A stretch of 47,572 nt of DNA, from the NCBI GenBank assembly GCA_041600755.1, contig JBFIJL010000005.1, positions 1-47,572 of the forward strand. The letters are read 5' to 3'. The position numbers and the translations under genes were made by a program. Numbering within the stretch: the first letter of the stretch is position 1; the number at the start of each line of letters is the position of its first letter. Positions 1 through 47,572 of the stretch are shown in pieces. The DNA comes from Candidatus Saccharimonadales bacterium. Its GTDB lineage: Bacteria; Patescibacteriota; Saccharimonadia; Saccharimonadales; JAXHNE01. The notes beneath the pieces were generated by a model. That model did no database searches. It had not been told where the DNA came from and worked only from the letters and a program-made list of their open reading frames with translations.

Positions 1-1
1 T

Positions 2-2977
2 ACAGCTGACCAGACAGAGATTAACAACGCCCTTACAGCAGCAAGCGGCGGCAAAGTTCTCTTGTTGGCGGGAACCTACGTAGCCGATGGAACTATCCTA
101 ATCCCGAACAACACTACTCTTTCGGGCACGGGGAATGGAACTGTTGTTCAGCTTGTTGGTGCAGTTAACGATAATCTTATTGAAAACAGTGACACTACAT
201 CAGGAACGGGAGTTACTATACGTGATATCCGACTAGATGGAAGTTTAGGGACTGGAACTAATCAACGTGGAATTGCGTTGAATAATCTTGGTGCAGGTTC
301 TGGTTCATCTGCAAGGAGTGGTGGCGCAGTTATGTCTGTTATTGTTGAGGGCTTTGAGGGCACTGGAATAAGGATAAGTGCTTCGAACAATAACCTCATT
401 AGCGGCAACGTGTCGAGAGACAACACTAACGGATTTGGTGTCGATACAGGTTCAAGCCACAACACGATCGTTGGAAATATTTCACAGGGCAACGATGACG
501 GCTTTGCAGTTGGAGGTAGTTATAATACTTTCGCAAATAATACTGTCCAAGGAAATACAGCTAGCGGGTTCAACCTGAGCTCCACTAATAACAATGTGAT
601 TAATGGCAATACGGTCGCCGACAACGGAGCGGGGACAGCCAATAACGGGATAGTTCTTACAAGTTCTGACAATAACAAGATTACCAATAACTACATCACC
701 GATACCCAATGCGACACCACCTGCTATGCCATTAATATTGATGCGGACAGCGACAATAACTACCTAGCCGACAACCACTACACCGACACTGATGTTGATG
801 ACGACAGTACTATTAATGATGCAGGCACTGGAACCATCTATGGTGGACAGCAGTCTGGCGCATCTGGAGATTTCACCATCCAGCCAGCCGGTAGTATCTT
901 ACTCACTGGCGATACTGACATCACTGGTGCTTTGAGTGTTACAGATGGCATAACTATCGACGGTGCGGTCACCGACATCACTACCGGCACCAATCAAGAC
1001 CTCACAGTTATAGCCAATGGAACAGGCATCATCAACCTAAATGACACAGTACGCATAGGTACACTTGGCGCCGTAACGGGTGACAGCGCCACAGTCTGTC
1101 GCGACACAGTAACTGGTCTGCTTACCGCCTGTGATGCCAACACAACTGGCACTCCATTCCTGCAAGGTGGGAATAGCTTTGGCGACGTGGCAACACTTGG
1201 AACAAACGACACCGAAGATCTAAATGTTATCACTGACGGCAATATACGATTCATTGTTCAGGCAGACGGCGACATAGCGTTCAACACAGACACATTGTTT
1301 GTGGACGCACAAGACGGTCAAGTAGGTATTGGAACGGCTACGCCAAACTCCACCTTTGATGTAGTTGGTACAGAAGCTGATGGCTCATATGTTGCAAGTT
1401 TCCAAAATACCACCGCAGGAGGCGATATAATACGCGCTTTGAATTCTAGCGGTGCCAACATCTTCGAGGTTGACCAGTCAGGTTCAGGCCATGCAATACT
1501 CAGGCTCTACAACGGTTCAGGCACCACAATAATGAATATTCAGGCAGCCGGAGACTCACACCTAACTCCAAGCGCTGGCAATGGCTTTAGTATCGGTACG
1601 ACCAGCAATAATGGAGCAAAGCTTGAAGTTGATACTGATCCTGCCGAAAATCTCATTGCATTACTGATAACCCAAGATGACACCACCAATAATAACGCTG
1701 CACTTCGAATCGATAACAGGGGAACAGGCAACAGTTTAGAAGTTATAGATAATGGAACAGCAACTCCTGTGCTTGGTATCGGCGCTACTGGAAATGCATC
1801 CTTCCAGAACTCTACAGATCAAGCGAATGCTTTCCAGATACTTAATGCTGCTGGAGATGACATATTATCTGTCGATACCACTGACAGAAAAGTAATAATC
1901 GGTGATTATCCAACCGAAACAGCTGGCTCGATCACTGGTCAACTTCAGGTTCGACCAGTAAATGATGGTCGAGTAGGCATTGTGGTTAGTCAGTTCTCTG
2001 GCAGTGCAACCGGCGATTTCATACAAGGTCGAAACAGCTCCGATGGGCAAATATATTTTGCAATTGATGCATCTGGAGGTGCAGTGTTTAACGAACAGGG
2101 ATTTGCGACAGGAAACTTCAGGGTCGAGGGCGACACTAATAACAATCTACTTTACGCCGATGCTGCTAATGACCGCGTAAGCGTAGGTGATGCAACGCCA
2201 GACTATAAATTCGAAGTACAGGGAACTTCTGGGAATGGCTACTTTGGAATCAGTAGCAGTGATGTTGATACGGCCAATATATTTAGCATAAATAGTACAG
2301 GTCGAGTGTTTGTTGGAACTGTAGCCAACGCCGATGTTGCAACTAGCAAGCTGTACGTTGAGGGCGATACTCAATTAGAGGGTATTACTAGAGTGGGTAA
2401 TGCAACTAACTACGCCGAATTCGCAGCCAGTGGTCAGCTAAGATTTACTGGAACCGCTCGAAACAGCCGCCAGGTACTGCTCGCTCCAGAGTTCTCCGGT
2501 GCAACATTAACTGGCGATGGCACCAACAACGTTGGTGTGATGACTTCTGATTTTTGTAGCAATAGTAGCCCAGCTATAAATACGGGTGTCTGTGCGGCCT
2601 CAAATGAACGACACAACTATTACAATTGGACAGCCAATGCCACAAACGACTACTCAATATTCCTTAAATGGCGAGTTCCAAGCGACTACAGTGCCCTAGA
2701 AAGCGGTACGCCAATTCAGTTCTATGGAACTCGCTCGAGCAGCTCTGCAGGAACCTCAGTAACACTAACGTTACTCAATTCTGCAACTGGGGCAACTTGT
2801 GGTGTCGCAACTCCGATTACCAATACGACCGCCTGGACTATAACGACATATAACACGACTGGCTGTACGTTGACCAAAAACCAGGAGATGATCTGGCGAG
2901 CCGATCTTTCTGTTGGCGTGAATGCCGAGTCGGCTCGAATGGGTGAGATCTACTTTAATTACCTGGCGGACTTCTAA
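2..2977 (+). CDS. Large surface protein with right-handed parallel beta-helix (pectate-lyase/NosD-like) region and fibre-like repeats; 5'-truncated by the window edge
   Basis: Frame is open from nt 2 (TADQTEINNALTAASGGKVLLLAGTY), upstream of the listed start at 62. It has Asn-rich beta-helix repeats (NNLISGN, HNTIVGN, YNTFANN, NNVINGN), a QGGNSFG..LGT motif and a GQVGIGTATP fibre-type motif. Confidence 0.75.
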   Translation, partial: TADQTEINNALTAASGGKVLLLAGTYVADGTILIPNNTTLSGTGNGTVVQLVGAVNDNLIENSDTTSGTGVTIRDIRLDGSLGTGTNQRGIALNNLGAGSGSSARSGGAVMSVIVEGFEGTGIRISASNNNLISGNVSRDNTNGFGVDTGSSHNTIVGNISQGNDDGFAVGGSYNTFANNTVQGNTASGFNLSSTNNNVINGNTVADNGAGTANNGIVLTSSDNNKITNNYITDTQCDTTCYAINIDADSDNNYLADNHYTDTDVDDDSTINDAGTGTIYGGQQSGASGDFTIQPAGSILLTGDTDITGALSVTDGITIDGAVTDITTGTNQDLTVIANGTGIINLNDTVRIGTLGAVTGDSATVCRDTVTGLLTACDANTTGTPFLQGGNSFGDVATLGTNDTEDLNVITDGNIRFIVQADGDIAFNTDTLFVDAQDGQVGIGTATPNSTFDVVGTEADGSYVASFQNTTAGGDIIRALNSSGANIFEVDQSGSGHAILRLYNGSGTTIMNIQAAGDSHLTPSAGNGFSIGTTSNNGAKLEVDTDPAENLIALLITQDDTTNNNAALRIDNRGTGNSLEVIDNGTATPVLGIGATGNASFQNSTDQANAFQILNAAGDDILSVDTTDRKVIIGDYPTETAGSITGQLQVRPVNDGRVGIVVSQFSGSATGDFIQGRNSSDGQIYFAIDASGGAVFNEQGFATGNFRVEGDTNNNLLYADAANDRVSVGDATPDYKFEVQGTSGNGYFGISSSDVDTANIFSINSTGRVFVGTVANADVATSKLYVEGDTQLEGITRVGNATNYAEFAASGQLRFTGTARNSRQVLLAPEFSGATLTGDGTNNVGVMTSDFCSNSSPAINTGVCAASNERHNYYNWTANATNDYSIFLKWRVPSDYSALESGTPIQFYGTRSSSSAGTSVTLTLLNSATGATCGVATPITNTTAWTITTYNTTGCTLTKNQEMIWRADLSVGVNAESARMGEIYFNYLADF

Positions 2978-2979
2978 CC

Positions 2980-3168
2980 ATGACTATGCTACACGCCTAC
3001 CACCAGGATAAAGACATGAACCTAACCGCAGTGCAGGTTTCTCAGCAAGATGCCTTGCGTCCACGAAGAGACAAGAACAGAAAGCACAACTATCCAAAGA
3101 CGCGCAAAAAACGCACCATAGATTATGGCAAAAAGATAGAAAACGACGACTTTATTTTTGAAGTCTAG
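2980..3168 (+). CDS. Possible small basic hypothetical protein (62 aa)
   Basis: ATG lies 2 nt after the upstream stop and the ORF fills the gap before the next promoter. K/R-rich; no recognised family. Confidence 0.3.
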   Translation: MTMLHAYHQDKDMNLTAVQVSQQDALRPRRDKNRKHNYPKTRKKRTIDYGKKIENDDFIFEV

Positions 3169-3210
3169 TTTCGTAAAATTTGAAGCATAAATGGTATACT
3201 GTCCCCAGAT

Positions 3211-5709
3211 ATGAGAGGGAAGAAACAGCCGATGCTTGCAAAGCCACAACAAGCCTACAAGTCTATGCGACTATTTGCCAACCGAACGCTTTTGGCGACT
3301 CTTTCGCTCACTCTAGCCTCGGCAAATATACTGTTTGTGTTTGTGCATCCAGAAAAAGTTGATGCAGCACCAGTGACGTATGTTGCATCGGCAAGCGCAA
3401 CAAGCGGAGTGGGTACTTCAATATTAATAAACAAACCAACAGGAACAGTTGAAAATGATGTGCTCGTAGCTACTGTGGCATTCGTAGGATCTAGTGGATA
3501 TACAGTGAGCCCACCTGGAGGCGGCGGCTGGACGTTAATTAAAGACGTCAGTACATCGGGGTATTATCCTGGCAAAACATACTACAAAGTTGCTGGATCA
3601 AGCGAGCCTGCTAGCTATACATTTACGGTAAGTTCATCAACAAATGCAGGCGTAGGGGGGATTGTAAGCTATCGTAATGTGAACACGTCAAGCCCAATTG
3701 ATGGCAATTCCGCGTTGGCAAGCGGAAGTTCTTCAACTCACGTCGCTCCTGCGACCACAACAACGGCTTCAGAAACAAGAACTGTTGTTATATACAATCA
3801 ATCAACAGTTGGCACTGGACTTAATATGAGCTGGACGGCTACTACACCTTCTACGATGTCCGAAAGAGTGGACACCTACGGTAATTTCAGTACATCGTAC
3901 ATAGGGCTAGGTTTCTATGATATATCGCAGAATGATGCTGGAGCGATGGCTACTAAGACCGCAACGTCAACACGGAGCTCAAGTTATACTGCGTTTCAGT
4001 TTGCGCTTGTACCAGCCGACCCTACTAGGATGTTGCTGTATTGGGATGGTGGGGCCGCACCATCTGGCTGGAGTTTTGTGTCAGAAGCAAATGATAAGTT
4101 CATAAGAGGTGAATCGCCAGCTAATTATGGCCTAACTGGAGGGGCGGCCACTCATGCAACGACCGCCAGCGTGACTGTCGGCCCCGCAGATACTGGTAGT
4201 CAGGGTGGTGTTCGTGGCGGTACCGCAGACAGTGCTGCAACAGCCCATACCCACACTGCCACCGCCAGTATTGGTTCGGCAAATAATCTTCCAGCATATA
4301 GGACATTAAGGCTTATGAGATTTGATGCAGGAATTCCCAATAATATTCCTGCGGGTGCAATTGCACTTTTTGATGATAGCCCAGGCATTATTCCGCCACA
4401 GTTTACGCGTTATTCGGCTCAGGATGGATCGTTTGTTAGATCTGCATCCACCTCTGGCTCAACAGGAGGATCGAATACTCACACGCATACGATTACCTGG
4501 AGTAGCCTTGCTGCCTCTGCGGGCGAAGTCAGAAGGACTGCTCCATTATTTCTAAATAACTCAGTCGCCAGTAATGCACATACCCATAATGCCCCTGCTG
4601 CCACCACGACTAGTACCAATGGCACGTCAGCCGCAGACTGTGAAGTGGAGCCGGTTGGAGATAGCTGCTTGCCACCTTACGTGAATAGTATACTCGCTAA
4701 AGCCAATGAAGATACGCCAACACTCTCTATAGGTATTACGGCGATGTTTGACGCTGATCCCGGGGGTGGCTGGGTTGTTAGATCTGATTCAGGAGGATCG
4801 TACTATCAAAAATTTATGCGTGGAAGTGCGTCTTACGACGAAGTGTGTGGTCAGCTAGGTATTGGTGACGGGACCTGTGGAGAAGCAGAGCATACTCACG
4901 TCAATGCAACGACAACCAGTACGAACAACAACGGGGGTGGCTCTAATGCACTGCTCGGTTTAGGTTCGGTCGCATCTCCCCACAATCACGTCATGACAGC
5001 TGCTTTTAATCCAGCAAACAATATTCCAGAATACTACAATGTTGTTGTGGCAGAAAAAATTAACTTTATTCAGCATCAGTATCGATGGTTTGTGGATTCG
5101 GATTTAGCCGATGTGACTGATCCGTGGTCTAGCCAAGATATCCCGCAGAATACAGCGATTACGGTTGTGCCGGTGGCGAATGATGCGCCTCGTGCTAACA
5201 GGGAGTTGAGGTTGCGTACACAGATTCTTGTAGGAAATAACGACCTTGCAGCCAATGGAATCGAGTTTAAATTACAGTACAAGCTTGGTACTGATGGACT
5301 ATGCACTACAGGCAGCTGGCAGGATATAGGTGACCCTGGAAGCGGGCTACCTTGGCGATATGCAGCATCTAGTGTAGCGAACGGGGCGGACTTAAACGCA
5401 TTCCCAAGCAGGATCAATAGTCCAACATCGAATGTTATGCAGATATATGTCAAGGATGCCGGTGCAGGAACCAATCCGCGAGCCGTTAGCGTTGGGCAGT
5501 ATGCAGAATATGATTTTCATATCATGCATAACGGTGCAGATGGCTCAAGTCGGTATAGCTTTAGGATGGTGGAGGACAGTGGTATTTTGTTGAGTCAATA
5601 CGATAGTTGTCCGACTCTTGTAGCATTTCCGGACACCGAAGATCAGTTACGACATGGTAACTTCTTCGAGAATGGACTTGGAGAGACTGGATTCTCATGG
5701 TCAGACTAA
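3211..5709 (+). CDS. Secreted Ser/Thr/Gly-rich protein with three phage tail-collar-like / HxH fibre units
   Basis: Signal-peptide-like N-terminus ending V-D-A. Three units of the form (P.GW)...F.R...GG..THxH...HxH...NxxPxY. TGG-TATACT (-10 at 3195-3200) upstream. Confidence 0.75.
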   Translation: MRGKKQPMLAKPQQAYKSMRLFANRTLLATLSLTLASANILFVFVHPEKVDAAPVTYVASASATSGVGTSILINKPTGTVENDVLVATVAFVGSSGYTVSPPGGGGWTLIKDVSTSGYYPGKTYYKVAGSSEPASYTFTVSSSTNAGVGGIVSYRNVNTSSPIDGNSALASGSSSTHVAPATTTTASETRTVVIYNQSTVGTGLNMSWTATTPSTMSERVDTYGNFSTSYIGLGFYDISQNDAGAMATKTATSTRSSSYTAFQFALVPADPTRMLLYWDGGAAPSGWSFVSEANDKFIRGESPANYGLTGGAATHATTASVTVGPADTGSQGGVRGGTADSAATAHTHTATASIGSANNLPAYRTLRLMRFDAGIPNNIPAGAIALFDDSPGIIPPQFTRYSAQDGSFVRSASTSGSTGGSNTHTHTITWSSLAASAGEVRRTAPLFLNNSVASNAHTHNAPAATTTSTNGTSAADCEVEPVGDSCLPPYVNSILAKANEDTPTLSIGITAMFDADPGGGWVVRSDSGGSYYQKFMRGSASYDEVCGQLGIGDGTCGEAEHTHVNATTTSTNNNGGGSNALLGLGSVASPHNHVMTAAFNPANNIPEYYNVVVAEKINFIQHQYRWFVDSDLADVTDPWSSQDIPQNTAITVVPVANDAPRANRELRLRTQILVGNNDLAANGIEFKLQYKLGTDGLCTTGSWQDIGDPGSGLPWRYAASSVANGADLNAFPSRINSPTSNVMQIYVKDAGAGTNPRAVSVGQYAEYDFHIMHNGADGSSRYSFRMVEDSGILLSQYDSCPTLVAFPDTEDQLRHGNFFENGLGETGFSWSD

Positions 5710-6428
5710 GCGTATCGAGAGCAAAACTACGCAAAGTCGTAGACTGGCTGCCAGCGATACTGATTAGTCTTGTGATCGTCGGAGCGTACCACACCCAGAT
5801 ATATGCAAATCGTGCACCAAGTAGTTCTGAGCTTGCAGCTTATCTGTCTGGCGGGGGGCAAGTTAGAGGCGGGAGCATCTCCACTAGAGGCTATCAGCAA
5901 GTTTACTACATGTTTAATGGTGGTGTGTACTACCTGACAGATGGTCCGGAAAATCGACGAAATGTATCAATTTCAGGAAGATATATCGCTTGGGAAAAAG
6001 AAGTAAATGGCAGAGGTCAGATTGCCGTTCATGACTTGCTCACTGGTACGAGCCGTATGGTGACTAGTACTGGAGCCAACCAGTTTCCACGCGTTGATCA
6101 GTTTGGGAATATCGCTTGGGAGCGCTGGGACGGTGGAGTGTATCAAGTTATATACTATTCCTATCAGAACAACTCTCTTTCCAAAATTTCAGATTCCGAA
6201 AGAGGCGGCATTCGGCCTACTGTTTTAGGCAATAGAGTAGCGTATGCCACACAGGAGGCCGACATGAGCTGGTCTGTAACGGAGGTGGATGTGGTTACTG
6301 GAGATAGATTTTCAATACTAACTGGCAGAATCTCAACAGACGCATGGCCACAGTATCAGTCTCAAACGGAGCTAACAACGGACTTGAGTCAATTCAAAAA
6401 GCTCGTCGAACCTCTTATTCAGCAGTAA
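5697..6428 (+). CDS. Membrane-anchored TolB-like / beta-propeller repeat protein
   Basis: N-terminal TM segment; repeats SISGRYIAWE...QIAVHDL, QFPRVDQFGNIAWE, PTVLGNRVAY. Confidence 0.6.
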   Translation: MVRLSVSRAKLRKVVDWLPAILISLVIVGAYHTQIYANRAPSSSELAAYLSGGGQVRGGSISTRGYQQVYYMFNGGVYYLTDGPENRRNVSISGRYIAWEKEVNGRGQIAVHDLLTGTSRMVTSTGANQFPRVDQFGNIAWERWDGGVYQVIYYSYQNNSLSKISDSERGGIRPTVLGNRVAYATQEADMSWSVTEVDVVTGDRFSILTGRISTDAWPQYQSQTELTTDLSQFKKLVEPLIQQ

Positions 6429-7209
6429 TTTTATCTATAATAGCTTGGATTTGTGGCGATGAATTGGGGTTAGCCTTTGACTGTAGAATGTTTGACAGTT
6501 CCACGATCGATTCACTTTTCAAGGCATCATAGTCGCTCTTACAGGTGTTAATGTGATCAGCAGTTGTGTTTTCAAAACATTTCAGGACATGCTGAACTGC
6601 GGATTTAGTCGTTGCCGATAATGTGTAGGCGACGACGTTAGGAATTTCGACAGTACTTCCATCGGGTAGCTGATACCATTTCTGTGCATTATATTTTCTA
6701 TCGCTTTCACCAAATGATTTGAGCGCGGATATTGCAGTCGAAAGACGCTCTTCTTTGGTAGTAGTCACTGCCTCTGACTGCTGCAGATCAAAGACTGGGC
6801 TATAGGCTAAAATTGGATCTATGAACTCCCTGAACCCTAGAAATTCAAGATAGGTGCGCCGTGTATGATCAACCAACTGCTCGTAGTCGTTCTGGCTAAT
6901 GCCTATTGTATTGAGGTCGCTAGCGGCAAGATCGAAACTTCTATTGATACTGGATAACCTATCAGTTAAGGCAATTGCAGTATTGTACGACTCGGAAGAG
7001 TCGACAGCGAGACTATCAAGTTCATGAGTAAGTAGTGCATATTCCTGTAAGGTGTCGATGAACTGTTGTTTGGTGCGGGAGTTCCCTTCATTCTTGCTCT
7101 CGATGTAGCTCGGCACGATAATGAAACCAGCGTACACTACTGCAAGGACAGTTACGCATGCGGCGCTACGAAGCAGATGGCGAGTGAAGCTCTTTTTATT
7201 AAATTTCAT
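6415..7209 (-). CDS. Hypothetical membrane-anchored protein
   Basis: 264-aa ORF with basic N-terminus plus TM helix, helical body and a Cys pair near the C-terminus. Confidence 0.7.
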   Translation of the reverse strand: MKFNKKSFTRHLLRSAACVTVLAVVYAGFIIVPSYIESKNEGNSRTKQQFIDTLQEYALLTHELDSLAVDSSESYNTAIALTDRLSSINRSFDLAASDLNTIGISQNDYEQLVDHTRRTYLEFLGFREFIDPILAYSPVFDLQQSEAVTTTKEERLSTAISALKSFGESDRKYNAQKWYQLPDGSTVEIPNVVAYTLSATTKSAVQHVLKCFENTTADHINTCKSDYDALKSESIVELSNILQSKANPNSSPQIQAIIDKITAE

Positions 7210-7403
7210 ATAAGAAGTCTAGCACAAAAGCATAAGTATTATGCTACTAGCATTATACGGTTAGTTTGGATGGCGTGGTTCGAGTTGAGGATTGCATCAA
7301 ACCAGGGGTGAAAAGCTTTGCATTGCGTACAGTTACGAGGTAAAATAGAGCCAGATCTAACAAAACAAAAAGATCAAAACAAACATACAAAACGGAACAA
7401 TCA

Positions 7404-10400
7404 ATGACTGACCGAGTGATTGCTCGAAATATTGTGCGACATTGGATGCGCTTAGCTTCCAGGGTATCTCTAACCACTTTGGGTAGGGGTTTTGTTTGTT
7501 TAGTTTTACTTTTGGTTCTTGTTTCTTATACGCGCGTATATACACCTACGCGCGTGTATGCTGCAACTGCCGATACTCTAAATTTTCAAGCTCGGGTTTA
7601 TGATTCAGCTGGCAATACTGCTGTGGACGGTAGCTACTCAATTTCGTTTAAGCTCTACGAGGCCGCATCTGGTGGTGCTAGTGTCTGGACCGAAACACAA
7701 GGGGCTGTGAATTTAAAAAATGGCTACTTTAGCGTAGAACTTGCATCTGTTACGCCATTTGGAGGCGGTATAGATTGGTCGCAGGAAAAGTGGCTAACAA
7801 TGAACATTAACGGCGATGGCGAAATGAATCCGCGACTCAAGCTCACCGCCACTCCGTACTCCTTGCTTTCCGAGCAGGCAAACACCTTAAGCGATGGCCT
7901 GGGTGGTGCACTCGCTGCCAACGAGTTAGTGCAGTTAACTCCGGGCACGCCACAGGCAGTTGCTAGCGCGCTTGCGGCACTTCGTATAAATCAAACTGGT
8001 GGTGGATTACTAGCTCAGCTCCAGGGCGACAGCATTGATTCATTCACTATTGCTAAGAATGGAGACGTAACTTCAACTGGAAGTGGAACTTTTGCTGGTG
8101 GAATTAAGATTGCCGGAATATCGGTTTTGACGAGTGGACGAGAATTGCAGAATATTACAGGGCTTACAATTGTGTCTGGAGGGGCAGGCATCACTGGCGG
8201 CATCGATAATAACAGCGGTGGAATTACAAATGCTGGTGCCATCAGTGGTATAACGGGTGTCACTTTCACGAGTGGTAATCTGAACCTCGCAAACGGCGGC
8301 ATTGTTAATGCAGGCAGCATTGCCGGGGCTACTACGATTGTAGCCAGCGACAACATCAATACAACCGGTGGATCTCTTTTGACGAATAGCATAGCCCGTA
8401 TTGCAAATAACGGAGCATTGCAAAATGTGACTGGCGACAATAGTAATGGCGTGAGTCTTAATGCGAACACAATTACTGGCGGAACGCTTTCTGCGGCACG
8501 AGGCGGTACGGGTGTTGACGGTTCAGCTGCGGCTAATGGACAGCTACTTATCGGAAATGGTTCTGGATATACTCTGTCCACGCTCACTGCTGGCAGCGGT
8601 GTGAATATCGTAAATAGCCCAGGAGCGATAGCGATAGCCGCAATACTTGGCGACAGTATTAGTACTGCCGAAATTGAGAACTCTGCCGTCACGACTGCCA
8701 AGATTGCAGACGGAAATGTGACTAACACTAAGCTTGCAAACAGTTCACTGACAGTAAATTCTGGAACTGGATTGAGCGGCGGTGGGCTAGTGAGTTTGGG
8801 TGATAGTATTACATTGAACCTGGACGATACTGCCGTGACGGCTGGTTCGTATGGTTCGACGAGCAGTGTTGCAACCTTCACAGTTGACGCGCAAGGCAGA
8901 TTAACTGCAGCCGGCACAACAACACTTGCCAATACCGCCCTACAAAACAGTAGCTTTAGTCTTATATACGGCAGTGCAAATTTGAGCGGTGATGCAAACG
9001 TCTCACTGGGCGGAACGCTTAACATTGATTTTAGCGACAATCCGTCATTTACGACACTCACGACTTCCGGGGCAATCACCGCGGCAACATCCACAAACAC
9101 AATCAATGGTCTTGTTATTAATAGCGGTGCGCTTAGTGGTGTAACTGGCATAGCGTTCACCAGTGGCAGTCTTAATCTTAATGGTGGTGATTTAACAAAT
9201 GGCGGAACTCTAACTGGCGTGACAATTAATGCAACCTCCGGATTTCAGCACAATGGCACCAATGGTCGTACTCTGAATTGTAGCTCAACTGAAGGAATTG
9301 AGGATGTCGAGATTCGTGGCGGAATAGTAATAACCTCAGCTTGTAGAGGTTTTGGTTTGTCGGATTCGGGACTAAAGGAAAATGTTACAAGTCTTAGTAG
9401 CTCTGTTCTCGATGACATTCGAGATGTAAATGTCGTTAATTTTGATTTTGACTGTACGAATTCAATTTTTGTTCAAAACGGAGGAACCTACTCATGCGAT
9501 AACAGTACACAGACAGGTGTAATCGCACAGCAACTTGAAGCTATATTCCCTGATCTTGTGTTCACGGGCGACGACGGCTATAAGCGTGTTCGCTACGAGG
9601 GCCTTGCAATGTATAACCTTAAGGCCGTTCAAGAGCTGGCAAGTCTTGTGGATTCTTCAGGCAATTACGACATAAATTCAGTTAGCACTAACGGCGTGTT
9701 GCGACTGTCGAGTACAGGCGAGCTAACAAACATTAATGGCCTGACAGTTTCTTCGGGCGGTGCTTCGATTACTGGCGGTATCGATAACAATACTGGTGGC
9801 ATTACAGAGGCTGGGGCGGTTAGTGGCGTAGCAGGTCTGACATTCGCGAGTGGAGCTTTGAATCTTAATAACGGCGGAGTTACCAACACCGGAAGTATTG
9901 CTGGCGCAACTAGCATAACTGCAAGCGATACGTTGAATCTAACTGCTGGAGTTTTGCAAACAAACAGCGTTACACGCCTAACCAATGCGGGCGCCCTACA
10001 GAACATTACAACAATTAGCGCTTCCGGCGCCATAGCTGCTGCAACCACCACCAACACTATTAATGGCCTTGTTATTAATAGTGGTGCGCTTAGTGGTGTA
10101 ACTGGATTTGCTCAAACTAGCGGCAACTTTACTCAATCTGGATCTGGAACCTTTGCAACCGGCACAGGCCAGAACACATTGAATGGGCTCACAAGTTTAA
10201 CTGGCAATACAACAATCACCGGCTCTAACACATTTACTGTTGGGTCTGGGCTGACGACATTAGGGGGCGGGCTTACGCTCACAGGAACTACAACAATTAA
10301 TCCAAGTGGAAGTGCAGCAGTTTCTATTGGTAATGCATCCACGCCACTGTCGATTGCATCATCGGGGCTTAGTGTTGCGACGAGCGGCAACTTAAAAACA

Positions 10401-13400
10401 AGTGGAACTATCATCTCTGAAAACATTAATTACAATGTCTTTGCTTCATCTGAAACGAATAATTCGTACGGCTACTTTAGGGCAGTTGAATCTGGAGATT
10501 CAGCAGGCCGATTTGAGATCGGAGGCTATGATATTTATGGCGCATCACAAGGAGGTCGGTCACTTGTCTTAAACCCATTAGGTGGGAATGTTGGCATAGG
10601 CGGCGATTTCACACCAGACGGACTGTTGTCTGTAGGGTCTACGAGCCAGTTTCAAGTAAATGCGAGTGGCCAGATAATTGCTTCAACCTCAGGTACTATT
10701 AATGGCTTATCTGTGACCAGTGGATCGCTGTCTGGAATTACGGGCTTCACGCAAACCAGTGGTAACTTTACTCAATCCGGTGCTGGAACATTCACAACCG
10801 GCACAGGGACGAATACATTAAACGGCACAACTAGCTTGACTGGCAACACATCAGTCACAGGATCGAATACTCTTACTGTTGGAACTGGACTAACAACCCT
10901 CGGTGGCGGGGCGTCAATCACCGGAGGAATCAACAATAACAGTGGTGGAATTACTAGCGCCGGAGGAATTAGCGGAATTGCAGGGATGACCTTTACTAGT
11001 GGTAATCTGAACCTTGCAAACGGTGGCATTACTAACACGGGCTCAATTGCAGGTGCTACAACAATAACAGGAAGTGGGATTATAAACACCACAGGAGGTG
11101 CATTGCACACAAATAGCATTGCACGCATTGCTAATAACGGCGCACTTCAGAACGTTTACGGAGACGTATCGAACGATGTTTTTCTTAATGCAAACACCAT
11201 AACGGGAGGAACCTTGCTTGTCGAGCGAGGCGGAACCGGGACGGGGACTTTGACGACACGTGGAGTAGTTTACGGAAACGGGACGGGAGCACTGCAAGCT
11301 ACTGCCGCAGGTACTGGTGGGCAGGTGTTGATTGCAAATGCGAGCGGAGTTCCAACATTCATGACACTATCCGGAGATGTGACTGTTAATAATTCTGGAC
11401 TTACTTCGATTGGAGCAAATGCAGTTGCATTGGGCACCGATACGACAGGAAATTATGTGGCAACAATATCCGTTGGAGATGGTCTGACTGTCAGTGGGGT
11501 TGGCTCAGAAAATTCAACAGCAAGCATTGGTATTGATGTAAGCACAACTGGCTCAACTAGTACTACAAGCAGCAACTCCGGACTAGAAACAACTGCAACA
11601 GGGCTTCGGCTTATAAGTGGCTGTAGCAATGGTCAGTTATTGGAGTGGCAAGGTACGACAACAGGGTGGGAGTGTAACAATGACAATACCTTCTCTGATT
11701 CGAACTTAAAGCAGGGAGTGTCTACCCACAGCTCTGTGCTCGATTCCTTCAAAAACATAAGAATTGTCGACTATACATACAAGTGCAATGATCCACTGTT
11801 TGCACATCTTACGCTTAGCTGTGATGATCAAACTGGCGTAATTGCTCAGGAGCTGGCGCTTGTGTTTCCTGAGCTTGTAGAAATTAAATCCAGTGGACTC
11901 TTTGGAGTTGACTATAAAAAGCTTCAAACATATACCATTCGTGCAGTTAGTGAAATCGCTGCATATATAGAAGCCGATGGCGATGCGAAGCTGTCCAATA
12001 TAAGTACCGGGGGCACACAAAGATTAAGTAGTTCGGGTGTGCTCCAAAATATTACGGGATTAACGGTTGTATCCGGAGGAGCGTCAATAACGGGAACAAC
12101 TTCAATTAATGTCAATAGTGCAAGCGCTACGAATATTAATACAGGAGCCAGCACTGGTTCGATAAATATCGGGGGAGGGCTCTCGCCACTTGTCATTAAC
12201 TCCACAAACTTTGATGTTTCATCTGGTGGCGCATTGAGTGGAATTTCAACGATTAGTGCAAGTAATAACATAAGCACAACACTCGGTGGACTACAGACAG
12301 CCGGGACCACTAGGCTTACTAACGGAGGCGCACTTCAAAACATTACTGGGCTGACCATAGTGTCTGGTGGTGCGTCAATAGTAGGTTCGACATCAGTTTC
12401 TGGTGCATTCACTGCCTCAGGAGGTACGGTAAATGTAAACGTGAACGGAATTACGACAGGCACAAACATAAATACGGGTACGAGTACAGGGGCAGTTGCG
12501 ATTGGTGGCGGACTTGCCACCTTCTCACTGAATTCAACTGCTTTTGACGTCTCATCAACTGGTGCGCTAAGCGGTATTTCTACAATAAATGCAAGTAATG
12601 ATATTACGACAAGCGGAGATGTGAACGTCACTGGACTTGGCGTATACCAAATAAACGGAATAAGCGGCGAGACTGTTACCTGTAGTGGCAACAACTATCT
12701 AGCGAACATTCAACTAATCGGCGGAATTATCACTAGCTATGGTAGTTGTCGTGGCGTTGGCTTGTCGGATATACGTCTTAAAGAAAACGTCGTATCACTC
12801 GATAGCTCAGTGCTTGACAAGATTAAAAATGTGAACACAGTTACTTTTGACTATACATGTGATGATGAGTATTTTACTCAAAACAACATCGGTTGTGACG
12901 ATGAGCATCAGACTGGTGTTATTGCACAAGAGCTTGCACAAATTTTCCCTGATCTTGTTGAACAGGATGAGTATGGTTACTTTAGAGTAAAGTATGATGC
13001 GTTAAGTGTATACAACCTTAAGGCCACTTCAGAGCTTGCCAAGACTATCGACAGTCAAGGCAATGTAACGAGTAACACTGTAGCAACAGGTGGCACAATT
13101 CGTTTGAATGCGGGCGGTGAGTTGGATAATATTACGGGCCTAAGGCTAGTTGGCGGCGGTGCAAGCATTGTTGGCGGCATCAACAACAACGGCGGTGGCG
13201 TTACCGAAGCTGGTGTCATTGATGGTGTCACTACTTTAACTGCGCAGTCAGTCAAGATCAGGAGCAATAGTTTCGATAACTTATTGGAACTTACAAAGGA
13301 TAATCAAGGAGTGTTTACCGTGTTTGAATCTGGCGCACTTCAGCTTAGACTGACAGCCGATGAAGCGTTTATTGTTAAGAACCAGGCCGGCGATGACTTC

Positions 13401-13988
13401 TTTAGCGTAAATACTGAAGGCGGTTTGGTGCGCATTGGTTCTGAGTTGAATCAAGCAGGCGTGTTGTTGGTTTTGGATAATGTAGCACTTGATGGCGACC
13501 CAGTTGGCGTGAACGGTGGACAGTATTACAATACAAATCTGCAGAAGTTCCGCTGTTTTGAAAATAGCGTTTGGGTGAACTGTATCGCTTCGCTTGGTTC
13601 AGAATACAACATCGCATCTGTACCATTTAGCTGGAGGCAGCCAGTGGTCAACCAGGAAATACCAACCGAACAGCAGGTCTGGACTGATTTATCAACAGCC
13701 AACGAGTTTAGGATGGTGGCCAATGTTCGGGATACAGGCGCCATTAATGCCGCCTGTAGGCTGGAATATACAACCGAGGGTAGGGGTTACTGGCGATCGC
13801 TTTCTGACGACGATGACTATCTACTGCCCGTTTCTGCTTCCGGCAGTATTCGATCAGACTGGCGGAAGATTTCGGTTCCTGCGCAACAGGATGCATTGAT
13901 TAGAGTTGTTTGTCGTAACGGAGACAGTACAAACGATAGTAATGGCACGGTGCTGAAGATTGACTCAATAAGGATGCAGGTTCGATAG
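7404..13988 (+). CDS. Giant secreted fibre/adhesin (2194 aa) with three internal Peptidase_S74 intramolecular-chaperone domains
   Basis: Signal/TM N-terminus, then an 'LNFQARV...F.LY....GG..VWTETQ...GYFSVEL...EMNPRLKLTATPY' domain and G/T/S/N-rich repeats. Three copies of SDxxLK...TGVIAQ.L...FP.LV...V.Y..L..Y...A..E. Confidence 0.85.
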   Translation: MTDRVIARNIVRHWMRLASRVSLTTLGRGFVCLVLLLVLVSYTRVYTPTRVYAATADTLNFQARVYDSAGNTAVDGSYSISFKLYEAASGGASVWTETQGAVNLKNGYFSVELASVTPFGGGIDWSQEKWLTMNINGDGEMNPRLKLTATPYSLLSEQANTLSDGLGGALAANELVQLTPGTPQAVASALAALRINQTGGGLLAQLQGDSIDSFTIAKNGDVTSTGSGTFAGGIKIAGISVLTSGRELQNITGLTIVSGGAGITGGIDNNSGGITNAGAISGITGVTFTSGNLNLANGGIVNAGSIAGATTIVASDNINTTGGSLLTNSIARIANNGALQNVTGDNSNGVSLNANTITGGTLSAARGGTGVDGSAAANGQLLIGNGSGYTLSTLTAGSGVNIVNSPGAIAIAAILGDSISTAEIENSAVTTAKIADGNVTNTKLANSSLTVNSGTGLSGGGLVSLGDSITLNLDDTAVTAGSYGSTSSVATFTVDAQGRLTAAGTTTLANTALQNSSFSLIYGSANLSGDANVSLGGTLNIDFSDNPSFTTLTTSGAITAATSTNTINGLVINSGALSGVTGIAFTSGSLNLNGGDLTNGGTLTGVTINATSGFQHNGTNGRTLNCSSTEGIEDVEIRGGIVITSACRGFGLSDSGLKENVTSLSSSVLDDIRDVNVVNFDFDCTNSIFVQNGGTYSCDNSTQTGVIAQQLEAIFPDLVFTGDDGYKRVRYEGLAMYNLKAVQELASLVDSSGNYDINSVSTNGVLRLSSTGELTNINGLTVSSGGASITGGIDNNTGGITEAGAVSGVAGLTFASGALNLNNGGVTNTGSIAGATSITASDTLNLTAGVLQTNSVTRLTNAGALQNITTISASGAIAAATTTNTINGLVINSGALSGVTGFAQTSGNFTQSGSGTFATGTGQNTLNGLTSLTGNTTITGSNTFTVGSGLTTLGGGLTLTGTTTINPSGSAAVSIGNASTPLSIASSGLSVATSGNLKTSGTIISENINYNVFASSETNNSYGYFRAVESGDSAGRFEIGGYDIYGASQGGRSLVLNPLGGNVGIGGDFTPDGLLSVGSTSQFQVNASGQIIASTSGTINGLSVTSGSLSGITGFTQTSGNFTQSGAGTFTTGTGTNTLNGTTSLTGNTSVTGSNTLTVGTGLTTLGGGASITGGINNNSGGITSAGGISGIAGMTFTSGNLNLANGGITNTGSIAGATTITGSGIINTTGGALHTNSIARIANNGALQNVYGDVSNDVFLNANTITGGTLLVERGGTGTGTLTTRGVVYGNGTGALQATAAGTGGQVLIANASGVPTFMTLSGDVTVNNSGLTSIGANAVALGTDTTGNYVATISVGDGLTVSGVGSENSTASIGIDVSTTGSTSTTSSNSGLETTATGLRLISGCSNGQLLEWQGTTTGWECNNDNTFSDSNLKQGVSTHSSVLDSFKNIRIVDYTYKCNDPLFAHLTLSCDDQTGVIAQELALVFPELVEIKSSGLFGVDYKKLQTYTIRAVSEIAAYIEADGDAKLSNISTGGTQRLSSSGVLQNITGLTVVSGGASITGTTSINVNSASATNINTGASTGSINIGGGLSPLVINSTNFDVSSGGALSGISTISASNNISTTLGGLQTAGTTRLTNGGALQNITGLTIVSGGASIVGSTSVSGAFTASGGTVNVNVNGITTGTNINTGTSTGAVAIGGGLATFSLNSTAFDVSSTGALSGISTINASNDITTSGDVNVTGLGVYQINGISGETVTCSGNNYLANIQLIGGIITSYGSCRGVGLSDIRLKENVVSLDSSVLDKIKNVNTVTFDYTCDDEYFTQNNIGCDDEHQTGVIAQELAQIFPDLVEQDEYGYFRVKYDALSVYNLKATSELAKTIDSQGNVTSNTVATGGTIRLNAGGELDNITGLRLVGGGASIVGGINNNGGGVTEAGVIDGVTTLTAQSVKIRSNSFDNLLELTKDNQGVFTVFESGALQLRLTADEAFIVKNQAGDDFFSVNTEGGLVRIGSELNQAGVLLVLDNVALDGDPVGVNGGQYYNTNLQKFRCFENSVWVNCIASLGSEYNIASVPFSWRQPVVNQEIPTEQQVWTDLSTANEFRMVANVRDTGAINAACRLEYTTEGRGYWRSLSDDDDYLLPVSASGSIRSDWRKISVPAQQDALIRVVCRNGDSTNDSNGTVLKIDSIRMQVR
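8178..11240 (+). repeat. Intragenic duplicated modules: 8178-8513 ~ 10905-11240 (112 aa); 9063-9149 ~ 10020-10106; 10107-10271 ~ 10746-10910 (55 aa)
   Basis: Ungapped peptide repeats, e.g. TFTSGNLNLANGGI and TNSIARIANNGALQNV twice, NTINGLVINSGALSGVTG twice, QTSGNFTQSG twice. DNA identity is still visible (agtggtaatctgaacct at 8271 and 10998). Confidence 0.85.
9360..9644 (+). other. Peptidase_S74 / intramolecular chaperone domain, copy 1 (S653-D-S-G-L-K658)
   Basis: SDSGLKENV...TGVIAQQLEAIFPDLV...VRYEGLAMYNLKAVQEL. Confidence 0.8.
11694..11963 (+). other. Peptidase_S74 domain, copy 2 (S1431-D-S-N-L-K1436)
   Basis: SDSNLKQGV...TGVIAQELALVFPELV...VDYKKLQTYTIRAVSEI. Confidence 0.8.
12765..13043 (+). 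other. Peptidase_S74 domain, copy 3 (S1788-D-I-R-L-K1793)
   Basis: SDIRLKENV...TGVIAQELAQIFPDLV...VKYDALSVYNLKATSEL. Confidence 0.85.
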
Positions 13989-14047
13989 ACCTTTATTTAC
14001 TCACCACCCAACAAGTGGTAATCTATAGGTAAGAACAGGGGTAACAG

Positions 14048-14803
14048 GTGACACACCGGATTGCGGTTATAAATCAAAAAGGCGGCGTAGGTAAGACTAC
14101 CACTACTGTAAATGTGGCGGCTTACTTGTCGCGCCTCAAGAAGACTGTGTTGGTCGTCGATGCTGACCCACAAGGCAACGCTACCAGTGGGTTGGGCGTC
14201 GACAAGCATGCGCTCAAGGCGAGCCTCCACGATGTCATGTTCGGGGAAGTTAGTCTCGAGCAGGCGATTGTTCAGACCGATACTCCGGGAGTATATGTGT
14301 TGCCAAGTAACGCAGATCTGGCCAATGCTGAGCTTCACATGGTTGATAAACTACGCAGGGAATATCTTCTTAAGCAGGCGCTCTCGACAAGCTCACATGA
14401 TTTTGTGCTCATTGATTGTCCGCCATCGCTCGGACTGCTCACCATTAATGCATTGACGGCAGCAGACAGCATTCTTATTCCTGTGCAGGGTGAATATTAT
14501 GCACTTGAAGGGTTAAGTCAGTTGCTCGGCGTTGTTCAGGAAGTGCGAGGGGGATTAAACCCAGAGCTCGCGCTTCTTGGTGTGGTATTAACTATGTTTG
14601 ACACGCGCACTAGTTTGAGTGGGCAAGTAAAAGAAGAGCTCACCAAGCACTTCGGAGACACTCTACTTCAGACTACTATTCCGCGGAATATTCGTCTGGC
14701 AGAAGCGCCAAGCTATGGCAAGACAATCGCTGACCATGATAAATGGTCCAAGGGAGCTCGAGCATATAAAGCACTTGCAAAGGAGATTGTAGATCGTGTC
14801 TAA
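14048..14803 (+). CDS. parA: Chromosome partitioning ATPase ParA/Soj
   Basis: Deviant Walker A NQKGGVGKTT, DADPQGNAT, IDCPPSLG, IPRNIRLAEAPSYG; GTG start. Confidence 0.97.
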   Translation: MTHRIAVINQKGGVGKTTTTVNVAAYLSRLKKTVLVVDADPQGNATSGLGVDKHALKASLHDVMFGEVSLEQAIVQTDTPGVYVLPSNADLANAELHMVDKLRREYLLKQALSTSSHDFVLIDCPPSLGLLTINALTAADSILIPVQGEYYALEGLSQLLGVVQEVRGGLNPELALLGVVLTMFDTRTSLSGQVKEELTKHFGDTLLQTTIPRNIRLAEAPSYGKTIADHDKWSKGARAYKALAKEIVDRV

Positions 14804-15662
14804 TAACAAAGGCCTAGGCCGCGGACTTGATTCGCTCATTCCTAAGACAATTGATACGTCAGCGCTGCTGGAAAAGAACGAACGAATACAAAATATACCC
14901 GTAAAAGACATTATTGCGGATAGCGAGCAGCCGCGAACTCACTTTGATGATACCAAGCTTTCAGAGCTAGCTACCTCTATAAAAAGACACGGAGTTCTGC
15001 AACCACTTATAGTTACTAGAAATGAACAAAATTTGTATACAATTATTGCAGGTGAACGACGTTGGCGATCCGCCAAGCTCGCGGGACTAAAATCTGTACC
15101 TTGCATAGTTAGGTCTCCAGAGAAGATCGAGAAGCTCGAGATTGCACTCATAGAAAACGTGCAACGCGTTGACTTGTCGCCACTCGAGCAAGCAATTTCT
15201 ATTGAGCGACTACATCAGCAATTCAACGTGCCCTACAAGACAATCGCAGAACGGCTTGGCAAGGCAGCGACGACTATAAATAACATTGTTAGATTGTTGC
15301 AATTACCAGAAGATGCAAAACTGGCACTACGAAACGGACTTATTAGTGAAGGTCATGCGCGGGCACTGCTTGCAATCAAAGATCATCCGCAAGCTCAAGC
15401 GGCGCTGCTCATTAAGATCCAAAAAGAAGGACTGACTGTTAGGCAGGCTGAACAATTCGCAATCGGGGTTAAGGGTGAGCAAACATCCAGCGAGGCAAAA
15501 CCGGCAGCCGAGCGATTAATACAAAAAACTAGCCAGACAAAACGTTTAGAAAAACGGCTCGATACAGATGTGCGCGTACGAAGAACAGCAAAGGGCGGAC
15601 GAATTGAAATCGCTTTTGCAAGCGATGAAGAGCTCGACAAGATCATTGAATCGCTACTGTAG
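14796..15662 (+). CDS. parB: Chromosome partitioning protein ParB/Spo0J
   Basis: GLGRGLDSL N-terminus, QPR..F, IIAGERRWR, ALIENVQRVDL, ISEGHARALL. Confidence 0.97.
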   Translation: MSNNKGLGRGLDSLIPKTIDTSALLEKNERIQNIPVKDIIADSEQPRTHFDDTKLSELATSIKRHGVLQPLIVTRNEQNLYTIIAGERRWRSAKLAGLKSVPCIVRSPEKIEKLEIALIENVQRVDLSPLEQAISIERLHQQFNVPYKTIAERLGKAATTINNIVRLLQLPEDAKLALRNGLISEGHARALLAIKDHPQAQAALLIKIQKEGLTVRQAEQFAIGVKGEQTSSEAKPAAERLIQKTSQTKRLEKRLDTDVRVRRTAKGGRIEIAFASDEELDKIIESLL

Positions 15663-15668
15663 AAAAAC

Positions 15669-16394
15669 TCAGAATGCTTTAAATTCACTAAACGGAAAAA
15701 TGCGCAGTCGCAGTTCACCAACAATTTCACTGGACTTAATGGTGCCAAACGCGCGGGAATCAAGTGAGTTGCTTCGGTTGTCACCACTTACGAATACTTC
15801 ACCGGCCGGCACTGTTATGTCGACATTGCCAGATGTTTGAGCCGGTATATCTTTTTCGTATTCCGTACCAACGTCTGGGTTGTAGCCGTTAGGATGTTCG
15901 TCGTTGTAAATAGTATATGCACCGTCACGTAGCACGACGCGGTCGCCTGGAATGCCAATAACGCGCTTCACTAGTTGTCTGTCGCCTTCGCTAAATGCTC
16001 CAGCATCTTGTTTATGGAAAATGATAATACTGTAACGGTCCGGTATGTAGTCATGTCCACGTAGCTCGGCTAATGATTTATTGGCCTTAACTACTACTAA
16101 GCGATCACCGTTTTGTAGCGTTTCTTGCATGCTCGGTCCGTCAACTTCATATGATTGGAATACAAAATTAATCAATAGCAGCGCTATTAGTGGGGCGGCT
16201 ATCAATATTCCAAAGTTGTTCAAGAATGATAGAATAGGATTTTTCTTTTTGCCGGGCGCGTCTTGAGGTTGTGGCGGGGTTTCTGGTGGTGGAGTCGGCT
16301 GAGGTGGAGTTAATTCCGGTTCTGTTACTGGGTGATCAGGTTGAATCACGGGTTGTGGTGGCGGCGGTTGTGGTATAGTGTTTTCTTGTTGCAT
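15669..16394 (-). CDS. lepB: Signal peptidase I
   Basis: VDGPSMQETL (Ser), LVKRVIGIPGD (Lys), GDNRSNSLDSR. Likely start is the ATG at 16394 (MQQENT..) rather than 16526, which overlaps the divergent gene. TGA stop. Confidence 0.93.
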   Translation of the reverse strand: MQQENTIPQPPPPQPVIQPDHPVTEPELTPPQPTPPPETPPQPQDAPGKKKNPILSFLNNFGILIAAPLIALLLINFVFQSYEVDGPSMQETLQNGDRLVVVKANKSLAELRGHDYIPDRYSIIIFHKQDAGAFSEGDRQLVKRVIGIPGDRVVLRDGAYTIYNDEHPNGYNPDVGTEYEKDIPAQTSGNVDITVPAGEVFVSGDNRSNSLDSRAFGTIKSSEIVGELRLRIFPFSEFKAF

Positions 16395-16494
16395 ATAGTA
16401 TTCCTTCAGACCAACTATACCGATAATGTCTAAATATGCACAATTTATTAGCAAAATGTAAGCATAAACAGGTACACTATTAGGGCACTTAAAT

Positions 16495-18138
16495 ATGGAC
16501 AACTTTAGACGAAATAAAAACCTCACCAGCCATAGTCGCCCATCAATAGATGGGTTTGTTGGTGCTAGGCCAAAACCAAAACCACAAACTCATAAGTTGG
16601 CGAATTCTGCTCAAAGCGGGTTGCGTTCTCGGCGTGGAAATATTGGAGCATTTAGGTCGACTGAGGGATTTGGTCGATTCAAATCTCCATCAATTGCAAC
16701 CGAGGAAAGAGATAAGCAGCGTCATCGGACCGACGATGTCGACGATCACGTAAAGCTAGACTTACCACCCGCTAAAAAGCGAAGCACGCTGCGGGGTAAA
16801 AATGCACCAAAGAAGAAAAAGCATGTTTTAAGAAAAGCCGTGTCGTCATTTATGATTCTATTCTTAGTTGGTGGCGGCTATATGTTCGGCAAGGGATACT
16901 TCAGTCTATTGAATGTGTTTCGGGGCGGTGGCTCTGCGCTAGCTCTAAATGATAATTTAGATCCGGCCAAGCTCAAAGGTGAGGGCGATGGTCGTGTGAA
17001 CGTTTTGCTACTCGGCCGAGGCGGAGAAGGGCATGAGGGTGCAGACCTAACGGATACAATTATTGTCGCAAGTATTGACCCTATCAATAAGAAGGCTGCT
17101 TTATTGAGCATTCCACGAGACCTTTATATTAAGACAGCTGATTATGGAGCTATGAAAATCAACGCTGCCTTTGCTACAGGCAAAAATTATGATGCGGCGC
17201 CCGATGAGACACCCGATCAAGCTGGTCTTAGGTTTGTGGAATCAACTATCGAAGATACAATCGGCATTCCGATTCACTACAATGTACTAGTTGATTTTGA
17301 TGGCTTTAAGGAAGCAGTCGATAACGTTGGCGGCGTGACGATAGATGTACCAGAAGATTTGGCGGTTACAGATTACATGCACTACTATGGACCATATACG
17401 TTGGATGTTGATGCCGGCGCTTCAGAATTTGACGGGCTTCGAGCGTTAATGTTCTCTCGAACGCGCAAAACAAGTGCCCGCGGTGACTTTGACCGGTCAG
17501 AGAGACAGCGCCTAGTCATGGTTGCGCTAAAAGACAAAGTGTTTAGTCTTGGGACGTTCAGCAACCCTGTAAAGGTGAATCAGCTGCTATCAACACTTGG
17601 CAGCCATATTTCAAGCAGCTTTACAACCGAAGAGGTATTGCGCGTCTATGAAATCATGCAAGAGATTCCAAACTCCGAGATTGCATCAGTTGGGTTAGCT
17701 GACGAGCCAAACAGTTTTGTAACAACCGACAATATTGGTGGACTGTCTGTCGTTGTACCAAAAGCTGGATTGTTTAATTTTGATGCCATTAAAAATTATG
17801 TACGAAACGAACTTAGGGATGGATATTTGGCTGACGAGAATGCACTCATCGATGTCTACAATGCTTCGTTTGTTACTGGGCTCGCTGGACGCACGGCATC
17901 TGAACTGGAGTCATTTGGCTATACAGTCGGCAAGATGGATAACGCCCCAACTCAAGGGCAAGCAGAGACGGTTCTAGTTGATTTGAGTGGTGGATCCAAG
18001 AAGTACACAAAGGCATATTTAGAGAAGCGATTTAATGTGACCGCAGTTACGACAATTCCGGATGCTCAAATAGTAGCAGGAGAGGCAGACTTTGTTATAC
18101 TGTTAGGGCAAAATGAAGAGAGTCGCCTCCAGAATTAA
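16495..18138 (+). CDS. LCP (LytR-CpsA-Psr) family glycopolymer transferase with C-terminal LytR_C domain
   Basis: TM helix, then VNVLLLG, LTDTIIVAS, LLSIPRDL, KINAA, GDFDRSERQR; C-terminal VYNAS..GLAG...ADFVILLG. Confidence 0.92.
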   Translation: MDNFRRNKNLTSHSRPSIDGFVGARPKPKPQTHKLANSAQSGLRSRRGNIGAFRSTEGFGRFKSPSIATEERDKQRHRTDDVDDHVKLDLPPAKKRSTLRGKNAPKKKKHVLRKAVSSFMILFLVGGGYMFGKGYFSLLNVFRGGGSALALNDNLDPAKLKGEGDGRVNVLLLGRGGEGHEGADLTDTIIVASIDPINKKAALLSIPRDLYIKTADYGAMKINAAFATGKNYDAAPDETPDQAGLRFVESTIEDTIGIPIHYNVLVDFDGFKEAVDNVGGVTIDVPEDLAVTDYMHYYGPYTLDVDAGASEFDGLRALMFSRTRKTSARGDFDRSERQRLVMVALKDKVFSLGTFSNPVKVNQLLSTLGSHISSSFTTEEVLRVYEIMQEIPNSEIASVGLADEPNSFVTTDNIGGLSVVVPKAGLFNFDAIKNYVRNELRDGYLADENALIDVYNASFVTGLAGRTASELESFGYTVGKMDNAPTQGQAETVLVDLSGGSKKYTKAYLEKRFNVTAVTTIPDAQIVAGEADFVILLGQNEESRLQN

Positions 18139-18865
18139 ACCCAAGAGTGGATTTTCATACTTTATCCACTTATTCATCACCGCGCTAATTCCGTCGCTGG
18201 TGTATGTGTTTGTGCGTGTTGACCTTGTGCCGCTCGCGCTTCTTATTATTCTACTTGGCAAGTGGCGAGTGTTTGCCGTGAAGCCCCGTCACTGGTGGCC
18301 TTACCTAAGAGCCAATGCTGTAGATATGTTGGTTGGCCTATCGACACTTGCATTTATGACTCATAGCTCAAGCGCTGGTTTGCAGGCGCTATTTGCAGTG
18401 CTCTATGCTGGCTGGCTACTTTTCATTAAGCCTGGTCGCAGCACGTTGTTAGTTTCTATCCAGGCCTTGTTTGCCCAGGTGCTTGGTCTGACGGCCCTAT
18501 TCTTGCTGTTTGATGATGTTGCGCTTGGCGTGCTGGTGGTAGGTGCAGGAGTAATTAGCTATGTATGCGCAAGGCACTTCTTGGCAAACTTCGACGAAGT
18601 CCACGCGCCGTTCTTTGCGCATGCCTGGGGATATTGTTCGGCAGCACTGGCATGGGTCATGGGGCATTGGCTGGTATATTACTTCGGCGTCTTTGCGCAG
18701 CCAGCATTGCTTTCTACAATTTTTGCATTCTCGATCGGGTCACTGTATTATCTCGAACAAAAAGACAAGCTATCTAAAGGCCTGCAGAGGCAAATTGTCT
18801 TTTTGTTGATCGTGACAACTGTAGTGGTAATTGTATTTTCTGATTGGGGAGATAAAGCGATTTAA
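18113..18865 (+). CDS. Hypothetical multi-pass membrane protein
   Basis: About 8 hydrophobic segments; co-oriented with and overlapping the LCP gene. Confidence 0.8.
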   Translation: MKRVASRIKPKSGFSYFIHLFITALIPSLVYVFVRVDLVPLALLIILLGKWRVFAVKPRHWWPYLRANAVDMLVGLSTLAFMTHSSSAGLQALFAVLYAGWLLFIKPGRSTLLVSIQALFAQVLGLTALFLLFDDVALGVLVVGAGVISYVCARHFLANFDEVHAPFFAHAWGYCSAALAWVMGHWLVYYFGVFAQPALLSTIFAFSIGSLYYLEQKDKLSKGLQRQIVFLLIVTTVVVIVFSDWGDKAI

Positions 18866-18874
18866 TAGGAGGGT

Positions 18875-20053
18875 GTGAGGGTGTCTGATTCAAAACGATC
18901 ATGGACCGCGTTGAAATTAAAAATGAATATTGTGATTTTGGCGGTGCTATTTAGTAGTGCAACAGGATTTCTGGGTGGCTGGCTCGGAGCCAAAAGCTAC
19001 AATCATCAAGGTGGCAGCATAACTACGGCCGAAGTAAGACAGCGCGTACTAGATGAAAGCACAGTGATTAGTGATATTGCCGAGACAGTCGGGGCGTCGG
19101 TCGTTTCAATTAACGTCCAAAGCGAAAGGCGGGTCACTTCTTTCTTTGGTCCGTCTCAGCCCTTTACGCAAGAGAGCGCCGGCACGGGATTTATTATTAG
19201 CAAGGACGGTATTGTACTAACCAATCGTCACGTTATTCCAGAGGGCGCAACAAATGTAAGCATAGTGCTATCTGATGGCACCGAACTTGATGACGTCGAG
19301 GTACTGGGTCGCACTAATGCTAACGATCCACTAGATATCGCATTCTTGAAGATAAACGACCACAAAGGAAACGATCTAGTACCAGTAAAGCTCGGTGCTT
19401 CTAGCGATGCAAAAGTAGGCCAGAAGGTCGTGGCCATTGGGAACGCACTCGGACAATTCCAAAACTCAGTTACATCTGGAATAATTTCTGGATACGGTCG
19501 CAGCATTACTGCACGCGATGAATCCGGTACAGACACCTTACAGAACCTATTTCAGACCGATGCCGCCATCAACCAGGGTAATTCTGGTGGCCCGCTGGTG
19601 AATATTAATGGGGAAGTGATTGGCGTGAATACTGCCGTGGCCGGTGACGGAGCAGAAAACATTGGTTTCGCTATACCGATAGACGATATCAAAGGCTTGA
19701 TCGCAGGAGTGCTAGAAAAAGGTGTGTTCGAAAGGCCATATCTCGGCGTACGCTACATTCAACTCAATGAAGACATTGCAGAAGAATTAGAAATAAAACA
19801 GACAACTGGTGCGTACATAATTTCTGGGAGGAGTGGTCAGCCGGCACTTGTTGAGGGTGGCCCAGCCGACAAAGCTGGTTTGCAAGAAGAAGATATTATC
19901 TTGAAAGTAAATGATAAAGACGTCGATGAAGACCATACACTCGTGACGCTGGTTGGTCAGAGCCAAGTTGGTGACGAAATCGAGCTGACCATTATTCGCG
20001 ATGGTAATGAGCAAAAAATCAAAGTAATTCTAGAGGCTACGCCCGAAAACTAG
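18875..20053 (+). CDS. htrA: HtrA/DegP-family serine protease (trypsin + PDZ)
   Basis: TM anchor; LTNRHV, DIAFLK, QTDAAINQGNSGGPL; PDZ RPYLGV...GPADKAGL. Confidence 0.95.
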   Translation: MRVSDSKRSWTALKLKMNIVILAVLFSSATGFLGGWLGAKSYNHQGGSITTAEVRQRVLDESTVISDIAETVGASVVSINVQSERRVTSFFGPSQPFTQESAGTGFIISKDGIVLTNRHVIPEGATNVSIVLSDGTELDDVEVLGRTNANDPLDIAFLKINDHKGNDLVPVKLGASSDAKVGQKVVAIGNALGQFQNSVTSGIISGYGRSITARDESGTDTLQNLFQTDAAINQGNSGGPLVNINGEVIGVNTAVAGDGAENIGFAIPIDDIKGLIAGVLEKGVFERPYLGVRYIQLNEDIAEELEIKQTTGAYIISGRSGQPALVEGGPADKAGLQEEDIILKVNDKDVDEDHTLVTLVGQSQVGDEIELTIIRDGNEQKIKVILEATPEN

Positions 20054-20094
20054 AGAATCTGAACAGAGTCGGGCGTAAGTGTTATGATTAATTC

Positions 20095-20556
20095 ATGAAG
20101 ATTCATTTTATATGCCGTGGAAACGCTATTCGCAGCATAATGGCAGAAGCGTACCTAAAATCGCGTGAACTAGAGAATCTTGAAGTTGCATCGTCGGGCA
20201 CTGTCGCCAGTGCGCATCATGACATAAACGTGTCGGTATTCGCTCGCGTCGCGGAAATATTAGACAAGCAAGGACTTGCAGCGTATCGAAAATCCGATTT
20301 CGGAGATCAGTTATCGAGCGATAGCTTCAGTAGCGAAGACATAAATATCTGTATGAGTGATGAGGTCGTTGCTGAGGCCAAGCAACTTGTTGATTTTGCG
20401 CAACCACCGATTATTTGGCATATTAAAGACGTTGATGTCGGTGAGCAGAGAATTGAACACACCGAGACTCAGCTGGACACCTTCTTGGGTGAAGTTTATG
20501 GCGACATCAAGGAACACGTTGATATGCTCGTTCAGCAGCTTGGCTTACTCGTTTAG
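20095..20556 (+). CDS. Low-molecular-weight phosphatase / arsenate reductase superfamily protein
   Basis: P-loop FICRGNAIRS (CX5R), MAEA, SSGT; W.I.D near the C-terminus. Confidence 0.85.
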   Translation: MKIHFICRGNAIRSIMAEAYLKSRELENLEVASSGTVASAHHDINVSVFARVAEILDKQGLAAYRKSDFGDQLSSDSFSSEDINICMSDEVVAEAKQLVDFAQPPIIWHIKDVDVGEQRIEHTETQLDTFLGEVYGDIKEHVDMLVQQLGLLV

Positions 20557-21375
20557 GCTGAAGCGCTGAATAAGATCTTTTGTCGACTCTAGTGTAAAGC
20601 CATGTTCGTTGGCTAGCGCCCTGAGGGCCTGGTGTTGTGACGTTAGGCTTTCGGTCAGTATTGCTTTTGGCTTCTCAACAAGCTGGTTAATTTGCTTGAA
20701 CATTTTACGGTAGGCATCTAGCCCGTCATCGCCCGCGAATAGCGCCAGAGCTGGCTCAAATTGAGCTGCTTGATTGATGGGGTGGTTGTCAGGTACATAG
20801 GGTAGGTTAGCCAGTATGATAGTTGATGATTGATAGGTGCTAGGTGATATTGGCTCCAATAAGTCGCCTTCAAGTAACTCAATCTTTGCGCCAAGGGTTT
20901 GCGCATTTGTTTGTGAAATATCAAGACATTCGCGGGATATGTCAGTCGCCAATACTCGGATGTCGGGTTGTTCCAACTTCATGGATATTGCAATGCAGCC
21001 AGTGCCAGTGCCGACGTCTATGATATTTTCAACCTTCAATTTCTCATTTTCGATTAACTGGATTGCCATCTCAATCATTGCCTCAGTTTCCGGCCTAGGT
21101 TGCAGCGTGTCTGCTGTCACTAAAAACTCCCGTCCATAGAACTCACTTCGTCCACGGATGTAGGCTAGCGGTTCGTGGTTTGCTCGTCGCTCTACTAAGC
21201 GTCCAAGCTTTTTGACTTTCTCGCTTTCCAGCTCTACTTCAGGGTGGGCGAGTAGCCAGGCCCGGTCTTTGCCAGTAATATCTTCAAGCAGCACCAGACA
21301 GTCTAGACGCGCCGACTCAACACCAACAGTCTTCAACTTCTTGGCCGTAGCATTTATAAAATCCTTGATTGTCAT
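20545..21375 (-). CDS. prmC: Release factor N5-glutamine methyltransferase PrmC/HemK
   Basis: EPLAYIRG..EFYG, PRPETE, DVGTGTGCIA, ANLPYV, EP..ALF.G.DGL. Confidence 0.96.
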   Translation of the reverse strand: MTIKDFINATAKKLKTVGVESARLDCLVLLEDITGKDRAWLLAHPEVELESEKVKKLGRLVERRANHEPLAYIRGRSEFYGREFLVTADTLQPRPETEAMIEMAIQLIENEKLKVENIIDVGTGTGCIAISMKLEQPDIRVLATDISRECLDISQTNAQTLGAKIELLEGDLLEPISPSTYQSSTIILANLPYVPDNHPINQAAQFEPALALFAGDDGLDAYRKMFKQINQLVEKPKAILTESLTSQHQALRALANEHGFTLESTKDLIQRFSLNE

Positions 21376-21395
21376 AAAGGTAAGTATAGCAACAT

Positions 21396-21439
21396 ACTAA
21401 GCACAAGCATTGACAAAATAGCAATAATTTGCTAAGATA
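21396..21439 (+). promoter_or_regulatory. Sigma70-type promoter, copy 1 of an identical 44-bp repeat
   Basis: TTGACA (21410-15), 17-bp spacer, TGc-TAAGAT (21433-38). Contains the inverted repeat TAGCAA-N4-TTGCTA. Identical to 22065-22108. Confidence 0.85.
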
Positions 21440-21487
21440 GTTTCAAGATTCCAAAACAGACAGAATCAAAACAAAAAGGAAAATGAA

Positions 21488-21997
21488 ATGTCAGAAAAAG
21501 CACCACAGTCAATACTAAAAGAAGTAAATGGTAGCATTGATAGGATTCTTGACGATCCTAGCTCAAAGGATGAAGGTGGTTACGATTCTGCGCTTGGTGG
21601 GGTTAATGGGATTAGCCATATGAAAATTAATAATGGCATCGTTGAAAGAAAACATTCTAGAGATGATTTTGATATAGTGCGAAAGATAACGGCAACAGAG
21701 CTAACTGAGGATGGCTTCGGTGACACACACGAAGCATTTACGAGAACGTACAATCACGACGGTGGCATAGTAGATCCAAGGGGTAGGACGTCATCCGAAG
21801 GAACAGAATATAGAAATTTATTTGCAGGTGCCCAGGTAAGTCGTGAAACAGATTCGGGTGAAAGATACGTCCATAGTTTTAAACATGATAATGTTCCAAG
21901 GGCACAAGCGTTGATTGCCAGTCTGGCAACCAACAGGGCGGTTAAAGCACTCGATGAAAACGGAAAAAAGATCAAGAAAGGCAGGCGGGTATATTAA
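21488..21997 (+). CDS. Orphan hypothetical protein, cassette 1 (169 aa, basic C-terminal tail)
   Basis: Own promoter and AAAGGA RBS; hydrophilic; ends KKIKKGRRVY. Confidence 0.8.
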   Translation: MSEKAPQSILKEVNGSIDRILDDPSSKDEGGYDSALGGVNGISHMKINNGIVERKHSRDDFDIVRKITATELTEDGFGDTHEAFTRTYNHDGGIVDPRGRTSSEGTEYRNLFAGAQVSRETDSGERYVHSFKHDNVPRAQALIASLATNRAVKALDENGKKIKKGRRVY

Positions 21998-22036
21998 TTA
22001 CTCGTTGCCGAGGAGTTCGTGTTCGGCTTCGTGGAG
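21998..22036 (-). pseudogene. Displaced remnant of the prfA 3' end
   Basis: Reads LHEAEHELLGNE* versus [12 protein letters not shown] at the end of intact prfA. 19-bp identical core aggagttcgtgttcggctt at 22011-22029 and 22593-22611. Confidence 0.85.
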
Positions 22037-22064
22037 TATTCTTGTGATGCAACCCACACCCCTA

Positions 22065-22108
22065 ACTAAGCACAAGCATTGACAAAATAGCAATAATTTG
22101 CTAAGATA
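22065..22108 (+). promoter_or_regulatory. Sigma70-type promoter, copy 2 of an identical 44-bp repeat
   Basis: actaagcacaagcattgacaaaatagcaataatttgctaagata, identical to 21396-21439. Confidence 0.85.
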
Positions 22109-22150
22109 TGTGTAAGCTTTTAAAACAAACGAAACAAAAAGGAAAATAAA

Positions 22151-22555
22151 ATGTCAGAACAAATTACATCAAATTTTGATAAAAACGAAATAGAATGGTT
22201 GCCAGAGGCGGCTATTGAAGTTGGTCTATCAGATTCAGCTGCTTTGGAGGAAGTGATGGAGCGTAGAAAAGAGCTTGCGGACAGTCTAGGAATGTCAGAT
22301 TTATCCTGGGATGGTTGGTCCAATGAACATGGTCGTGCTGCTAGGATTGCAACAGACTTAGGCACAGATACTATTGATGCAACTGAATTACTTGGTTCTG
22401 ACACCTTAGATCTACTCGAGACATCCGTAAGAAGTACCTATTCTCACGCTCCTGGTCTACTCCCGGAAGGTCATGTTGATTTGAGAACAATGAAAGAGTT
22501 ACGCGATGAAAGGGTTGCACAAATCAAAGCGCACTACGAAGAACAGGCAAAATAG
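22151..22555 (+). CDS. Orphan acidic hypothetical protein, cassette 2 (134 aa)
   Basis: Own promoter; RBS/start aaacaaaaaggaaaat(a/g)aaatgtcagaa shared with cassette 1. Confidence 0.8.
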   Translation: MSEQITSNFDKNEIEWLPEAAIEVGLSDSAALEEVMERRKELADSLGMSDLSWDGWSNEHGRAARIATDLGTDTIDATELLGSDTLDLLETSVRSTYSHAPGLLPEGHVDLRTMKELRDERVAQIKAHYEEQAK

Positions 22556-22579
22556 AAAGGGCTTAGCGTTGGTCGACTT

Positions 22580-23632
22580 TTATTCGGAGCTTAGGAGTTC
22601 GTGTTCGGCTTTGTGAAGTTCTTCTATAATGTCGTCAATGTTGCCGTCCAGGGCACCAGGAATGTTGCTGCGGCTATAGCCAATGCGGTGATCTGTAATA
22701 CGGTCTTGCGGAAAGTTGTAGGTTCGGATTTTTTCACTGCGGTCACCACTACCAACCAGTTTTTTGCGCTCTGCAGATAGTTTGGCGTTATCTTCGTCAA
22801 TTTTGTGCTGGAGTAGGCGAGACCGGAGTACACTCATGGCTTTGAGCTTGTTTTTTATCTGAGATTTTTCGTCTTGGTTGGTGACAACCAGTCCGCTTGG
22901 AATGTGGGTAATGCGCACCGCAGAGTCAGTGGTATTTACTGATTGGCCACCGTGGCCCCCAGCGCGGTAGACGTCTATACGCAGGTCTTCGGTTTTAATT
23001 TCAATGTCAGATTCTTCGGCTTCTGGCATGACGGCAACGGTTACGGTGCTGGTGTGCACGCGGCCTTGGCTTTCGGTTTCGGGAACGCGCTGTACGCGGT
23101 GTACGCCGCCCTCGAACTTTAAGAACTTATAGGTATCTTCACCGCGAACTGCAAAGCTAACTTCTTTGAATCCACCAGCGTCTGATGCTGATTCGTTTAG
23201 GAGTTCTACCTTGTAATCGTGCGTTTCTGCCCAGCGTATATACATGCGGTACAGTTCACCTGCAAAGAGGCTGGCTTCATCGCCGCCCGCGGCCCCACGA
23301 ATTTCGACAATGACGTCTTTTTCATCGTTGGGGTCTTTTGGTGTGAGGATTTCTGTCAGTGTTGCCATGGTTGACGTGAGTTTTGATTCTAGTTCTGTGA
23401 GTTCAAGTCGAGCCAGGTCGGCTAGTTCGCCGCCAGCTTCGATCATGTCGTTGGCATCAGCAATTTCAGATTCAAGCTGGGATTTTTCATCAAACAAGGC
23501 AAGGGTGTCTTCTAGCTTCTTTTGGCGACGGGCGATTTTTGGGTAGCTGGGAGTACTGAAGATACTTGGGTCTTCTAGTTTTTTGGCAATGGCTGCCAGT
23601 TCGTCTCTAAATTCTTGCTCTTTTTTATCCAT
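22580..23632 (-). CDS. prfA: Peptide chain release factor 1
   Basis: [25 protein letters not shown] (PxT), [30 protein letters not shown]. Confidence 0.98.
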
Positions 23633-23685
23633 AGTTGGTCCTTAGTATACAGAAAAATCTCTCTTCCATTTTGTTTCGGCAAAAC

Positions 23686-23865
23686 GGAAGCCAAAAACCG
23701 ACAGGAGGGAATTGTTCTTTATGTCCTCGTCGTCAAAGTACACAATGCTCGGACAACTTGAACTTCTTTAATATTTGGGATAGAAGTTCTTCGGACAAGC
23801 CCTCGCAATATATTGTGACTTTGACACTCGTGCATCAGGAACAATTCCAATCCTGGGTTAGCTCC
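23686..23865 (+). ncRNA. Candidate 6S-like RNA (long rod-shaped hairpin with internal bubbles)
   Basis: Nested complementary arms: cagga 23702-06/tcctg 23851-55; ggaattgttc 23708-17/gaacaattcc 23839-48; gtcaaagt-a-cacaat 23732-46/attgtgactttgac 23812-25; gaacttct 23760-67/agaagttc 23782-89. Strand is inferred only from G-U extensions. Confidence 0.55.
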
Positions 23866-23895
23866 TGACGTCTAATTCCTATTTTTTTGGGGGGG

Positions 23896-24258
23896 TTATT
23901 TTTTAGCTGGTTTGCTAGTTTTGAGAGTGCCCATTTTTTGGGTTTCATCTAGCTTGAAGGCTTTTTCACGAGTCTTGTTGGCTGCTTTTTTCATTGCATC
24001 GGCACGTGCTTTTGCTGCGTCTTGTCGAGCCTTAAACTTATCGACGCGACCTTCGATATCAACCAGCTTCTCTTGTCCTGTGAAGAATGGGTGAGAGCTG
24101 CTGCTAATGTGAACTTTAATAAGTGGGTATTCTTTTCCGTCTTCCCATTTGATGGTTTCGTCAGTTGGAGCGGTTGATCGGGTTCGAATTGCCCAGTCGT
24201 TGTTTAGATCTTGGAATACAACGTGGCGATAGTTTTGTGGATGAATATCCTTCTTCAT
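23896..24258 (-). CDS. rpmE: 50S ribosomal protein L31, type B (no Zn-binding Cys), with basic C-terminal extension
   Basis: MKKDIHP.NYR.VVFQD...[29 protein letters not shown]. Confidence 0.96.
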
Positions 24259-24371
24259 AATTTTCCTTGTATGGCTTGATTAGTTTAGAGTCGGTTAGCA
24301 GGAGCCACCAGCAGTCGACTTTGGTAACAGGGTGCAAGTATACACCTCTGTTACACATTGGTCAACACTTG

Positions 24372-24548
24372 CTACTTTTTGTTGGCGATTTTCCCAATGC
24401 TTTTGGCTGTCTTTTGGCTGAAGTGCTGCACTAAACTAGGGTCTAGATCACGGTAGCTACCTGCGGGCGGCAATGATTTTGATCCAGGGCCGACCGGTGG
24501 AATGTATTCTTTGGGTGATGTGTCTTCTGGGTTTCTTCTTGGTGACAT
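24372..24548 (-). CDS. Small Pro-rich hypothetical protein (58 aa)
   Basis: Strong AAGGAGG RBS before the ATG at 24548 and a TGa-TATTAT -10-like box upstream. Confidence 0.55.
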   Translation of the reverse strand: MSPRRNPEDTSPKEYIPPVGPGSKSLPPAGSYRDLDPSLVQHFSQKTAKSIGKIANKK

Positions 24549-24600
24549 TATTCCTCCTTGTTTAGACCATAATATCATATTTGCTTTAGGGGTGGTGATC

Positions 24601-24712
24601 TGTTAAGATTACTTAGTCACAAATTAAGCAGTTTTGGCATAATTCCTCCTTTCGATGATCCCGCTTGGGACTCGACTGGGTAGCCAAAATGAAGAACTAA
24701 GGAGTTCACACT
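24601..24712 (+). promoter_or_regulatory. rpsB promoter and structured 5' leader (candidate S2 autoregulatory leader)
   Basis: TGt-TAAGAT at 24601-09; stem ttttggc 24632-38/gccaaaa 24683-89 enclosing the hairpin tccc-gctt-ggga; AAGGAG RBS. Confidence 0.5.
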
Positions 24713-25471
24713 ATGGCGCAAGACGTCGACATTAAAAAACTATTAGAAGCTGGCGCGCATTTTGGTCACAAGACTAGCCGTTGGCACCCAAAAATGGCAC
24801 CGTACATCCACAGTAAGCGCGGTGGAAACCATGTCATTGATCTAACTCAAACAGTTGCGGGTCTAGAAAAAGCATTAGAATTCATTGAATCAACAACTGC
24901 GAAAGGCAAGCAAATCTTGTTTGTTGGCACCAAGCGCCAAGCTTATGACACTGTTAAAGAAGCGGCACTTGCAACCAACCAGCCCTATGTTGTAGAGAGA
25001 TGGCTCGGCGGCATGCTCACCAACAAAGACACTATTGGTGGACGTATCAAGTACCTCAAAGATCTTGAAGAGCGAATGGCAAATGGCCAGCTTGAAGCTA
25101 AGTACAATAAGCTTGAAGTGCAACGTTTTGCTGAAGAAATCGAAGAAATGAACCACAACTATGGTGGCATCAAGAACCTCGTTGGCAACCCTGGCGTAGT
25201 GTTCGTGACCGACATCAATGAAGACGTAAATGCAGTTCGTGAAGCAAGGCGCTTGAACGTGCCGGTTGTTGCACTTGTAGACACAAACACCGATCCAAGT
25301 GACATCGACTTCCCAATCCCATGCAACGACGATGCAATCAAGGCTATCAAGGTCGTAACTGACTATATCGTTGCGGCAGTCGAAGCAGGAAAAGCAAAAT
25401 CTAAGCAGCTTGCGAAGCCAGCTGACAATGACGGCGCAACCAAAGAAGCTACCAAAGCAAAAATCGGCTAA
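24713..25471 (+). CDS. rpsB: 30S ribosomal protein S2
   Basis: LLEAGAHFGHKTSRWHPKM, ILFVGTK, RWLGGMLTN, DTN.DP, P.NDDAI. Confidence 0.98.
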   Translation: MAQDVDIKKLLEAGAHFGHKTSRWHPKMAPYIHSKRGGNHVIDLTQTVAGLEKALEFIESTTAKGKQILFVGTKRQAYDTVKEAALATNQPYVVERWLGGMLTNKDTIGGRIKYLKDLEERMANGQLEAKYNKLEVQRFAEEIEEMNHNYGGIKNLVGNPGVVFVTDINEDVNAVREARRLNVPVVALVDTNTDPSDIDFPIPCNDDAIKAIKVVTDYIVAAVEAGKAKSKQLAKPADNDGATKEATKAKIG

Positions 25472-25512
25472 AACTAGCCCCTAAGTTACACCAAGAAGAT
25501 AAGGAAAATCAT

Positions 25513-26103
25513 ATGAACATTGATGACATTAAGCGACTAAAAAACTTAACAGGCGTTGGACTGACTGATGCAAAAAAGGCTCTCGAAGAAGCTAATTGGG
25601 ATTTTGATAAGGCCCTAGAAGCAATGCGCAAAAAAGGCCTAACCAAGGCTGAAAAGCGCGGCGAGCGTGAAGCCCGCGCCGGGATTGTGTTTACCTACAA
25701 CCACGATAATCGCATTGGTGTTGTCGTTGAAGTAAATAGCGAGACCGATTTTGTAGCTCGCAACGAGATCTTTACAGACTTCGTGAAAGACATTGCAATG
25801 CACATTGCTGCTAGTGCACCTCAATACCTAGACATGGAAGCGATTCCATCAGAGGATTACGACAAAGCAAAAGCAGAATTCACTGAAAAGGCCAAAGCAG
25901 AAGGCAAGCCTGAAAAAATGCTCGATAACATCGTTGAGGGAATGCTCAAAAAGCACTTTGCAGAACGAATTTTACTTGAACAGCCGTTCATCAAGAATCC
26001 AGACATTTCCATTGGTGAATACGTCAAAGAGCACAATGCAAAACTTGGTGAAAACATTGTAGTTCGTCGTTTTAGTCGAATTGAGCTGGGCGAAGCAAAC
26101 TAA
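25513..26103 (+). CDS. tsf: Elongation factor Ts (short form)
   Basis: TGVGLTDAKKAL, EVNSETDFVARN, MHIAA, LLEQPFIK, GENIVVRRF. Confidence 0.97.
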   Translation: MNIDDIKRLKNLTGVGLTDAKKALEEANWDFDKALEAMRKKGLTKAEKRGEREARAGIVFTYNHDNRIGVVVEVNSETDFVARNEIFTDFVKDIAMHIAASAPQYLDMEAIPSEDYDKAKAEFTEKAKAEGKPEKMLDNIVEGMLKKHFAERILLEQPFIKNPDISIGEYVKEHNAKLGENIVVRRFSRIELGEAN

Positions 26104-26107
26104 GCCG

Positions 26108-26365
26108 ATGATTGCAGCAGGGCGGCAGAATACCACTACTGAAAATCCAACATCCGAACCTCAAGAAACAATTCCAGCTAAAGAGCGGGTTATTGCATAT
26201 GTCTCTATTGGAACATTGTCCCTTAGTCTTTTTTCGCCAGCGCTAAGTAACCACGCCGATAAAATCAATATGAGTGGCGAAGCAGTAATGAATGTGGGCT
26301 ACGGTGCGGCTATGGCTGGGCTAGTAGGCTCTGCTGTGCTATATGGAATCCAAGACCGCAAATAG
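26108..26365 (+). CDS. Small hypothetical membrane protein (85 aa, two hydrophobic segments)
   Basis: ATG 4 nt after the tsf stop; fills the tsf-frr gap. Confidence 0.55.
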   Translation: MIAAGRQNTTTENPTSEPQETIPAKERVIAYVSIGTLSLSLFSPALSNHADKINMSGEAVMNVGYGAAMAGLVGSAVLYGIQDRK

Positions 26366-26406
26366 TCCCAAATCATGTATACTGGTATCTGTAAACTGGA
26401 GAAATA

Positions 26407-26970
26407 ATGACACCCGATCAAGTAGTAAATCAAGCAAAGACAAAGTTCAAGCAAGCGCATGAGCATTTTATCGAAGAAGCTAAAAAAGTTCGAACCGGTC
26501 GTGCTCACCCAAGCATGCTAGATGGGCTAATGGTTGAGGCTTACGGAACACCGACACCAATTATTCAGCTTGCGGGTGTGACTGCACCAGAAGCACAGCT
26601 ATTGCAGATTACGCCGTATGACCCAAACAATCTTGCAGCAATTAGCAAAGCAATTCGCGAAAATCAAAGCCTGGGAATGAATCCGATGGACGACGGGAAA
26701 GTTGTCCGCGTGCCAATCCCAGCTCTCACAGAGGATCGCCGACGTGAATACGTTAAAATTCTTGGAACAAAGGTTGAGGACGCCATGATTGTGATGCGAA
26801 ATGTCCGCCGCGAAGCTATGGATACTCTTGCAGCTGCAAAAAAAGATGGAGATATTAGCGAGGACGACGCTAAAAGATTTTCTGGGCAAGTTGATGAGCT
26901 TATGAGCGAAAAAAAGATGAACGTTGAGGCAGCCGCCAAAGCTAAAGAAGAAGAAATAATGACGGTCTAG
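26407..26970 (+). CDS. frr: Ribosome recycling factor
   Basis: VRTGRAHPSMLD, YG.PTP, ITPYD, LGMNP.DDG, P.LTEDRR, RNVRR. Confidence 0.97.
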   Translation: MTPDQVVNQAKTKFKQAHEHFIEEAKKVRTGRAHPSMLDGLMVEAYGTPTPIIQLAGVTAPEAQLLQITPYDPNNLAAISKAIRENQSLGMNPMDDGKVVRVPIPALTEDRRREYVKILGTKVEDAMIVMRNVRREAMDTLAAAKKDGDISEDDAKRFSGQVDELMSEKKMNVEAAAKAKEEEIMTV

Positions 26971-27009
26971 ACTCGCACAAGCGATGATAGTCGGCTATAA
27001 TAATTTGAT

Positions 27010-27708
27010 ATGTCAGAGGTCACTAATATTCCCAACCATCTCGGAATAATTCTGGATGGAAATCGGCGCTGGGCGAAGGCCAACGGTTCACCAACACTTG
27101 AGGGGCACCGTGAAGGTGCTGAGGTGTTCAAGACGATTGCACTGAGTACATTCGAGCGAGGGGTGAAATACCTGTCTGCTTTTGTGTTCTCGACCGAAAA
27201 TTGGTCACGTACCGAAGAAGAGGTCGGCTACCTTATGAAGTTGGTAACTAAGGCTGTTGAGAAATATTTAGATGATTTTCACGCAGCTGGAATTAAAATA
27301 GTTATCCTTGGAAGAAAACAGGGTATTCCAAAATCGGTTGCAACTGCGATTGCCCGCACCGAAGAAAAAACCAAAAATAATACATCGGGAACATTGGCGC
27401 TTTGTTTTAACTATGGTGGCGAGGAAGAGCTCGTGGATGCCTACAAGAAAGCACTTGATCAGGGTGTGAAAGCTGACGAGATGTCGAAGGAGAAATTGCT
27501 GGAGCTTTTGTATCTTGGTGATGAGGTGCCACCAGTGGATATGATTATTCGTACAAGTGGCGAGCAGCGTACTAGTGGCTTCATGTTGCTACGAGCTGCA
27601 TATGCAGAGCTATATTTTATTACTAAATTGTGGCCAGATTTTGCCCTAGCAGACATGCAAGATGCGCTAGAATGGTATGGTTCACGTCAACGGAGGTTTG
27701 GAAGTTAA
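27010..27708 (+). CDS. uppS: Undecaprenyl/polyprenyl diphosphate synthase
   Basis: HLGIILDGNRRWA, FSTENWSR..EEV, NYGG, DMIIRTSGEQRTSGF, LWPDF, RRFG. Confidence 0.97.
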   Translation: MSEVTNIPNHLGIILDGNRRWAKANGSPTLEGHREGAEVFKTIALSTFERGVKYLSAFVFSTENWSRTEEEVGYLMKLVTKAVEKYLDDFHAAGIKIVILGRKQGIPKSVATAIARTEEKTKNNTSGTLALCFNYGGEEELVDAYKKALDQGVKADEMSKEKLLELLYLGDEVPPVDMIIRTSGEQRTSGFMLLRAAYAELYFITKLWPDFALADMQDALEWYGSRQRRFGS

Positions 27709-27709
27709 T

Positions 27710-28825
27710 ATGGCTATACTATTTTTTGTTATTGGAATACTTTTGTTTGTTGGACTGGTTGTGGCGCATGAATTTGGTCACTACATTATGGCTAGACGAA
27801 ATGGCGTTGAGGTTGAGGAATTTGGCATTGGTTTTCCGCCTAGAGCCAAAGTACTCAAAGTAGTGAAGGGGACGGAGTATACGCTTAACTGGTTGCCGTT
27901 GGGTGGATTTGTGAAACTAAAAGGCGAGAGTGATGATGACCGCAGGAAAGGTAGTTTTGGGGCGGCGTCGCTAAAGACCAAGCTCAAAATAATGGTGGCC
28001 GGGGTGGTCATGAATCTTATTGCGGCTTTTGTGTTATTCACGGTAATTGCGGCCTTTGGAATGCCAAAGAGCAATCTTCAAGACTTACCGTTCTATGATC
28101 AGGAACAATTTACCGTTGCATCAGACACCCACATTGTAAAAAGTCAGACGCTCGTGAGCTTTGTGGCAGAGGATTCGCCGGCGGCTCGGGCTGGTCTTGA
28201 ATTCAATGACCAAATAGTAAGTCTTGCGGGAGAGCCGATCGATAATGGCGAAGAGCTTAAAAACTTTGTTGCAGAGCGAGCAGGTGAGTCAATTGAAGTT
28301 GTTTACAACAGAGGTGATGATATTAACAAGATGACAGTTGCAACGCTTAACACTGAGCGAACCGACACACAGGGCTTTATCGGCATTGGTACAAGCGACT
28401 CAATCATTTTCCGTTCAACCTGGTCGGCGCCAATTGTCGGTGCGGCAACCACAGCTCAGTACGTAGACGTGTCTTTCCGCGGTCTTGGGTATGTAATTTC
28501 AAGTCTTTTTAGGGGTGACACCAATCAAGCCACCGAGGCGGTTGGCGGCCCTGTTGCAACATTCAAGATTCTAAGCGACAGCTCGTCGCTTGGAATTATC
28601 TATGTGTTGTTTGTTATTGCGCTGATTTCTGTCAGCTTGGCTGTCATGAATATTTTGCCAATCCCAGCTCTTGATGGAGGCAGGGTATTCGTAACATTGT
28701 TGTTCCGAGCCATGAGGCGTCCGCTAACCAAGGACACAGAAGAGCGCATTCACGGCAGTGGTTTTGTGGCTTTGATGGTCCTGATTTTGCTCATAACAGT
28801 CGTCGATGTAAAAAGGTTCTTCTAA
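27710..28825 (+). CDS. rseP: Site-2 intramembrane zinc protease (M50) with PDZ domain
   Basis: HEFGH, FGIGFPP, LPLGGFV, AGVVMN, NILPIPALDGG; likely start is the ATG at 27710. Confidence 0.93.
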   Translation: MAILFFVIGILLFVGLVVAHEFGHYIMARRNGVEVEEFGIGFPPRAKVLKVVKGTEYTLNWLPLGGFVKLKGESDDDRRKGSFGAASLKTKLKIMVAGVVMNLIAAFVLFTVIAAFGMPKSNLQDLPFYDQEQFTVASDTHIVKSQTLVSFVAEDSPAARAGLEFNDQIVSLAGEPIDNGEELKNFVAERAGESIEVVYNRGDDINKMTVATLNTERTDTQGFIGIGTSDSIIFRSTWSAPIVGAATTAQYVDVSFRGLGYVISSLFRGDTNQATEAVGGPVATFKILSDSSSLGIIYVLFVIALISVSLAVMNILPIPALDGGRVFVTLLFRAMRRPLTKDTEERIHGSGFVALMVLILLITVVDVKRFF

Positions 28826-28833
28826 AAGTTCTC

Positions 28834-29616
28834 ATGAACACTGAAGAGCCTAAGGTTGAAGAGAAAAAGCCAAAACAAACCTCAATTCTCAATCCGTTTA
28901 TTGCGACGCCTGCAGTGTTTGCAATTTTTTTCGGAGCACAATTCCTGGCGGTTTTTATACTTGCTGGCATTGGGCTTTTGCAGGGAGTTGATCCACAGAG
29001 CTTAAGTACGTGGGTTTCTGGTAGTGTTCAAATGCAAGCCTTGGCGTATTTGTTGATTGTCTTGGTTGGATTGGGGTTGGTGAGCGCACTGCTGAAGCTT
29101 GTGCATACCACCTGGAAGGATATTGGGCTAACAAAGCCAAAGACAGGGCATATTTTGCCTGCAGTGATTGGCTACGGCTGGTATTTCTTGATTTTTATTG
29201 CCCTAAATGCAGCGTTTCGCTACTTCGCACCACAAATTGATTTTGACCAGCAGCAAGTTCTTGGGTTTAGCAGAGATGCAGTGGGGCTGTCGCTTCTTTT
29301 TATTGGCTTCTGTCTAGTCATTTTGCCCGCATTTTATGAAGAGATTTTAATGCGCGGCGTGTTTTTTACGGGGCTGCGCAGCATGTTGCCATTATGGGCG
29401 ACAATGCTGCTGGTCTCGGTGCTGTTTGGTGCGGCACATCTGGAGTGGATAGGCGAAAATCCGCTTAATTTCGCAGCTGCCATCGACACATTTGCACTAT
29501 CAATGGTGCTTGTGTACCTGCGCGAAACAAGCAAGAGTCTGTGGCCGGCTATATTTTTGCATGGCATAAAAAACTTCATTGCATTCTATCTCGTGTTTGT
29601 ACTCAAGATAGTTTAA
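28834..29616 (+). CDS. CPBP (CAAX/Abi) family intramembrane protease
   Basis: EEILMRG, LFGAAH, SLWPAIFLHGIKN; multi-TM. Confidence 0.92.
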   Translation: MNTEEPKVEEKKPKQTSILNPFIATPAVFAIFFGAQFLAVFILAGIGLLQGVDPQSLSTWVSGSVQMQALAYLLIVLVGLGLVSALLKLVHTTWKDIGLTKPKTGHILPAVIGYGWYFLIFIALNAAFRYFAPQIDFDQQQVLGFSRDAVGLSLLFIGFCLVILPAFYEEILMRGVFFTGLRSMLPLWATMLLVSVLFGAAHLEWIGENPLNFAAAIDTFALSMVLVYLRETSKSLWPAIFLHGIKNFIAFYLVFVLKIV

Positions 29617-29631
29617 ACGTAGAATAGATTC

Positions 29632-30882
29632 ATGAAACGAACACAATTATTTACTAAGGTGCGAAAAGACGTACCAGCCGATGAAGCCGCAAAGAATGCA
29701 CAACTTCTACTTCAAGCCGGTTTTATTCATAAAGAAATGGCCGGAGTTTACGCGTATTTGCCGCTTGGTGTTTTGGTCCTTGAGAATATCAAGAATATTA
29801 TTCGTGAAGAGATGAACGCTGTTGGTGGGCAAGAGTTGATGATGACCGCGCTACAGCCAAAAGATATCTGGGTTAAGACCGATCGTTGGGACGATGCAAA
29901 AGTCGACAACTGGTTTAAGACCAAGCTGGCGAACGGCACCGAGCTCGGTGTGGGTTTAACGCACGAAGAGCCAATTGTCGATGTGCTTAAGGACTACGTG
30001 AGCTCGTACAAAGACTTGCCAATATCGGTCTATCAGATTCAAACCAAGTTCAGAAATGAGCTACGTGCCAAGAGTGGGCTAATGCGTGGACGAGAGTTCA
30101 TCATGAAAGATATGTATACTTTTGCACGAACTGAAGAAGAGCATCTGGCACTATATGAAAACATTGCCGCAGCATACGTACGAGTCTATGATCGCCTGGG
30201 GATTGGCAAAGAAACCTATCGAACTTTTGCTGACGGTGGTATTTTTACCAATAAATTTAGTGATGAATTCCAGACTGTTAGCGAGGTGGGCGAAGATACG
30301 ATATATGTCGACGAAGAGAAACGAATAGCTATCAATGAAGAAATCTACAATGATGCTAATTTAGCAAAAGTCGGACTAGATAAGGCTAAATTAGTCAAAA
30401 AACGTGGCGTTGAGGTCGGAAATATTTTTCCATTGGAGTCGAAGTATACAGATGCATTGGATGTGTATTTTACAGATGAGAACGGCAAACAACAGTCGAT
30501 TATTGCTGGCTGTTATGGGATAGGCGTTTCCAGAGTTATGGGTATGATTGCAGAGCAATTCGCGGATGAACGTGGTCTCGTATGGCCAGAAAATGTTGCA
30601 CCATTTCGAGTATATTTAGCCCCTCTCGACAGTGAAGGTCCGGTAGCCGATATGGCTAAAAATTTATATGATGACTTGCAAAATCGTGGCATTTCGGTAA
30701 TCTATGATGACCGTGATGTGCGACCAGGGCAGAAATTTGCGGAAGCTGATTTGCTCGGAATTCCGCATCGCGTCGTAATTAGCAAAAAGACTATAGAAAA
30801 ATCTCAAATAGAGTATAAAAAGCGGACAGAATCACAAGCAGAGATGCTGAGTGTTGAAGAGTTCATTTCCAGACTAGTTTAA
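29632..30882 (+). CDS. proS: Proline--tRNA ligase (short form, no INS editing domain)
   Basis: LLLQAGFI, G.YAYLPLG, THEE, YQIQTKFRNELR...GLMRGREFIMKD, GCYGIGVSR; anticodon domain DDR...G.KF. Confidence 0.96.
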   Translation: MKRTQLFTKVRKDVPADEAAKNAQLLLQAGFIHKEMAGVYAYLPLGVLVLENIKNIIREEMNAVGGQELMMTALQPKDIWVKTDRWDDAKVDNWFKTKLANGTELGVGLTHEEPIVDVLKDYVSSYKDLPISVYQIQTKFRNELRAKSGLMRGREFIMKDMYTFARTEEEHLALYENIAAAYVRVYDRLGIGKETYRTFADGGIFTNKFSDEFQTVSEVGEDTIYVDEEKRIAINEEIYNDANLAKVGLDKAKLVKKRGVEVGNIFPLESKYTDALDVYFTDENGKQQSIIAGCYGIGVSRVMGMIAEQFADERGLVWPENVAPFRVYLAPLDSEGPVADMAKNLYDDLQNRGISVIYDDRDVRPGQKFAEADLLGIPHRVVISKKTIEKSQIEYKKRTESQAEMLSVEEFISRLV

Positions 30883-30950
30883 CCGATACAATTGCTATAC
30901 TAAGGGCAATCCTGAGCAACATGCAATAGTACCAAAAGGAGCAGAAATAC

Positions 30951-31409
30951 ATGCAAAAGCAATTTCATTTGACCAAAGAAGGAGTCGACGAACTAACCAA
31001 AGAGCTTGAAGCGCTTATTAGTGGTCGCGCAGAAATCATTGATCGTATTAAAACCGCCAGGGAATTTGGTGATTTGAGCGAAAACGCAGAGTACGCATCA
31101 GCACGAGAAGATCAAGGCAAGACAGAGGCACGGATTGCTGAAATAGAAAACATTCTTAAGAACGTGGAAGTTATTGCCAAGCCAAAAAATGCAAGCATTG
31201 TTGAGCTTGGCAATACCGTTGCACTTAAGAGCGCTAAAGTCTCAAAAGAATTCACAATCGTTGGATCTGTTGAAGCCGATCCAATGAACGGTCGCATATC
31301 TGATGAGTCACCAATAGGACAGGCGCTGCTTGGCAAAAAACTGGGTGATGATGTAGAGATCAAAACTCCAGCAGAGACCATCAACTACACAATTGAATCA
31401 ATTAAATAG
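30951..31409 (+). CDS. greA: Transcription elongation factor GreA
   Basis: LT.EG, AREFGDLSENAEY, IVG..EADP, ISDESPIGQALLG. Confidence 0.98.
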   Translation: MQKQFHLTKEGVDELTKELEALISGRAEIIDRIKTAREFGDLSENAEYASAREDQGKTEARIAEIENILKNVEVIAKPKNASIVELGNTVALKSAKVSKEFTIVGSVEADPMNGRISDESPIGQALLGKKLGDDVEIKTPAETINYTIESIK

Positions 31410-31466
31410 TCGCATAAGCGAGTACGGCATTCACTATCTGGGGTAATTCCTGTAAACTGGTTCAAT

Positions 31467-32993
31467 ATGGCTACATTAAAAGAACTGCGCGATGAGCGCT
31501 TACGGAAACTCGAAGATTTAAAAAACCTTGGCGTTAAGCTTTACCCAGCGGGTGTAAGCCGGACACATAAACTTCAATCTATTCATGATGACTTTGAGTC
31601 ACTTGAAAATCAAGAAGTGACTGTAGTTGGACGCGTGAAGTCAATTCGAAAATTTGGAAAACTAGCTTTTGTTGTGATTCGCGATGAAACAGCTGACGTC
31701 CAATTGTTTATCAAAAAAGGCGACTCTGCCGACGAAGCAAATCGTGAAAATGCAGAACTTCTTATGCCATCAGAAATAAGCTTGCTTGATAGCGGTGATT
31801 TTGTGGAGTGTTTAGGAGAGGTTATAAAGACACAGACAGGCGAGATATCTGTTCATTGCCGTAAGTTGCGCCTGCTGACTAAAAGTTTACGCCCACTTCC
31901 AACCGACCAAGATGGCTTTACCGACAAAGAGCAGCGTTTGCGCCGACGCTATGTTGATATGAACGTCAATACCGATGTCCGTGAACGATTTATGCGTCGA
32001 AGTGCATTTTGGCAGGCAACGAGAGATTTTTTGAATTCCGAAGGATTTACTGAGATCAATATTCCTGTACTAGAACACACTACTGGTGGAGCCGATGCAA
32101 ATCCTTTCGTGACGCATATGGATGCGCTTGACCAAGATTTCTACTTACGTATTAGTCATGAACTACCCCTCAAGCGACTGCTCGGTGCCGGATTTGAAAA
32201 AGTCTACGATATTGGCCCACGCTTCCGTAATGAAAATTACAGCGACGAACACTTACCAGAGCATACTGCCATGGAATGGTACTGGGCATATGCAAACTGG
32301 GAAGATGGAATGAAACTCACTCAGCGCATGGTGCGTTCAATTGCTGACAAAACCTGGGGAACAAGACAGTTCACCACACCAAGCGGCATGTCTATCGACC
32401 TTGGATCGGACGATCAGGATTGGCCTCGCATAAGCTTCGTTGATCTATTGCAAGAAAAATACGGCATTGATGTGCATACGTGTACTCTTGAGCAAGCCGT
32501 AGAGCAGCTCAAAAAAGCTGGCGGCGAAGTTGAGAAAATCGAAAACCGTGCCCGCGTAATTGATAAATTGTGGAAACTGGAGCGAGTAAAGATTGCTGGT
32601 CCAGCGTTCTTGGTTGATGTTCCTGAATTTTTACAACCACTAGCCAAGACGCAGGCTGGAGACGCTCGATTGAGTGAGCAGTTTAACCTGATGCTTGGGG
32701 GCACCGAAGCTTGTAAGGCATACTCAGAGCTCAATGATCCGATTGATCAATACGGCAGATTCGTCACTCAGCAACAGATGCGTGAAGCTGGCGACGATGA
32801 AGCCATGATGATGGATATAGACTTTATCGAAATGCTTGAGTACGGCATGCCTCCAGCCTGTGGCTACGGCAATAGCGAACGATTATTCTGGCTACTTGAG
32901 GGCGTTACCGCACGCGAAGGTGTGCCGTTCCCTCAACTCAGGCACGAAATTGACGACCTCACCAAATCAATCTATCCAGATATGCCTGTCTAG
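31467..32993 (+). CDS. lysS: Lysine--tRNA ligase (class II)
   Basis: OB fold, RRRYVD, GGADANPF.TH, YLRISHEL.LKRL, FRNE, YSELNDP, LEYGMPP. Confidence 0.97.
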   Translation: MATLKELRDERLRKLEDLKNLGVKLYPAGVSRTHKLQSIHDDFESLENQEVTVVGRVKSIRKFGKLAFVVIRDETADVQLFIKKGDSADEANRENAELLMPSEISLLDSGDFVECLGEVIKTQTGEISVHCRKLRLLTKSLRPLPTDQDGFTDKEQRLRRRYVDMNVNTDVRERFMRRSAFWQATRDFLNSEGFTEINIPVLEHTTGGADANPFVTHMDALDQDFYLRISHELPLKRLLGAGFEKVYDIGPRFRNENYSDEHLPEHTAMEWYWAYANWEDGMKLTQRMVRSIADKTWGTRQFTTPSGMSIDLGSDDQDWPRISFVDLLQEKYGIDVHTCTLEQAVEQLKKAGGEVEKIENRARVIDKLWKLERVKIAGPAFLVDVPEFLQPLAKTQAGDARLSEQFNLMLGGTEACKAYSELNDPIDQYGRFVTQQQMREAGDDEAMMMDIDFIEMLEYGMPPACGYGNSERLFWLLEGVTAREGVPFPQLRHEIDDLTKSIYPDMPV

Positions 32994-33011
32994 TGGTATA
33001 GTACGTGCATT

Positions 33012-33989
33012 ATGGCTACAAAGACACCTACACCCAAGAAGAAGACAGCAACTAAGGCTACGGCTACTAAGAAGACTGTAAAATCAGCAAAAAAGGCTGC
33101 GCCGAAGAAAGTGGCAGCTGCAAAAGCAAAAACCGTTAAAAAATCTACTACTAAGAAAGCTACACCAAAAAAGACTGTCAGAAAGGCAGCAATCTCAAAG
33201 GCTAAAGTGGTGTCAACTGTAAAAGTTAGTTCACCCCTAATGAATATGCGTAAGTTTAATATTTTTAGTGCACTCCTGCTTGCAGTTGGAGCTGGCTTGA
33301 TTGTGGCTTATGGGAATGAGCTACTTACTAGCTTTACTTCAAGCTACCTCGCAGAAAATGCACTTACTGAATCTGGTGAATTGTTGCCAGCTGTGCGTGA
33401 ACTATTTAGTATAAATCTAAGCTACTTAATTGCTGGCGTGCTAGGAGCGGCTGCAGTATGGCGTGCACTATTAGCTACGTCACTACGTGAACGTTACGAA
33501 GCGCAGGTAGACCGCAAACTTACAAGTTTGAATTGGATTGAATTGGGAGTATTTGGTCCATGGATCGTCGCTATAATTGCGTCACTCACAGGTGTTCGCG
33601 ATATTATGACTTTGCTGCTTATTGGTGGAGTGGTGTCCGTAACTGCAGTACTTGGCTACTTGAGCGACAGATACAACATGCTTACAAATCGATCAGTGCT
33701 CAAGAATAAGATTGCAATCGACGCAGTCATGCTGCCTTGGTTTGTCATTGCTGTATCGCTAACCCACACGTACATTTATGGAATGATCAACTTGTCATCT
33801 GCCGTCTATGGACTTATTGCGCTCGGATTGTTGGTTTATGTTGCACTTGCGTTAGCACACAAAAAGCAGATTGCTGCGACTGGAAGATTTGCAGAATTCA
33901 TCTTTGGTGAAAAGGTCATAGCTACAATGCATGTGTTGCTGCTTGCGGTGATTGCTGCAATACCGTTTCTATCGAGTTTAACTTCTTAA
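33012..33989 (+). CDS. Heliorhodopsin-like 7-TM protein lacking the Schiff-base Lys, with N-terminal Lys/Ala/Thr-rich (histone H1-like) tail
   Basis: Colinear by-eye match to heliorhodopsin motifs: KFN, RY....., NWIEL (RWxEY), IIA.LTG..D...L, LGYLSDRY, PW, VYG, G.F....GE. The SLVAK-equivalent reads HVLLL. Confidence 0.72.
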   Translation: MATKTPTPKKKTATKATATKKTVKSAKKAAPKKVAAAKAKTVKKSTTKKATPKKTVRKAAISKAKVVSTVKVSSPLMNMRKFNIFSALLLAVGAGLIVAYGNELLTSFTSSYLAENALTESGELLPAVRELFSINLSYLIAGVLGAAAVWRALLATSLRERYEAQVDRKLTSLNWIELGVFGPWIVAIIASLTGVRDIMTLLLIGGVVSVTAVLGYLSDRYNMLTNRSVLKNKIAIDAVMLPWFVIAVSLTHTYIYGMINLSSAVYGLIALGLLVYVALALAHKKQIAATGRFAEFIFGEKVIATMHVLLLAVIAAIPFLSSLTS

Positions 33990-34035
33990 TAAAAAAGACG
34001 GGTGAGGGCATGTGGGGTGTTGACGGGTTTCTAGT

Positions 34036-36045
34036 ATGACTAAAAAGAAGATAAGTCAAAGTTCCGCGCGCCCTAAAGCCCATAGAAAAAAGCACCACAA
34101 ACCATTCAGAAATAGGCACGTTGTCTTGCTCGTACTTGGGCTTGTCATTGTGGCGATTTCTTTGTATAAACTTGGCGCCTACCAAACACAGACACACTTT
34201 AGGCAGGATGTTGTGGACCAAGCCACAGATGAGTACGCTCCGATTGAGCTGAGCTCGGATTACGGATTTACTACTTTGTTTGATGATAGGGTTTTTGATG
34301 TCGAGTATCTAGACGAGGGCAGTGCACATGTCGCGACGAAGTCCCGCCACCTAGATAAAACGGTGATGCAGCTTACGCTTACGGCTAGGCCAGAGGACGT
34401 CTATCCACGAGACGCAGCTTTGCGAATTCAAATTTTAGTTGATACTGAGCTGCCAATCGCCGATGAAAGTTTTTTGGTTCAAGAGGTAGAAAGCAAACAA
34501 GTTCTTGTTGGCGGCTCAAATGCATCGCATCGCATCTTTTCGTTGACACCTCAAACCGGCACAATTAAAAGTTTGACCTACGTTCACCAGTGGCTTATAG
34601 AAGGCGATGAGCATGTAGTAGAGATCCGAGCTGAAGGATTGAGCGAGAAAGCTCTGCCGGCTGTTGCAGGCAAGGTTATTGCAGACTTTTCATTCCACGG
34701 ATCAGTGCTTGGGGCGAAAACCGGAAGCTTTGCTGCTGGTATTTTGTCATCAACAGCCCTTGCGGCGTCGCCCCAAAATGATTATGTGATTGATGCTGTT
34801 TCACCGGCGGTGGTGAAGCTGTATCACATTACTTGTGGGAAGTTGATCGTGTTTGGTGAGCCTTTAACAAGTGAATCTTGTCAGGTGACAACAGGTAGTG
34901 GATTTTTTGTGTCATCGGATGGCTACATTGCCACTAATGGGCATGTTGTAGTTAACCAGCCGGAAGATATATTTGTTAAAGTTTTGTTGGCTGATCCTGG
35001 CTCGTTGGCAACTTTCTTGAATGGTGCTGGACTGACGGGATCTGAAATTTCAGGTATTTCTAAAAACCCAGTTCTTCTGGCATCAATAATTTCAAAAGTC
35101 TACGATTTGCCAGATGCAGCTATTCAGCTTGAGAACGAAACTCATAGTTATTTCGCGGCACTTGGCCAGGAGCCACTTCGCATTGAATCTATTGAAGACG
35201 CACAAAACATCCGGAATTTTCAGGGTCGAAATAGTCTGCAGCCCGTACAGCTTATTGCCAAGAATTATGCTAGCAAAGACGTGTACAGCGTCTCGGCAGG
35301 TGAAGGCTTTAGCGCAAGTGATGTCGCATTGCTCAAGGTTGATATAGATGATACGCCGTTCATTCGACTGTTTGATAAATCTGTGACACAGAACATGGCG
35401 ATTAGTATTGTTGGCTTTCCAGGTGACGCAGAGAACTTCTTGATTGATAAATCAGAACTCGCAACAACCATAACGAATGGATCGATAAGTGCAATTCGCG
35501 GCTCGTCTGGCAGCAGCGACTACACTCTCTATCAATCAGATGCCGATGCCTCACAAGGTAACAGTGGCGGTCCAGTGTTAACTGCTGCCGGACAGGCGAT
35601 AGGGTTGCTGACGTATCGCTATCAAAGCAGTGAACAAACAGATGCAGCCAAGAGCTATATCCGCGATATCAATGATCTTGCTAAGTTGGCGCGAGTAAAT
35701 AATGTAGTTTTTAAATTTGATGGAGTGACGCAGTCTTCATGGGAGACTGGGCTTGAGCTTTATGCAACAAATCGTTATTCAAAAGCACTGGTTGAGTTTC
35801 GGAAAGTTGCTGACTCATATCCGTCACATCGGCTTGTAGGTAGTTATATTCTGGATGCCGAAAAGGCCGTTGCCCAAGGTCGTGACGTGCAAGATACGCC
35901 AGCATTGCTGGTGGTTGGGGCGGTGATTGGAATGTTTGGGGCCGTTTCCGCAGTTGTCTTGATTGCGAGGCAGCACGGAAATCATCAGTTGTTTAAGTTG
36001 ACACACGTTAAGTCTACAGATAAACAGCCACATCCTGCTGTATAA
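34036..36045 (+). CDS. Membrane-anchored trypsin-like (S1) serine protease without PDZ
   Basis: TGSGFFVSSDGYIATNGHVV, DVALLK, SQGNSGGP; TM helices near both termini. Confidence 0.9.
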   Translation: MTKKKISQSSARPKAHRKKHHKPFRNRHVVLLVLGLVIVAISLYKLGAYQTQTHFRQDVVDQATDEYAPIELSSDYGFTTLFDDRVFDVEYLDEGSAHVATKSRHLDKTVMQLTLTARPEDVYPRDAALRIQILVDTELPIADESFLVQEVESKQVLVGGSNASHRIFSLTPQTGTIKSLTYVHQWLIEGDEHVVEIRAEGLSEKALPAVAGKVIADFSFHGSVLGAKTGSFAAGILSSTALAASPQNDYVIDAVSPAVVKLYHITCGKLIVFGEPLTSESCQVTTGSGFFVSSDGYIATNGHVVVNQPEDIFVKVLLADPGSLATFLNGAGLTGSEISGISKNPVLLASIISKVYDLPDAAIQLENETHSYFAALGQEPLRIESIEDAQNIRNFQGRNSLQPVQLIAKNYASKDVYSVSAGEGFSASDVALLKVDIDDTPFIRLFDKSVTQNMAISIVGFPGDAENFLIDKSELATTITNGSISAIRGSSGSSDYTLYQSDADASQGNSGGPVLTAAGQAIGLLTYRYQSSEQTDAAKSYIRDINDLAKLARVNNVVFKFDGVTQSSWETGLELYATNRYSKALVEFRKVADSYPSHRLVGSYILDAEKAVAQGRDVQDTPALLVVGAVIGMFGAVSAVVLIARQHGNHQLFKLTHVKSTDKQPHPAV

Positions 36046-36052
36046 TATAAAC

Positions 36053-36739
36053 ATGCGATTACACAGATTCTTTGTAGGCGATGAACGAAAGCTCACACAT
36101 GATTTTTGGATTAATGATTCCGCTTTGATTCATCAGTGGCAAAAAGTTTTCCGACTAGCAGCAGGCGCAGAAGTTGTGTTGTTTGATGGCAAAGATCATG
36201 ATCGCCTGTATCAGATTGCCAAGTTCGAACCCGGTGGCGTTCATCTTAAGCACGTGACCGATTTTGAACGAGTAGTGCCACAGAAGCATGTGTATTTGTT
36301 GTGGTCACTGCTCAAAAAAGATAAAAATGACTGGATTATTCAAAAAGCTACAGAGCTCGGTGTCAGTCATTTTTGGCCGGTTATCACAAAGCGCTCTGAG
36401 CAGCCACGGTTTGACATGGAGCGTGCTAAGAAAATTGCAATAGAGGCTGCAGAGCAGTGTGGACGGAGCGACATTCCAACTATTAGGGAGCCAGAATTAC
36501 TGCAAACTGCAATTGATAATTTTAGCAGTATTGGTGAGCTGTTTGTCTGTCAGCAGGGGCACGAGAATCAAACAATTGAAGCTGAAACGATTGGAATTTT
36601 AGTCGGCCCAGAAGGCGGTTGGGCAGGAAATGAACTTGAACAGTTTAAAACTAGTGAAATCAAGCACCTAGGTCTTGGTGAGTTCACGCTTCGTGCCGAA
36701 ACCGCCGCGATTGTAGCAAGTACTGTAGTGTTACAATAG
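36053..36739 (+). CDS. rsmE: 16S rRNA m3U1498 methyltransferase
   Basis: KVFRL, QKATELGV, EAAEQCGR, VGPEGGW, LG...LRAETA. Confidence 0.96.
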   Translation: MRLHRFFVGDERKLTHDFWINDSALIHQWQKVFRLAAGAEVVLFDGKDHDRLYQIAKFEPGGVHLKHVTDFERVVPQKHVYLLWSLLKKDKNDWIIQKATELGVSHFWPVITKRSEQPRFDMERAKKIAIEAAEQCGRSDIPTIREPELLQTAIDNFSSIGELFVCQQGHENQTIEAETIGILVGPEGGWAGNELEQFKTSEIKHLGLGEFTLRAETAAIVASTVVLQ

Positions 36740-36745
36740 GTCTCT

Positions 36746-37531
36746 ATGGGTAATTATTGGAAAGAACGTAACAAGCCATATCAGCCTGGGCAGGTCGATA
36801 AATTCAAGGTTTCTCGCAGTAAAATTGAGCTATTCATGCAATGCCCACGCTGTTTTTGGTTGGATGCCCGCCTAAAAATAAAACGACCAGGTAGCCCGCC
36901 ATTTAACATCAATAAGACAATCGACGAGTTGTTTAAAAAAGAGTTTGATGTTTACCGAGAAAAAGCAGAGCCGCATCCACTTATGACAAAGTTCAAAGTT
37001 GAGGGGATTCCTTTTGCTCATAAAGATATGGACACCTGGCGCGAAAACTTTGTTGGAGTATTTACTCATCACGCGCCAACAAATCTGCATGTATTCGGTG
37101 CAGTTGATGATGTCTGGGTTAACACTGTAGGTGAACTGATGGTGGTTGATTATAAGGCTACAGCTAAAGACAAGCCCGTGACGCAGCTTGGGGCTCCTGG
37201 TGGCTGGCAGGACATGTATCGCCGTCAGATGGAAGTTTATCAGTGGCTACTGAGGGCGAATGGCCACAAGGTTAGCGATACTGGTTATTTTGTGTATGCA
37301 ACGGGTACTCAGGATCGTGATGGGTTTCATGACCAGGTAGATTTTGAGACCTTCGTGTTCCCGCATAATGGTAATTCTGACTGGGTAGAACCAACACTGC
37401 TTGAGATGAAAAAGACACTGGATGGTGATATGCCAGCAGTTGGCACAGCCGCAATGGGTGGTCCGTGCGAACACTGTGAATACGCCAAAGCCCGCACGAC
37501 CTTAACACTTCAAGCCCTTAAATCTCGTTAG
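36746..37531 (+). CDS. Stand-alone PD-(D/E)xK nuclease (Cas4/AddB-like)
   Basis: S.SKI....CPRC, GAVDD, VVDYKA, QMEVYQWLL, C-terminal CEHC. Confidence 0.88.
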   Translation: MGNYWKERNKPYQPGQVDKFKVSRSKIELFMQCPRCFWLDARLKIKRPGSPPFNINKTIDELFKKEFDVYREKAEPHPLMTKFKVEGIPFAHKDMDTWRENFVGVFTHHAPTNLHVFGAVDDVWVNTVGELMVVDYKATAKDKPVTQLGAPGGWQDMYRRQMEVYQWLLRANGHKVSDTGYFVYATGTQDRDGFHDQVDFETFVFPHNGNSDWVEPTLLEMKKTLDGDMPAVGTAAMGGPCEHCEYAKARTTLTLQALKSR

Positions 37532-37563
37532 AAAACTAGCCCCGAAAAAGGTATACTAAAGAC

Positions 37564-38847
37564 ATGTTAGATATTCAGTTTATTAGAGAGAATTCAGAGT
37601 TAGTTCAGAAAACTGCAGACCAAAAAGGCGACAAAGTTGATATTAGTCAATTGCTTGGTTTTGACCAAAAGCGACGTGAGTTAATCCAAGAAACGGATGA
37701 GATTCGCCGGAAGCGCAACGAGCTGGCTGAAAGCACTAAGGGGCAGCGACCAAGTGATGAGAAGATTGCGGAGGGTAGGATGCTCAAGGACCAATCTGCA
37801 GATCTAGAGCACAAACTTGCAAGCGTCAGTAAAGAGTTTGAAGACTTGCTTAGCAGGGTGCCGAACATCGCCAGTGACGATACGCCAGTTGGTGCAAGTG
37901 AGGATGAAAACGTTGTCGAGTTCGAATGGGGAGAAAAGCCTCATTTTGATTTTGCACCAAAACCTCACTGGGAGATGATGGATTACATAAATCAAGATAA
38001 GGCAGCAGCGATAAGTGGTGCCCGATTCTCATTCCTGCAAAAGGGAATGGTAAGAATGCAGTTTGCTCTTAATATGTTTGGCATGGATATTCTTACCAAT
38101 GAAGACACGCTGAAGCAAATAATTACAGACAACAACCTAGATGTTCCAAGCAAGCCGTTTGAGCTCATGGCGCCACCAATGATGATGCGCACCGATGCCT
38201 ATGAACGCACTACGCGGCTCAAGCCAGACGATGTAACTTTCAAGCTGGCCAATGACGATTTATGGCTAATCGGCTCCGCTGAACACCCAATGTGTGCGTA
38301 CTACATGGACGAAGTGATACCTGAAGCTGATTTGCCAGCTCGATTTTTGGGGCATTCTACTTCCTTCCGCCGAGAAGTAGGCAGTGCTGGTAAAGACACA
38401 CGTGGAATTATTCGAACACATCATTTTGACAAGCTTGAAATGGAAAGCTTTAGCACGCCAGAGGCGTCAGAGGGTGAGCATCGCCTGATGATTGCCGTAC
38501 AAGAATATATTTTGCAGCAACTGGAACTGCCGTATCAGCGTCTTCTGAAGTGTACGGCAGATATGGGTGGACCAAACTATCGAGGCGTGGATATCAATAC
38601 CTGGATGGCTGGGCAAAACGTTTACCGTGAAACGCATTCTGCTGATTGGATGACCGATTATCAGGCCAGGGGCACCAACACAAAAGTAGCTACAGACAAT
38701 GGTAAGGTGTTCGCCCACACCAATGACGCAACTGCCGTTACTACACGCGTTCTGATTGCAATTATGGAAAATTATCAGACGAGCGATGGTCATGTGCGCG
38801 TACCAGCAGTGCTGCGCAAGTACATGAGTGATTTAGAACAAATATAA
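37564..38847 (+). CDS. serS: Serine--tRNA ligase
   Basis: MLDIQFIREN, VPN, FRREVGSAGKDTRGIIR.H.F.K.E, YRETHS, HTN, ENYQ. Confidence 0.97.
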   Translation: MLDIQFIRENSELVQKTADQKGDKVDISQLLGFDQKRRELIQETDEIRRKRNELAESTKGQRPSDEKIAEGRMLKDQSADLEHKLASVSKEFEDLLSRVPNIASDDTPVGASEDENVVEFEWGEKPHFDFAPKPHWEMMDYINQDKAAAISGARFSFLQKGMVRMQFALNMFGMDILTNEDTLKQIITDNNLDVPSKPFELMAPPMMMRTDAYERTTRLKPDDVTFKLANDDLWLIGSAEHPMCAYYMDEVIPEADLPARFLGHSTSFRREVGSAGKDTRGIIRTHHFDKLEMESFSTPEASEGEHRLMIAVQEYILQQLELPYQRLLKCTADMGGPNYRGVDINTWMAGQNVYRETHSADWMTDYQARGTNTKVATDNGKVFAHTNDATAVTTRVLIAIMENYQTSDGHVRVPAVLRKYMSDLEQI

Positions 38848-38860
38848 ACGGAGGTTTTTT

Positions 38861-39226
38861 ATGATCAAAACAGAACAAATTGGCGTACATACAACAATCA
38901 CTGAGGAGCTTAAGAAGTATATCGATAAAAAAATCGGCAAGCTTGAAAAATATCTACCAAAAGATGCCCGTGAATCAGCTCATGCCGAAGTGTTTATTAA
39001 AGAGTCCAAGATAAAGACCAAGGTGCAGCACACCGCAGAAGTTGTATTGAAGTTAAAACACGAAACCATAACTGCCAAAGAAACCACCGTGAACCCATTT
39101 GCAGCGATAGATATAGTAGAAGCCAAGATGAAGAACCAGCTCAAAAGGTACAAAGACAAGCACGGTCACAGTAAATTCCACCACCGCGTTATATCAAAAA
39201 TGAAACGCCGCACCCCAGAACTCTAA
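38861..39226 (+). CDS. hpf: Ribosome hibernation factor (HPF/RaiA, short form)
   Basis: T..LKKYI.KKI.KL.KY, AE..L......AKE....FAAID....K...QL.RYK. Confidence 0.92.
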   Translation: MIKTEQIGVHTTITEELKKYIDKKIGKLEKYLPKDARESAHAEVFIKESKIKTKVQHTAEVVLKLKHETITAKETTVNPFAAIDIVEAKMKNQLKRYKDKHGHSKFHHRVISKMKRRTPEL

Positions 39227-39339
39227 GAGCCCGCCATTCTACACTTACAATCGCTTGGTTTTTCCGGTAGAATATATGCTATTGTCGTTACTGACTGACG
39301 TTCCGTTAAGATTAGGGGTGAGGAAAGGGTATTATCCGA

Positions 39340-41937
39340 ATGAAGAAGGTTTTTAAGCGTGTACTAGGCGATCCGCAGGTCAAGACTTTGAAGCGCATGA
39401 GAAAGCGAGTCAAAGAAATAAACGCGCTTGAGTCAAAATACAAAAAAATGTCTGACACAAAGCTAAAAGAGCAGACTGAAGGTTTTAGAAAGCGGCTGAA
39501 GACAGAATCGCTTGATGCGATTTTGCCGGATGCTTTTGCGGTTGTGCGTGAGGCAACAGACCGTACACTCAAAATGCGTCACTTTGATGTCCAGCTCATC
39601 GGTGGAATGGTGTTGCATGAAGGTAGCGTTGCCGAAATGAAAACTGGTGAAGGTAAAACTCTTGTGGCTACCTTGCCGCTGTACCTTAATGCGCTGACTG
39701 GCAAGGGTGCTCACTTAATCACGGTCAATGACTACCTGGCTAGAATCGGTGCGGGCTGGATGGCACCAGTCTATGATTTTCTTGGACTATCGGTGGCGGT
39801 CATAATGCCAGACGCATCTTATATTTATGACACGTCATTCACCGACAAAGAACAGGATGATGATAGGTTCAAGCACCTTAAGCCATGCACGCGTCAAGAG
39901 GCATATGCCGCCGACATTACTTACGGTACTAACAACGAGTACGGCTTTGATTATCTTCGCGACAACATGGTCCGAGAAGAATCACAGCTAAGACAGCGAG
40001 ACTTGCACTACGCCATCGTTGACGAAGTTGACTCAATCTTGATCGATGAAGCACGTACACCACTGATTATCTCGGCGCCATCTACTACCAGCGGTGCGTC
40101 ATATGGGCAATTTGCAAAAGTGGTCCGTAATCTTAAGCGCGAAACTCACTACGAAGTCGATGAAAAACGAAAATCAGTTGTTTTGACCGACGAAGGTGTA
40201 GAAAAAGTAGAAAAAATACTTGGCATTAAAAATCTGTATGGCACAGAAAATATTCGTACTATTTTTCACCTCGAGCAGTCGCTTAAAGCCCAGGCGTTGT
40301 TCAAGCGCGATAAAGATTACGTAGTAACAGCCGATGGCGAAGTAGTGATTGTCGACGACTTCACTGGACGTCTACTAAAAGGCCGTCGTTATAACGAAGG
40401 ACTTCACCAAGCAATCGAAGCCAAAGAGGGTGTTGAAGTTCAAGAAGAGTCAATGACGCTTGCTACTATTAGCTTTCAGAACTACTTCCGCCTATACGAC
40501 AAGCTGTCAGGTATGACCGGTACGGCCGTAACCGAGCAAGAAGAGTTCCATCAGATTTATGAACTCGATGTTGTAGAGATTCCACCAAACCGAACAGTCG
40601 TTCGTGATGACCGACCAGATCGAATTTACCGAACCGAACTCGGAAAATTTAAGGCTATTGCTGCCGAGACGCGCGAAATGCACGAAAAGGGACAGCCTGT
40701 GCTGATTGGTACAGCTTCAATTGAAAAGAACGAATTGCTCAGTAAACTTCTTAAAAAAGAAGGAATTCCACACCAGCTACTAAATGCCAAGAATAACGAA
40801 CGTGAAGCGAAGATTGTTTCGCAAGCCGGCCAAAAAGGTGCGGTCACAATTGCGACCAACATAGCAGGACGCGGTACCGACATCGTGCTCGGAGAGGGTG
40901 TGCAAAAGCTTGGGGGACTCCATGTGTTTGGAACAGAGCGAAATGAATCGCGACGCGTTGACAACCAGCTACGAGGTCGTGCTGGACGTCAGGGTGATCC
41001 TGGTTCATCACAGTTCTTCGTGAGCACCGAAGATGACTTAATGAGAATTTTTGGTGGCGAGAGAATCGCGTCAATCATGAACCGACTTGGCGTCGATGAT
41101 GAGGTGCCAATCCAAAACCGGGTAATCAGTAAGAGTCTAGAAGGTGCACAGAAGAAAGTAGAAGGCTTCAACTTTGACGCTCGAAAAAATGTTGTTGAAT
41201 ATGACGATGTAATGAACCGTCATCGCAAGGCAACTTATAGCATGCGCCGCGAAATCCTCAGTCGTGTTGATGTCAAGAAACGCATACTCGCATACATCGA
41301 AGAAGAAGCGCACGCATTGGCAACCTCGCCGCTGCTTACAAGTGAACATTTTGAAGACATTGTGACCGAAGTATTTTCGTTCGACGAACCAACGCTTGAT
41401 CGCTTGTTCGATAGTCCAGCTGACACATTCGGTAAAGTGCTAAAAACAGAGGCGCTTGAGCTGTATGAAGCGCGCGAAGCAGCCTTCGGCGAGGATATTA
41501 TGCGCAAGATCGAACGCGATATATATCTGCAGATTCTGGATAACCTGTGGATGCAGCACCTGGAAAGCATGGATCATATGCGCCAGGGAATTCACTGGAT
41601 CAGTGTAGGGCAGCGGGATCCACTTGTTGAATATCGACGCCAATCAAAGCTGATGTTTGAAGAGATGCAAATTCAACTTCGCCATGAAGTACTTCGTACA
41701 CTTTTCCATGCACAGCCAGTAAGTGAAGATGACTTAGATCGTGCCACCGAGACTGAACTTACGCGTGCAGCAAGGAGCTCAGTTGATAATGCCAACCGAA
41801 TTATCAACGCTGACGAGTTCGAGGAAGTTGATTTTGTGCCGGCCAAAAAAGCCGCAACTGTCAAAAAGCAGGCAAAATCAGCGATTAAAAAATCACGAAA
41901 AACTGAACGACAGCGTCGCAAGAAAAACCGTAAATAA
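39340..41937 (+). CDS. secA: Preprotein translocase ATPase SecA
   Basis: EMKTGEGKT, TVNDYLA, YGTNNEYGFDYLRDN, DEVDSILIDEARTPLIIS, NQLRGRAGRQGDPG. Confidence 0.99.
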   Translation: MKKVFKRVLGDPQVKTLKRMRKRVKEINALESKYKKMSDTKLKEQTEGFRKRLKTESLDAILPDAFAVVREATDRTLKMRHFDVQLIGGMVLHEGSVAEMKTGEGKTLVATLPLYLNALTGKGAHLITVNDYLARIGAGWMAPVYDFLGLSVAVIMPDASYIYDTSFTDKEQDDDRFKHLKPCTRQEAYAADITYGTNNEYGFDYLRDNMVREESQLRQRDLHYAIVDEVDSILIDEARTPLIISAPSTTSGASYGQFAKVVRNLKRETHYEVDEKRKSVVLTDEGVEKVEKILGIKNLYGTENIRTIFHLEQSLKAQALFKRDKDYVVTADGEVVIVDDFTGRLLKGRRYNEGLHQAIEAKEGVEVQEESMTLATISFQNYFRLYDKLSGMTGTAVTEQEEFHQIYELDVVEIPPNRTVVRDDRPDRIYRTELGKFKAIAAETREMHEKGQPVLIGTASIEKNELLSKLLKKEGIPHQLLNAKNNEREAKIVSQAGQKGAVTIATNIAGRGTDIVLGEGVQKLGGLHVFGTERNESRRVDNQLRGRAGRQGDPGSSQFFVSTEDDLMRIFGGERIASIMNRLGVDDEVPIQNRVISKSLEGAQKKVEGFNFDARKNVVEYDDVMNRHRKATYSMRREILSRVDVKKRILAYIEEEAHALATSPLLTSEHFEDIVTEVFSFDEPTLDRLFDSPADTFGKVLKTEALELYEAREAAFGEDIMRKIERDIYLQILDNLWMQHLESMDHMRQGIHWISVGQRDPLVEYRRQSKLMFEEMQIQLRHEVLRTLFHAQPVSEDDLDRATETELTRAARSSVDNANRIINADEFEEVDFVPAKKAATVKKQAKSAIKKSRKTERQRRKKNRK

Positions 41938-41951
41938 ATGAGCAGTCGCTA

Positions 41952-43238
41952 GTGAAACATCGCGTTAGTGAAATCAGGCTTAGCAATGGTGCAACAGGTT
42001 TGTTGGTGCACGTTCCCGATGCTAGCGTCATGACTTTCGAGTACAACTTTAGAGCTGGTGAGTATCTGGTTTCTAGAGACAAATGGGAAACTCCACATTT
42101 AATGGAGCATGTATTGCTTGGTGCAAACGAGCTGATTCCAAAAGCTCGAACGTTTCAAGCTGAATTTGAAAAAAATGGTGCATATTGTAACGCCAGTACA
42201 GGGGCATATGACATTACCTATGAGGCTGAATGTGCTGATTTTGAATGGGACAGAATACTAGACTTACTGGCGACTGCAGTCACGAAACCATTATTTTTAG
42301 AAGAAGAATTCGAAGCAGAGTTTGGCAATGTTCGTGAGGAGCTAACCGCTCGCAGCAACAATCATTTTAGACACTTGAGCCTTGCTCTACGCGAGGAGTT
42401 CGGCTTCTTTACTATGACTGACCAAGAGCGACTAAAGCGCATGGATGCAGTCACAATTGAGGACGTCAGGGCACACTACAAAGCAACACACACCACCAAT
42501 AACCTTCGATTTGTTATTGCAGGTAAGTTGCCGCCGGCTCGACGCAAATTCATCAAAGAGTTTTTGGGTGCAATTGAGCTTGAGCAAGGTGCGGTTAGAC
42601 TGGAATTACCACATGAAGTACCAAAGCTTCTTACGAAGCCGTTGGTTCTTGAAAATAAAACTATCGATAACTTGTACTTTTACATCGATACATTCATGAA
42701 GCGTCGCATGCGCGACCCAGAAGTAGATGCACTGAGTCTAATTAATATGATGTTCACGGAGACGCTTTATTCTAGAATGCTTGGAACAGCGCGTGAAAAA
42801 GGCTTGGTGTACAGTATGAGCTCTGGATATGGACAATCTAAAGATAGTAGCAATTGGTGGGCGGGGGCGCAGGTATTGCCCAAAAACGCACCAGCACTTT
42901 ACGACATTATTATTAGCGAGCTTAAAAAAGTATTTGACGGTGAATTGCATGACGATGATGTGACTGCAGCCAAGCAGTATGCGCTTGGACGTTTCCAGCG
43001 CAGCGGGCAGACAGTAGCCGGCATTGCAAACAGCTATAGCGATAGATACTTCTTTGATGGAGAAATCGAAGATTATTACACAGTGCCCGACCGTATTCGT
43101 GCCGTTTCCAAGAATCGAATTGTGTCTATAACGCAAGCAATGTTCGAAGAGGGCGTTTGGGGCATGGGGGTTCTTGGCGGGGTGGATGAAAAATTTGCAG
43201 ACGACCTGCACGTTCGCATGTCGAAGCTATTTAAATAA
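41952..43238 (+). CDS. M16 (pitrilysin/insulinase) family zinc peptidase
   Basis: Inverted zinc motif HLMEH, NAST, V.EE, REKGLVY; GTG start. Confidence 0.92.
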   Translation: MKHRVSEIRLSNGATGLLVHVPDASVMTFEYNFRAGEYLVSRDKWETPHLMEHVLLGANELIPKARTFQAEFEKNGAYCNASTGAYDITYEAECADFEWDRILDLLATAVTKPLFLEEEFEAEFGNVREELTARSNNHFRHLSLALREEFGFFTMTDQERLKRMDAVTIEDVRAHYKATHTTNNLRFVIAGKLPPARRKFIKEFLGAIELEQGAVRLELPHEVPKLLTKPLVLENKTIDNLYFYIDTFMKRRMRDPEVDALSLINMMFTETLYSRMLGTAREKGLVYSMSSGYGQSKDSSNWWAGAQVLPKNAPALYDIIISELKKVFDGELHDDDVTAAKQYALGRFQRSGQTVAGIANSYSDRYFFDGEIEDYYTVPDRIRAVSKNRIVSITQAMFEEGVWGMGVLGGVDEKFADDLHVRMSKLFK

Positions 43239-43310
43239 TTCAAACTTCTAAAGCGCTTGAGCTTACCCATATATCTCTTTATACTGGTATTCAATATAAG
43301 AAGGAAATAT

Positions 43311-44066
43311 ATGGATCAAACCAACGAGCCAGCTGAACCGCAGCCGGCATCAACTCCGCAAGTGCCAGAATCTGCACCAGTTGACGAAGCGCAGCGAACA
43401 TCTGAGCCGGTCCAGCCTTCTATTTCATTGCCAGCTGAAGCTCCTGCCCAAATCACCGAACCCGGAAGCGCCACCGAGCAGCCATTGCCCAAAAAACGCA
43501 GTAAAGGATTGGTGATTTCAGCAATTGCTACTTTACTAATCATAACGGTGTGTGGAATATTTCTTGCAACTCAGATTTTTGGCAGCAACTTAGATCTGGA
43601 GACATACCAGGGTGACGGTTTCACTATTGACTACCCAGTTGGCTACGAAGTCATGGCTGATGACACTGGCGTAGTATTTAAAGAGTTAGTAAAAGAGGGC
43701 GATGATCCCGAGAGCGCTTCACAGGTTTATGTTGTGTATGCAAAAATCGGAAGCCTGGAAGCTCAACAAAAACAGTTAATCGCCGCGAACTTTGAAAAAG
43801 TTGGTGAAACATTTGTAAGTAGCATTTCAAGTGCTGGTAGAAATGTAACAAAGAATAATGATGAGCAGAAAACTACCTTGCTTGGGCGTGATGCAAAGCT
43901 ACTTACCGGCGATGTATATGACGATGAAAAGCAGGCAGGATCATACAAGTTAGTGGTGCGTCTAACAGATACGGATTTAGTACTTTTAGGTGTGGCAGCA
44001 CATGTTTCTGATGCTGATGTGAAATTGGCGGCTGATAAAATAATCAATTCGTTTCAGCTTGAGTAG
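43311..44066 (+). CDS. Hypothetical single-TM protein with Pro/Glu-rich N-terminus and PsbP-like extracellular domain
   Basis: ATG at 43311 after AAGGA; F.I.YP..Y motif and C-terminal IINSFQL. Confidence 0.7.
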   Translation: MDQTNEPAEPQPASTPQVPESAPVDEAQRTSEPVQPSISLPAEAPAQITEPGSATEQPLPKKRSKGLVISAIATLLIITVCGIFLATQIFGSNLDLETYQGDGFTIDYPVGYEVMADDTGVVFKELVKEGDDPESASQVYVVYAKIGSLEAQQKQLIAANFEKVGETFVSSISSAGRNVTKNNDEQKTTLLGRDAKLLTGDVYDDEKQAGSYKLVVRLTDTDLVLLGVAAHVSDADVKLAADKIINSFQLE

Positions 44067-44089
44067 TAATATTTGTATACTGGTAGGGT

Positions 44090-45175
44090 ATGGGACAGAT
44101 GGCGCAAGGAGCGCAAGAGCTGGCAGCCTCAGTAGAGGATGCGTGTCGACAACTTAAGATTGTCGAGCTTCAGACTGAACTTGAAACACTGAACGCAAAA
44201 GTGGGTGAACCTGATTTCTGGTCAGACAACTTATCGGCTCAAAAAGTTGTGAAGAAGCAGGCAAAATTAGAGAAGCGGATTCGCCCATGGGTTGATTTGC
44301 GTCAGTCATTATCTGATTTACAAGAGCTGGTAGAGTTGAATGATGAGTCGCTTGCATCAGATCTGCAGGAGCAGCTTGACAAGCTGAACGCAAAATACGA
44401 GGCATTAAAAAGTAGTCTACTGTTAAGTGGTCCGTATGATGATTACGATGCACTACTAGGTATTCACGCGGGAGCTGGTGGAACCGACGCACAGGATTGG
44501 GCAGAAATGTTGCTGCGTATGTATTCTCGTTGGGCAGAAAAAGAGCAATTACAGGTGACTTTACTTGAGCAGTCAGCAGCTGACGAAGCAGGCATCAAAA
44601 GTGCACTGCTTGAAATTTCTGGCCCGTCGGTATTTGGACGACTAAAAAGTGAGCATGGCGTACATAGATTAGTCCGGCTTAGCCCATTCAATAGTGATAA
44701 TTTGCGACAAACAAGTTTCGCCAAAATTGAAGTCATGCCAGTAATTGATGAGCCTGAAGAAATTGAGATTGATGAAAAAGACTTGAAGATTGATGTCTAT
44801 CGTAGCGGAGGCAAGGGTGGACAGTCGGTCAATACTACTGATTCTGCTGTTCGTATCACTCACGAACCGACTGGTATCGTAGTGGCAATCCAGAATGAAC
44901 GCAGCCAGCTGCAAAACCGTGAGACCGCCATGGGGATTCTAAGAAGTCGTCTAGCTCAGCTCAAGCTCGAACAGCACGCGGAGAGAGTTGATGAGCTAAA
45001 GGGTCCAAACCAGTCAGCAGAGTGGGGAAATCAAATTAGAAATTATGTACTTCATCCTTACAAACAGGTCAAGGATGTGCGCACTAAACATGAAACTTCC
45101 GACCCGGATGCAGTTCTAGAAGGCGATATCGACGAGTTCATTCAGGCTTACCTAGAGGCAAATCTGGGCAGCTAG
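44090..45175 (+). CDS. prfB: Peptide chain release factor 2 (continuous ORF, no programmed frameshift)
   Basis: GAGGTDAQDWA, EHGVHRLVRLSPF (SPF), [29 protein letters not shown]. Confidence 0.98.
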   Translation: MGQMAQGAQELAASVEDACRQLKIVELQTELETLNAKVGEPDFWSDNLSAQKVVKKQAKLEKRIRPWVDLRQSLSDLQELVELNDESLASDLQEQLDKLNAKYEALKSSLLLSGPYDDYDALLGIHAGAGGTDAQDWAEMLLRMYSRWAEKEQLQVTLLEQSAADEAGIKSALLEISGPSVFGRLKSEHGVHRLVRLSPFNSDNLRQTSFAKIEVMPVIDEPEEIEIDEKDLKIDVYRSGGKGGQSVNTTDSAVRITHEPTGIVVAIQNERSQLQNRETAMGILRSRLAQLKLEQHAERVDELKGPNQSAEWGNQIRNYVLHPYKQVKDVRTKHETSDPDAVLEGDIDEFIQAYLEANLGS

Positions 45176-45322
45176 GCAAAGCTGAATTGAAATTAAATCA
45201 AAAGGCTACTTTTAACAGATACGAAAGTTATTATTTGTGCATCGGATTGCAAACATTTTCCAGTATTAAGATCACGAATGTTGCGGGTTCTAATATGTCG
45301 CAAGTAAGGTATAATAGTGCTA

Positions 45323-46009
45323 ATGATTCTGCTTGATAGGGTATCCAAAGTATATAACCGTAGCCACGGCGCGATTGAGCGTGTTAGCTTGCATGTTGAG
45401 CCCAGGGAATTTGTGGTGATAGTTGGCTCGAGTGGTGCCGGAAAATCTACTTTGCTAAAACTTCTTACCAAGGAAGAAAACCCAACCAGTGGCAAGATTG
45501 TGGTGGGGGGTATTGACTATGACAAGTTAAAGGACAAAGACATCCCGCTACTGAGGCGCAAGATTGGAGTGGTGTTTCAGGACTTCAAACTATTGCCTGG
45601 TAAGACGGTGTTCGAAAACGTGGCTTTTGCTCTTGAAATTGTCGGTTACGGCAACAAAGAAATCCAACATACCGTGCCAAAAGTGCTCGAAATTGTTGGA
45701 CTTCGTGGCAAAGAAAAGCGTTATCCGCATGAACTATCTGGTGGTGAGCGTCAGCGTGTAGCTATTGCGCGTGCGGTTGTTCGTCAACCTAAGATTCTGA
45801 TTGCCGATGAGCCTACTGGGAACTTAGACCCTAAACATGCCTGGGAGGTTATTCGCGTACTCGAAAAGATAAATCATTACGGCACTACTGTTATTTTGAC
45901 GACCCACAATCAAGAGATAGTAAATAAACTCAAACGACGCGTGGTGGTCATAGAAGATGGAAAAGTTGCCAGCGACAACGCGAGTGGTGTGTACAAGGAG
46001 AGCAAATAG
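45323..46009 (+). CDS. ftsE: Cell division ATP-binding protein FtsE
   Basis: GSSGAGKST, LRRKIGVVFQDFKLL, LSGGERQR, ADEPTGNLD; likely start is the ATG at 45323. Confidence 0.97.
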   Translation: MILLDRVSKVYNRSHGAIERVSLHVEPREFVVIVGSSGAGKSTLLKLLTKEENPTSGKIVVGGIDYDKLKDKDIPLLRRKIGVVFQDFKLLPGKTVFENVAFALEIVGYGNKEIQHTVPKVLEIVGLRGKEKRYPHELSGGERQRVAIARAVVRQPKILIADEPTGNLDPKHAWEVIRVLEKINHYGTTVILTTHNQEIVNKLKRRVVVIEDGKVASDNASGVYKESK

Positions 46010-46968
46010 TGGCCAAGCCTCCAGGTAACCACAAGATGGTATCTTTCATGCGTGTCGTAAAGACCGGCATGCTCAACTTTGTGCGAAATGCGTGGCTAAG
46101 TATTGCAGCCATGGCTGTTATGACCATTACGCTTTGCATTATTTTATTCTCGTTTATTGCAAACATCACGCTTACCAACACTATCACGCAAATTACCGAC
46201 AAAATTGATATTTCTGTTTATCTTAAAGATGAGGTTGATCAAGCAACAGCAGATAAGCTGATCGGCGACGTCGAAGGTCTTCCCAATGTTAAATCTGTGG
46301 AATTTGTCACTAAAGAACAAGCTCTTGAGGACTATCGCAAGGCAAATGAGAATAATATAGACTTATTGCTTGCCATTTCCCAGACCGATAATCCGTTGCC
46401 TGCCAGCTTGCGCATCAAACCAGTTGACGTTAATAAAATCGAAGAAATTAAGAATTACGTTGAGCAGCCAGAAGTTAAAGAACTGCAATCAGACGAAACC
46501 TCGTACTCAGCAGAGCGCAGAGAAGCGATCGACAATATCACTAGCACAGCTAATTTGTTGCAACGAGCCGGAGTTGTTGGTATCGTGCTGTTTACTGCAG
46601 TCTCGATGCTGATAATCTTCAACACAATTCAAATGGCAATTTTTAACCGCAGAGAAGAGCTAAAAATTATGCGCTTGCTTGGCGCAAGTACTAGTTATAT
46701 TCGGGGTCCTTTCATTGTAGAGACGGTCATTTATGGCATTGTTTCTGCTGTAATCGCAGTTTCAGTTAGCGCATCTGTGCTTTCGCTTGCTACGAATCCG
46801 TCCTTCATTGTAGTCACGGCTTTTGTTGACATCCAGTCAGTCTACAATTACTTCAATGAGAATTTCTTGCTTATTTTGACGGGGCAGATGGCATTGGGTA
46901 TACTTATCGGTGCCGTATCTTCTTACATTGCTACGCGGCGCTATCTCAAATTTAAAACTAGCAAATAA
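46009..46968 (+). CDS. ftsX: Cell division permease FtsX
   Basis: NF.RN.WLS, ISVYLK, NPLPAS, IFNTI..AIF.RREEL.IMRL.GA...I..PF. Confidence 0.96.
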   Translation: MAKPPGNHKMVSFMRVVKTGMLNFVRNAWLSIAAMAVMTITLCIILFSFIANITLTNTITQITDKIDISVYLKDEVDQATADKLIGDVEGLPNVKSVEFVTKEQALEDYRKANENNIDLLLAISQTDNPLPASLRIKPVDVNKIEEIKNYVEQPEVKELQSDETSYSAERREAIDNITSTANLLQRAGVVGIVLFTAVSMLIIFNTIQMAIFNRREELKIMRLLGASTSYIRGPFIVETVIYGIVSAVIAVSVSASVLSLATNPSFIVVTAFVDIQSVYNYFNENFLLILTGQMALGILIGAVSSYIATRRYLKFKTSK

Positions 46969-47050
46969 CCACTTTATCAAACCTCGCAAAAGTACCCATG
47001 AAAAGGGGGATTGTGCTATGCTGAGCCTGCAACAGAATGCAACAAAAACT

Positions 47051-47572
47051 ATGCAAAATATTATGAAAAGTATCCGCAGCAATGTTCTTCGGTCAAGCAC
47101 GTTGGCGGTTGCCAGCTTGCTGCTTTTGACGATTGCAATTGTGCCTTTTGCGCGAGCCGATCAGTATCAGGATGAAATTGACGCACTACGCGCACAGAAT
47201 GAATCTACAGAGCACGAAGTGAATGCCCTAGAATTATTTGCGAATGATATCCAAGATGCAATTAATAAATTGCAGGCAACCGTCAATGAGCTTGAAGCAC
47301 AGATTGTGAGCAATACAACCAAGCGAGAGCAGCTAAAACAAGACATCAAAGCCGCCGAAATAGAACTCGCGCGTCAGCGCGACATTCTTGGTCAAAACAT
47401 CAAGGCTATGTATATAGAAGGTGACATCAGTACTCTTGAGCAACTTGCAACCAGCAATGACCTAAGTCAGTTTGTAGACAAGCAACAGTACCGCAATGTA
47501 GTTCAATCCAAAATCAAATCCCAAGTAGATGAAATAACTAGACTACGCCTAGCCCTACAGACCCAGAAGGAA
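47051..47572 (+). CDS. Secreted coiled-coil protein, PcsB/CwlO-like FtsEX-associated peptidoglycan hydrolase; 3'-truncated by the window edge
   Basis: Not in the ORF track. Open frame MQNIMKSIR...IVPFARA-DQYQDEIDALR...AMYIEGDISTLEQLATSNDLSQFVDKQQY; lies directly after ftsX. Confidence 0.8.
   Translation, partial: MQNIMKSIRSNVLRSSTLAVASLLLLTIAIVPFARADQYQDEIDALRAQNESTEHEVNALELFANDIQDAINKLQATVNELEAQIVSNTTKREQLKQDIKAAEIELARQRDILGQNIKAMYIEGDISTLEQLATSNDLSQFVDKQQYRNVVQSKIKSQVDEITRLRLALQTQKE

What the first reader, a model, noticed from the sequence alone, without database searches (positions are those of the whole stretch)
7404..13988. 2194-aa fibre with three INTERNAL S74 autocleaving chaperone domains: a possible self-processing polyprotein
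Seen: three complete S74-like domains starting at S653, S1431 and S1788, all keeping S-D-x-x-L-K, GVIAQ, FPxLV and the final helix. None is terminal; 314 aa follow the last one. Each is followed by the same restart motif (STNGVLRLSSTGELTNINGL / STGGTQRLSSSGVLQNITGL / ATGGTIRLNAGGELDNITGL). Known: S74 domains (e.g. K1F endosialidase, Ser911/Lys916 dyad with the same spacing) are normally single and C-terminal, drive trimer folding, then cleave themselves off. Inference: either the protein cuts itself into four pieces (roughly 650, 780, 355 and 405 aa), giving shed or non-covalently stacked fibre segments, or the domains are retained as serial folding nodes in a very long fibre. I do not know a described example of either.
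Basis: partly seen in the sequence, partly recalled or inferred. Interest (0 to 1): 0.85.

Follow-up and report, generated by a model that had tools for sequence, protein, structure and literature searches.

The report
Bacterial surface fibre with three self-cutting domains
A tiny marine Saccharibacteria-like bacterium, not a phage, encodes a very long three-stranded surface fibre in which three phage-type fold-then-cut domains sit between fibre segments instead of at the end.

Summary
ORF 7404..13988 (+) is open for 2194 aa. Pfam finds three Peptidase_S74 stretches, with S-D-x-x-L-K at S653, S1431 and S1788. The domains are 41-55% identical to each other.

The gene is bacterial, not phage. 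It lies in a 0.8-Mb, 97.7%-complete genome beside parA/parB, signal peptidase, SecA and tRNA synthetases.

It belongs to a large Saccharibacteria/Patescibacteria fibre family. Members share a signal sequence, an Ig-like N-terminal domain, a repetitive shaft and varied tips. In all 71 S74-bearing members examined, at least 121 aa follow the last S74, so an internal S74 is the family norm.

Multiple S74 domains recur. Of 242 proteins examined, 50 have two, 2 have three and 1 has four.

The Ser and Lys are invariant in 89 of 89 complete domains, which argues for real self-cleavage. The 307 aa after the last S74 are predicted to form an intertwined trimer with a jelly-roll tip (score 0.89, best control 0.00).

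Closest known are the Bdellovibrio MAT fibres and MyRF. I rate it a new variant of a known kind. Whether the cut pieces stay together is open.

The parts
7404..13988 (+). Whole gene, 2194 aa plus stop: trimeric surface fibre with three internal S74 domains
   Evidence: Open frame. Pfam S74 in 3 stretches. 169 homologues at E <= 1e-3.
7404..7562 (+). aa 1-53: Arg-rich N-region, the protein's single hydrophobic segment (about aa 20-49), then V-Y-A|A. Sec signal peptide or signal anchor.
   Evidence: It is the only hydropathy window >= 1.6 in the protein. The 'VYAA' site is conserved in the 14 homologues printed. SPase I and SecA are encoded in the window. Cleavage of the signal is inferred, not tested.
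7563..7868 (+). aa 54-155: conserved N-terminal Ig-like beta-sandwich domain, the presumed cell-proximal end
   Evidence: The first 215 aa match the N-termini of 106 other proteins at 30-64% identity. AF2 gives pLDDT about 85-95 over model residues 10-95, all-beta. Foldseek finds no specific PDB match, best E 0.023.
7869..9359 (+). aa 156-652: shaft segment 1, G/T/S/N-rich internal repeats, ending in a Cys pair (C626, C647) just before the first S74
   Evidence: Self-BLAST repeats. Repeat motif positions, composition and Cys positions.
9360..9662 (+). aa 653-753: S74 domain A (Ser653/Lys658)
   Evidence: On the domain tree it groups (99*) with the first domain of P0002 and with P0127, nested among 'last-type' domains.
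9663..11693 (+). aa 754-1430: linker plus shaft segment 2
   Evidence: Repeats 26-57% identical to the other shaft segments.
11694..11981 (+). aa 1431-1526: S74 domain B (Ser1431/Lys1436), the 'inner-type' class
   Evidence: It lies in a 97* clade of 26 rows holding 19 of the 26 inner domains of the family.
11982..12764 (+). aa 1527-1787: linker plus shaft segment 3
12765..13061 (+). aa 1788-1886: S74 domain C (Ser1788/Lys1793), 'last-type'
   Evidence: Best Pfam stretch 1788-1852..
13062..13601 (+). aa 1887-2066: post-S74 shaft and 'neck', including the F-R-C...W..C hairpin
   Evidence: Conserved over its full length in 50 homologues at 33-58% identity. Low pLDDT as a monomer, but an intertwined trimer in the three-copy model, with interface residues 6-187 and chain pLDDT 84-87. 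The neck is shared with 20 S74-less homologues that end in other tips.
13602..13985 (+). aa 2067-2194: C-terminal jelly-roll/beta-sandwich tip, the presumed binding end
   Evidence: AF2 pLDDT about 90. Generic jelly-roll matches: best Z 8.1, then CBM6/36, XepA, BclA C-terminus and TNF-like. Foldseek top hit is the Bdellovibrio Bd2133 fibre tip 8OND, E 6e-6 but TM only 0.17-0.22.

Best explanation
This is a Sec-exported homotrimeric surface fibre of a Saccharibacteria-like ultra-small bacterium. It is built like the mosaic adhesive trimer (MAT) fibres of Bdellovibrio: a signal sequence, a conserved Ig-like N-terminal domain at the cell-proximal end, a long repetitive shaft, and a jelly-roll tip. 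It differs in having three catalytically competent S74 intramolecular-chaperone domains between shaft segments rather than at the end. Proposed mechanism (inferred): each S74 trimerises through its C-terminal helices and sets the register for the shaft segment on its N-terminal side. A chain that leaves the cell N-terminus first can then fold segment by segment, without waiting for the far C-terminus. Once its segment is folded, each S74 most likely cuts the chain at its own Ser (S653, S1431, S1788) through the Ser-Lys dyad. The mature fibre would then be nicked at three joints. Whether the pieces stay clasped together or come apart is not settled by anything I could compute. Shown here: the domain content, the intact dyads, the bacterial context, family-wide internal placement, recurrence of multi-S74 proteins, and a predicted trimer downstream of the last S74. 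Inferred: trimer state of the whole fibre, order of folding, cleavage, orientation on the cell, and function in attachment.
For: Three S74 hits with S-D-x-x-L-K intact. Ser and Lys are invariant in 89 of 89 complete S74 domains of 120 homologues; two partial hits lack that part. The Ser-to-Ala mutant of Bdellovibrio Bd3182 still gives a single unprocessed protein (PMC10769870, passage read). That suggests the Ser is needed for cutting rather than folding, so its conservation points to selection for cleavage. Bacterial housekeeping genes surround the gene, and the four flanking ORFs tested have no PHROG hit. The genome is 807,510 bp and 97.7% complete. The full-length tail occurs in MAGs labelled Candidatus Saccharibacteria, Saccharimonadales or Patescibacteria. 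Internal placement: 71 of 71 S74-bearing close homologues have at least 121 aa after the last S74. Recurrence: among 242 proteins examined, 50 have two S74 domains, 2 have three and 1 has four. Inner domains form their own class: 19 of 26 fall in one 97* clade, so the multi-domain layout is old, not a one-off. The tail after the last S74, modelled in three copies, scores ipSAE 0.89, 0.89 and 0.85 against a best control of 0.00. Partner pLDDT is at least 83 and the runs share at least 92% of contacts. In the tool's calibration 20 of 30 proteins solved as pairs and 1 of 23 solved as single chains reached the mark; that calibration used two copies, not three, and not my own alignment. Mosaic tips: the S74-less homologues P0064 and P0066 end in the same tail, and 20 others share only the neck and end differently. 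In relatives P0025, P0034 and P0040 the N-terminus is a cytoplasmic HTH pair followed by one membrane segment. That puts the N-terminus at the cell and the C-terminus outward.
Against: No direct evidence of cleavage or of trimer state for this protein. If the cut pieces dissociate, as reported for phage and Bdellovibrio S74 proteins, the conserved lectin-like tip would be lost from the cell. That is hard to square with an adhesin role. Homologues P0064 and P0066 carry the same tail with no S74, so an S74 is not needed to build that end. The stepwise-folding rationale does not scale. Many 3000-3700-aa relatives have S74 only in their last fifth; P0025, for example, has them at 3059 and 3497 of 3742. 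Only the query, P0002 and P0127 have one far upstream. The predicted trimer may owe part of its score to likeness to solved trimeric fibres (caveat). The link to MAT fibres rests on architecture and one low-TM Foldseek hit. I did not compare sequences with MAT proteins.
Confidence: 0.55

Rival explanations
1. True polyprotein. All three S74 domains cut and the products separate. Only the N-terminal piece of about 600 aa stays on the cell. Three soluble trimers, each starting with an S74 cap, are shed: 653-1430, 1431-1787, and 1788-2194 carrying the tip.
For: Invariant Ser/Lys. In the described cases the S74 part separates from the fibre after cutting: Bd3182 gives two bands, and S74 removal is said to be needed to expose the binding cleft (PMC10769870, passages). 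MyRF's ICA domain makes almost no contact with the upstream stalk (abstract of PMC8326128). The tail is predicted to trimerise on its own.
Against: It would discard a conserved, lectin-like tip that S74-less relatives keep covalently on the shaft. No role is known for shed S74-capped trimers. Nothing here measures dissociation.
Confidence: 0.25
2. Retained nodes. The S74 domains serve only as permanent trimerisation and registry knots and do not cut in this protein.
For: It keeps the tip attached, which an adhesin needs. Each S74 unit carries four conserved Cys: 123 of 139 units have two within 40 aa upstream and two inside. This suggests a stabilised, lasting extracellular structure.
Against: Ser, Asp and Lys of the catalytic motif are invariant in 89 of 89 complete domains. 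The Ser is dispensable for producing the protein in Bd3182. Every S74 domain tested experimentally in the papers I read does cut.
Confidence: 0.17
3. Artefact: several adjacent fibre genes fused by misassembly or a read error.
For: The gene is internally repetitive. Same-genus genomes have their copies broken at contig ends.
Against: A separate assembly of run X1 (flagged as possibly this DNA's source, so not independent) holds one 20.6-kb contig covering the stretch with 0 differences. Contigs from two other samples are identical and bridge each S74 with both flanks. No DNA repeat exceeds 78% identity. The same S74-then-shaft junction occurs in 71 of 71 S74-bearing family members, and 15 other homologues have two S74 domains.
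Confidence: 0.02
4. A prophage or phage-derived tail fibre gene, used by a virus rather than the cell.
For: PHROG tail-fibre and baseplate families hit the S74 parts. S74 domains are common in phage fibres.
Against: No phage genes flank it. The neighbours tested are parA/parB, SPase I, LytR and HtrA downstream, a NosD/beta-helix protein upstream, and three upstream ORFs with no Pfam, NCBIfam or PHROG match. It has an N-terminal signal sequence. The best phage match to S74-C is only 38.5% identical, and all 127 matching records are below 60%.
Confidence: 0.02

Closest known systems
Bdellovibrio bacteriovorus MAT (mosaic adhesive trimer) fibres, Caulton et al. 2024, PMC10769870 (passages read)
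   Same: Both are chromosomal genes of a bacterium that lives on other bacteria. Both have a signal peptide followed by a conserved beta-rich N-terminal domain, a long trimeric shaft and mosaic C-terminal tips (beta-sandwich, TNF-like, lectin). An S74 domain with S-D-x-x-x-K is present in part of the family and absent in the rest. The best Foldseek hit of the tail is the Bd2133 fibre (8OND, E 6e-6).
   Different: As described in the paper, a MAT ends either in an S74 (13 of 21) or in a tip (8 of 21). Here the S74 is followed by more shaft and a tip, and there are three S74 domains. The protein is about twice as long as a typical MAT (about 1000 aa). Sequence homology to MAT proteins was not tested, and the TM-score of the 8OND match is low (0.17-0.22).
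MyRF (myelin regulatory factor) ICA domain, PDB 7DC3, PMC8326128 (abstract read)
   Same: An S74/ICA domain lies inside the chain, with a long C-terminal part after it. It trimerises through a C-terminal coiled coil and self-cleaves through a Ser-Lys dyad. The profile of the three domains hits 7dc3 at E 4.7e-4.
   Different: MyRF is eukaryotic, has one ICA domain, and uses the cut to release a transcription factor from a membrane. Here the query has no DNA-binding domain and no membrane segment after the S74. What follows is more fibre.
Phage tailspike and tail-fibre C-terminal intramolecular chaperones (K1F endosialidase and T5 pb1 as recalled and as cited; PDB hits 8jov and 6f45)
   Same: The same Pfam family and catalytic motif, with a beta-helical trimer upstream.
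   Different: In phages the domain is single, terminal and discarded. Here there are three, all internal, in an exported bacterial protein. In the phage collection the best identity is 38.5%, and only 129 places were found in 127 records.

Membership tests
Peptidase_S74 / intramolecular chaperone auto-processing domain (PF13884) | Match to the family profile above the curated cut-off | tested here: met
   121.2 bits against a cut-off of 22, in 3 stretches. Each stretch alone scores 36.6-59.3 bits in the genome scan.
Peptidase_S74 / intramolecular chaperone auto-processing domain (PF13884) | Ser-Lys catalytic dyad in S-D-x-x-x-K | tested here: met
   S653/K658, S1431/K1436 and S1788/K1793. Invariant in 89 of 89 complete domains of the homologues.
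Peptidase_S74 / intramolecular chaperone auto-processing domain (PF13884) | Autoproteolysis at the Ser after trimer folding | not testable with these tools
   Needs expression of the segments with and without Ser-to-Ala, plus mass spectrometry.
Peptidase_S74 / intramolecular chaperone auto-processing domain (PF13884) | C-terminal position (typical of the phage members, not required by the profile) | tested here: not met
   1441, 668 and 308 aa follow the three domains.
MAT fibres (Bdellovibrio) | Signal peptide followed at once by a conserved beta-rich N-terminal domain | tested here: inconclusive
   The same layout is present. Homology of this domain to the MAT N-terminal domain was not tested, and no solved structure matched.
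MAT fibres (Bdellovibrio) | Homotrimeric beta-helical fibre | tested here: inconclusive
   Only the last 307 aa were modelled: ipSAE 0.89 against a best control of 0.00, pLDDT at least 83, at least 92% of contacts shared between runs. This is a prediction, not a measurement.
MAT fibres (Bdellovibrio) | Mosaic tips on a common chassis; S74 present in some members, absent in others | tested here: met
   Of 120 homologues, 46 have no S74. P0064 and P0066 have the same tail, 20 others share the neck and end in other tips. P0025 has a weak H_lectin hit at its end.
MyRF-type membrane-tethered factor | DNA-binding domain upstream of the S74 and a membrane segment downstream of it | tested here: not met
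   Pfam finds only S74 in the query. The only hydrophobic segment is at aa 20-49.
Phage tail fibre gene | Located in a phage or prophage genome | tested here: not met
   Housekeeping neighbours. No PHROG hits in the four flanking ORFs tested.

The most novel reading that the evidence does not exclude
The fibre is a programmed, self-segmenting polyprotein. One exported chain folds in four stages. It then cuts itself at three joints into four trimeric pieces, held only by non-covalent S74 clasps. These joints would act as built-in release points, letting an episymbiont shed the tip-bearing distal pieces or detach from a host cell. This would be a use of the S74 module described for neither phages, Bdellovibrio nor MyRF. 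It would be shared by a whole family of Saccharibacteria fibres in which the S74 always sits in front of the tip.
Probability: 0.25. Interest if true: 0.8.

Novelty: new variant of a known kind. Interest (0 to 1): 0.6.

Why it matters
S74 domains are understood as disposable C-terminal caps that fold a trimeric fibre and then cut themselves off. Here a whole family of surface fibres in Saccharibacteria/Patescibacteria places a catalytically intact S74 in front of more fibre and a lectin-like tip, and some members stack two to four of them. So either cutting does not mean separation, or these cells deliberately make fibres that come apart. Either answer would change how the module is read. Cultivated members of this group live attached to other bacteria (abstract of PMC12206443, listed). 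How they recognise and hold hosts is largely unknown beyond type IV pili. Giant MAT-like fibres with exchangeable tips are therefore plausible host-recognition candidates. The question is directly testable with short recombinant segments.

Tried and rejected
- **Prophage or phage origin:** rejected.
- **Assembly chimera:** rejected.
- **'Restart motif' as a special post-S74 signal:** rejected. It is a general shaft repeat found about eight times.
- **Disulfide tether across the cut site:** considered because 123 of 139 S74 units have two Cys upstream and two inside. Their spacing suggests each pair closes a local loop on its own side.
- **C-terminal tip fold:** only generic jelly-roll matches (best Z 8.1, inside the tool's stated background of 7-8). 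I name no specific lectin family.
- **N-terminal domain:** no Foldseek match at E <= 0.001.
- **NCBIfam:** no family for the protein.
- **Same-genus genomes G001-G003:** their copies are fragmented at contig ends and only about 39-47% identical over the longer matches (up to 83% over short shaft repeats). No synteny or domain count could be taken from them.
- **Expression:** no RNA holder listed among the sequencing runs, so nothing can be said about it.
- **Length versus number of S74 domains:** no simple scaling, so 'one node per fixed length' is rejected as a rule. P0148 does show a period of about 1100 aa.
- **Literature:** no paper found linking S74 to Patescibacteria (0 hits; none of the 4 papers or the 15 listed holds both an S74/chaperone term and a Patescibacteria term). 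No paper found on multi-S74 proteins (0 hits). Searches gave nothing relevant beyond MyRF and phage papers. Supplementary tables of PMC10769870, which list MAT members in other bacteria, were closed and might bear on prior description.
- **Origin of P0122 and P0148:** could not be established, and their S74 counts rest on my own HMM only, because they exceed the Pfam tool's length limit.
Full report
**1. The observation**

The + strand frame 7404..13988 is open for 2194 codons. Pfam finds only Peptidase_S74 (PF13884): E 2.1e-35, 121.2 bits against a cut-off of 22, in three stretches. A scan of the whole 807,510-bp assembly finds exactly these three, at nt 9360-9560, 11694-11879 and 12765-12959, all in one frame, and no other.

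The motif S-D-x-x-L-K begins at S653, S1431 and S1788, and GVIAQ at 705, 1478 and 1838. In the alignment of the three copies, S, D, L, K, Q-T-G-V-I-A-Q, F-P-x-L-V and several helix positions are invariant. Pairwise identities are 41-55% over 118-137 aa, with E 1e-26 to 1e-44.

One detail needs changing. The 'restart motif' follows each S74 (772, 1545, 1905) but also occurs at 337, 863, 1246 and 1642, with a variant near 250. It is a recurrent shaft repeat, not a signal specific to restarts.

**2. Not an artefact**

No DNA repeat within the gene exceeds 78% identity. The run that may be the source holds the whole stretch in one 20.6-kb contig. Two other samples of the same marine-metagenome study hold identical contigs that bridge every S74 with both flanks: X2 8999-10143 and 12734-13122, and X3 11631-12241. 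These runs belong to one study, so this is support from separate samples, not from separate projects.

**3. Context**

The window is bacterial chromosome. Downstream lie ParA, ParB, signal peptidase I, LytR-Cps2A-Psr and HtrA. Further on are RF1, RF2, an M50 protease, four class II tRNA-synthetase genes, SecA and FtsX. Upstream are a NosD/beta-helix protein of at least 971 aa and three ORFs with no Pfam, NCBIfam or PHROG match above cut-off.

The genome is 0.81 Mb in 6 contigs and 97.7% complete. That size is typical of Patescibacteria. The full-length C-terminal module occurs in MAGs titled Candidatus Saccharibacteria, Saccharimonadales or Patescibacteria group (L025-L032). Homologues carry source names such as 'tail fiber domain-containing protein [Patescibacteria group bacterium]'. 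Among 40 related genomes, 10 have an S74 match, always inside very long open frames.

**4. The family**

The search returned 169 homologues at E <= 1e-3, of which 120 were listed. I scanned those 120 with an HMM built from the three query domains. Fifty-eight have one S74, 15 have two, the query has three, and 46 have none.

The S74 is never terminal. Requiring at least 60% HMM coverage, 71 of the 120 hold an S74, and all 71 have at least 121 aa after the last one; 56 have 261-360 aa. The 308-aa tail of the query is conserved end to end in 50 homologues at 33-58% identity. The first 215 aa match the extreme N-termini of 106 other proteins at 30-64% identity. This stretch comprises an Arg-rich start, one hydrophobic segment, a conserved V-Y-A-A site and a domain of about 100 aa.

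That domain is modelled as an Ig-like beta-sandwich, with pLDDT about 85-95 over model residues 10-95. It has no specific PDB match.

Tips are mosaic. P0064 and P0066 have no Pfam family at all yet end in the same tail. Twenty other S74-less relatives share only the neck (query 1961-2063) and then end differently.

A subgroup (P0025, P0034, P0040) starts with two MerR/HTH_17 domains and one membrane segment before the fibre. This fixes the N-terminus at the cell in those proteins.

**5. Multi-S74 proteins elsewhere**

A profile of the three domains found 33,506 proteins at E <= 1e-3 among 1.84 billion representatives. The result was 137 with one domain, 50 with two, 2 with three (the query and the 5145-aa P0122) and 1 with four. 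The four-domain protein, P0148, is 5473 aa with domains at 1489, 2654, 3743 and 4931.

This list is enriched for multi-domain proteins because summed scores rank them high, so it gives existence, not frequency.

On a tree of 139 domains, 19 of the 26 inner domains fall in one clade with support 97, and query domain B is among them. Query domain A groups with support 99 with the first domain of P0002 and with P0127, nested among 'last-type' domains next to domain C. So the layout combines an old inner class (B) with a later copy of the last-type module (A).

**6. Are the domains active?**

Ser, Asp and Lys of the motif are present in 89 of 89 complete domains from the 120 homologues; two partial hits do not cover that part. 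In Bdellovibrio Bd3182 the S782A mutant still yields protein, as a single uncleaved species (PMC10769870, passages read). That indicates the Ser matters for cutting rather than for making the protein. The MyRF abstract likewise reports cleavage through a conserved Ser-Lys dyad, active only in trimers. I therefore judge self-cleavage at S653, S1431 and S1788 more likely than not. This is inference.

**7. What lies after the last S74?**

As a monomer, the tail folds confidently only in its last 130 aa or so, as a jelly-roll with pLDDT about 90. Matches to that part are generic: best Z 8.1, then CBM6/36, XepA, BclA C-terminus and TNF-like lectins, all within the tool's stated background. The best Foldseek hit is the Bdellovibrio Bd2133 fibre, at E 6e-6 but with a low TM-score of 0.17-0.22.

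In three copies the tail gives ipSAE 0.89, 0.89 and 0.85 against a best control of 0.00. Partner pLDDT is at least 83, the runs share at least 92% of contacts, and the interface runs through residues 6-187. In the tool's calibration 20 of 30 solved pairs and 1 of 23 single chains reached the mark. That calibration used two copies rather than three, and not my own alignment. Part of the pass may come from likeness to solved fibres. With those caveats, the S74 appears to sit between two trimeric fibre parts.

**8. Mechanism**

I read the protein as a MAT-like adhesive trimer of an episymbiotic bacterium with S74 modules as serial folding nuclei. Phage fibres fold in the cytoplasm with the whole chain present. 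A Sec substrate leaves the cell N-terminus first, and an S74 folds what lies on its N-terminal side. An early S74 would let the first 600 aa fold before the remaining 1500 emerge. This rationale is mine and is weakened by the many long relatives with S74 only near the end.

The open problem is the tip. The family keeps a lectin-like tip behind an apparently active protease. So either the nicked joint holds, or the tip-bearing piece is meant to leave, or the cut does not happen. I put these at roughly 0.3, 0.25 and 0.17, with the rest unresolved. The conserved Cys quartet around each cut site (123 of 139 units) might matter, but I could not measure distances.

**9. Comparison and novelty**

Closest are the Bdellovibrio MAT fibres. 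They share the chassis and the S74/non-S74 dichotomy, but as described there each fibre ends either in an S74 or in a tip, never both. MyRF has an internal, cleaving S74, but only one, and uses it to release a transcription factor. Phage chaperone domains are terminal and discarded.

I found no paper on multi-S74 proteins or on S74 in Patescibacteria. Supplements were closed. The finding is a new variant of a known kind.

Noticed in passing
homologues P0025, P0034, P0040 (not in the window): These giant fibres of 3300-3700 aa start with two MerR/HTH_17 DNA-binding-type domains (P0025 aa 17-113). One membrane segment follows at about aa 175-230, then the extracellular fibre with two S74 domains. 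P0025 has a weak H-type lectin hit at its tip. In one search, 22 of the 120 listed proteins carry these HTH Pfam families. A cytoplasmic HTH pair tethered to a surface fibre is odd, and recalls MyRF only loosely.
   Followed up: partly
window 2-2977 (+), 3211-5709 (+), 5697-6428 (+), 6415-7209 (-): Upstream of the fibre gene lies a run of further large proteins, most with an N-terminal hydrophobic segment. One is a NosD/parallel beta-helix protein of at least 971 aa, open at the window start. The others are an 832-aa protein, a 243-aa protein and a 264-aa protein, with no family match above its cut-off. This may be a surface-protein neighbourhood.
   Followed up: partly
window 12909-12949: In run X1 a separate 249-nt contig matches only the Q-T-G-V-I-A-Q-coding core of S74-C, with 4 differences and unrelated flanks. 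It is presumably an S74 gene of another organism in the same sample.
   Followed up: no
window 20545-21375 (-): This 276-aa ORF matches phrog_23041 (function unknown) at E 5.3e-47. It is the only PHROG hit among the eight flanking or unannotated ORFs tested.
   Followed up: no
P0148 (5473 aa) and P0122 (5145 aa), from the representative library: These proteins have four and three S74 domains. P0148's domains are spaced about 1000-1100 aa apart. Neither appears among the proteins sharing the query's N-terminal domain, so they probably belong to other fibre families.
   Followed up: partly
window 22580-23632 (-) and 44090-45175 (+): Both a PCRF/RF-1-family gene pair (RF1-like and RF2-like) are present, which fits the standard stop-codon set used for all translations here.
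   Followed up: no

Follow-up and report, generated by a model that had tools for sequence, protein, structure and literature searches.

Layout of the prfA-prmC locus

The window (the whole stretch of 47,572 nucleotides that was analysed) lies on contig C5 of the 807,510-base assembly of a Candidatus Saccharimonadales genome. The genes prfA and prmC, normally adjacent, are separated here by two small promoter-headed genes and a displaced prfA tail. All elements named in a preliminary description of this DNA were found where it had placed them. The features of the locus, in positions of the window, are as follows:

20545-21375, minus strand: prmC, release-factor glutamine methyltransferase, 276 aa (PrmC_N, E = 1.4e-19; MTS, E = 1.7e-10)
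21396-21439, plus strand: header 1, 44-nt repeat (-35 TTGACA at 21410-21415, palindrome at 21419-21434, -10 TAAGAT at 21433-21438)
21440-21487, plus strand: leader 1, A-rich, ending in the RBS/start block (block itself 21469-21496)
21488-21997, plus strand: ORF1, 169 aa, convergent on prfA
21998-22037, minus strand: displaced prfA 3' end (remnant), reading LHEAEHELLGNE* on the minus strand, 33/40 identical to the live tail
22038-22064, no strand assigned: junction filler of about 27 nt between remnant and header 2, read from the sequence
22065-22108, plus strand: header 2, second 44-nt copy (-35 at 22079-22084, -10 at 22102-22107)
22109-22150, plus strand: leader 2, ending in the RBS/start block (block itself 22132-22159)
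22151-22555, plus strand: ORF2, 134 aa, member of a hypothetical-protein family
22580-23632, minus strand: prfA, peptide chain release factor 1, 350 aa, intact (PCRF, E = 8.6e-65; RF-1, E = 2.5e-40)

Header 1 and the start of prmC are 20 nt apart, with divergent transcription. The stop codon of ORF1 (21995-21997) immediately adjoins the stop of the remnant (21998-22000), and the corresponding live tail of prfA occupies 22580-22619. The filler showed only a weak likeness to the next prfA codons or to the sequence upstream of header 1; the repeat search returned no significant repeat for it and its source was not identifiable. Rfam gave no match in 21200-22800 at E ≤ 1 and none in the whole window at the gathering score. 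A search of literature listings found no publication on the prfA-prmC locus or the promoter motif in Saccharibacteria.

Promoter header and its order-wide class

The two headers form an identical 44-nt direct repeat. A 43-mer of the header, with up to 3 mismatches allowed, had two matches in the window and none in 100 shuffles, and the search of the whole 807,510-base assembly showed that the repeat first described from the window is confined to its two copies at this locus. The RBS/start block, AAACAAAAAGGAAAAT(G/A)AAATGTCAGAA, was identical at 27 of 28 positions between the two units; it too had two matches and none in shuffles, and in the 807-kb genome it occurred only at the prfA-prmC locus. 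Between the -10 element and the RBS the leaders differ in sequence, and the distance from -10 to ATG is 48 nt in leader 1 and 42 nt in leader 2.

Both headers carry TTGACA-17-TAAGAT, a consensus match at 10 of 12 positions, with a TG preceding the -10, and the spacing of the hexamers falls within the 16-18 nt of sigma-70-type promoters at both copies. Each unit would thus have a near-consensus sigma-70-type promoter of its own. Because consensus-level prediction found no terminator-like site downstream of ORF1 or ORF2, transcripts of unit 1 should continue through the remnant into unit 2 and those of unit 2 should run antisense into prfA.

A probable repressor site, the palindrome TAGCAA-N4-TTGCTA with TAAT as its four central nucleotides, lies in the spacer of the header. 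A genome-wide regulon of the exact palindrome was considered and dropped, as exact copies were present only at the two headers. Sites with one mismatch fell in rRNA or coding DNA with the exception of C2:208047, a third promoter of the header class in this genome. The header was found to belong to an order-wide promoter/operator class, TTGACA-N3-TAGCA-N6-TGCTA, which in Saccharimonadales precedes unrelated genes at at least eight loci and also a conserved, vertically inherited FHA-domain gene (513 aa) that is present in the genome of the window and in that of a genus member, G001. The occurrence of the header before unrelated ORFs, first noted for the two units here, is therefore borne out across the order. 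Its reading as a property of mobile cassettes is contradicted by the same class standing before the vertically inherited FHA-domain gene. The two headers were identical even at positions where relatives vary, namely the upstream CTAAGCACAAGCA and the -10 TAAGAT, which points to a local copy or gene conversion rather than to import from a distant donor.

Displaced prfA tail and assembly support

Within the 40 nt shared by the remnant and the live prfA end, a core of 19 nt was identical (22011-22029 and 22593-22611). The core had two matches and none in shuffles, and these were its only two copies in the genome. The insert between them holds header 2 and ORF2 only, with no integrase, and is flanked by direct repeats of the 3' end of its target gene. 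When the two units were compared from left to right, identity was 44/44 up to the -10, then broke down over the leader, the ORF and the last 13 nt of the tail, and returned to 19/19 in the tail core. This order fits crossovers in the two best-conserved stretches, the header and the tail core.

The assembly was checked against contigs (k = 31) of two public runs, X1, which is the likely source run, and X2. The contigs agreed with the assembly, apart from one low-coverage X2 contig without unit 1. An assembly artefact would mean that the 44-nt repeat had stacked two single-cargo alleles of a polymorphic locus, one of ORF1 type and one of ORF2 type. The X1 contigs do break at the repeat (20400-21425, 21410-22094 and 22079-23691), and a k of 31 is too short to phase the units across the 44-nt repeat. 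Depth in X1 was 12.9 over unit 1 compared to 16-17 over the flanks, and the deviating X2 contig, at a depth of 4.4, joined 21395 straight to 22065 and skipped 669 nt. However, the junction of remnant, filler and header 2 (21998-22094) was contained in a single X1 contig with 0 differences, and a remnant joined to header 2 is unlike any single-cargo allele. The drop in X1 depth amounts to about 1.6 SD by a rough estimate, X2 also has a piece of ORF1 at 4.5×, and zero-depth bins beside the repeat in X2 mean that a false A-R-D contig could arise at such low coverage. The skip in X2 and the lower depth of unit 1 in X1 may or may not reflect a deletion variant. The same kind of stack was also present in two independently assembled genus members (G001 and G002, below). 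An artefact is considered extremely improbable.

The prfA-prmC interval in relatives

The gap between prfA and prmC was at most 89 nt in 40 of the 62 Saccharimonadales loci having both gene ends, and the same applied to 7 of 15 order-level loci in a smaller survey. At L057, a metagenomic genus-level relative and the closest such locus (prfA 83% identical in amino acids to that of the window), the gap was about 5 nt. The 62 loci and L057 support adjacency, which the preliminary description had taken as common, as the normal state. Within the genus the interval proved as variable as that description had expected of a hotspot, with four different cargoes in four genomes:

G000 (the genome of the window): two header-ORF units with the remnant between them
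G001: 145-aa ORF, remnant, frameshifted copy of the small (81-aa) ORF of G002
G002: Wzy_C-like gene, header and 175-aa ORF, remnant, 81-aa coiled-coil ORF
G003: Wzy_C-like gene of 473 aa only

The prfA of the window was 84% identical in amino acids to those of G002 and G003. A displaced prfA tail was present in three of the four genomes, at two different junctions. The arrangement first described here, a displaced tail beside the older cargo and the live tail beside the inner cargo, thus recurs in G001 and G002 with another junction and another inner gene. The remnant reaches about 40 nt into prfA in G000 and about 66-70 nt in G001 and G002, so that a fixed crossover position was not found; the remnants of G000 and of G001/G002 could also stem from one old event that was later trimmed. 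In G001 and G002 the remnant precedes a different gene that has no header, and an insertion that displaces the tail without a header speaks against the header as a part of the cassette.

For the wider order, the last 100 nt of prfA at each locus were compared with the gap of the same locus in the 22 loci with gaps of at least 250 nt. Matches far above chance were obtained at two loci, L143 (= G001) and L172 (= G002), to which the window adds a third case. Three other loci gave matches of 10-11 nt (E = 0.009-0.037), which were taken as chance. Remnants were therefore found only in the genus of the window. At L070, a locus from another family, two convergent 'MSEKAP...' ORFs were seen, each behind a header of related type of about 100 nt, near-identical by eye.

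The leader of unit 1 was 92.6% identical to the G002 leader over 54 nt, its first 24 nt or so being common to G002, while header 2 shared only a 30-nt core with G002. Unit 1 is for this reason probably the older of the two units. The remnant was identical to the live tails of G000-G003 at 32-34 of 40 positions and to that of L057 at 30 of 40, and since it is similarly close to all of them, the tail comparison does not discriminate its origin. Sliding identity of prfA against the genus members showed no break that would indicate a 3' mosaic. The proposal that unit 2 arrived with a new prfA end fits the geometry of the locus, but it gained no backing from the mosaic analysis or the tail comparisons.

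ORF1 and ORF2

ORF1 and ORF2 both start with MSE and are unalike beyond these residues. That they are unrelated, as had been proposed, was sustained by BLASTP (best E = 0.024 over 34 aa), by hhalign of the ORF2-family profile against ORF1 (probability 1%) and by hmmsearch (E = 2). The two are not detectable paralogues, and the paralogous genes that a simple tandem duplication places in its repeated units were not found.

A word search of 5.8 billion proteins returned only ORF1 itself, and the word-indexed search with ORF2 likewise returned only itself. The protein atlas gave no usable match for either ORF. Neither had a Pfam family at E ≤ 1 or a PADLOC or PHROG family at E ≤ 0.01, and ORF1 had no match in 400 other genomes of the order. 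The in-frame codon score was 0.147 for ORF1, within the range of real genes, and 0.202 for ORF2. Single-sequence AF2 models (pLDDT 32.6 for ORF1 and 46.4 for ORF2) were too poor for a fold search; ORF2 was predicted to be all-helical. A HMMER search of 1.84 billion representatives produced relatives of ORF2: the metagenomic protein P0003 (141 aa, 56% identity, E = 3.5e-25), P0004 (45%, E = 1.6e-13) and P0006 (36%, E = 6.7e-5). Judged by these homologies, ORF2 is a member of a small, real protein family. The family (alignment A2) was not found in the 400 other order genomes, in 400 genomes of the phylum or in viral contigs, and its known members come from outside the sampled order. P0005, a protein of 959 aa with repeated carrier-protein-like units, was treated as a spurious match to ORF2, the alignment spanning 43 residues only.

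The dissimilarity of the ORFs bears on a local tandem duplication of the header, the ORF and the first 45 nt or so of the prfA tail through slippage or unequal crossing-over, followed by the replacement of one of the ORFs or its divergence beyond recognition, while selection or gene conversion kept the promoters identical. In favour of it, a tandem repeat ending on the right inside prfA would have precisely this map, the headers agree over all 44 nt including the lineage-specific positions, the RBS/start blocks agree at 27 of 28 positions, and L070 has a comparable two-ORF stack in another family. However, ORF1 and ORF2 have no detectable likeness while ORF2 keeps 56% identity to outside proteins, and a protein that evolves this slowly would not have lost its likeness to a recent twin. 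The gradation from 100% in the header through a lower value in the leader to 83% in the tail is also incompatible with one date of duplication. A foreign import would still be needed for one ORF, by which the duplication merges into the explanation preferred below. A tandem duplication, also in the version with a replaced or diverged ORF body, is accordingly regarded as unlikely.

Recombinases, competence genes and similar footprints in the genome

The tyrosine recombinase family PF00589 had one match in the genome (C4:33924-34451), which is presumably an Xer protein, the simplest assignment for a single such gene. PF00239 matched on contigs C3 and C1 only, and C3 encodes a large serine recombinase of 526 aa. 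There were no matches to rve, DDE_Tnp_1 or TnpB in the genome. The statement that the window has no integrase was hence correct, recombinases being found only on other contigs. The region 21200-22800 contained three inverted repeats with arms of 13-25 nt separated by 212-1086 nt, and no unit boundary coincided with any of them; this general repeat search showed no attC-like sites. With no integrase in the window, no attC-like sites and a promoter on every unit, the integron-like arrangement that had been suggested was not supported in a mechanistic sense.

The genome encodes ComEC, DprA and RecA. Natural, comEC-dependent competence of Saccharibacteria has been shown experimentally in another Saccharibacterium (PMC10633639). 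Elsewhere in the genome of the window, short direct repeats flank small inserts. A remnant of a tRNA-Asn 3' end lies about 330 nt downstream of the tRNA-Asn gene, and a duplicated terminator hairpin of 55 nt surrounds a pair of TetR and DUF1761 genes.

A recombinase encoded elsewhere or since lost could have integrated cassettes, as small circles, into the 3' end of prfA at an att core, the element bringing the replacement tail and the two tail copies representing attL and attR. Such site-specific integration would account for direct repeats of a gene 3' end with an identical 19-nt core around an insert, and the tRNA-Asn remnant, the two recombinases on C3 and C4 and the recurrence of the event within the genus are in line with it. 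Against it, no recombinase was found in or beside any insert, the inserts measure only about 0.3-0.6 kb, and a third copy of the core that might represent attP was absent from the genome. A fixed att site would not give remnant depths of both about 40 and about 66-70 nt, and the other 20 large gaps in relatives had no tail repeat above the chance level. The crossover cores of large serine recombinases are, moreover, very short, and the tyrosine recombinase is presumably Xer. Site-specific integration, including the attL/attR reading of the two tails, is therefore judged highly unlikely.

Discussion

The locus is best explained by the accretion and replacement of promoter-equipped genes through transformation-driven recombination anchored in the 3' end of prfA, an explanation in which we place about even confidence. 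The ancestral state, to judge from the relatives, would be prfA abutting prmC. Small genes with their own promoters would have entered this junction in the genus, oriented convergently to prfA. Recombination of incoming DNA within the last 40-70 nt or so of prfA would have taken place on at least two occasions, supplying a working replacement tail and pushing the old tail and the earlier cargo towards prmC, so that the stack would grow at the prfA end. Donor DNA from relatives would enter by natural transformation and RecA/DprA-dependent strand exchange would anchor it on the conserved 3' coding sequence of prfA. For the other end, homology-facilitated illegitimate recombination (HFIR) offers the model of an illegitimate join; alternatively, a second crossover could take place in the conserved promoter header and thereby exchange the cargo. 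A dedicated recombinase would be unnecessary. Some results weigh against this explanation: no donor was found and ORF1 is without a known relative, and for exchange mediated by RecA, 19-44 nt is a short anchor. HFIR is moreover described as rare where it was measured (PMC5361080). The direction of growth is itself inferred, and an insertion anchored in the header that carried a fragment of a donor tail would give the same map.

The nearest known counterparts are found among Rhs/CDI toxins, with their C-terminal displacement arrays, and among T6SS effector-immunity clusters; HFIR has been proposed as the way in which these form (PMC5361080, citing Jackson 2009, de Vries & Wackernagel 2002 and Prudhomme 2002). 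Such arrays also have a conserved anchor gene into which a new 3' end with cargo is inserted while the old 3' end and its cargo are kept downstream, and they too form ordered stacks without involvement of an integrase in naturally transformable hosts. They differ from the present locus in that the anchor here is the essential housekeeping gene prfA and not a polymorphic toxin, the displaced piece of 40-70 nt encodes no domain, and the cargo is convergent, has its own promoter and shows no sign of toxin or immunity families. An anchor gene with its old 3' end retained downstream of the insert was found in G000, G001 and G002, and the DNA uptake and recombination that such stacks demand of a host are represented by the ComEC, DprA and RecA genes.

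Three further systems invite comparison. Integrons consist of IntI, attI, the promoter Pc and promoterless attC cassettes. The locus resembles them in that small units of one gene each are lined up in order, with growth at one end and older units displaced by newer ones, but it has no adjacent IntI and showed no attC or attI, each unit has its own promoter in place of Pc, and the units are delimited by copies of the promoter and of the host gene's tail. Genomic islands inserted at the 3' ends of tRNA, tmRNA or protein genes duplicate the site as attL and attR. Here too the insert is bracketed by copies of the target 3' end, and the gene stays intact through the copy proximal to the element, but the insert of 0.3-0.6 kb is without an integrase, the depth of the junction varies and there is no attP copy. 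Capsule and O-antigen loci of transformable bacteria exchange their cargo via flanking homology. They share with this locus the unrelated cargo between the same conserved flanks, the swapping being attributed to homologous recombination of taken-up DNA; the flanks here would by contrast be very short (a 44-nt promoter and 19-40 nt of gene tail), and the leftover tail in the stack shows that a clean double crossover cannot account for every event.

A bolder reading, which we put forward tentatively as it is probably not correct, sees the whole header, from the promoter and its palindromic operator through the A-rich leader to the ATG-TCA-GAA start, as a portable expression adaptor common to the Saccharimonadales. 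The header would at the same time provide a homology anchor and, combined with the conserved end of the essential gene next to it, would enable naturally competent CPR bacteria to exchange and stack single-gene payloads without a recombinase.

CPR/Patescibacteria genomes are tiny and largely syntenic, with few classical mobile elements, and their gene gain is poorly understood. At the prfA-prmC locus, recombination into the 3' end of an essential gene would have left a tangible trace of how genes are gained, one that recurs within a single genus and has parallel signs elsewhere in the same genome. The header class, a promoter/operator of 25-29 nt kept across many families and heading unrelated genes, many of them without a recognised family, points to a small, unrecognised regulon of the Saccharimonadales and to a possible route for wiring in new genes. 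If the portable header were real, it would be a recombinase-free functional analogue of the integron, with the captured genes all under one regulator. Both ideas, gene gain anchored in prfA and a regulon defined by the header, can be tested in the existing transformable model Saccharibacteria.

Organisation of the prmC-prfA interval

Two plus-strand units, each made of a header, a leader and an ORF and each convergent on prfA, were found between prmC and prfA.

Features of the prmC-prfA interval (window coordinates)
20545-21375, minus: prmC, with PrmC_N and MTS domains
21396-21439, plus: header 1, 44 nt, 100% identical to header 2
21469-21496, plus: RBS/start block of unit 1, 28 nt, 27/28 identical to the unit 2 block
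After the unit 1 RBS/start block, plus: ORF1, 169 aa
21998-22037: prfA-tail remnant, 40 nt, 33/40 identical to the live tail
22065-22108, plus: header 2, 44 nt, 100% identical to header 1
22132-22159, plus: RBS/start block of unit 2, 28 nt, 27/28 identical to the unit 1 block
After the unit 2 RBS/start block, plus: ORF2, 134 aa
22580-22619: live prfA tail, sharing a 19-nt identical core with the remnant
22580-23632, minus: prfA, intact, with PCRF and RF-1 domains

The leaders, from header to RBS/start block, were unlike between the units, and the remnant adjoined the ORF1 stop codon directly. No further copies of the header, RBS/start block or tail core were found in the window (0 in shuffles), and none of the header 44-mer or tail core in the 807,510-base, six-contig genome (G000; 97.7% complete by marker genes). 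The preliminary description had placed the repeats, ORFs and remnant correctly, and the whole-genome check of the 44-mer that it proposed returned the two headers and no other copy. The stack is a real, non-chance structure.

The stretch was present in three runs of one marine-metagenome study, for which the evidence consists of contigs. Run X1, the likely source, gave contigs at 20400-21425, 21410-22094 and 22079-23691 with no differences and with depths of 16, 12.9 and 17, respectively. They broke at the 44-nt repeat only, and the middle contig spanned the remnant-to-header-2 junction. No sign of misassembly at the remnant junction was seen in the run contigs, and an assembly artefact is a highly improbable source of the stack. 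In run X2, one contig (depth 4.4) joined 21395 to 22065, skipping 669 nt, while a 195-nt piece of ORF1 had a depth of 4.5 and bins flanking the repeat were empty. Since the 44-nt repeat is longer than the assembler's word, a form without unit 1 would add no new words, and the contigs of both runs are compatible with either the presence or the absence of such a form. Upstream of prfA, positions 23680-23800 were also covered in X1 and X2 by another contig, of about the same depth and carrying 10 differences (among them T>A at 23724 and C>T at 23731), which indicates a co-occurring close strain or related organism.

ORF1 and ORF2

The in-frame codon-usage scores of ORF1 (0.147) and ORF2 (0.202) were both within the range of real genes (long-ORF windows: mean 0.228, 5th percentile 0.105; off-frame windows: 95th percentile 0.015). 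When 1.84 billion representatives were scanned exhaustively with HMMER, three relatives of ORF2 emerged: P0003 (141 aa, 56% identity, E = 3.5e-25), whose cluster comprises 7 members from JGI contigs of at most 5 kb, P0004 (45% identity) and P0006 (36% identity). A fourth match consisted of carrier-protein-like repeats and was judged spurious. The viral contigs searched and two sets of 400 genomes, one from the rest of the order and one from the phylum, gave no member of the ORF2 family, and ORF1 had no relatives in a word-indexed protein search or in 400 other order genomes. The two ORFs had been described as unrelated, and no relation was detectable by BLASTP (best E = 0.024 over 34 aa) or between ORF1 and the ORF2-family profile by profile comparison (probability 1%) or hmmsearch (E = 2). 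Against 65 other ORFs that occupy similar places in relatives, neither gave a match at E ≤ 0.05, the sole match reported at the cut-off of E ≤ 0.1 being one of 24 aa to ORF2 (E = 0.092). Structure models of both ORFs were too poor for use.

Header as a promoter class

The header carries TTGACA, a 17-nt spacer holding the palindrome TAGCAA-TAAT-TTGCTA, and TAAGAT preceded by TG (10/12 consensus positions). A search for its 29-nt core with up to 3 mismatches found 25 sites in 22/401 order genomes, G000 included (reversed control 0); two of these (L038, L052) look doubtful and L056 duplicates another at a contig end. At 23/25 sites, an ATG-ORF of at least 40 aa began within 150 nt. These ORFs ranged from 93 to more than 490 aa, and many started with MSE, MTE or MSQ. 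They were mostly unrelated, with three related pairs by all-against-all BLASTP (E ≤ 0.01), and Pfam domains among 23 scanned ORFs were GGDEF (2), FHA (2), PP2C, PG_binding_4 and beta-lactamase2 (1 each), with none in most others. Synteny with G000 genes placed the sites at 8 or more different chromosomal places, and at three places shared by two or three genomes (L033/L040/L046, L035/L053 and L037/L050) the header was kept and the ORFs were unalike. The relaxed pattern TTGACA-N3-TAGCA-N6-TGCTA (≤1 mismatch) occurred 3, 1, 2 and 1 times in G000 and its congeners G001, G002 and G003, respectively (reversed control 0).

A third, diverged promoter of the class in G000 (TTGACATTTTAGCAATAAAATGCTA; C2:208047-208071, minus strand; locus L227, C2:206547-209571) precedes a 513-aa ORF (C2:206477-208018, minus strand). 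By eye, this ORF has an FHA-like stretch that aligns with the Pfam-confirmed FHA end of the L035 ORF. Its ortholog in G001 (L225) is 43% identical and has the same kind of promoter site, and a full header stands at the syntenic place in L035 and L053. Because of the order-wide sites and the promoter of this FHA-like gene, the header is likely a conserved promoter with a likely operator and a very small regulon. It is no hallmark of mobile cassettes, and the cassette-specific header proposed earlier gives way to an order-wide promoter class that stands before unrelated genes.

Headers 1 and 2 were each other's nearest relatives, alike in two features that vary at other sites of the class, the upstream CTAAGCACAAGCA and the -10 TAAGAT. 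That the headers are identical points to a local copy or gene conversion, as would be expected of a tandem duplication followed by replacement of the cargo, an origin that is rather unlikely overall. The match to G002 extended over the leader 1 region (92.6% over 54 nt), while that of header 2 covered a 30-nt core only (100%); as leader 1 and not leader 2 continues the match, unit 1 looks inherited.

Elsewhere in the order, a header-driven 440-aa protein was 91% identical between G027 (L039:1566-2885) and G033 (L044:1189-2508), which belong to different GTDB families and whose prfA is far more divergent at that distance; this suggests that the protein was transferred recently or belongs to a shared mobile element. 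In G027 (L027), its gene has a small HTH-like ORF immediately upstream.

For expression, two strong promoters are predicted from the consensus, with a probable repressor site in each spacer. No terminator-like site was found downstream of ORF1 or ORF2, the sole match being a weak one inside ORF1, so transcripts would be expected to continue into unit 2 and, in antisense, into prfA.

The prfA-prmC interval in relatives

The end of prfA and the start of prmC were both located in 62 Saccharimonadales loci, of which 40 had a gap of at most 89 nt and the other 22 one of 306 to 4168 nt. In an earlier order-level set, the two genes were adjacent in 7/15 loci, including the unpublished genome G036. 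They were about 5 nt apart in L057, which of the metagenomic loci comes nearest to the window in prfA (83% amino-acid identity).

The GTDB family of G000 comprises four species genomes only (G000 to G003), and every genome differed in cargo. G003 has a Wzy_C-like 473-aa gene alone. G002 has a Wzy_C-like gene, a 175-aa ORF behind a header like those of the window, a remnant, an 81-aa coiled-coil ORF and the live prfA. G001 has a 145-aa ORF with a different promoter, a remnant, the small ORF of G002 (frameshifted) and prfA. The G001 and G002 remnants are orthologous and reach about 66-70 nt into prfA, whereas the window remnant resembles prfA over about 40 nt, with header 2 coming next. When the prfA tail of each of the 22 large-gap loci was compared with its own gap, only L143 (G001) and L172 (G002) gave above-chance matches. 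In 3/4 genus genomes, older cargo was therefore followed by an old tail, newer cargo and the live prfA, and these cases involve two distinct junctions and two distinct inner genes. The comparison of relatives lends support to the earlier reading of a hotspot with a displaced tail, which is a reasonable one. In another family, G059 (L036) has the window's layout, with prmC, a header, a 138-aa 'MSET...' ORF and prfA.

Several other loci showed related arrangements. L070, from another Saccharimonadales family, has a 4.2-kb gap (about 4955-9120) with two stacked convergent ORFs of 314 and 204 aa that share the N-terminus MSEKAP. A header of related type of about 100 nt (TTGACA-tttaagcacaagtatga-TAAGAT plus leader), near-identical by eye between the copies, precedes each ORF; no prfA-tail remnant was found in this gap. 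L168 and L147 have single ORFs behind the same promoter type. The gap of L007 (G030, a different family) contains a homologue of the G001/G002 coiled-coil gene ('...DGFTKLFKYIEDRF...') in opposite orientation, co-directional with prfA. In the metagenomic relative L058 (6046-7119), the prmC match was split into residues 1-115 and 117-272 with about 260 nt between, which may reflect inserted sequence or an additional domain within prmC. Finally, the G001 prfA (L143) matched as two overlapping pieces in different frames, with the break near its 5' end (residues 1-37 and 24-350), and the G001 ORF of the 81-aa family was shortened to 60 aa by a frameshift; these frame breaks are either real decay or assembly/consensus errors.

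Recombination machinery and parallel footprints

No recombinase was found in the window, as reported previously for integrases and transposases, and rve, DDE_Tnp_1 and TnpB were absent from the G000 genome. Its recombinases are a tyrosine recombinase (C4; 319-aa frame), a 526-aa serine recombinase (C3) and a broken resolvase piece (C1). The large serine recombinase (L138/L222, C3:114667-115119, near a contig end) is the genome's only candidate mobile-element integrase. A site-specific recombinase acting in trans is a less likely, indeed improbable, origin of the stack, against which stand the differing junction depths and the lack of an integrase nearby and of an attP copy. ComEC, DprA and RecA are encoded in G000, and work on a cultivated Saccharibacterium has shown that it is naturally transformed in a comEC-dependent way, the DNA being integrated by homology (PMC10633639).

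Two other places on C2 carried short repeats. The tRNA-Asn (L221:909-983) 3' end plus 14 nt is repeated about 330 nt downstream with 94% identity (L221:965-997 and 1296-1328; C2:97464-97496 and 97795-97827), an att-like footprint enclosing an insert that is very small and without its own gene. A 55-nt terminator-like hairpin is duplicated with 94.5% identity (L220:1157-1211 and 2367-2421) on either side of two genes, one of the TetR family and one for DUF1761. By eye, an 81-aa coiled-coil ORF immediately upstream (L220:883-1128) is of the same family as the G001/G002 prfA insert gene.

Relation to known systems and origin

No published description of the locus or header motif was found in a limited literature search. 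In topology and proposed mechanism, the closest systems are the 'C-terminal displacement' in Rhs/CDI loci and T6SS effector-immunity arrays, attributed in one account (PMC5361080) to homology-facilitated illegitimate recombination. The present locus differs from them in that an essential housekeeping gene serves as the anchor, a few codons make up the displaced piece, and the cargo is convergent with its own promoter. IntI, attC and a shared Pc promoter were each tested at the locus and none was found; identity as an integron was rejected and the 'integron-like' label is not supported. Unlike 3'-end-targeting islands, the locus lacks their integrase and fixed att site.

The stack is best explained by DNA of relatives that would have been acquired by transformation and recombined while anchored on the conserved 3' coding sequence of prfA. 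No donor for a prfA-anchored insertion is known and no prfA mosaic was seen, both of which weigh against transformation, as do the short anchors and the identity of the two headers. Transformation fits the pattern of identity, since the only two perfectly identical stretches, the tail core and the header as far as the -10, coincide with those best conserved among relatives, identity being lost between them. It also fits because the affinities of ORF2 lie outside the sampled order and because short direct repeats bracket small inserts at two other G000 places. Closure of the far end by illegitimate recombination would stack a new unit and leave the old tail behind; alternatively, closure within the conserved header would swap the cargo.

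Follow-up and report, generated by a model that had tools for sequence, protein, structure and literature searches.

A lysine-less heliorhodopsin-like membrane protein with a polycationic N-terminal tail from a Saccharimonadales genome

Introduction

The physiological role of heliorhodopsins (HeRs) has been open since their discovery, and their function is still called largely unknown in PMC9385722. Reports of partners are scattered and include photolyase and glutamine synthetase (PMC9385722 and works in the reference list of PMC10308929). Three published HeR surveys filtered out sequences that lack the Schiff-base lysine, one of them, that of Chazan et al. (10.1101/2021.02.16.431466), also demanding the arginine of TM3. 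Two of the 13 uncharacterized cluster representatives of PMC13739731 lack the lysine.

Two kinds of known proteins are among the closest to the one described here. Among type-1 rhodopsins, Rh-noK, the flotillin-associated rhodopsins and haloarchaeal opsins without the lysine are scaffolds that were kept in streamlined genomes after the lysine or the retinal pocket had been lost (PMC10308929; 10.1101/2025.04.29.651185). Among HeRs, the MORN-HeR, zinc-ribbon-HeR and 'ntv1–ntv10' variants carry a cytoplasmic N-terminal extension on the HeR core, interpreted as a module for output or for the recruitment of partners, and one of ntv2–ntv10 could be a tail of the type seen here (PMC8612252).

The gene that we describe lies in a stretch of 47 572 nt that was analysed as a whole (the window) and encodes a HeR-like protein that shares both traits: the lysine is gone and the N-terminus is extended, in this case by a disordered polycation. 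A search of the literature gave no description of a lysine-less HeR or of such a tail, with the proviso that the supplementary tables of PMC8612252 (N-terminal variants) and PMC9166423 (TM7 motifs) and the cluster figures of PMC13739731 may list some. As the surveys demand the lysine, and as a clade relative of our protein with a 74-residue polycationic tail (P0007) is called a 'hypothetical protein' at NCBI, the diversity of lysine-less HeRs is under-counted.

Gene, family and fold

The gene occupies positions 33012–33989 of the forward strand and encodes, from an ATG start, 325 amino acids followed by a stop codon. Residues 79–307 score 88.8 bits with the Pfam profile Heliorhodopsin (PF18761; cut-off 26.7, E = 4.6e-25), and the HeR equivalog of NCBIfam (NF038020) scores 83.1 bits, under its cut-off of 100. 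Using phmmer against PDB chains, HeR entries are matched with E values of 1.3e-13 to 3.2e-11. The type-1 profile Bac_rhodopsin (PF01036) does not match the protein, and homology to type-1 rhodopsins was not detected with it.

The AlphaFold2 model (pLDDT 86.6, pTM 0.77) divides into a disordered tail of residues 1–74 (33012–33233, forward strand) and a seven-TM core of residues 75–325 (33234–33986, forward strand), most of which has a pLDDT above 90. In Foldseek the core superposes on TaHeR (PDB entries 6is6 and 7u55) with a TM-score of 0.89 and an r.m.s.d. of 1.6–1.9. All ten matches with E ≤ 0.001 are HeR entries (TM-scores 0.82–0.89), while type-1 rhodopsin structures do not exceed 0.67, with E values of 2.4e-3 or worse. 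The long outer A–B β-hairpin that goes with the HeR fold is present in the model (ECL1, residues 105–115/124–135), as is the B–C helix (residues 159–167). A first-pass annotation, made from the letters alone, had placed the protein in the HeR family by comparison with 48C12; profile and fold bear this out, and phmmer aligns all four of the stretches that had been paired by eye identically to 6uh3/6su3.

Lysine and arginine residues, as read from the sequence on the AlphaFold2 model, number 11 in the inner loops (156–171, 219–233 and 283–295) and another 25 in the tail, against two in the outer loops (101–135, 193–197 and 258–262, together with the C-terminus). If the model is followed, the N-terminus and the tail must be on the cytoplasmic side, in the inverted topology typical of HeRs, and this is the side that the annotation had assumed.

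Over 32948–33948, which includes the leucine codon that replaces the Schiff-base lysine (see below), the DNA is identical in a contig from a second sample, taken in the same study, so this replacement does not stem from an assembly error in a single sample. A pseudogene or an assembly error is ruled out by the intact frame, by this identical contig and by conservation within the clade. The host genome measures 0.81 Mb, is 97.7% complete and retains the gene.

The retinal site

The place of the Schiff-base lysine (Lys241 of 48C12) is taken by Leu311 (codon CTT, 33942–33944, forward strand), which is consistent across the phmmer alignments, the MAFFT column and the second-sample contig, and is the very codon that had been singled out in the annotation. 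The SxxxK motif of TM7 reads HVLLL (His307 to Leu311), and the membrane-embedded part of TM7 contains no lysine anywhere. Lys301 corresponds to the cytoplasmic 'GEK' position, where canonical HeRs also have a lysine or an arginine.

The counterion glutamate (Glu107 of 48C12) is kept as Glu177 (codon GAA, 33540–33542, forward strand; phmmer alignment). The arginine of TM3 (Arg104) has become Asn174 (codon AAT, 33531–33533, forward strand), an asparagine being found in seven of ten clade rows of the alignment, and the histidines of TM1 and TM2 (His23 and His80) have become Leu90 and Arg151. This is the pattern of one retention and three losses that had been read by eye. Ser237 is further replaced by His307 and Glu149 by Asp219 (phmmer, 6uh3/6su3). 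Residue numbers of 48C12 and TaHeR were obtained by adding 2 or 6 to the position in the chain, an offset fixed through the counterion Glu107/Glu108 (PMC9385722). On the three points that could have spoken against the annotation, the outcome is in its favour: the family matches, the membrane-embedded part of TM7 is free of lysine and the N-terminus is read as lying inside.

In the alignment to 6is6, Val239 (33726–33728, forward strand) takes the place of Gly171 of TaHeR, a TM5 residue with a role in the retinal-uptake opening (PMC13739731). Conservation of this glycine reaches at least 95% among 22 canonical rows, whereas the window clade has leucine in eight rows and valine in two. Of the 52 columns that are conserved to at least 95% among the 22 canonical HeRs, 21 are kept in our protein and 31 are altered; besides the glycine of TM5, several aromatic positions have become aliphatic. 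As far as sequence can tell, the retinal cavity is remodelled. Without its lysine the protein would no longer bind retinal covalently, and a role as photoreceptor is therefore very improbable.

It might nevertheless still be a chromophore protein that senses light or redox state, with retinal bound non-covalently or with another pigment such as a carotenoid from its own crtI-type pathway. Glu177 and Asp219 are kept, and the host genome encodes a polyprenyl synthase beside an enzyme of the squalene/phytoene synthase family as well as a crtI-family desaturase (464.5 bits, cut-off 238). A 2025 preprint (10.1101/2025.11.27.691015) gives a carotenoid-binding site for 91.3% of HeRs. Against such a role stand the absence of a lysine from the membrane-embedded part of TM7, the 31 altered canonical columns, among them the glycine of the uptake opening, and the lack of a detectable lycopene cyclase in the host genome. 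A search for the retinal-forming β-carotene dioxygenase family, in which the control matched nowhere, speaks neither for nor against. We consider a chromophore improbable. Glu177 and its former partner acid at position 219 could still line a polar cavity that binds something.

The polycationic tail

Residues 1–74 comprise 24 Lys, 15 Ala, 14 Thr, eight Val, six Ser, four Pro and a single Arg, and neither Asp nor Glu, in agreement with the lysine-rich, acid-free N-terminus described at first pass. TPKK occurs twice and APKK once. The tail is modelled as coil (pLDDT 56–62), and a Pfam scan of the tail alone returned no family and no globular DNA-binding domain. Disorder, a lack of acidic residues and an abundance of Lys, Ala, Pro, Thr and Ser also mark the lysine-rich tails of histone H1 and of the HupB-type HU proteins of actinobacteria. 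The label 'histone-H1-like' given in the annotation is therefore apt for composition; it does not extend to a Pfam domain or to the motif. Over 131 family tails, [ST]PKK is seen eight times where shuffled tails give 5.9 (z = 0.9), which is near the expectation from composition and gives no sign of an SPKK grammar of the H1 type.

The grammar of the tails is of another kind. The 131 tails contain 25.4% Lys, 2.3% Asp plus Glu and 0.7% aromatic residues, with a median net charge of +17. Lysines come in KK pairs and KKP is enriched (z = +12), while KKK is depleted (28 seen against 126.8 after shuffling, z = −7.9) and KKKK is not seen at all against 31.6 expected. The start MATTKK...KAKTKT is conserved (AKTKT, z = 7.8). 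Tails are present in 131 of the 152 rows of the database set, a frequency that is biased upward because a query with a tail was used to rank the 150 representatives from the database. Upstream of TM1, the in-frame open stretch has a median length of 65 codons at 37 loci, compared with 6–7 codons in the other frames. These patterns in the letters point to a tail that is translated and under constraint. The candidate starts Met1, Met77 and Met79 all lack a Shine–Dalgarno motif, so that the choice of Met1 rests on comparative evidence. A mis-called start is disfavoured by the comparative frame test, the Shine–Dalgarno evidence being silent on this point.

A basic N-terminus may also serve biogenesis. 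The tail would then be a topogenic or biogenesis device: a positive-inside signal in exaggerated form, an anchor to anionic lipids or, at the level of the gene, an A-rich 5' coding leader that aids expression. The seven-TM core would do the whole job, for example as a membrane organizer. HeR topology requires an inside N-terminus, Shine–Dalgarno use is weak in the host genome (97 of 297 long ORFs), and basic stretches before TM1 also occur in PBP1, an Ig-domain protein and the neighbouring protease, all membrane proteins of this genome. However, the order has 13 canonical HeRs that insert with no tail at all, and a length of 60–100 residues far exceeds the needs of topology. The KK pairs, the avoidance of KKK and KKKK, the enrichment of KKP and the conserved start also point to a constrained peptide, and a tail that serves topology or biogenesis alone appears rather unlikely.

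Genomic neighbourhood and orthologues

The lysyl-tRNA synthetase gene lysS (31467–32993, forward strand; Pfam) ends 18 nt upstream of the HeR gene, which it also adjoins in relatives, and marks the upstream side of a conserved slot. A membrane-anchored trypsin-like protease (34036–36045, forward strand; Pfam Trypsin_2) starts 46 nt downstream and is followed by an rsmE-like RNA methyltransferase and a PD-(D/E)XK nuclease (36053–37531, forward strand; Pfam and synteny), which mark the downstream side. The protease adjoins the HeR gene in the genus of the window (loci L040, L046 and L047); at a locus of one other genome (L034), an ORF matching it lies about 1.4 kb downstream of the HeR gene.

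The slot greA–lysS–HeR–rsmE–nuclease–serS is conserved within the order, which is Saccharimonadales by the NCBI names of the cluster members, and holds the HeR gene at 34 of 51 loci from 48 genomes. Four loci (L016, L025, L026 and L031) are not assignable because of short contigs or 1.5 kb flanks. A tail is present in 26 of the 34 orthologues and a short stub takes its place in the other eight; the lysine is present in 18 and absent from 16. Tail and lysine occur together in 14 orthologues, the tail without the lysine in 12, the lysine without the tail in four and neither in four. Three slot orthologues combine the fully canonical motif HHRWESK with a tail, in one case of 97 amino acids with 33 Lys or Arg residues, and 13 canonical tail-less HeRs of the order sit outside the slot.

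This split does not support the proposal of the first-pass annotation that loss of the lysine and presence of the tail are coupled, with the scaffold repurposed to present the tail. Because the tail is not tied to loss of the lysine and because orthologues with the canonical HHRWESK motif carry the tail, the tail is the older trait of the gene lineage. In the orthologue comparison, loss of the lysine is a later and repeated event. The same positional orthologue with and without the lysine, across dozens of families and in genomes of 0.5–1.3 Mb that keep little that is dispensable, amounts to a natural experiment: any activity that persists in the lysine-less forms is a function that the HeR scaffold performs independently of light, and the conserved polycationic tail is a concrete candidate for HeR output.

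The function is dispensable within the order, since 13 of 61 genomes are without a HeR match. A second canonical match of G004, a 65-amino-acid fragment of G056 and a sub-threshold match of G051 were left out of this survey. The host genome of the window has a single HeR-family match; it has no match to PF01036, a weak blank given that the control of this search also matched nowhere. An HU-family nucleoid protein was found in none of the 61 Saccharimonadales genomes.

Loss of the lysine across the family

On a tree of 200 rows (FastTree on a MAFFT alignment, P0076 and P0147 being excluded for cores below 220 amino acids), the state of the lysine changes at least 27 times; this is a minimum that carries neither direction nor a count of losses, because the tree is midpoint-rooted for drawing only. 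The lysine is absent from 88 of 201 scored alignment rows, and its place is taken by Leu, Val, Ala, Thr, Arg, Gln, Tyr, Ser or Asn. The clade of the window protein contains 13 rows (SH-like support 100), all of which are lysine-less with an intact frame. The replacement residues are themselves conserved (Leu311, Leu310 and Ile287 in nine of ten rows each, Asp219 in eight of ten), and nine aligned members have 28 invariant columns in common. A clade that is uniformly lysine-less and conserves its replacement residues is not decaying.

The many changes of state and the variety of residues at the lysine place do resemble relaxed constraint at this site, and together with the 13 genomes without a HeR match they are what a decaying relic, functionless after access to retinal had been lost, might leave behind. 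None of the 13 clade rows has a broken frame, though, and the replacement residues are conserved; the core is predicted with a pLDDT above 90 from the family alignment, and the gene is kept in very small genomes. We therefore hold a relic to be highly improbable, and that the protein is a retinal-free HeR-fold protein under selection to be very likely.

Predicted dimer and proposed function

The protein is predicted to form a dimer of the HeR type in which TM4, TM5 and the ECL1 hairpin make the contact. The ipSAE is 0.78 compared with 0.00 for the best control, at least 92% of contacts are shared between runs, and the pLDDT of the partner is at least 84. In the benchmark, 20 of 30 proteins with structures solved as pairs reached the ipSAE mark, as did one of 23 solved as single chains. 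This pass may derive from the memory that the model has of solved HeR dimers.

The predicted interface is that of canonical HeRs, which would also suit a regulatory subunit that heterodimerizes with a photoactive canonical HeR and so adds its tail to a photoreceptor, as in a proposal made for the type-1 Rh-noK. Two of the three other genomes of the genus (G001 and G003) indeed hold both a canonical HeR and a lysine-less copy. On the other hand, the 97.7% complete genome of the window has one HeR-family gene only, and a lysine-bearing HeR accompanies the lysine-less form in just three of 18 carrier genomes and is missing from the other 15. A mixed dimer is thus very unlikely.

We favour a retinal-free and probably dimeric HeR scaffold that presents disordered polycationic tails to a cytoplasmic polyanion, a reading that, taken as a whole, we rate at even chances. 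The gene is the positional orthologue of a HeR lineage whose place between lysS and rsmE is fixed throughout one order of Saccharibacteria. This lineage would have gained a cytoplasmic, acid-free Lys/Thr/Ala/Ser tail of 30–100 residues while still a canonical retinal protein. In the clade of the window, the Schiff-base lysine, the TM3 arginine, both histidines and the glycine of the uptake opening have been replaced, after which the replacements became conserved. The seven-TM dimer may serve as a membrane anchor, perhaps also as the sensor of a stimulus other than light, and its output would be the electrostatic binding of two +25 tails to the polyanion. Polyanion binding as the function of the tail is a real prospect that falls somewhat short of even. 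Our first guess for the partner is nucleic acid, either the nucleoid or ribosome/RNA, and our second is the anionic inner leaflet of the membrane; that it is nucleic acid specifically is doubtful.

With the tail older than the loss of the lysine in this lineage, heliorhodopsins probably have a light-independent job. A bolder version takes the tail, and not light sensing, as the core business of the lysS-linked lineage. In an order with no HU-family protein found in 61 genomes, the protein would be a polycation anchored in the membrane, where it would tether or compact nucleic acid, light-gated in the ancestral retinal forms and constitutive in the lysine-less ones. This is a long shot; if true, it would be the first general output mechanism for heliorhodopsins.

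Comparison with known systems

The retinal-less type-1 rhodopsins differ from the present family, which is type 3, in having the opposite topology and in always sharing their genome with a working proton pump, and a polycationic tail is absent from those described in PMC10308929 and 10.1101/2025.04.29.651185. The extensions of MORN-HeR and zinc-ribbon-HeR are folded domains on lysine-bearing HeRs of Firmicutes and Thermoplasmatales (PMC8612252), whereas the extension seen here is a disordered, low-complexity polycation.

Unlike the tails of histone H1 and HupB, that of the window protein has no globular DNA-binding domain attached and sits on a seven-TM membrane protein. With the canonical heliorhodopsins 48C12 and TaHeR the protein has in common the seven-TM fold, the β-hairpin of ECL1, the B–C helix, the inside N-terminus, the counterion glutamate and the predicted TM4/TM5/ECL1 dimer. 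It differs from them in the Schiff-base lysine, the TM3 arginine, the TM1 and TM2 histidines and the glycine of the uptake opening, all of which it lacks, and in the polycationic tail that has been added.

Homology and predicted fold

The lysyl-tRNA synthetase gene of the window is followed, after 18 nt, by an ATG-initiated ORF on the + strand (33012–33989) that encodes 325 amino acids. The product matches the Pfam heliorhodopsin family PF18761 over residues 79–307 (E = 4.6e-25, 88.8 bits, cut-off 26.7), and the solved heliorhodopsins TaHeR and 48C12 match it in phmmer with E-values of 1.3e-13 to 3.2e-11. The first-pass annotation had assigned the protein to this family by aligning four pairs of stretches to 48C12 by eye; the profile bears out the assignment and phmmer gives the same pairing.

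An AlphaFold2 model built at an alignment depth of 128 family sequences has a mean pLDDT of 86.6 and a pTM of 0.77. Residues 1–74 are modelled as coil (pLDDT 56–62) and residues 75–325 as seven helices, with a two-stranded hairpin in the loop that joins helices 1 and 2 and a short helix in the following one (helices 2 to 3). The heliorhodopsin fold that had been anticipated is recovered by Foldseek: all ten hits in the PDB with E ≤ 0.001 are heliorhodopsin entries (target TM-scores 0.82–0.89, rmsd 1.6–2.8 Å), and type 1 rhodopsins score no better than E = 2.4e-3 and TM 0.67. By sequence and predicted fold the protein is a heliorhodopsin homologue.

When the core was predicted as two copies, the model cleared its controls, with an ipSAE of 0.78 (best control 0.00); in the benchmark this mark is reached by 20 of 30 solved pairs and one of 23 solved single chains. 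Runs share at least 92% of contacts, with a partner pLDDT of 84 or more. A heliorhodopsin-type dimer is thus predicted, in which helices 4 and 5 and the hairpin form the interface, but the pass may reflect likeness only, because heliorhodopsin dimers have already been solved.

Loss of the Schiff-base lysine

Residue equivalences were counted along HMMER alignments to the 48C12 and TaHeR chains, with the chain offset anchored on the counterion Glu107/Glu108 named in PMC9385722. The Schiff-base Lys241 of 48C12 corresponds to Leu311, while the counterion Glu107 is kept as Glu177. The TM3 arginine (Arg104) is lost to Asn174, its acid partner Glu149 is conservatively changed to Asp219, the histidines of TM1 (His23) and TM2 (His80) become Leu90 and Arg151, and the polar TM7 residue Ser237 becomes His307. 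The lysine, counterion, arginine and histidine assignments agree with those made by eye. The first-pass annotation had also allowed for a TM7 lysine on proper alignment; the sole lysine near helix 7 is Lys301, at the cytoplasmic 'GEK' position, which is Lys or Arg in canonical members too. Judged from these alignments, the protein is without the residue to which a rhodopsin owes its status as a retinal protein.

The glycine of the retinal-uptake opening (Gly171 in TaHeR) is replaced by Val239; in TaHeR a G171W mutation blocks uptake according to PMC13739731. Of 52 columns with 95% or higher conservation among canonical heliorhodopsins (22 sequences from the same bacterial group), the protein keeps 21, and many of these conserved columns change from aromatic to aliphatic. 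We infer that the protein would be retinal-free; a rival reading is that it binds a pigment non-covalently.

Distribution of the family

A word-indexed search returned four relatives of 40–50% identity, all with a Lys-rich tail and none with the helix 7 lysine, and an exhaustive search of cluster representatives returned 540 proteins at E ≤ 0.001 (270 at E ≤ 1e-10). NCBI names a 50% identical protein of the same genus (P0007) 'hypothetical protein [Candidatus Saccharibacteria bacterium]' and a relative with both lysine and tail (P0014) 'heliorhodopsin HeR [Candidatus Saccharimonadales bacterium]'. PF18761 matches 48 of 61 genomes of the order, absence in such profile searches being subject to genome completeness and to the looseness of the first pass. 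Scores are bimodal, at about 275–330 bits (roughly 250–290 amino acids) and 20–160 bits (mostly 300–350 amino acids).

Of the rows in an alignment of 152 database and 50 genome-derived proteins, 113 have Lys in the Schiff-base column, 88 have a different residue (among them 17 Leu, 14 Val, 12 Ala, 11 Thr, nine Arg and nine Gln) and one has a gap. On a 200-row FastTree tree built with this column removed, which is approximate and in substance unrooted, the state changes at least 27 times. The clade of the window's protein (13 rows, SH-like support 100) has Leu or Tyr at the Schiff-base place throughout, and its inner 11 rows have Asn or His at that of the TM3 arginine. Decay of the gene is an alternative to be weighed here; in the aligned sequences the changed residues are conserved within the clade.

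Across the phylum, 84 of 301 sampled genomes have a match, a tally that includes one genome flagged as unpublished (G211). Full-length matches with scores under 170 bits number only six, of which four are in the window's order (15 of the 301 genomes) and two in one other family. Two matches outside the order (G224:C1:359725-360564 and G301:C12:13927-14778) fall in two stretches of one open frame of 309–328 amino acids, which suggests an insert between profile positions of about 141 and 149. Those in G257 and G321 contain an internal TAG.

Genomic position

Flanks of 2.5–6 kb at 51 loci (50 relatives and the window) were compared with the window's neighbours. The slot greA-lysS-[heliorhodopsin]-(protease)-rsmE-PD-(D/E)XK nuclease-serS is occupied at 34 loci, 18 with and 16 without the lysine. 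A tail (at least 30 amino acids with at least eight Lys/Arg) is present at 26 of them, by N-terminal lengths from our ORF calling, which takes the first start codon following a stop and may make them too long. At 13 loci with no marker within 6 kb, all genes carry the lysine and the fully canonical residue motif HHRWESK, and none a tail; four loci of undetermined position comprise two with and two without the lysine and one tail. HHRWESK is retained by six syntenic genes, three of which are tailed by the same criterion, one with 97 residues and 33 Lys/Arg. From these tailed canonical genes and the split in position it follows that the order has two positional lineages, that the tail belongs to the lysS-linked one and that it is older there than the loss of the lysine, which occurred repeatedly. 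The expectation that lysine loss and tail go together is therefore not supported.

The window's gene, which might alternatively encode a regulatory subunit of a canonical paralogue, is the only family member in its genome (807,510 bases, six contigs, 97.7% complete; the runs containing the window's DNA are labelled marine metagenome). Among the 18 genomes that carry a Lys-less copy, a Lys-bearing heliorhodopsin is present as well in only three.

The gene lies in a conserved housekeeping slot. Beginning 46 nt downstream is a membrane-anchored trypsin-like protease gene (34036–36045; 669 amino acids, basic N-terminus, one TM helix at each end), which adjoins the heliorhodopsin gene in the window's genus (L040, L046, L047); at L034, in another genome, a protease match lies about 1.4 kb downstream. 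The co-directional row greA-lysS-HeR-protease-rsmE-nuclease-serS-hpf ends with an S30AE-family ribosome hibernation factor (38861–39226, +), and every listed gene of more than 150 amino acids from 24713 to 47572 is on the + strand. Elsewhere, 7404–13988 (+) is an ORF of 2194 amino acids.

The polycationic tail

Residues 1–74 hold 24 Lys, one Arg and no Asp or Glu, as acid-free and Lys-rich as first described. Upstream of helix 1 the median open stretch in frame is 65 codons, versus 6–7 in the two alternative frames, over 37 loci that are syntenic or divergent, which argues that the tail is translated; Met1, Met77 and Met79 have no Shine–Dalgarno motif. No other real segment of its own genome is as extreme in being Lys/Arg-rich and acid-free; one unannotated Arg-rich frame has an equal score. 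It is followed by the Lys/Ala-rich C-terminal extension (about 55 residues) of ribosomal protein bS20 (L072, G000:C4:67632-68051), which ranks second among the basic tails, and by short basic N-termini on membrane proteins.

Over 131 family tails with gene-caller starts, the median length is 61 residues and the median net charge +17, with 25.4% Lys, 19.1% Thr, 16.3% Ala, 11.2% Ser, 7.3% Val, 4.0% Pro, 3.9% Arg, 2.3% Asp plus Glu and 0.7% aromatics. Tail frequency among the 150 ranked representatives is inflated because the query bore a tail, and the unbiased figures are those of the 51 genome loci. The usual start is MATTKK, AKTKT is frequent (z = 7.8 versus shuffles) and KKP is enriched (z = 12.2). 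Lysines are paired and triplets avoided (KKK 28 versus 126.8 expected, z = -7.9; KKKK 0 versus 31.6), for which ribosome stalling on poly-Lys, protease sites and charge spacing are candidate reasons. The histone H1 likeness proposed earlier is not borne out in the tail grammar, [ST]PKK being unenriched over the 131 tails (z = 0.9 versus shuffles), and a Pfam scan of the tail gave no match.

In the proposed mechanism the membrane core would act as an anchor or non-light sensor, and two polycationic tails would bind a polyanion in the cytoplasm, which may be nucleic acid or the anionic face of the membrane. Alternatively, the tail is purely topogenic.

Other features of the genome

The HU/IHF family PF00216 has no match in the window's genome and 60 relatives (61 genomes of the order), with the control matching nine of 14 reference genomes; as the profile spans just 90 positions and the first pass is loose, this absence is provisional. 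The 0.81 Mb genome also encodes a polyprenyl synthase adjoining a gene of the squalene/phytoene synthase family (G000:C4:78444-79226, L076) and a crtI-family phytoene desaturase (G000:C1:173783-175249, L077; 464.5 bits, cut-off 238; near the CrtID equivalog at 601.6 versus 640). No lycopene cyclase was found in it. The putative acyclic carotenoid pathway is unusual in a Saccharibacteria-type genome.

Comparison with known rhodopsins

The heliorhodopsin family and the phenomenon of retinal-less rhodopsins in type 1 are already known. Three heliorhodopsin surveys demanded the lysine: PMC8612252, which required an SxxxK motif, PMC9166423, which checked the motif, and Chazan et al. (10.1101/2021.02.16.431466), who asked for the TM3 arginine as well. 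The first of these mentions ten N-terminal extension variants and describes only a zinc ribbon in its text. Our literature searches, supplements aside, turned up neither a Lys-less heliorhodopsin clade nor such a tail. What is new is the retinal-less state in type 3, the way it recurs within a single positional orthologue, and the polycationic tail. Type 1 rhodopsins without the lysine or the pocket (Rh-noK, flotillin-associated rhodopsins and haloarchaeal opsins) are, according to PMC10308929 and 10.1101/2025.04.29.651185, always found beside a working pump, whereas here a Lys-bearing heliorhodopsin accompanies the Lys-less copy in three of 18 genomes.
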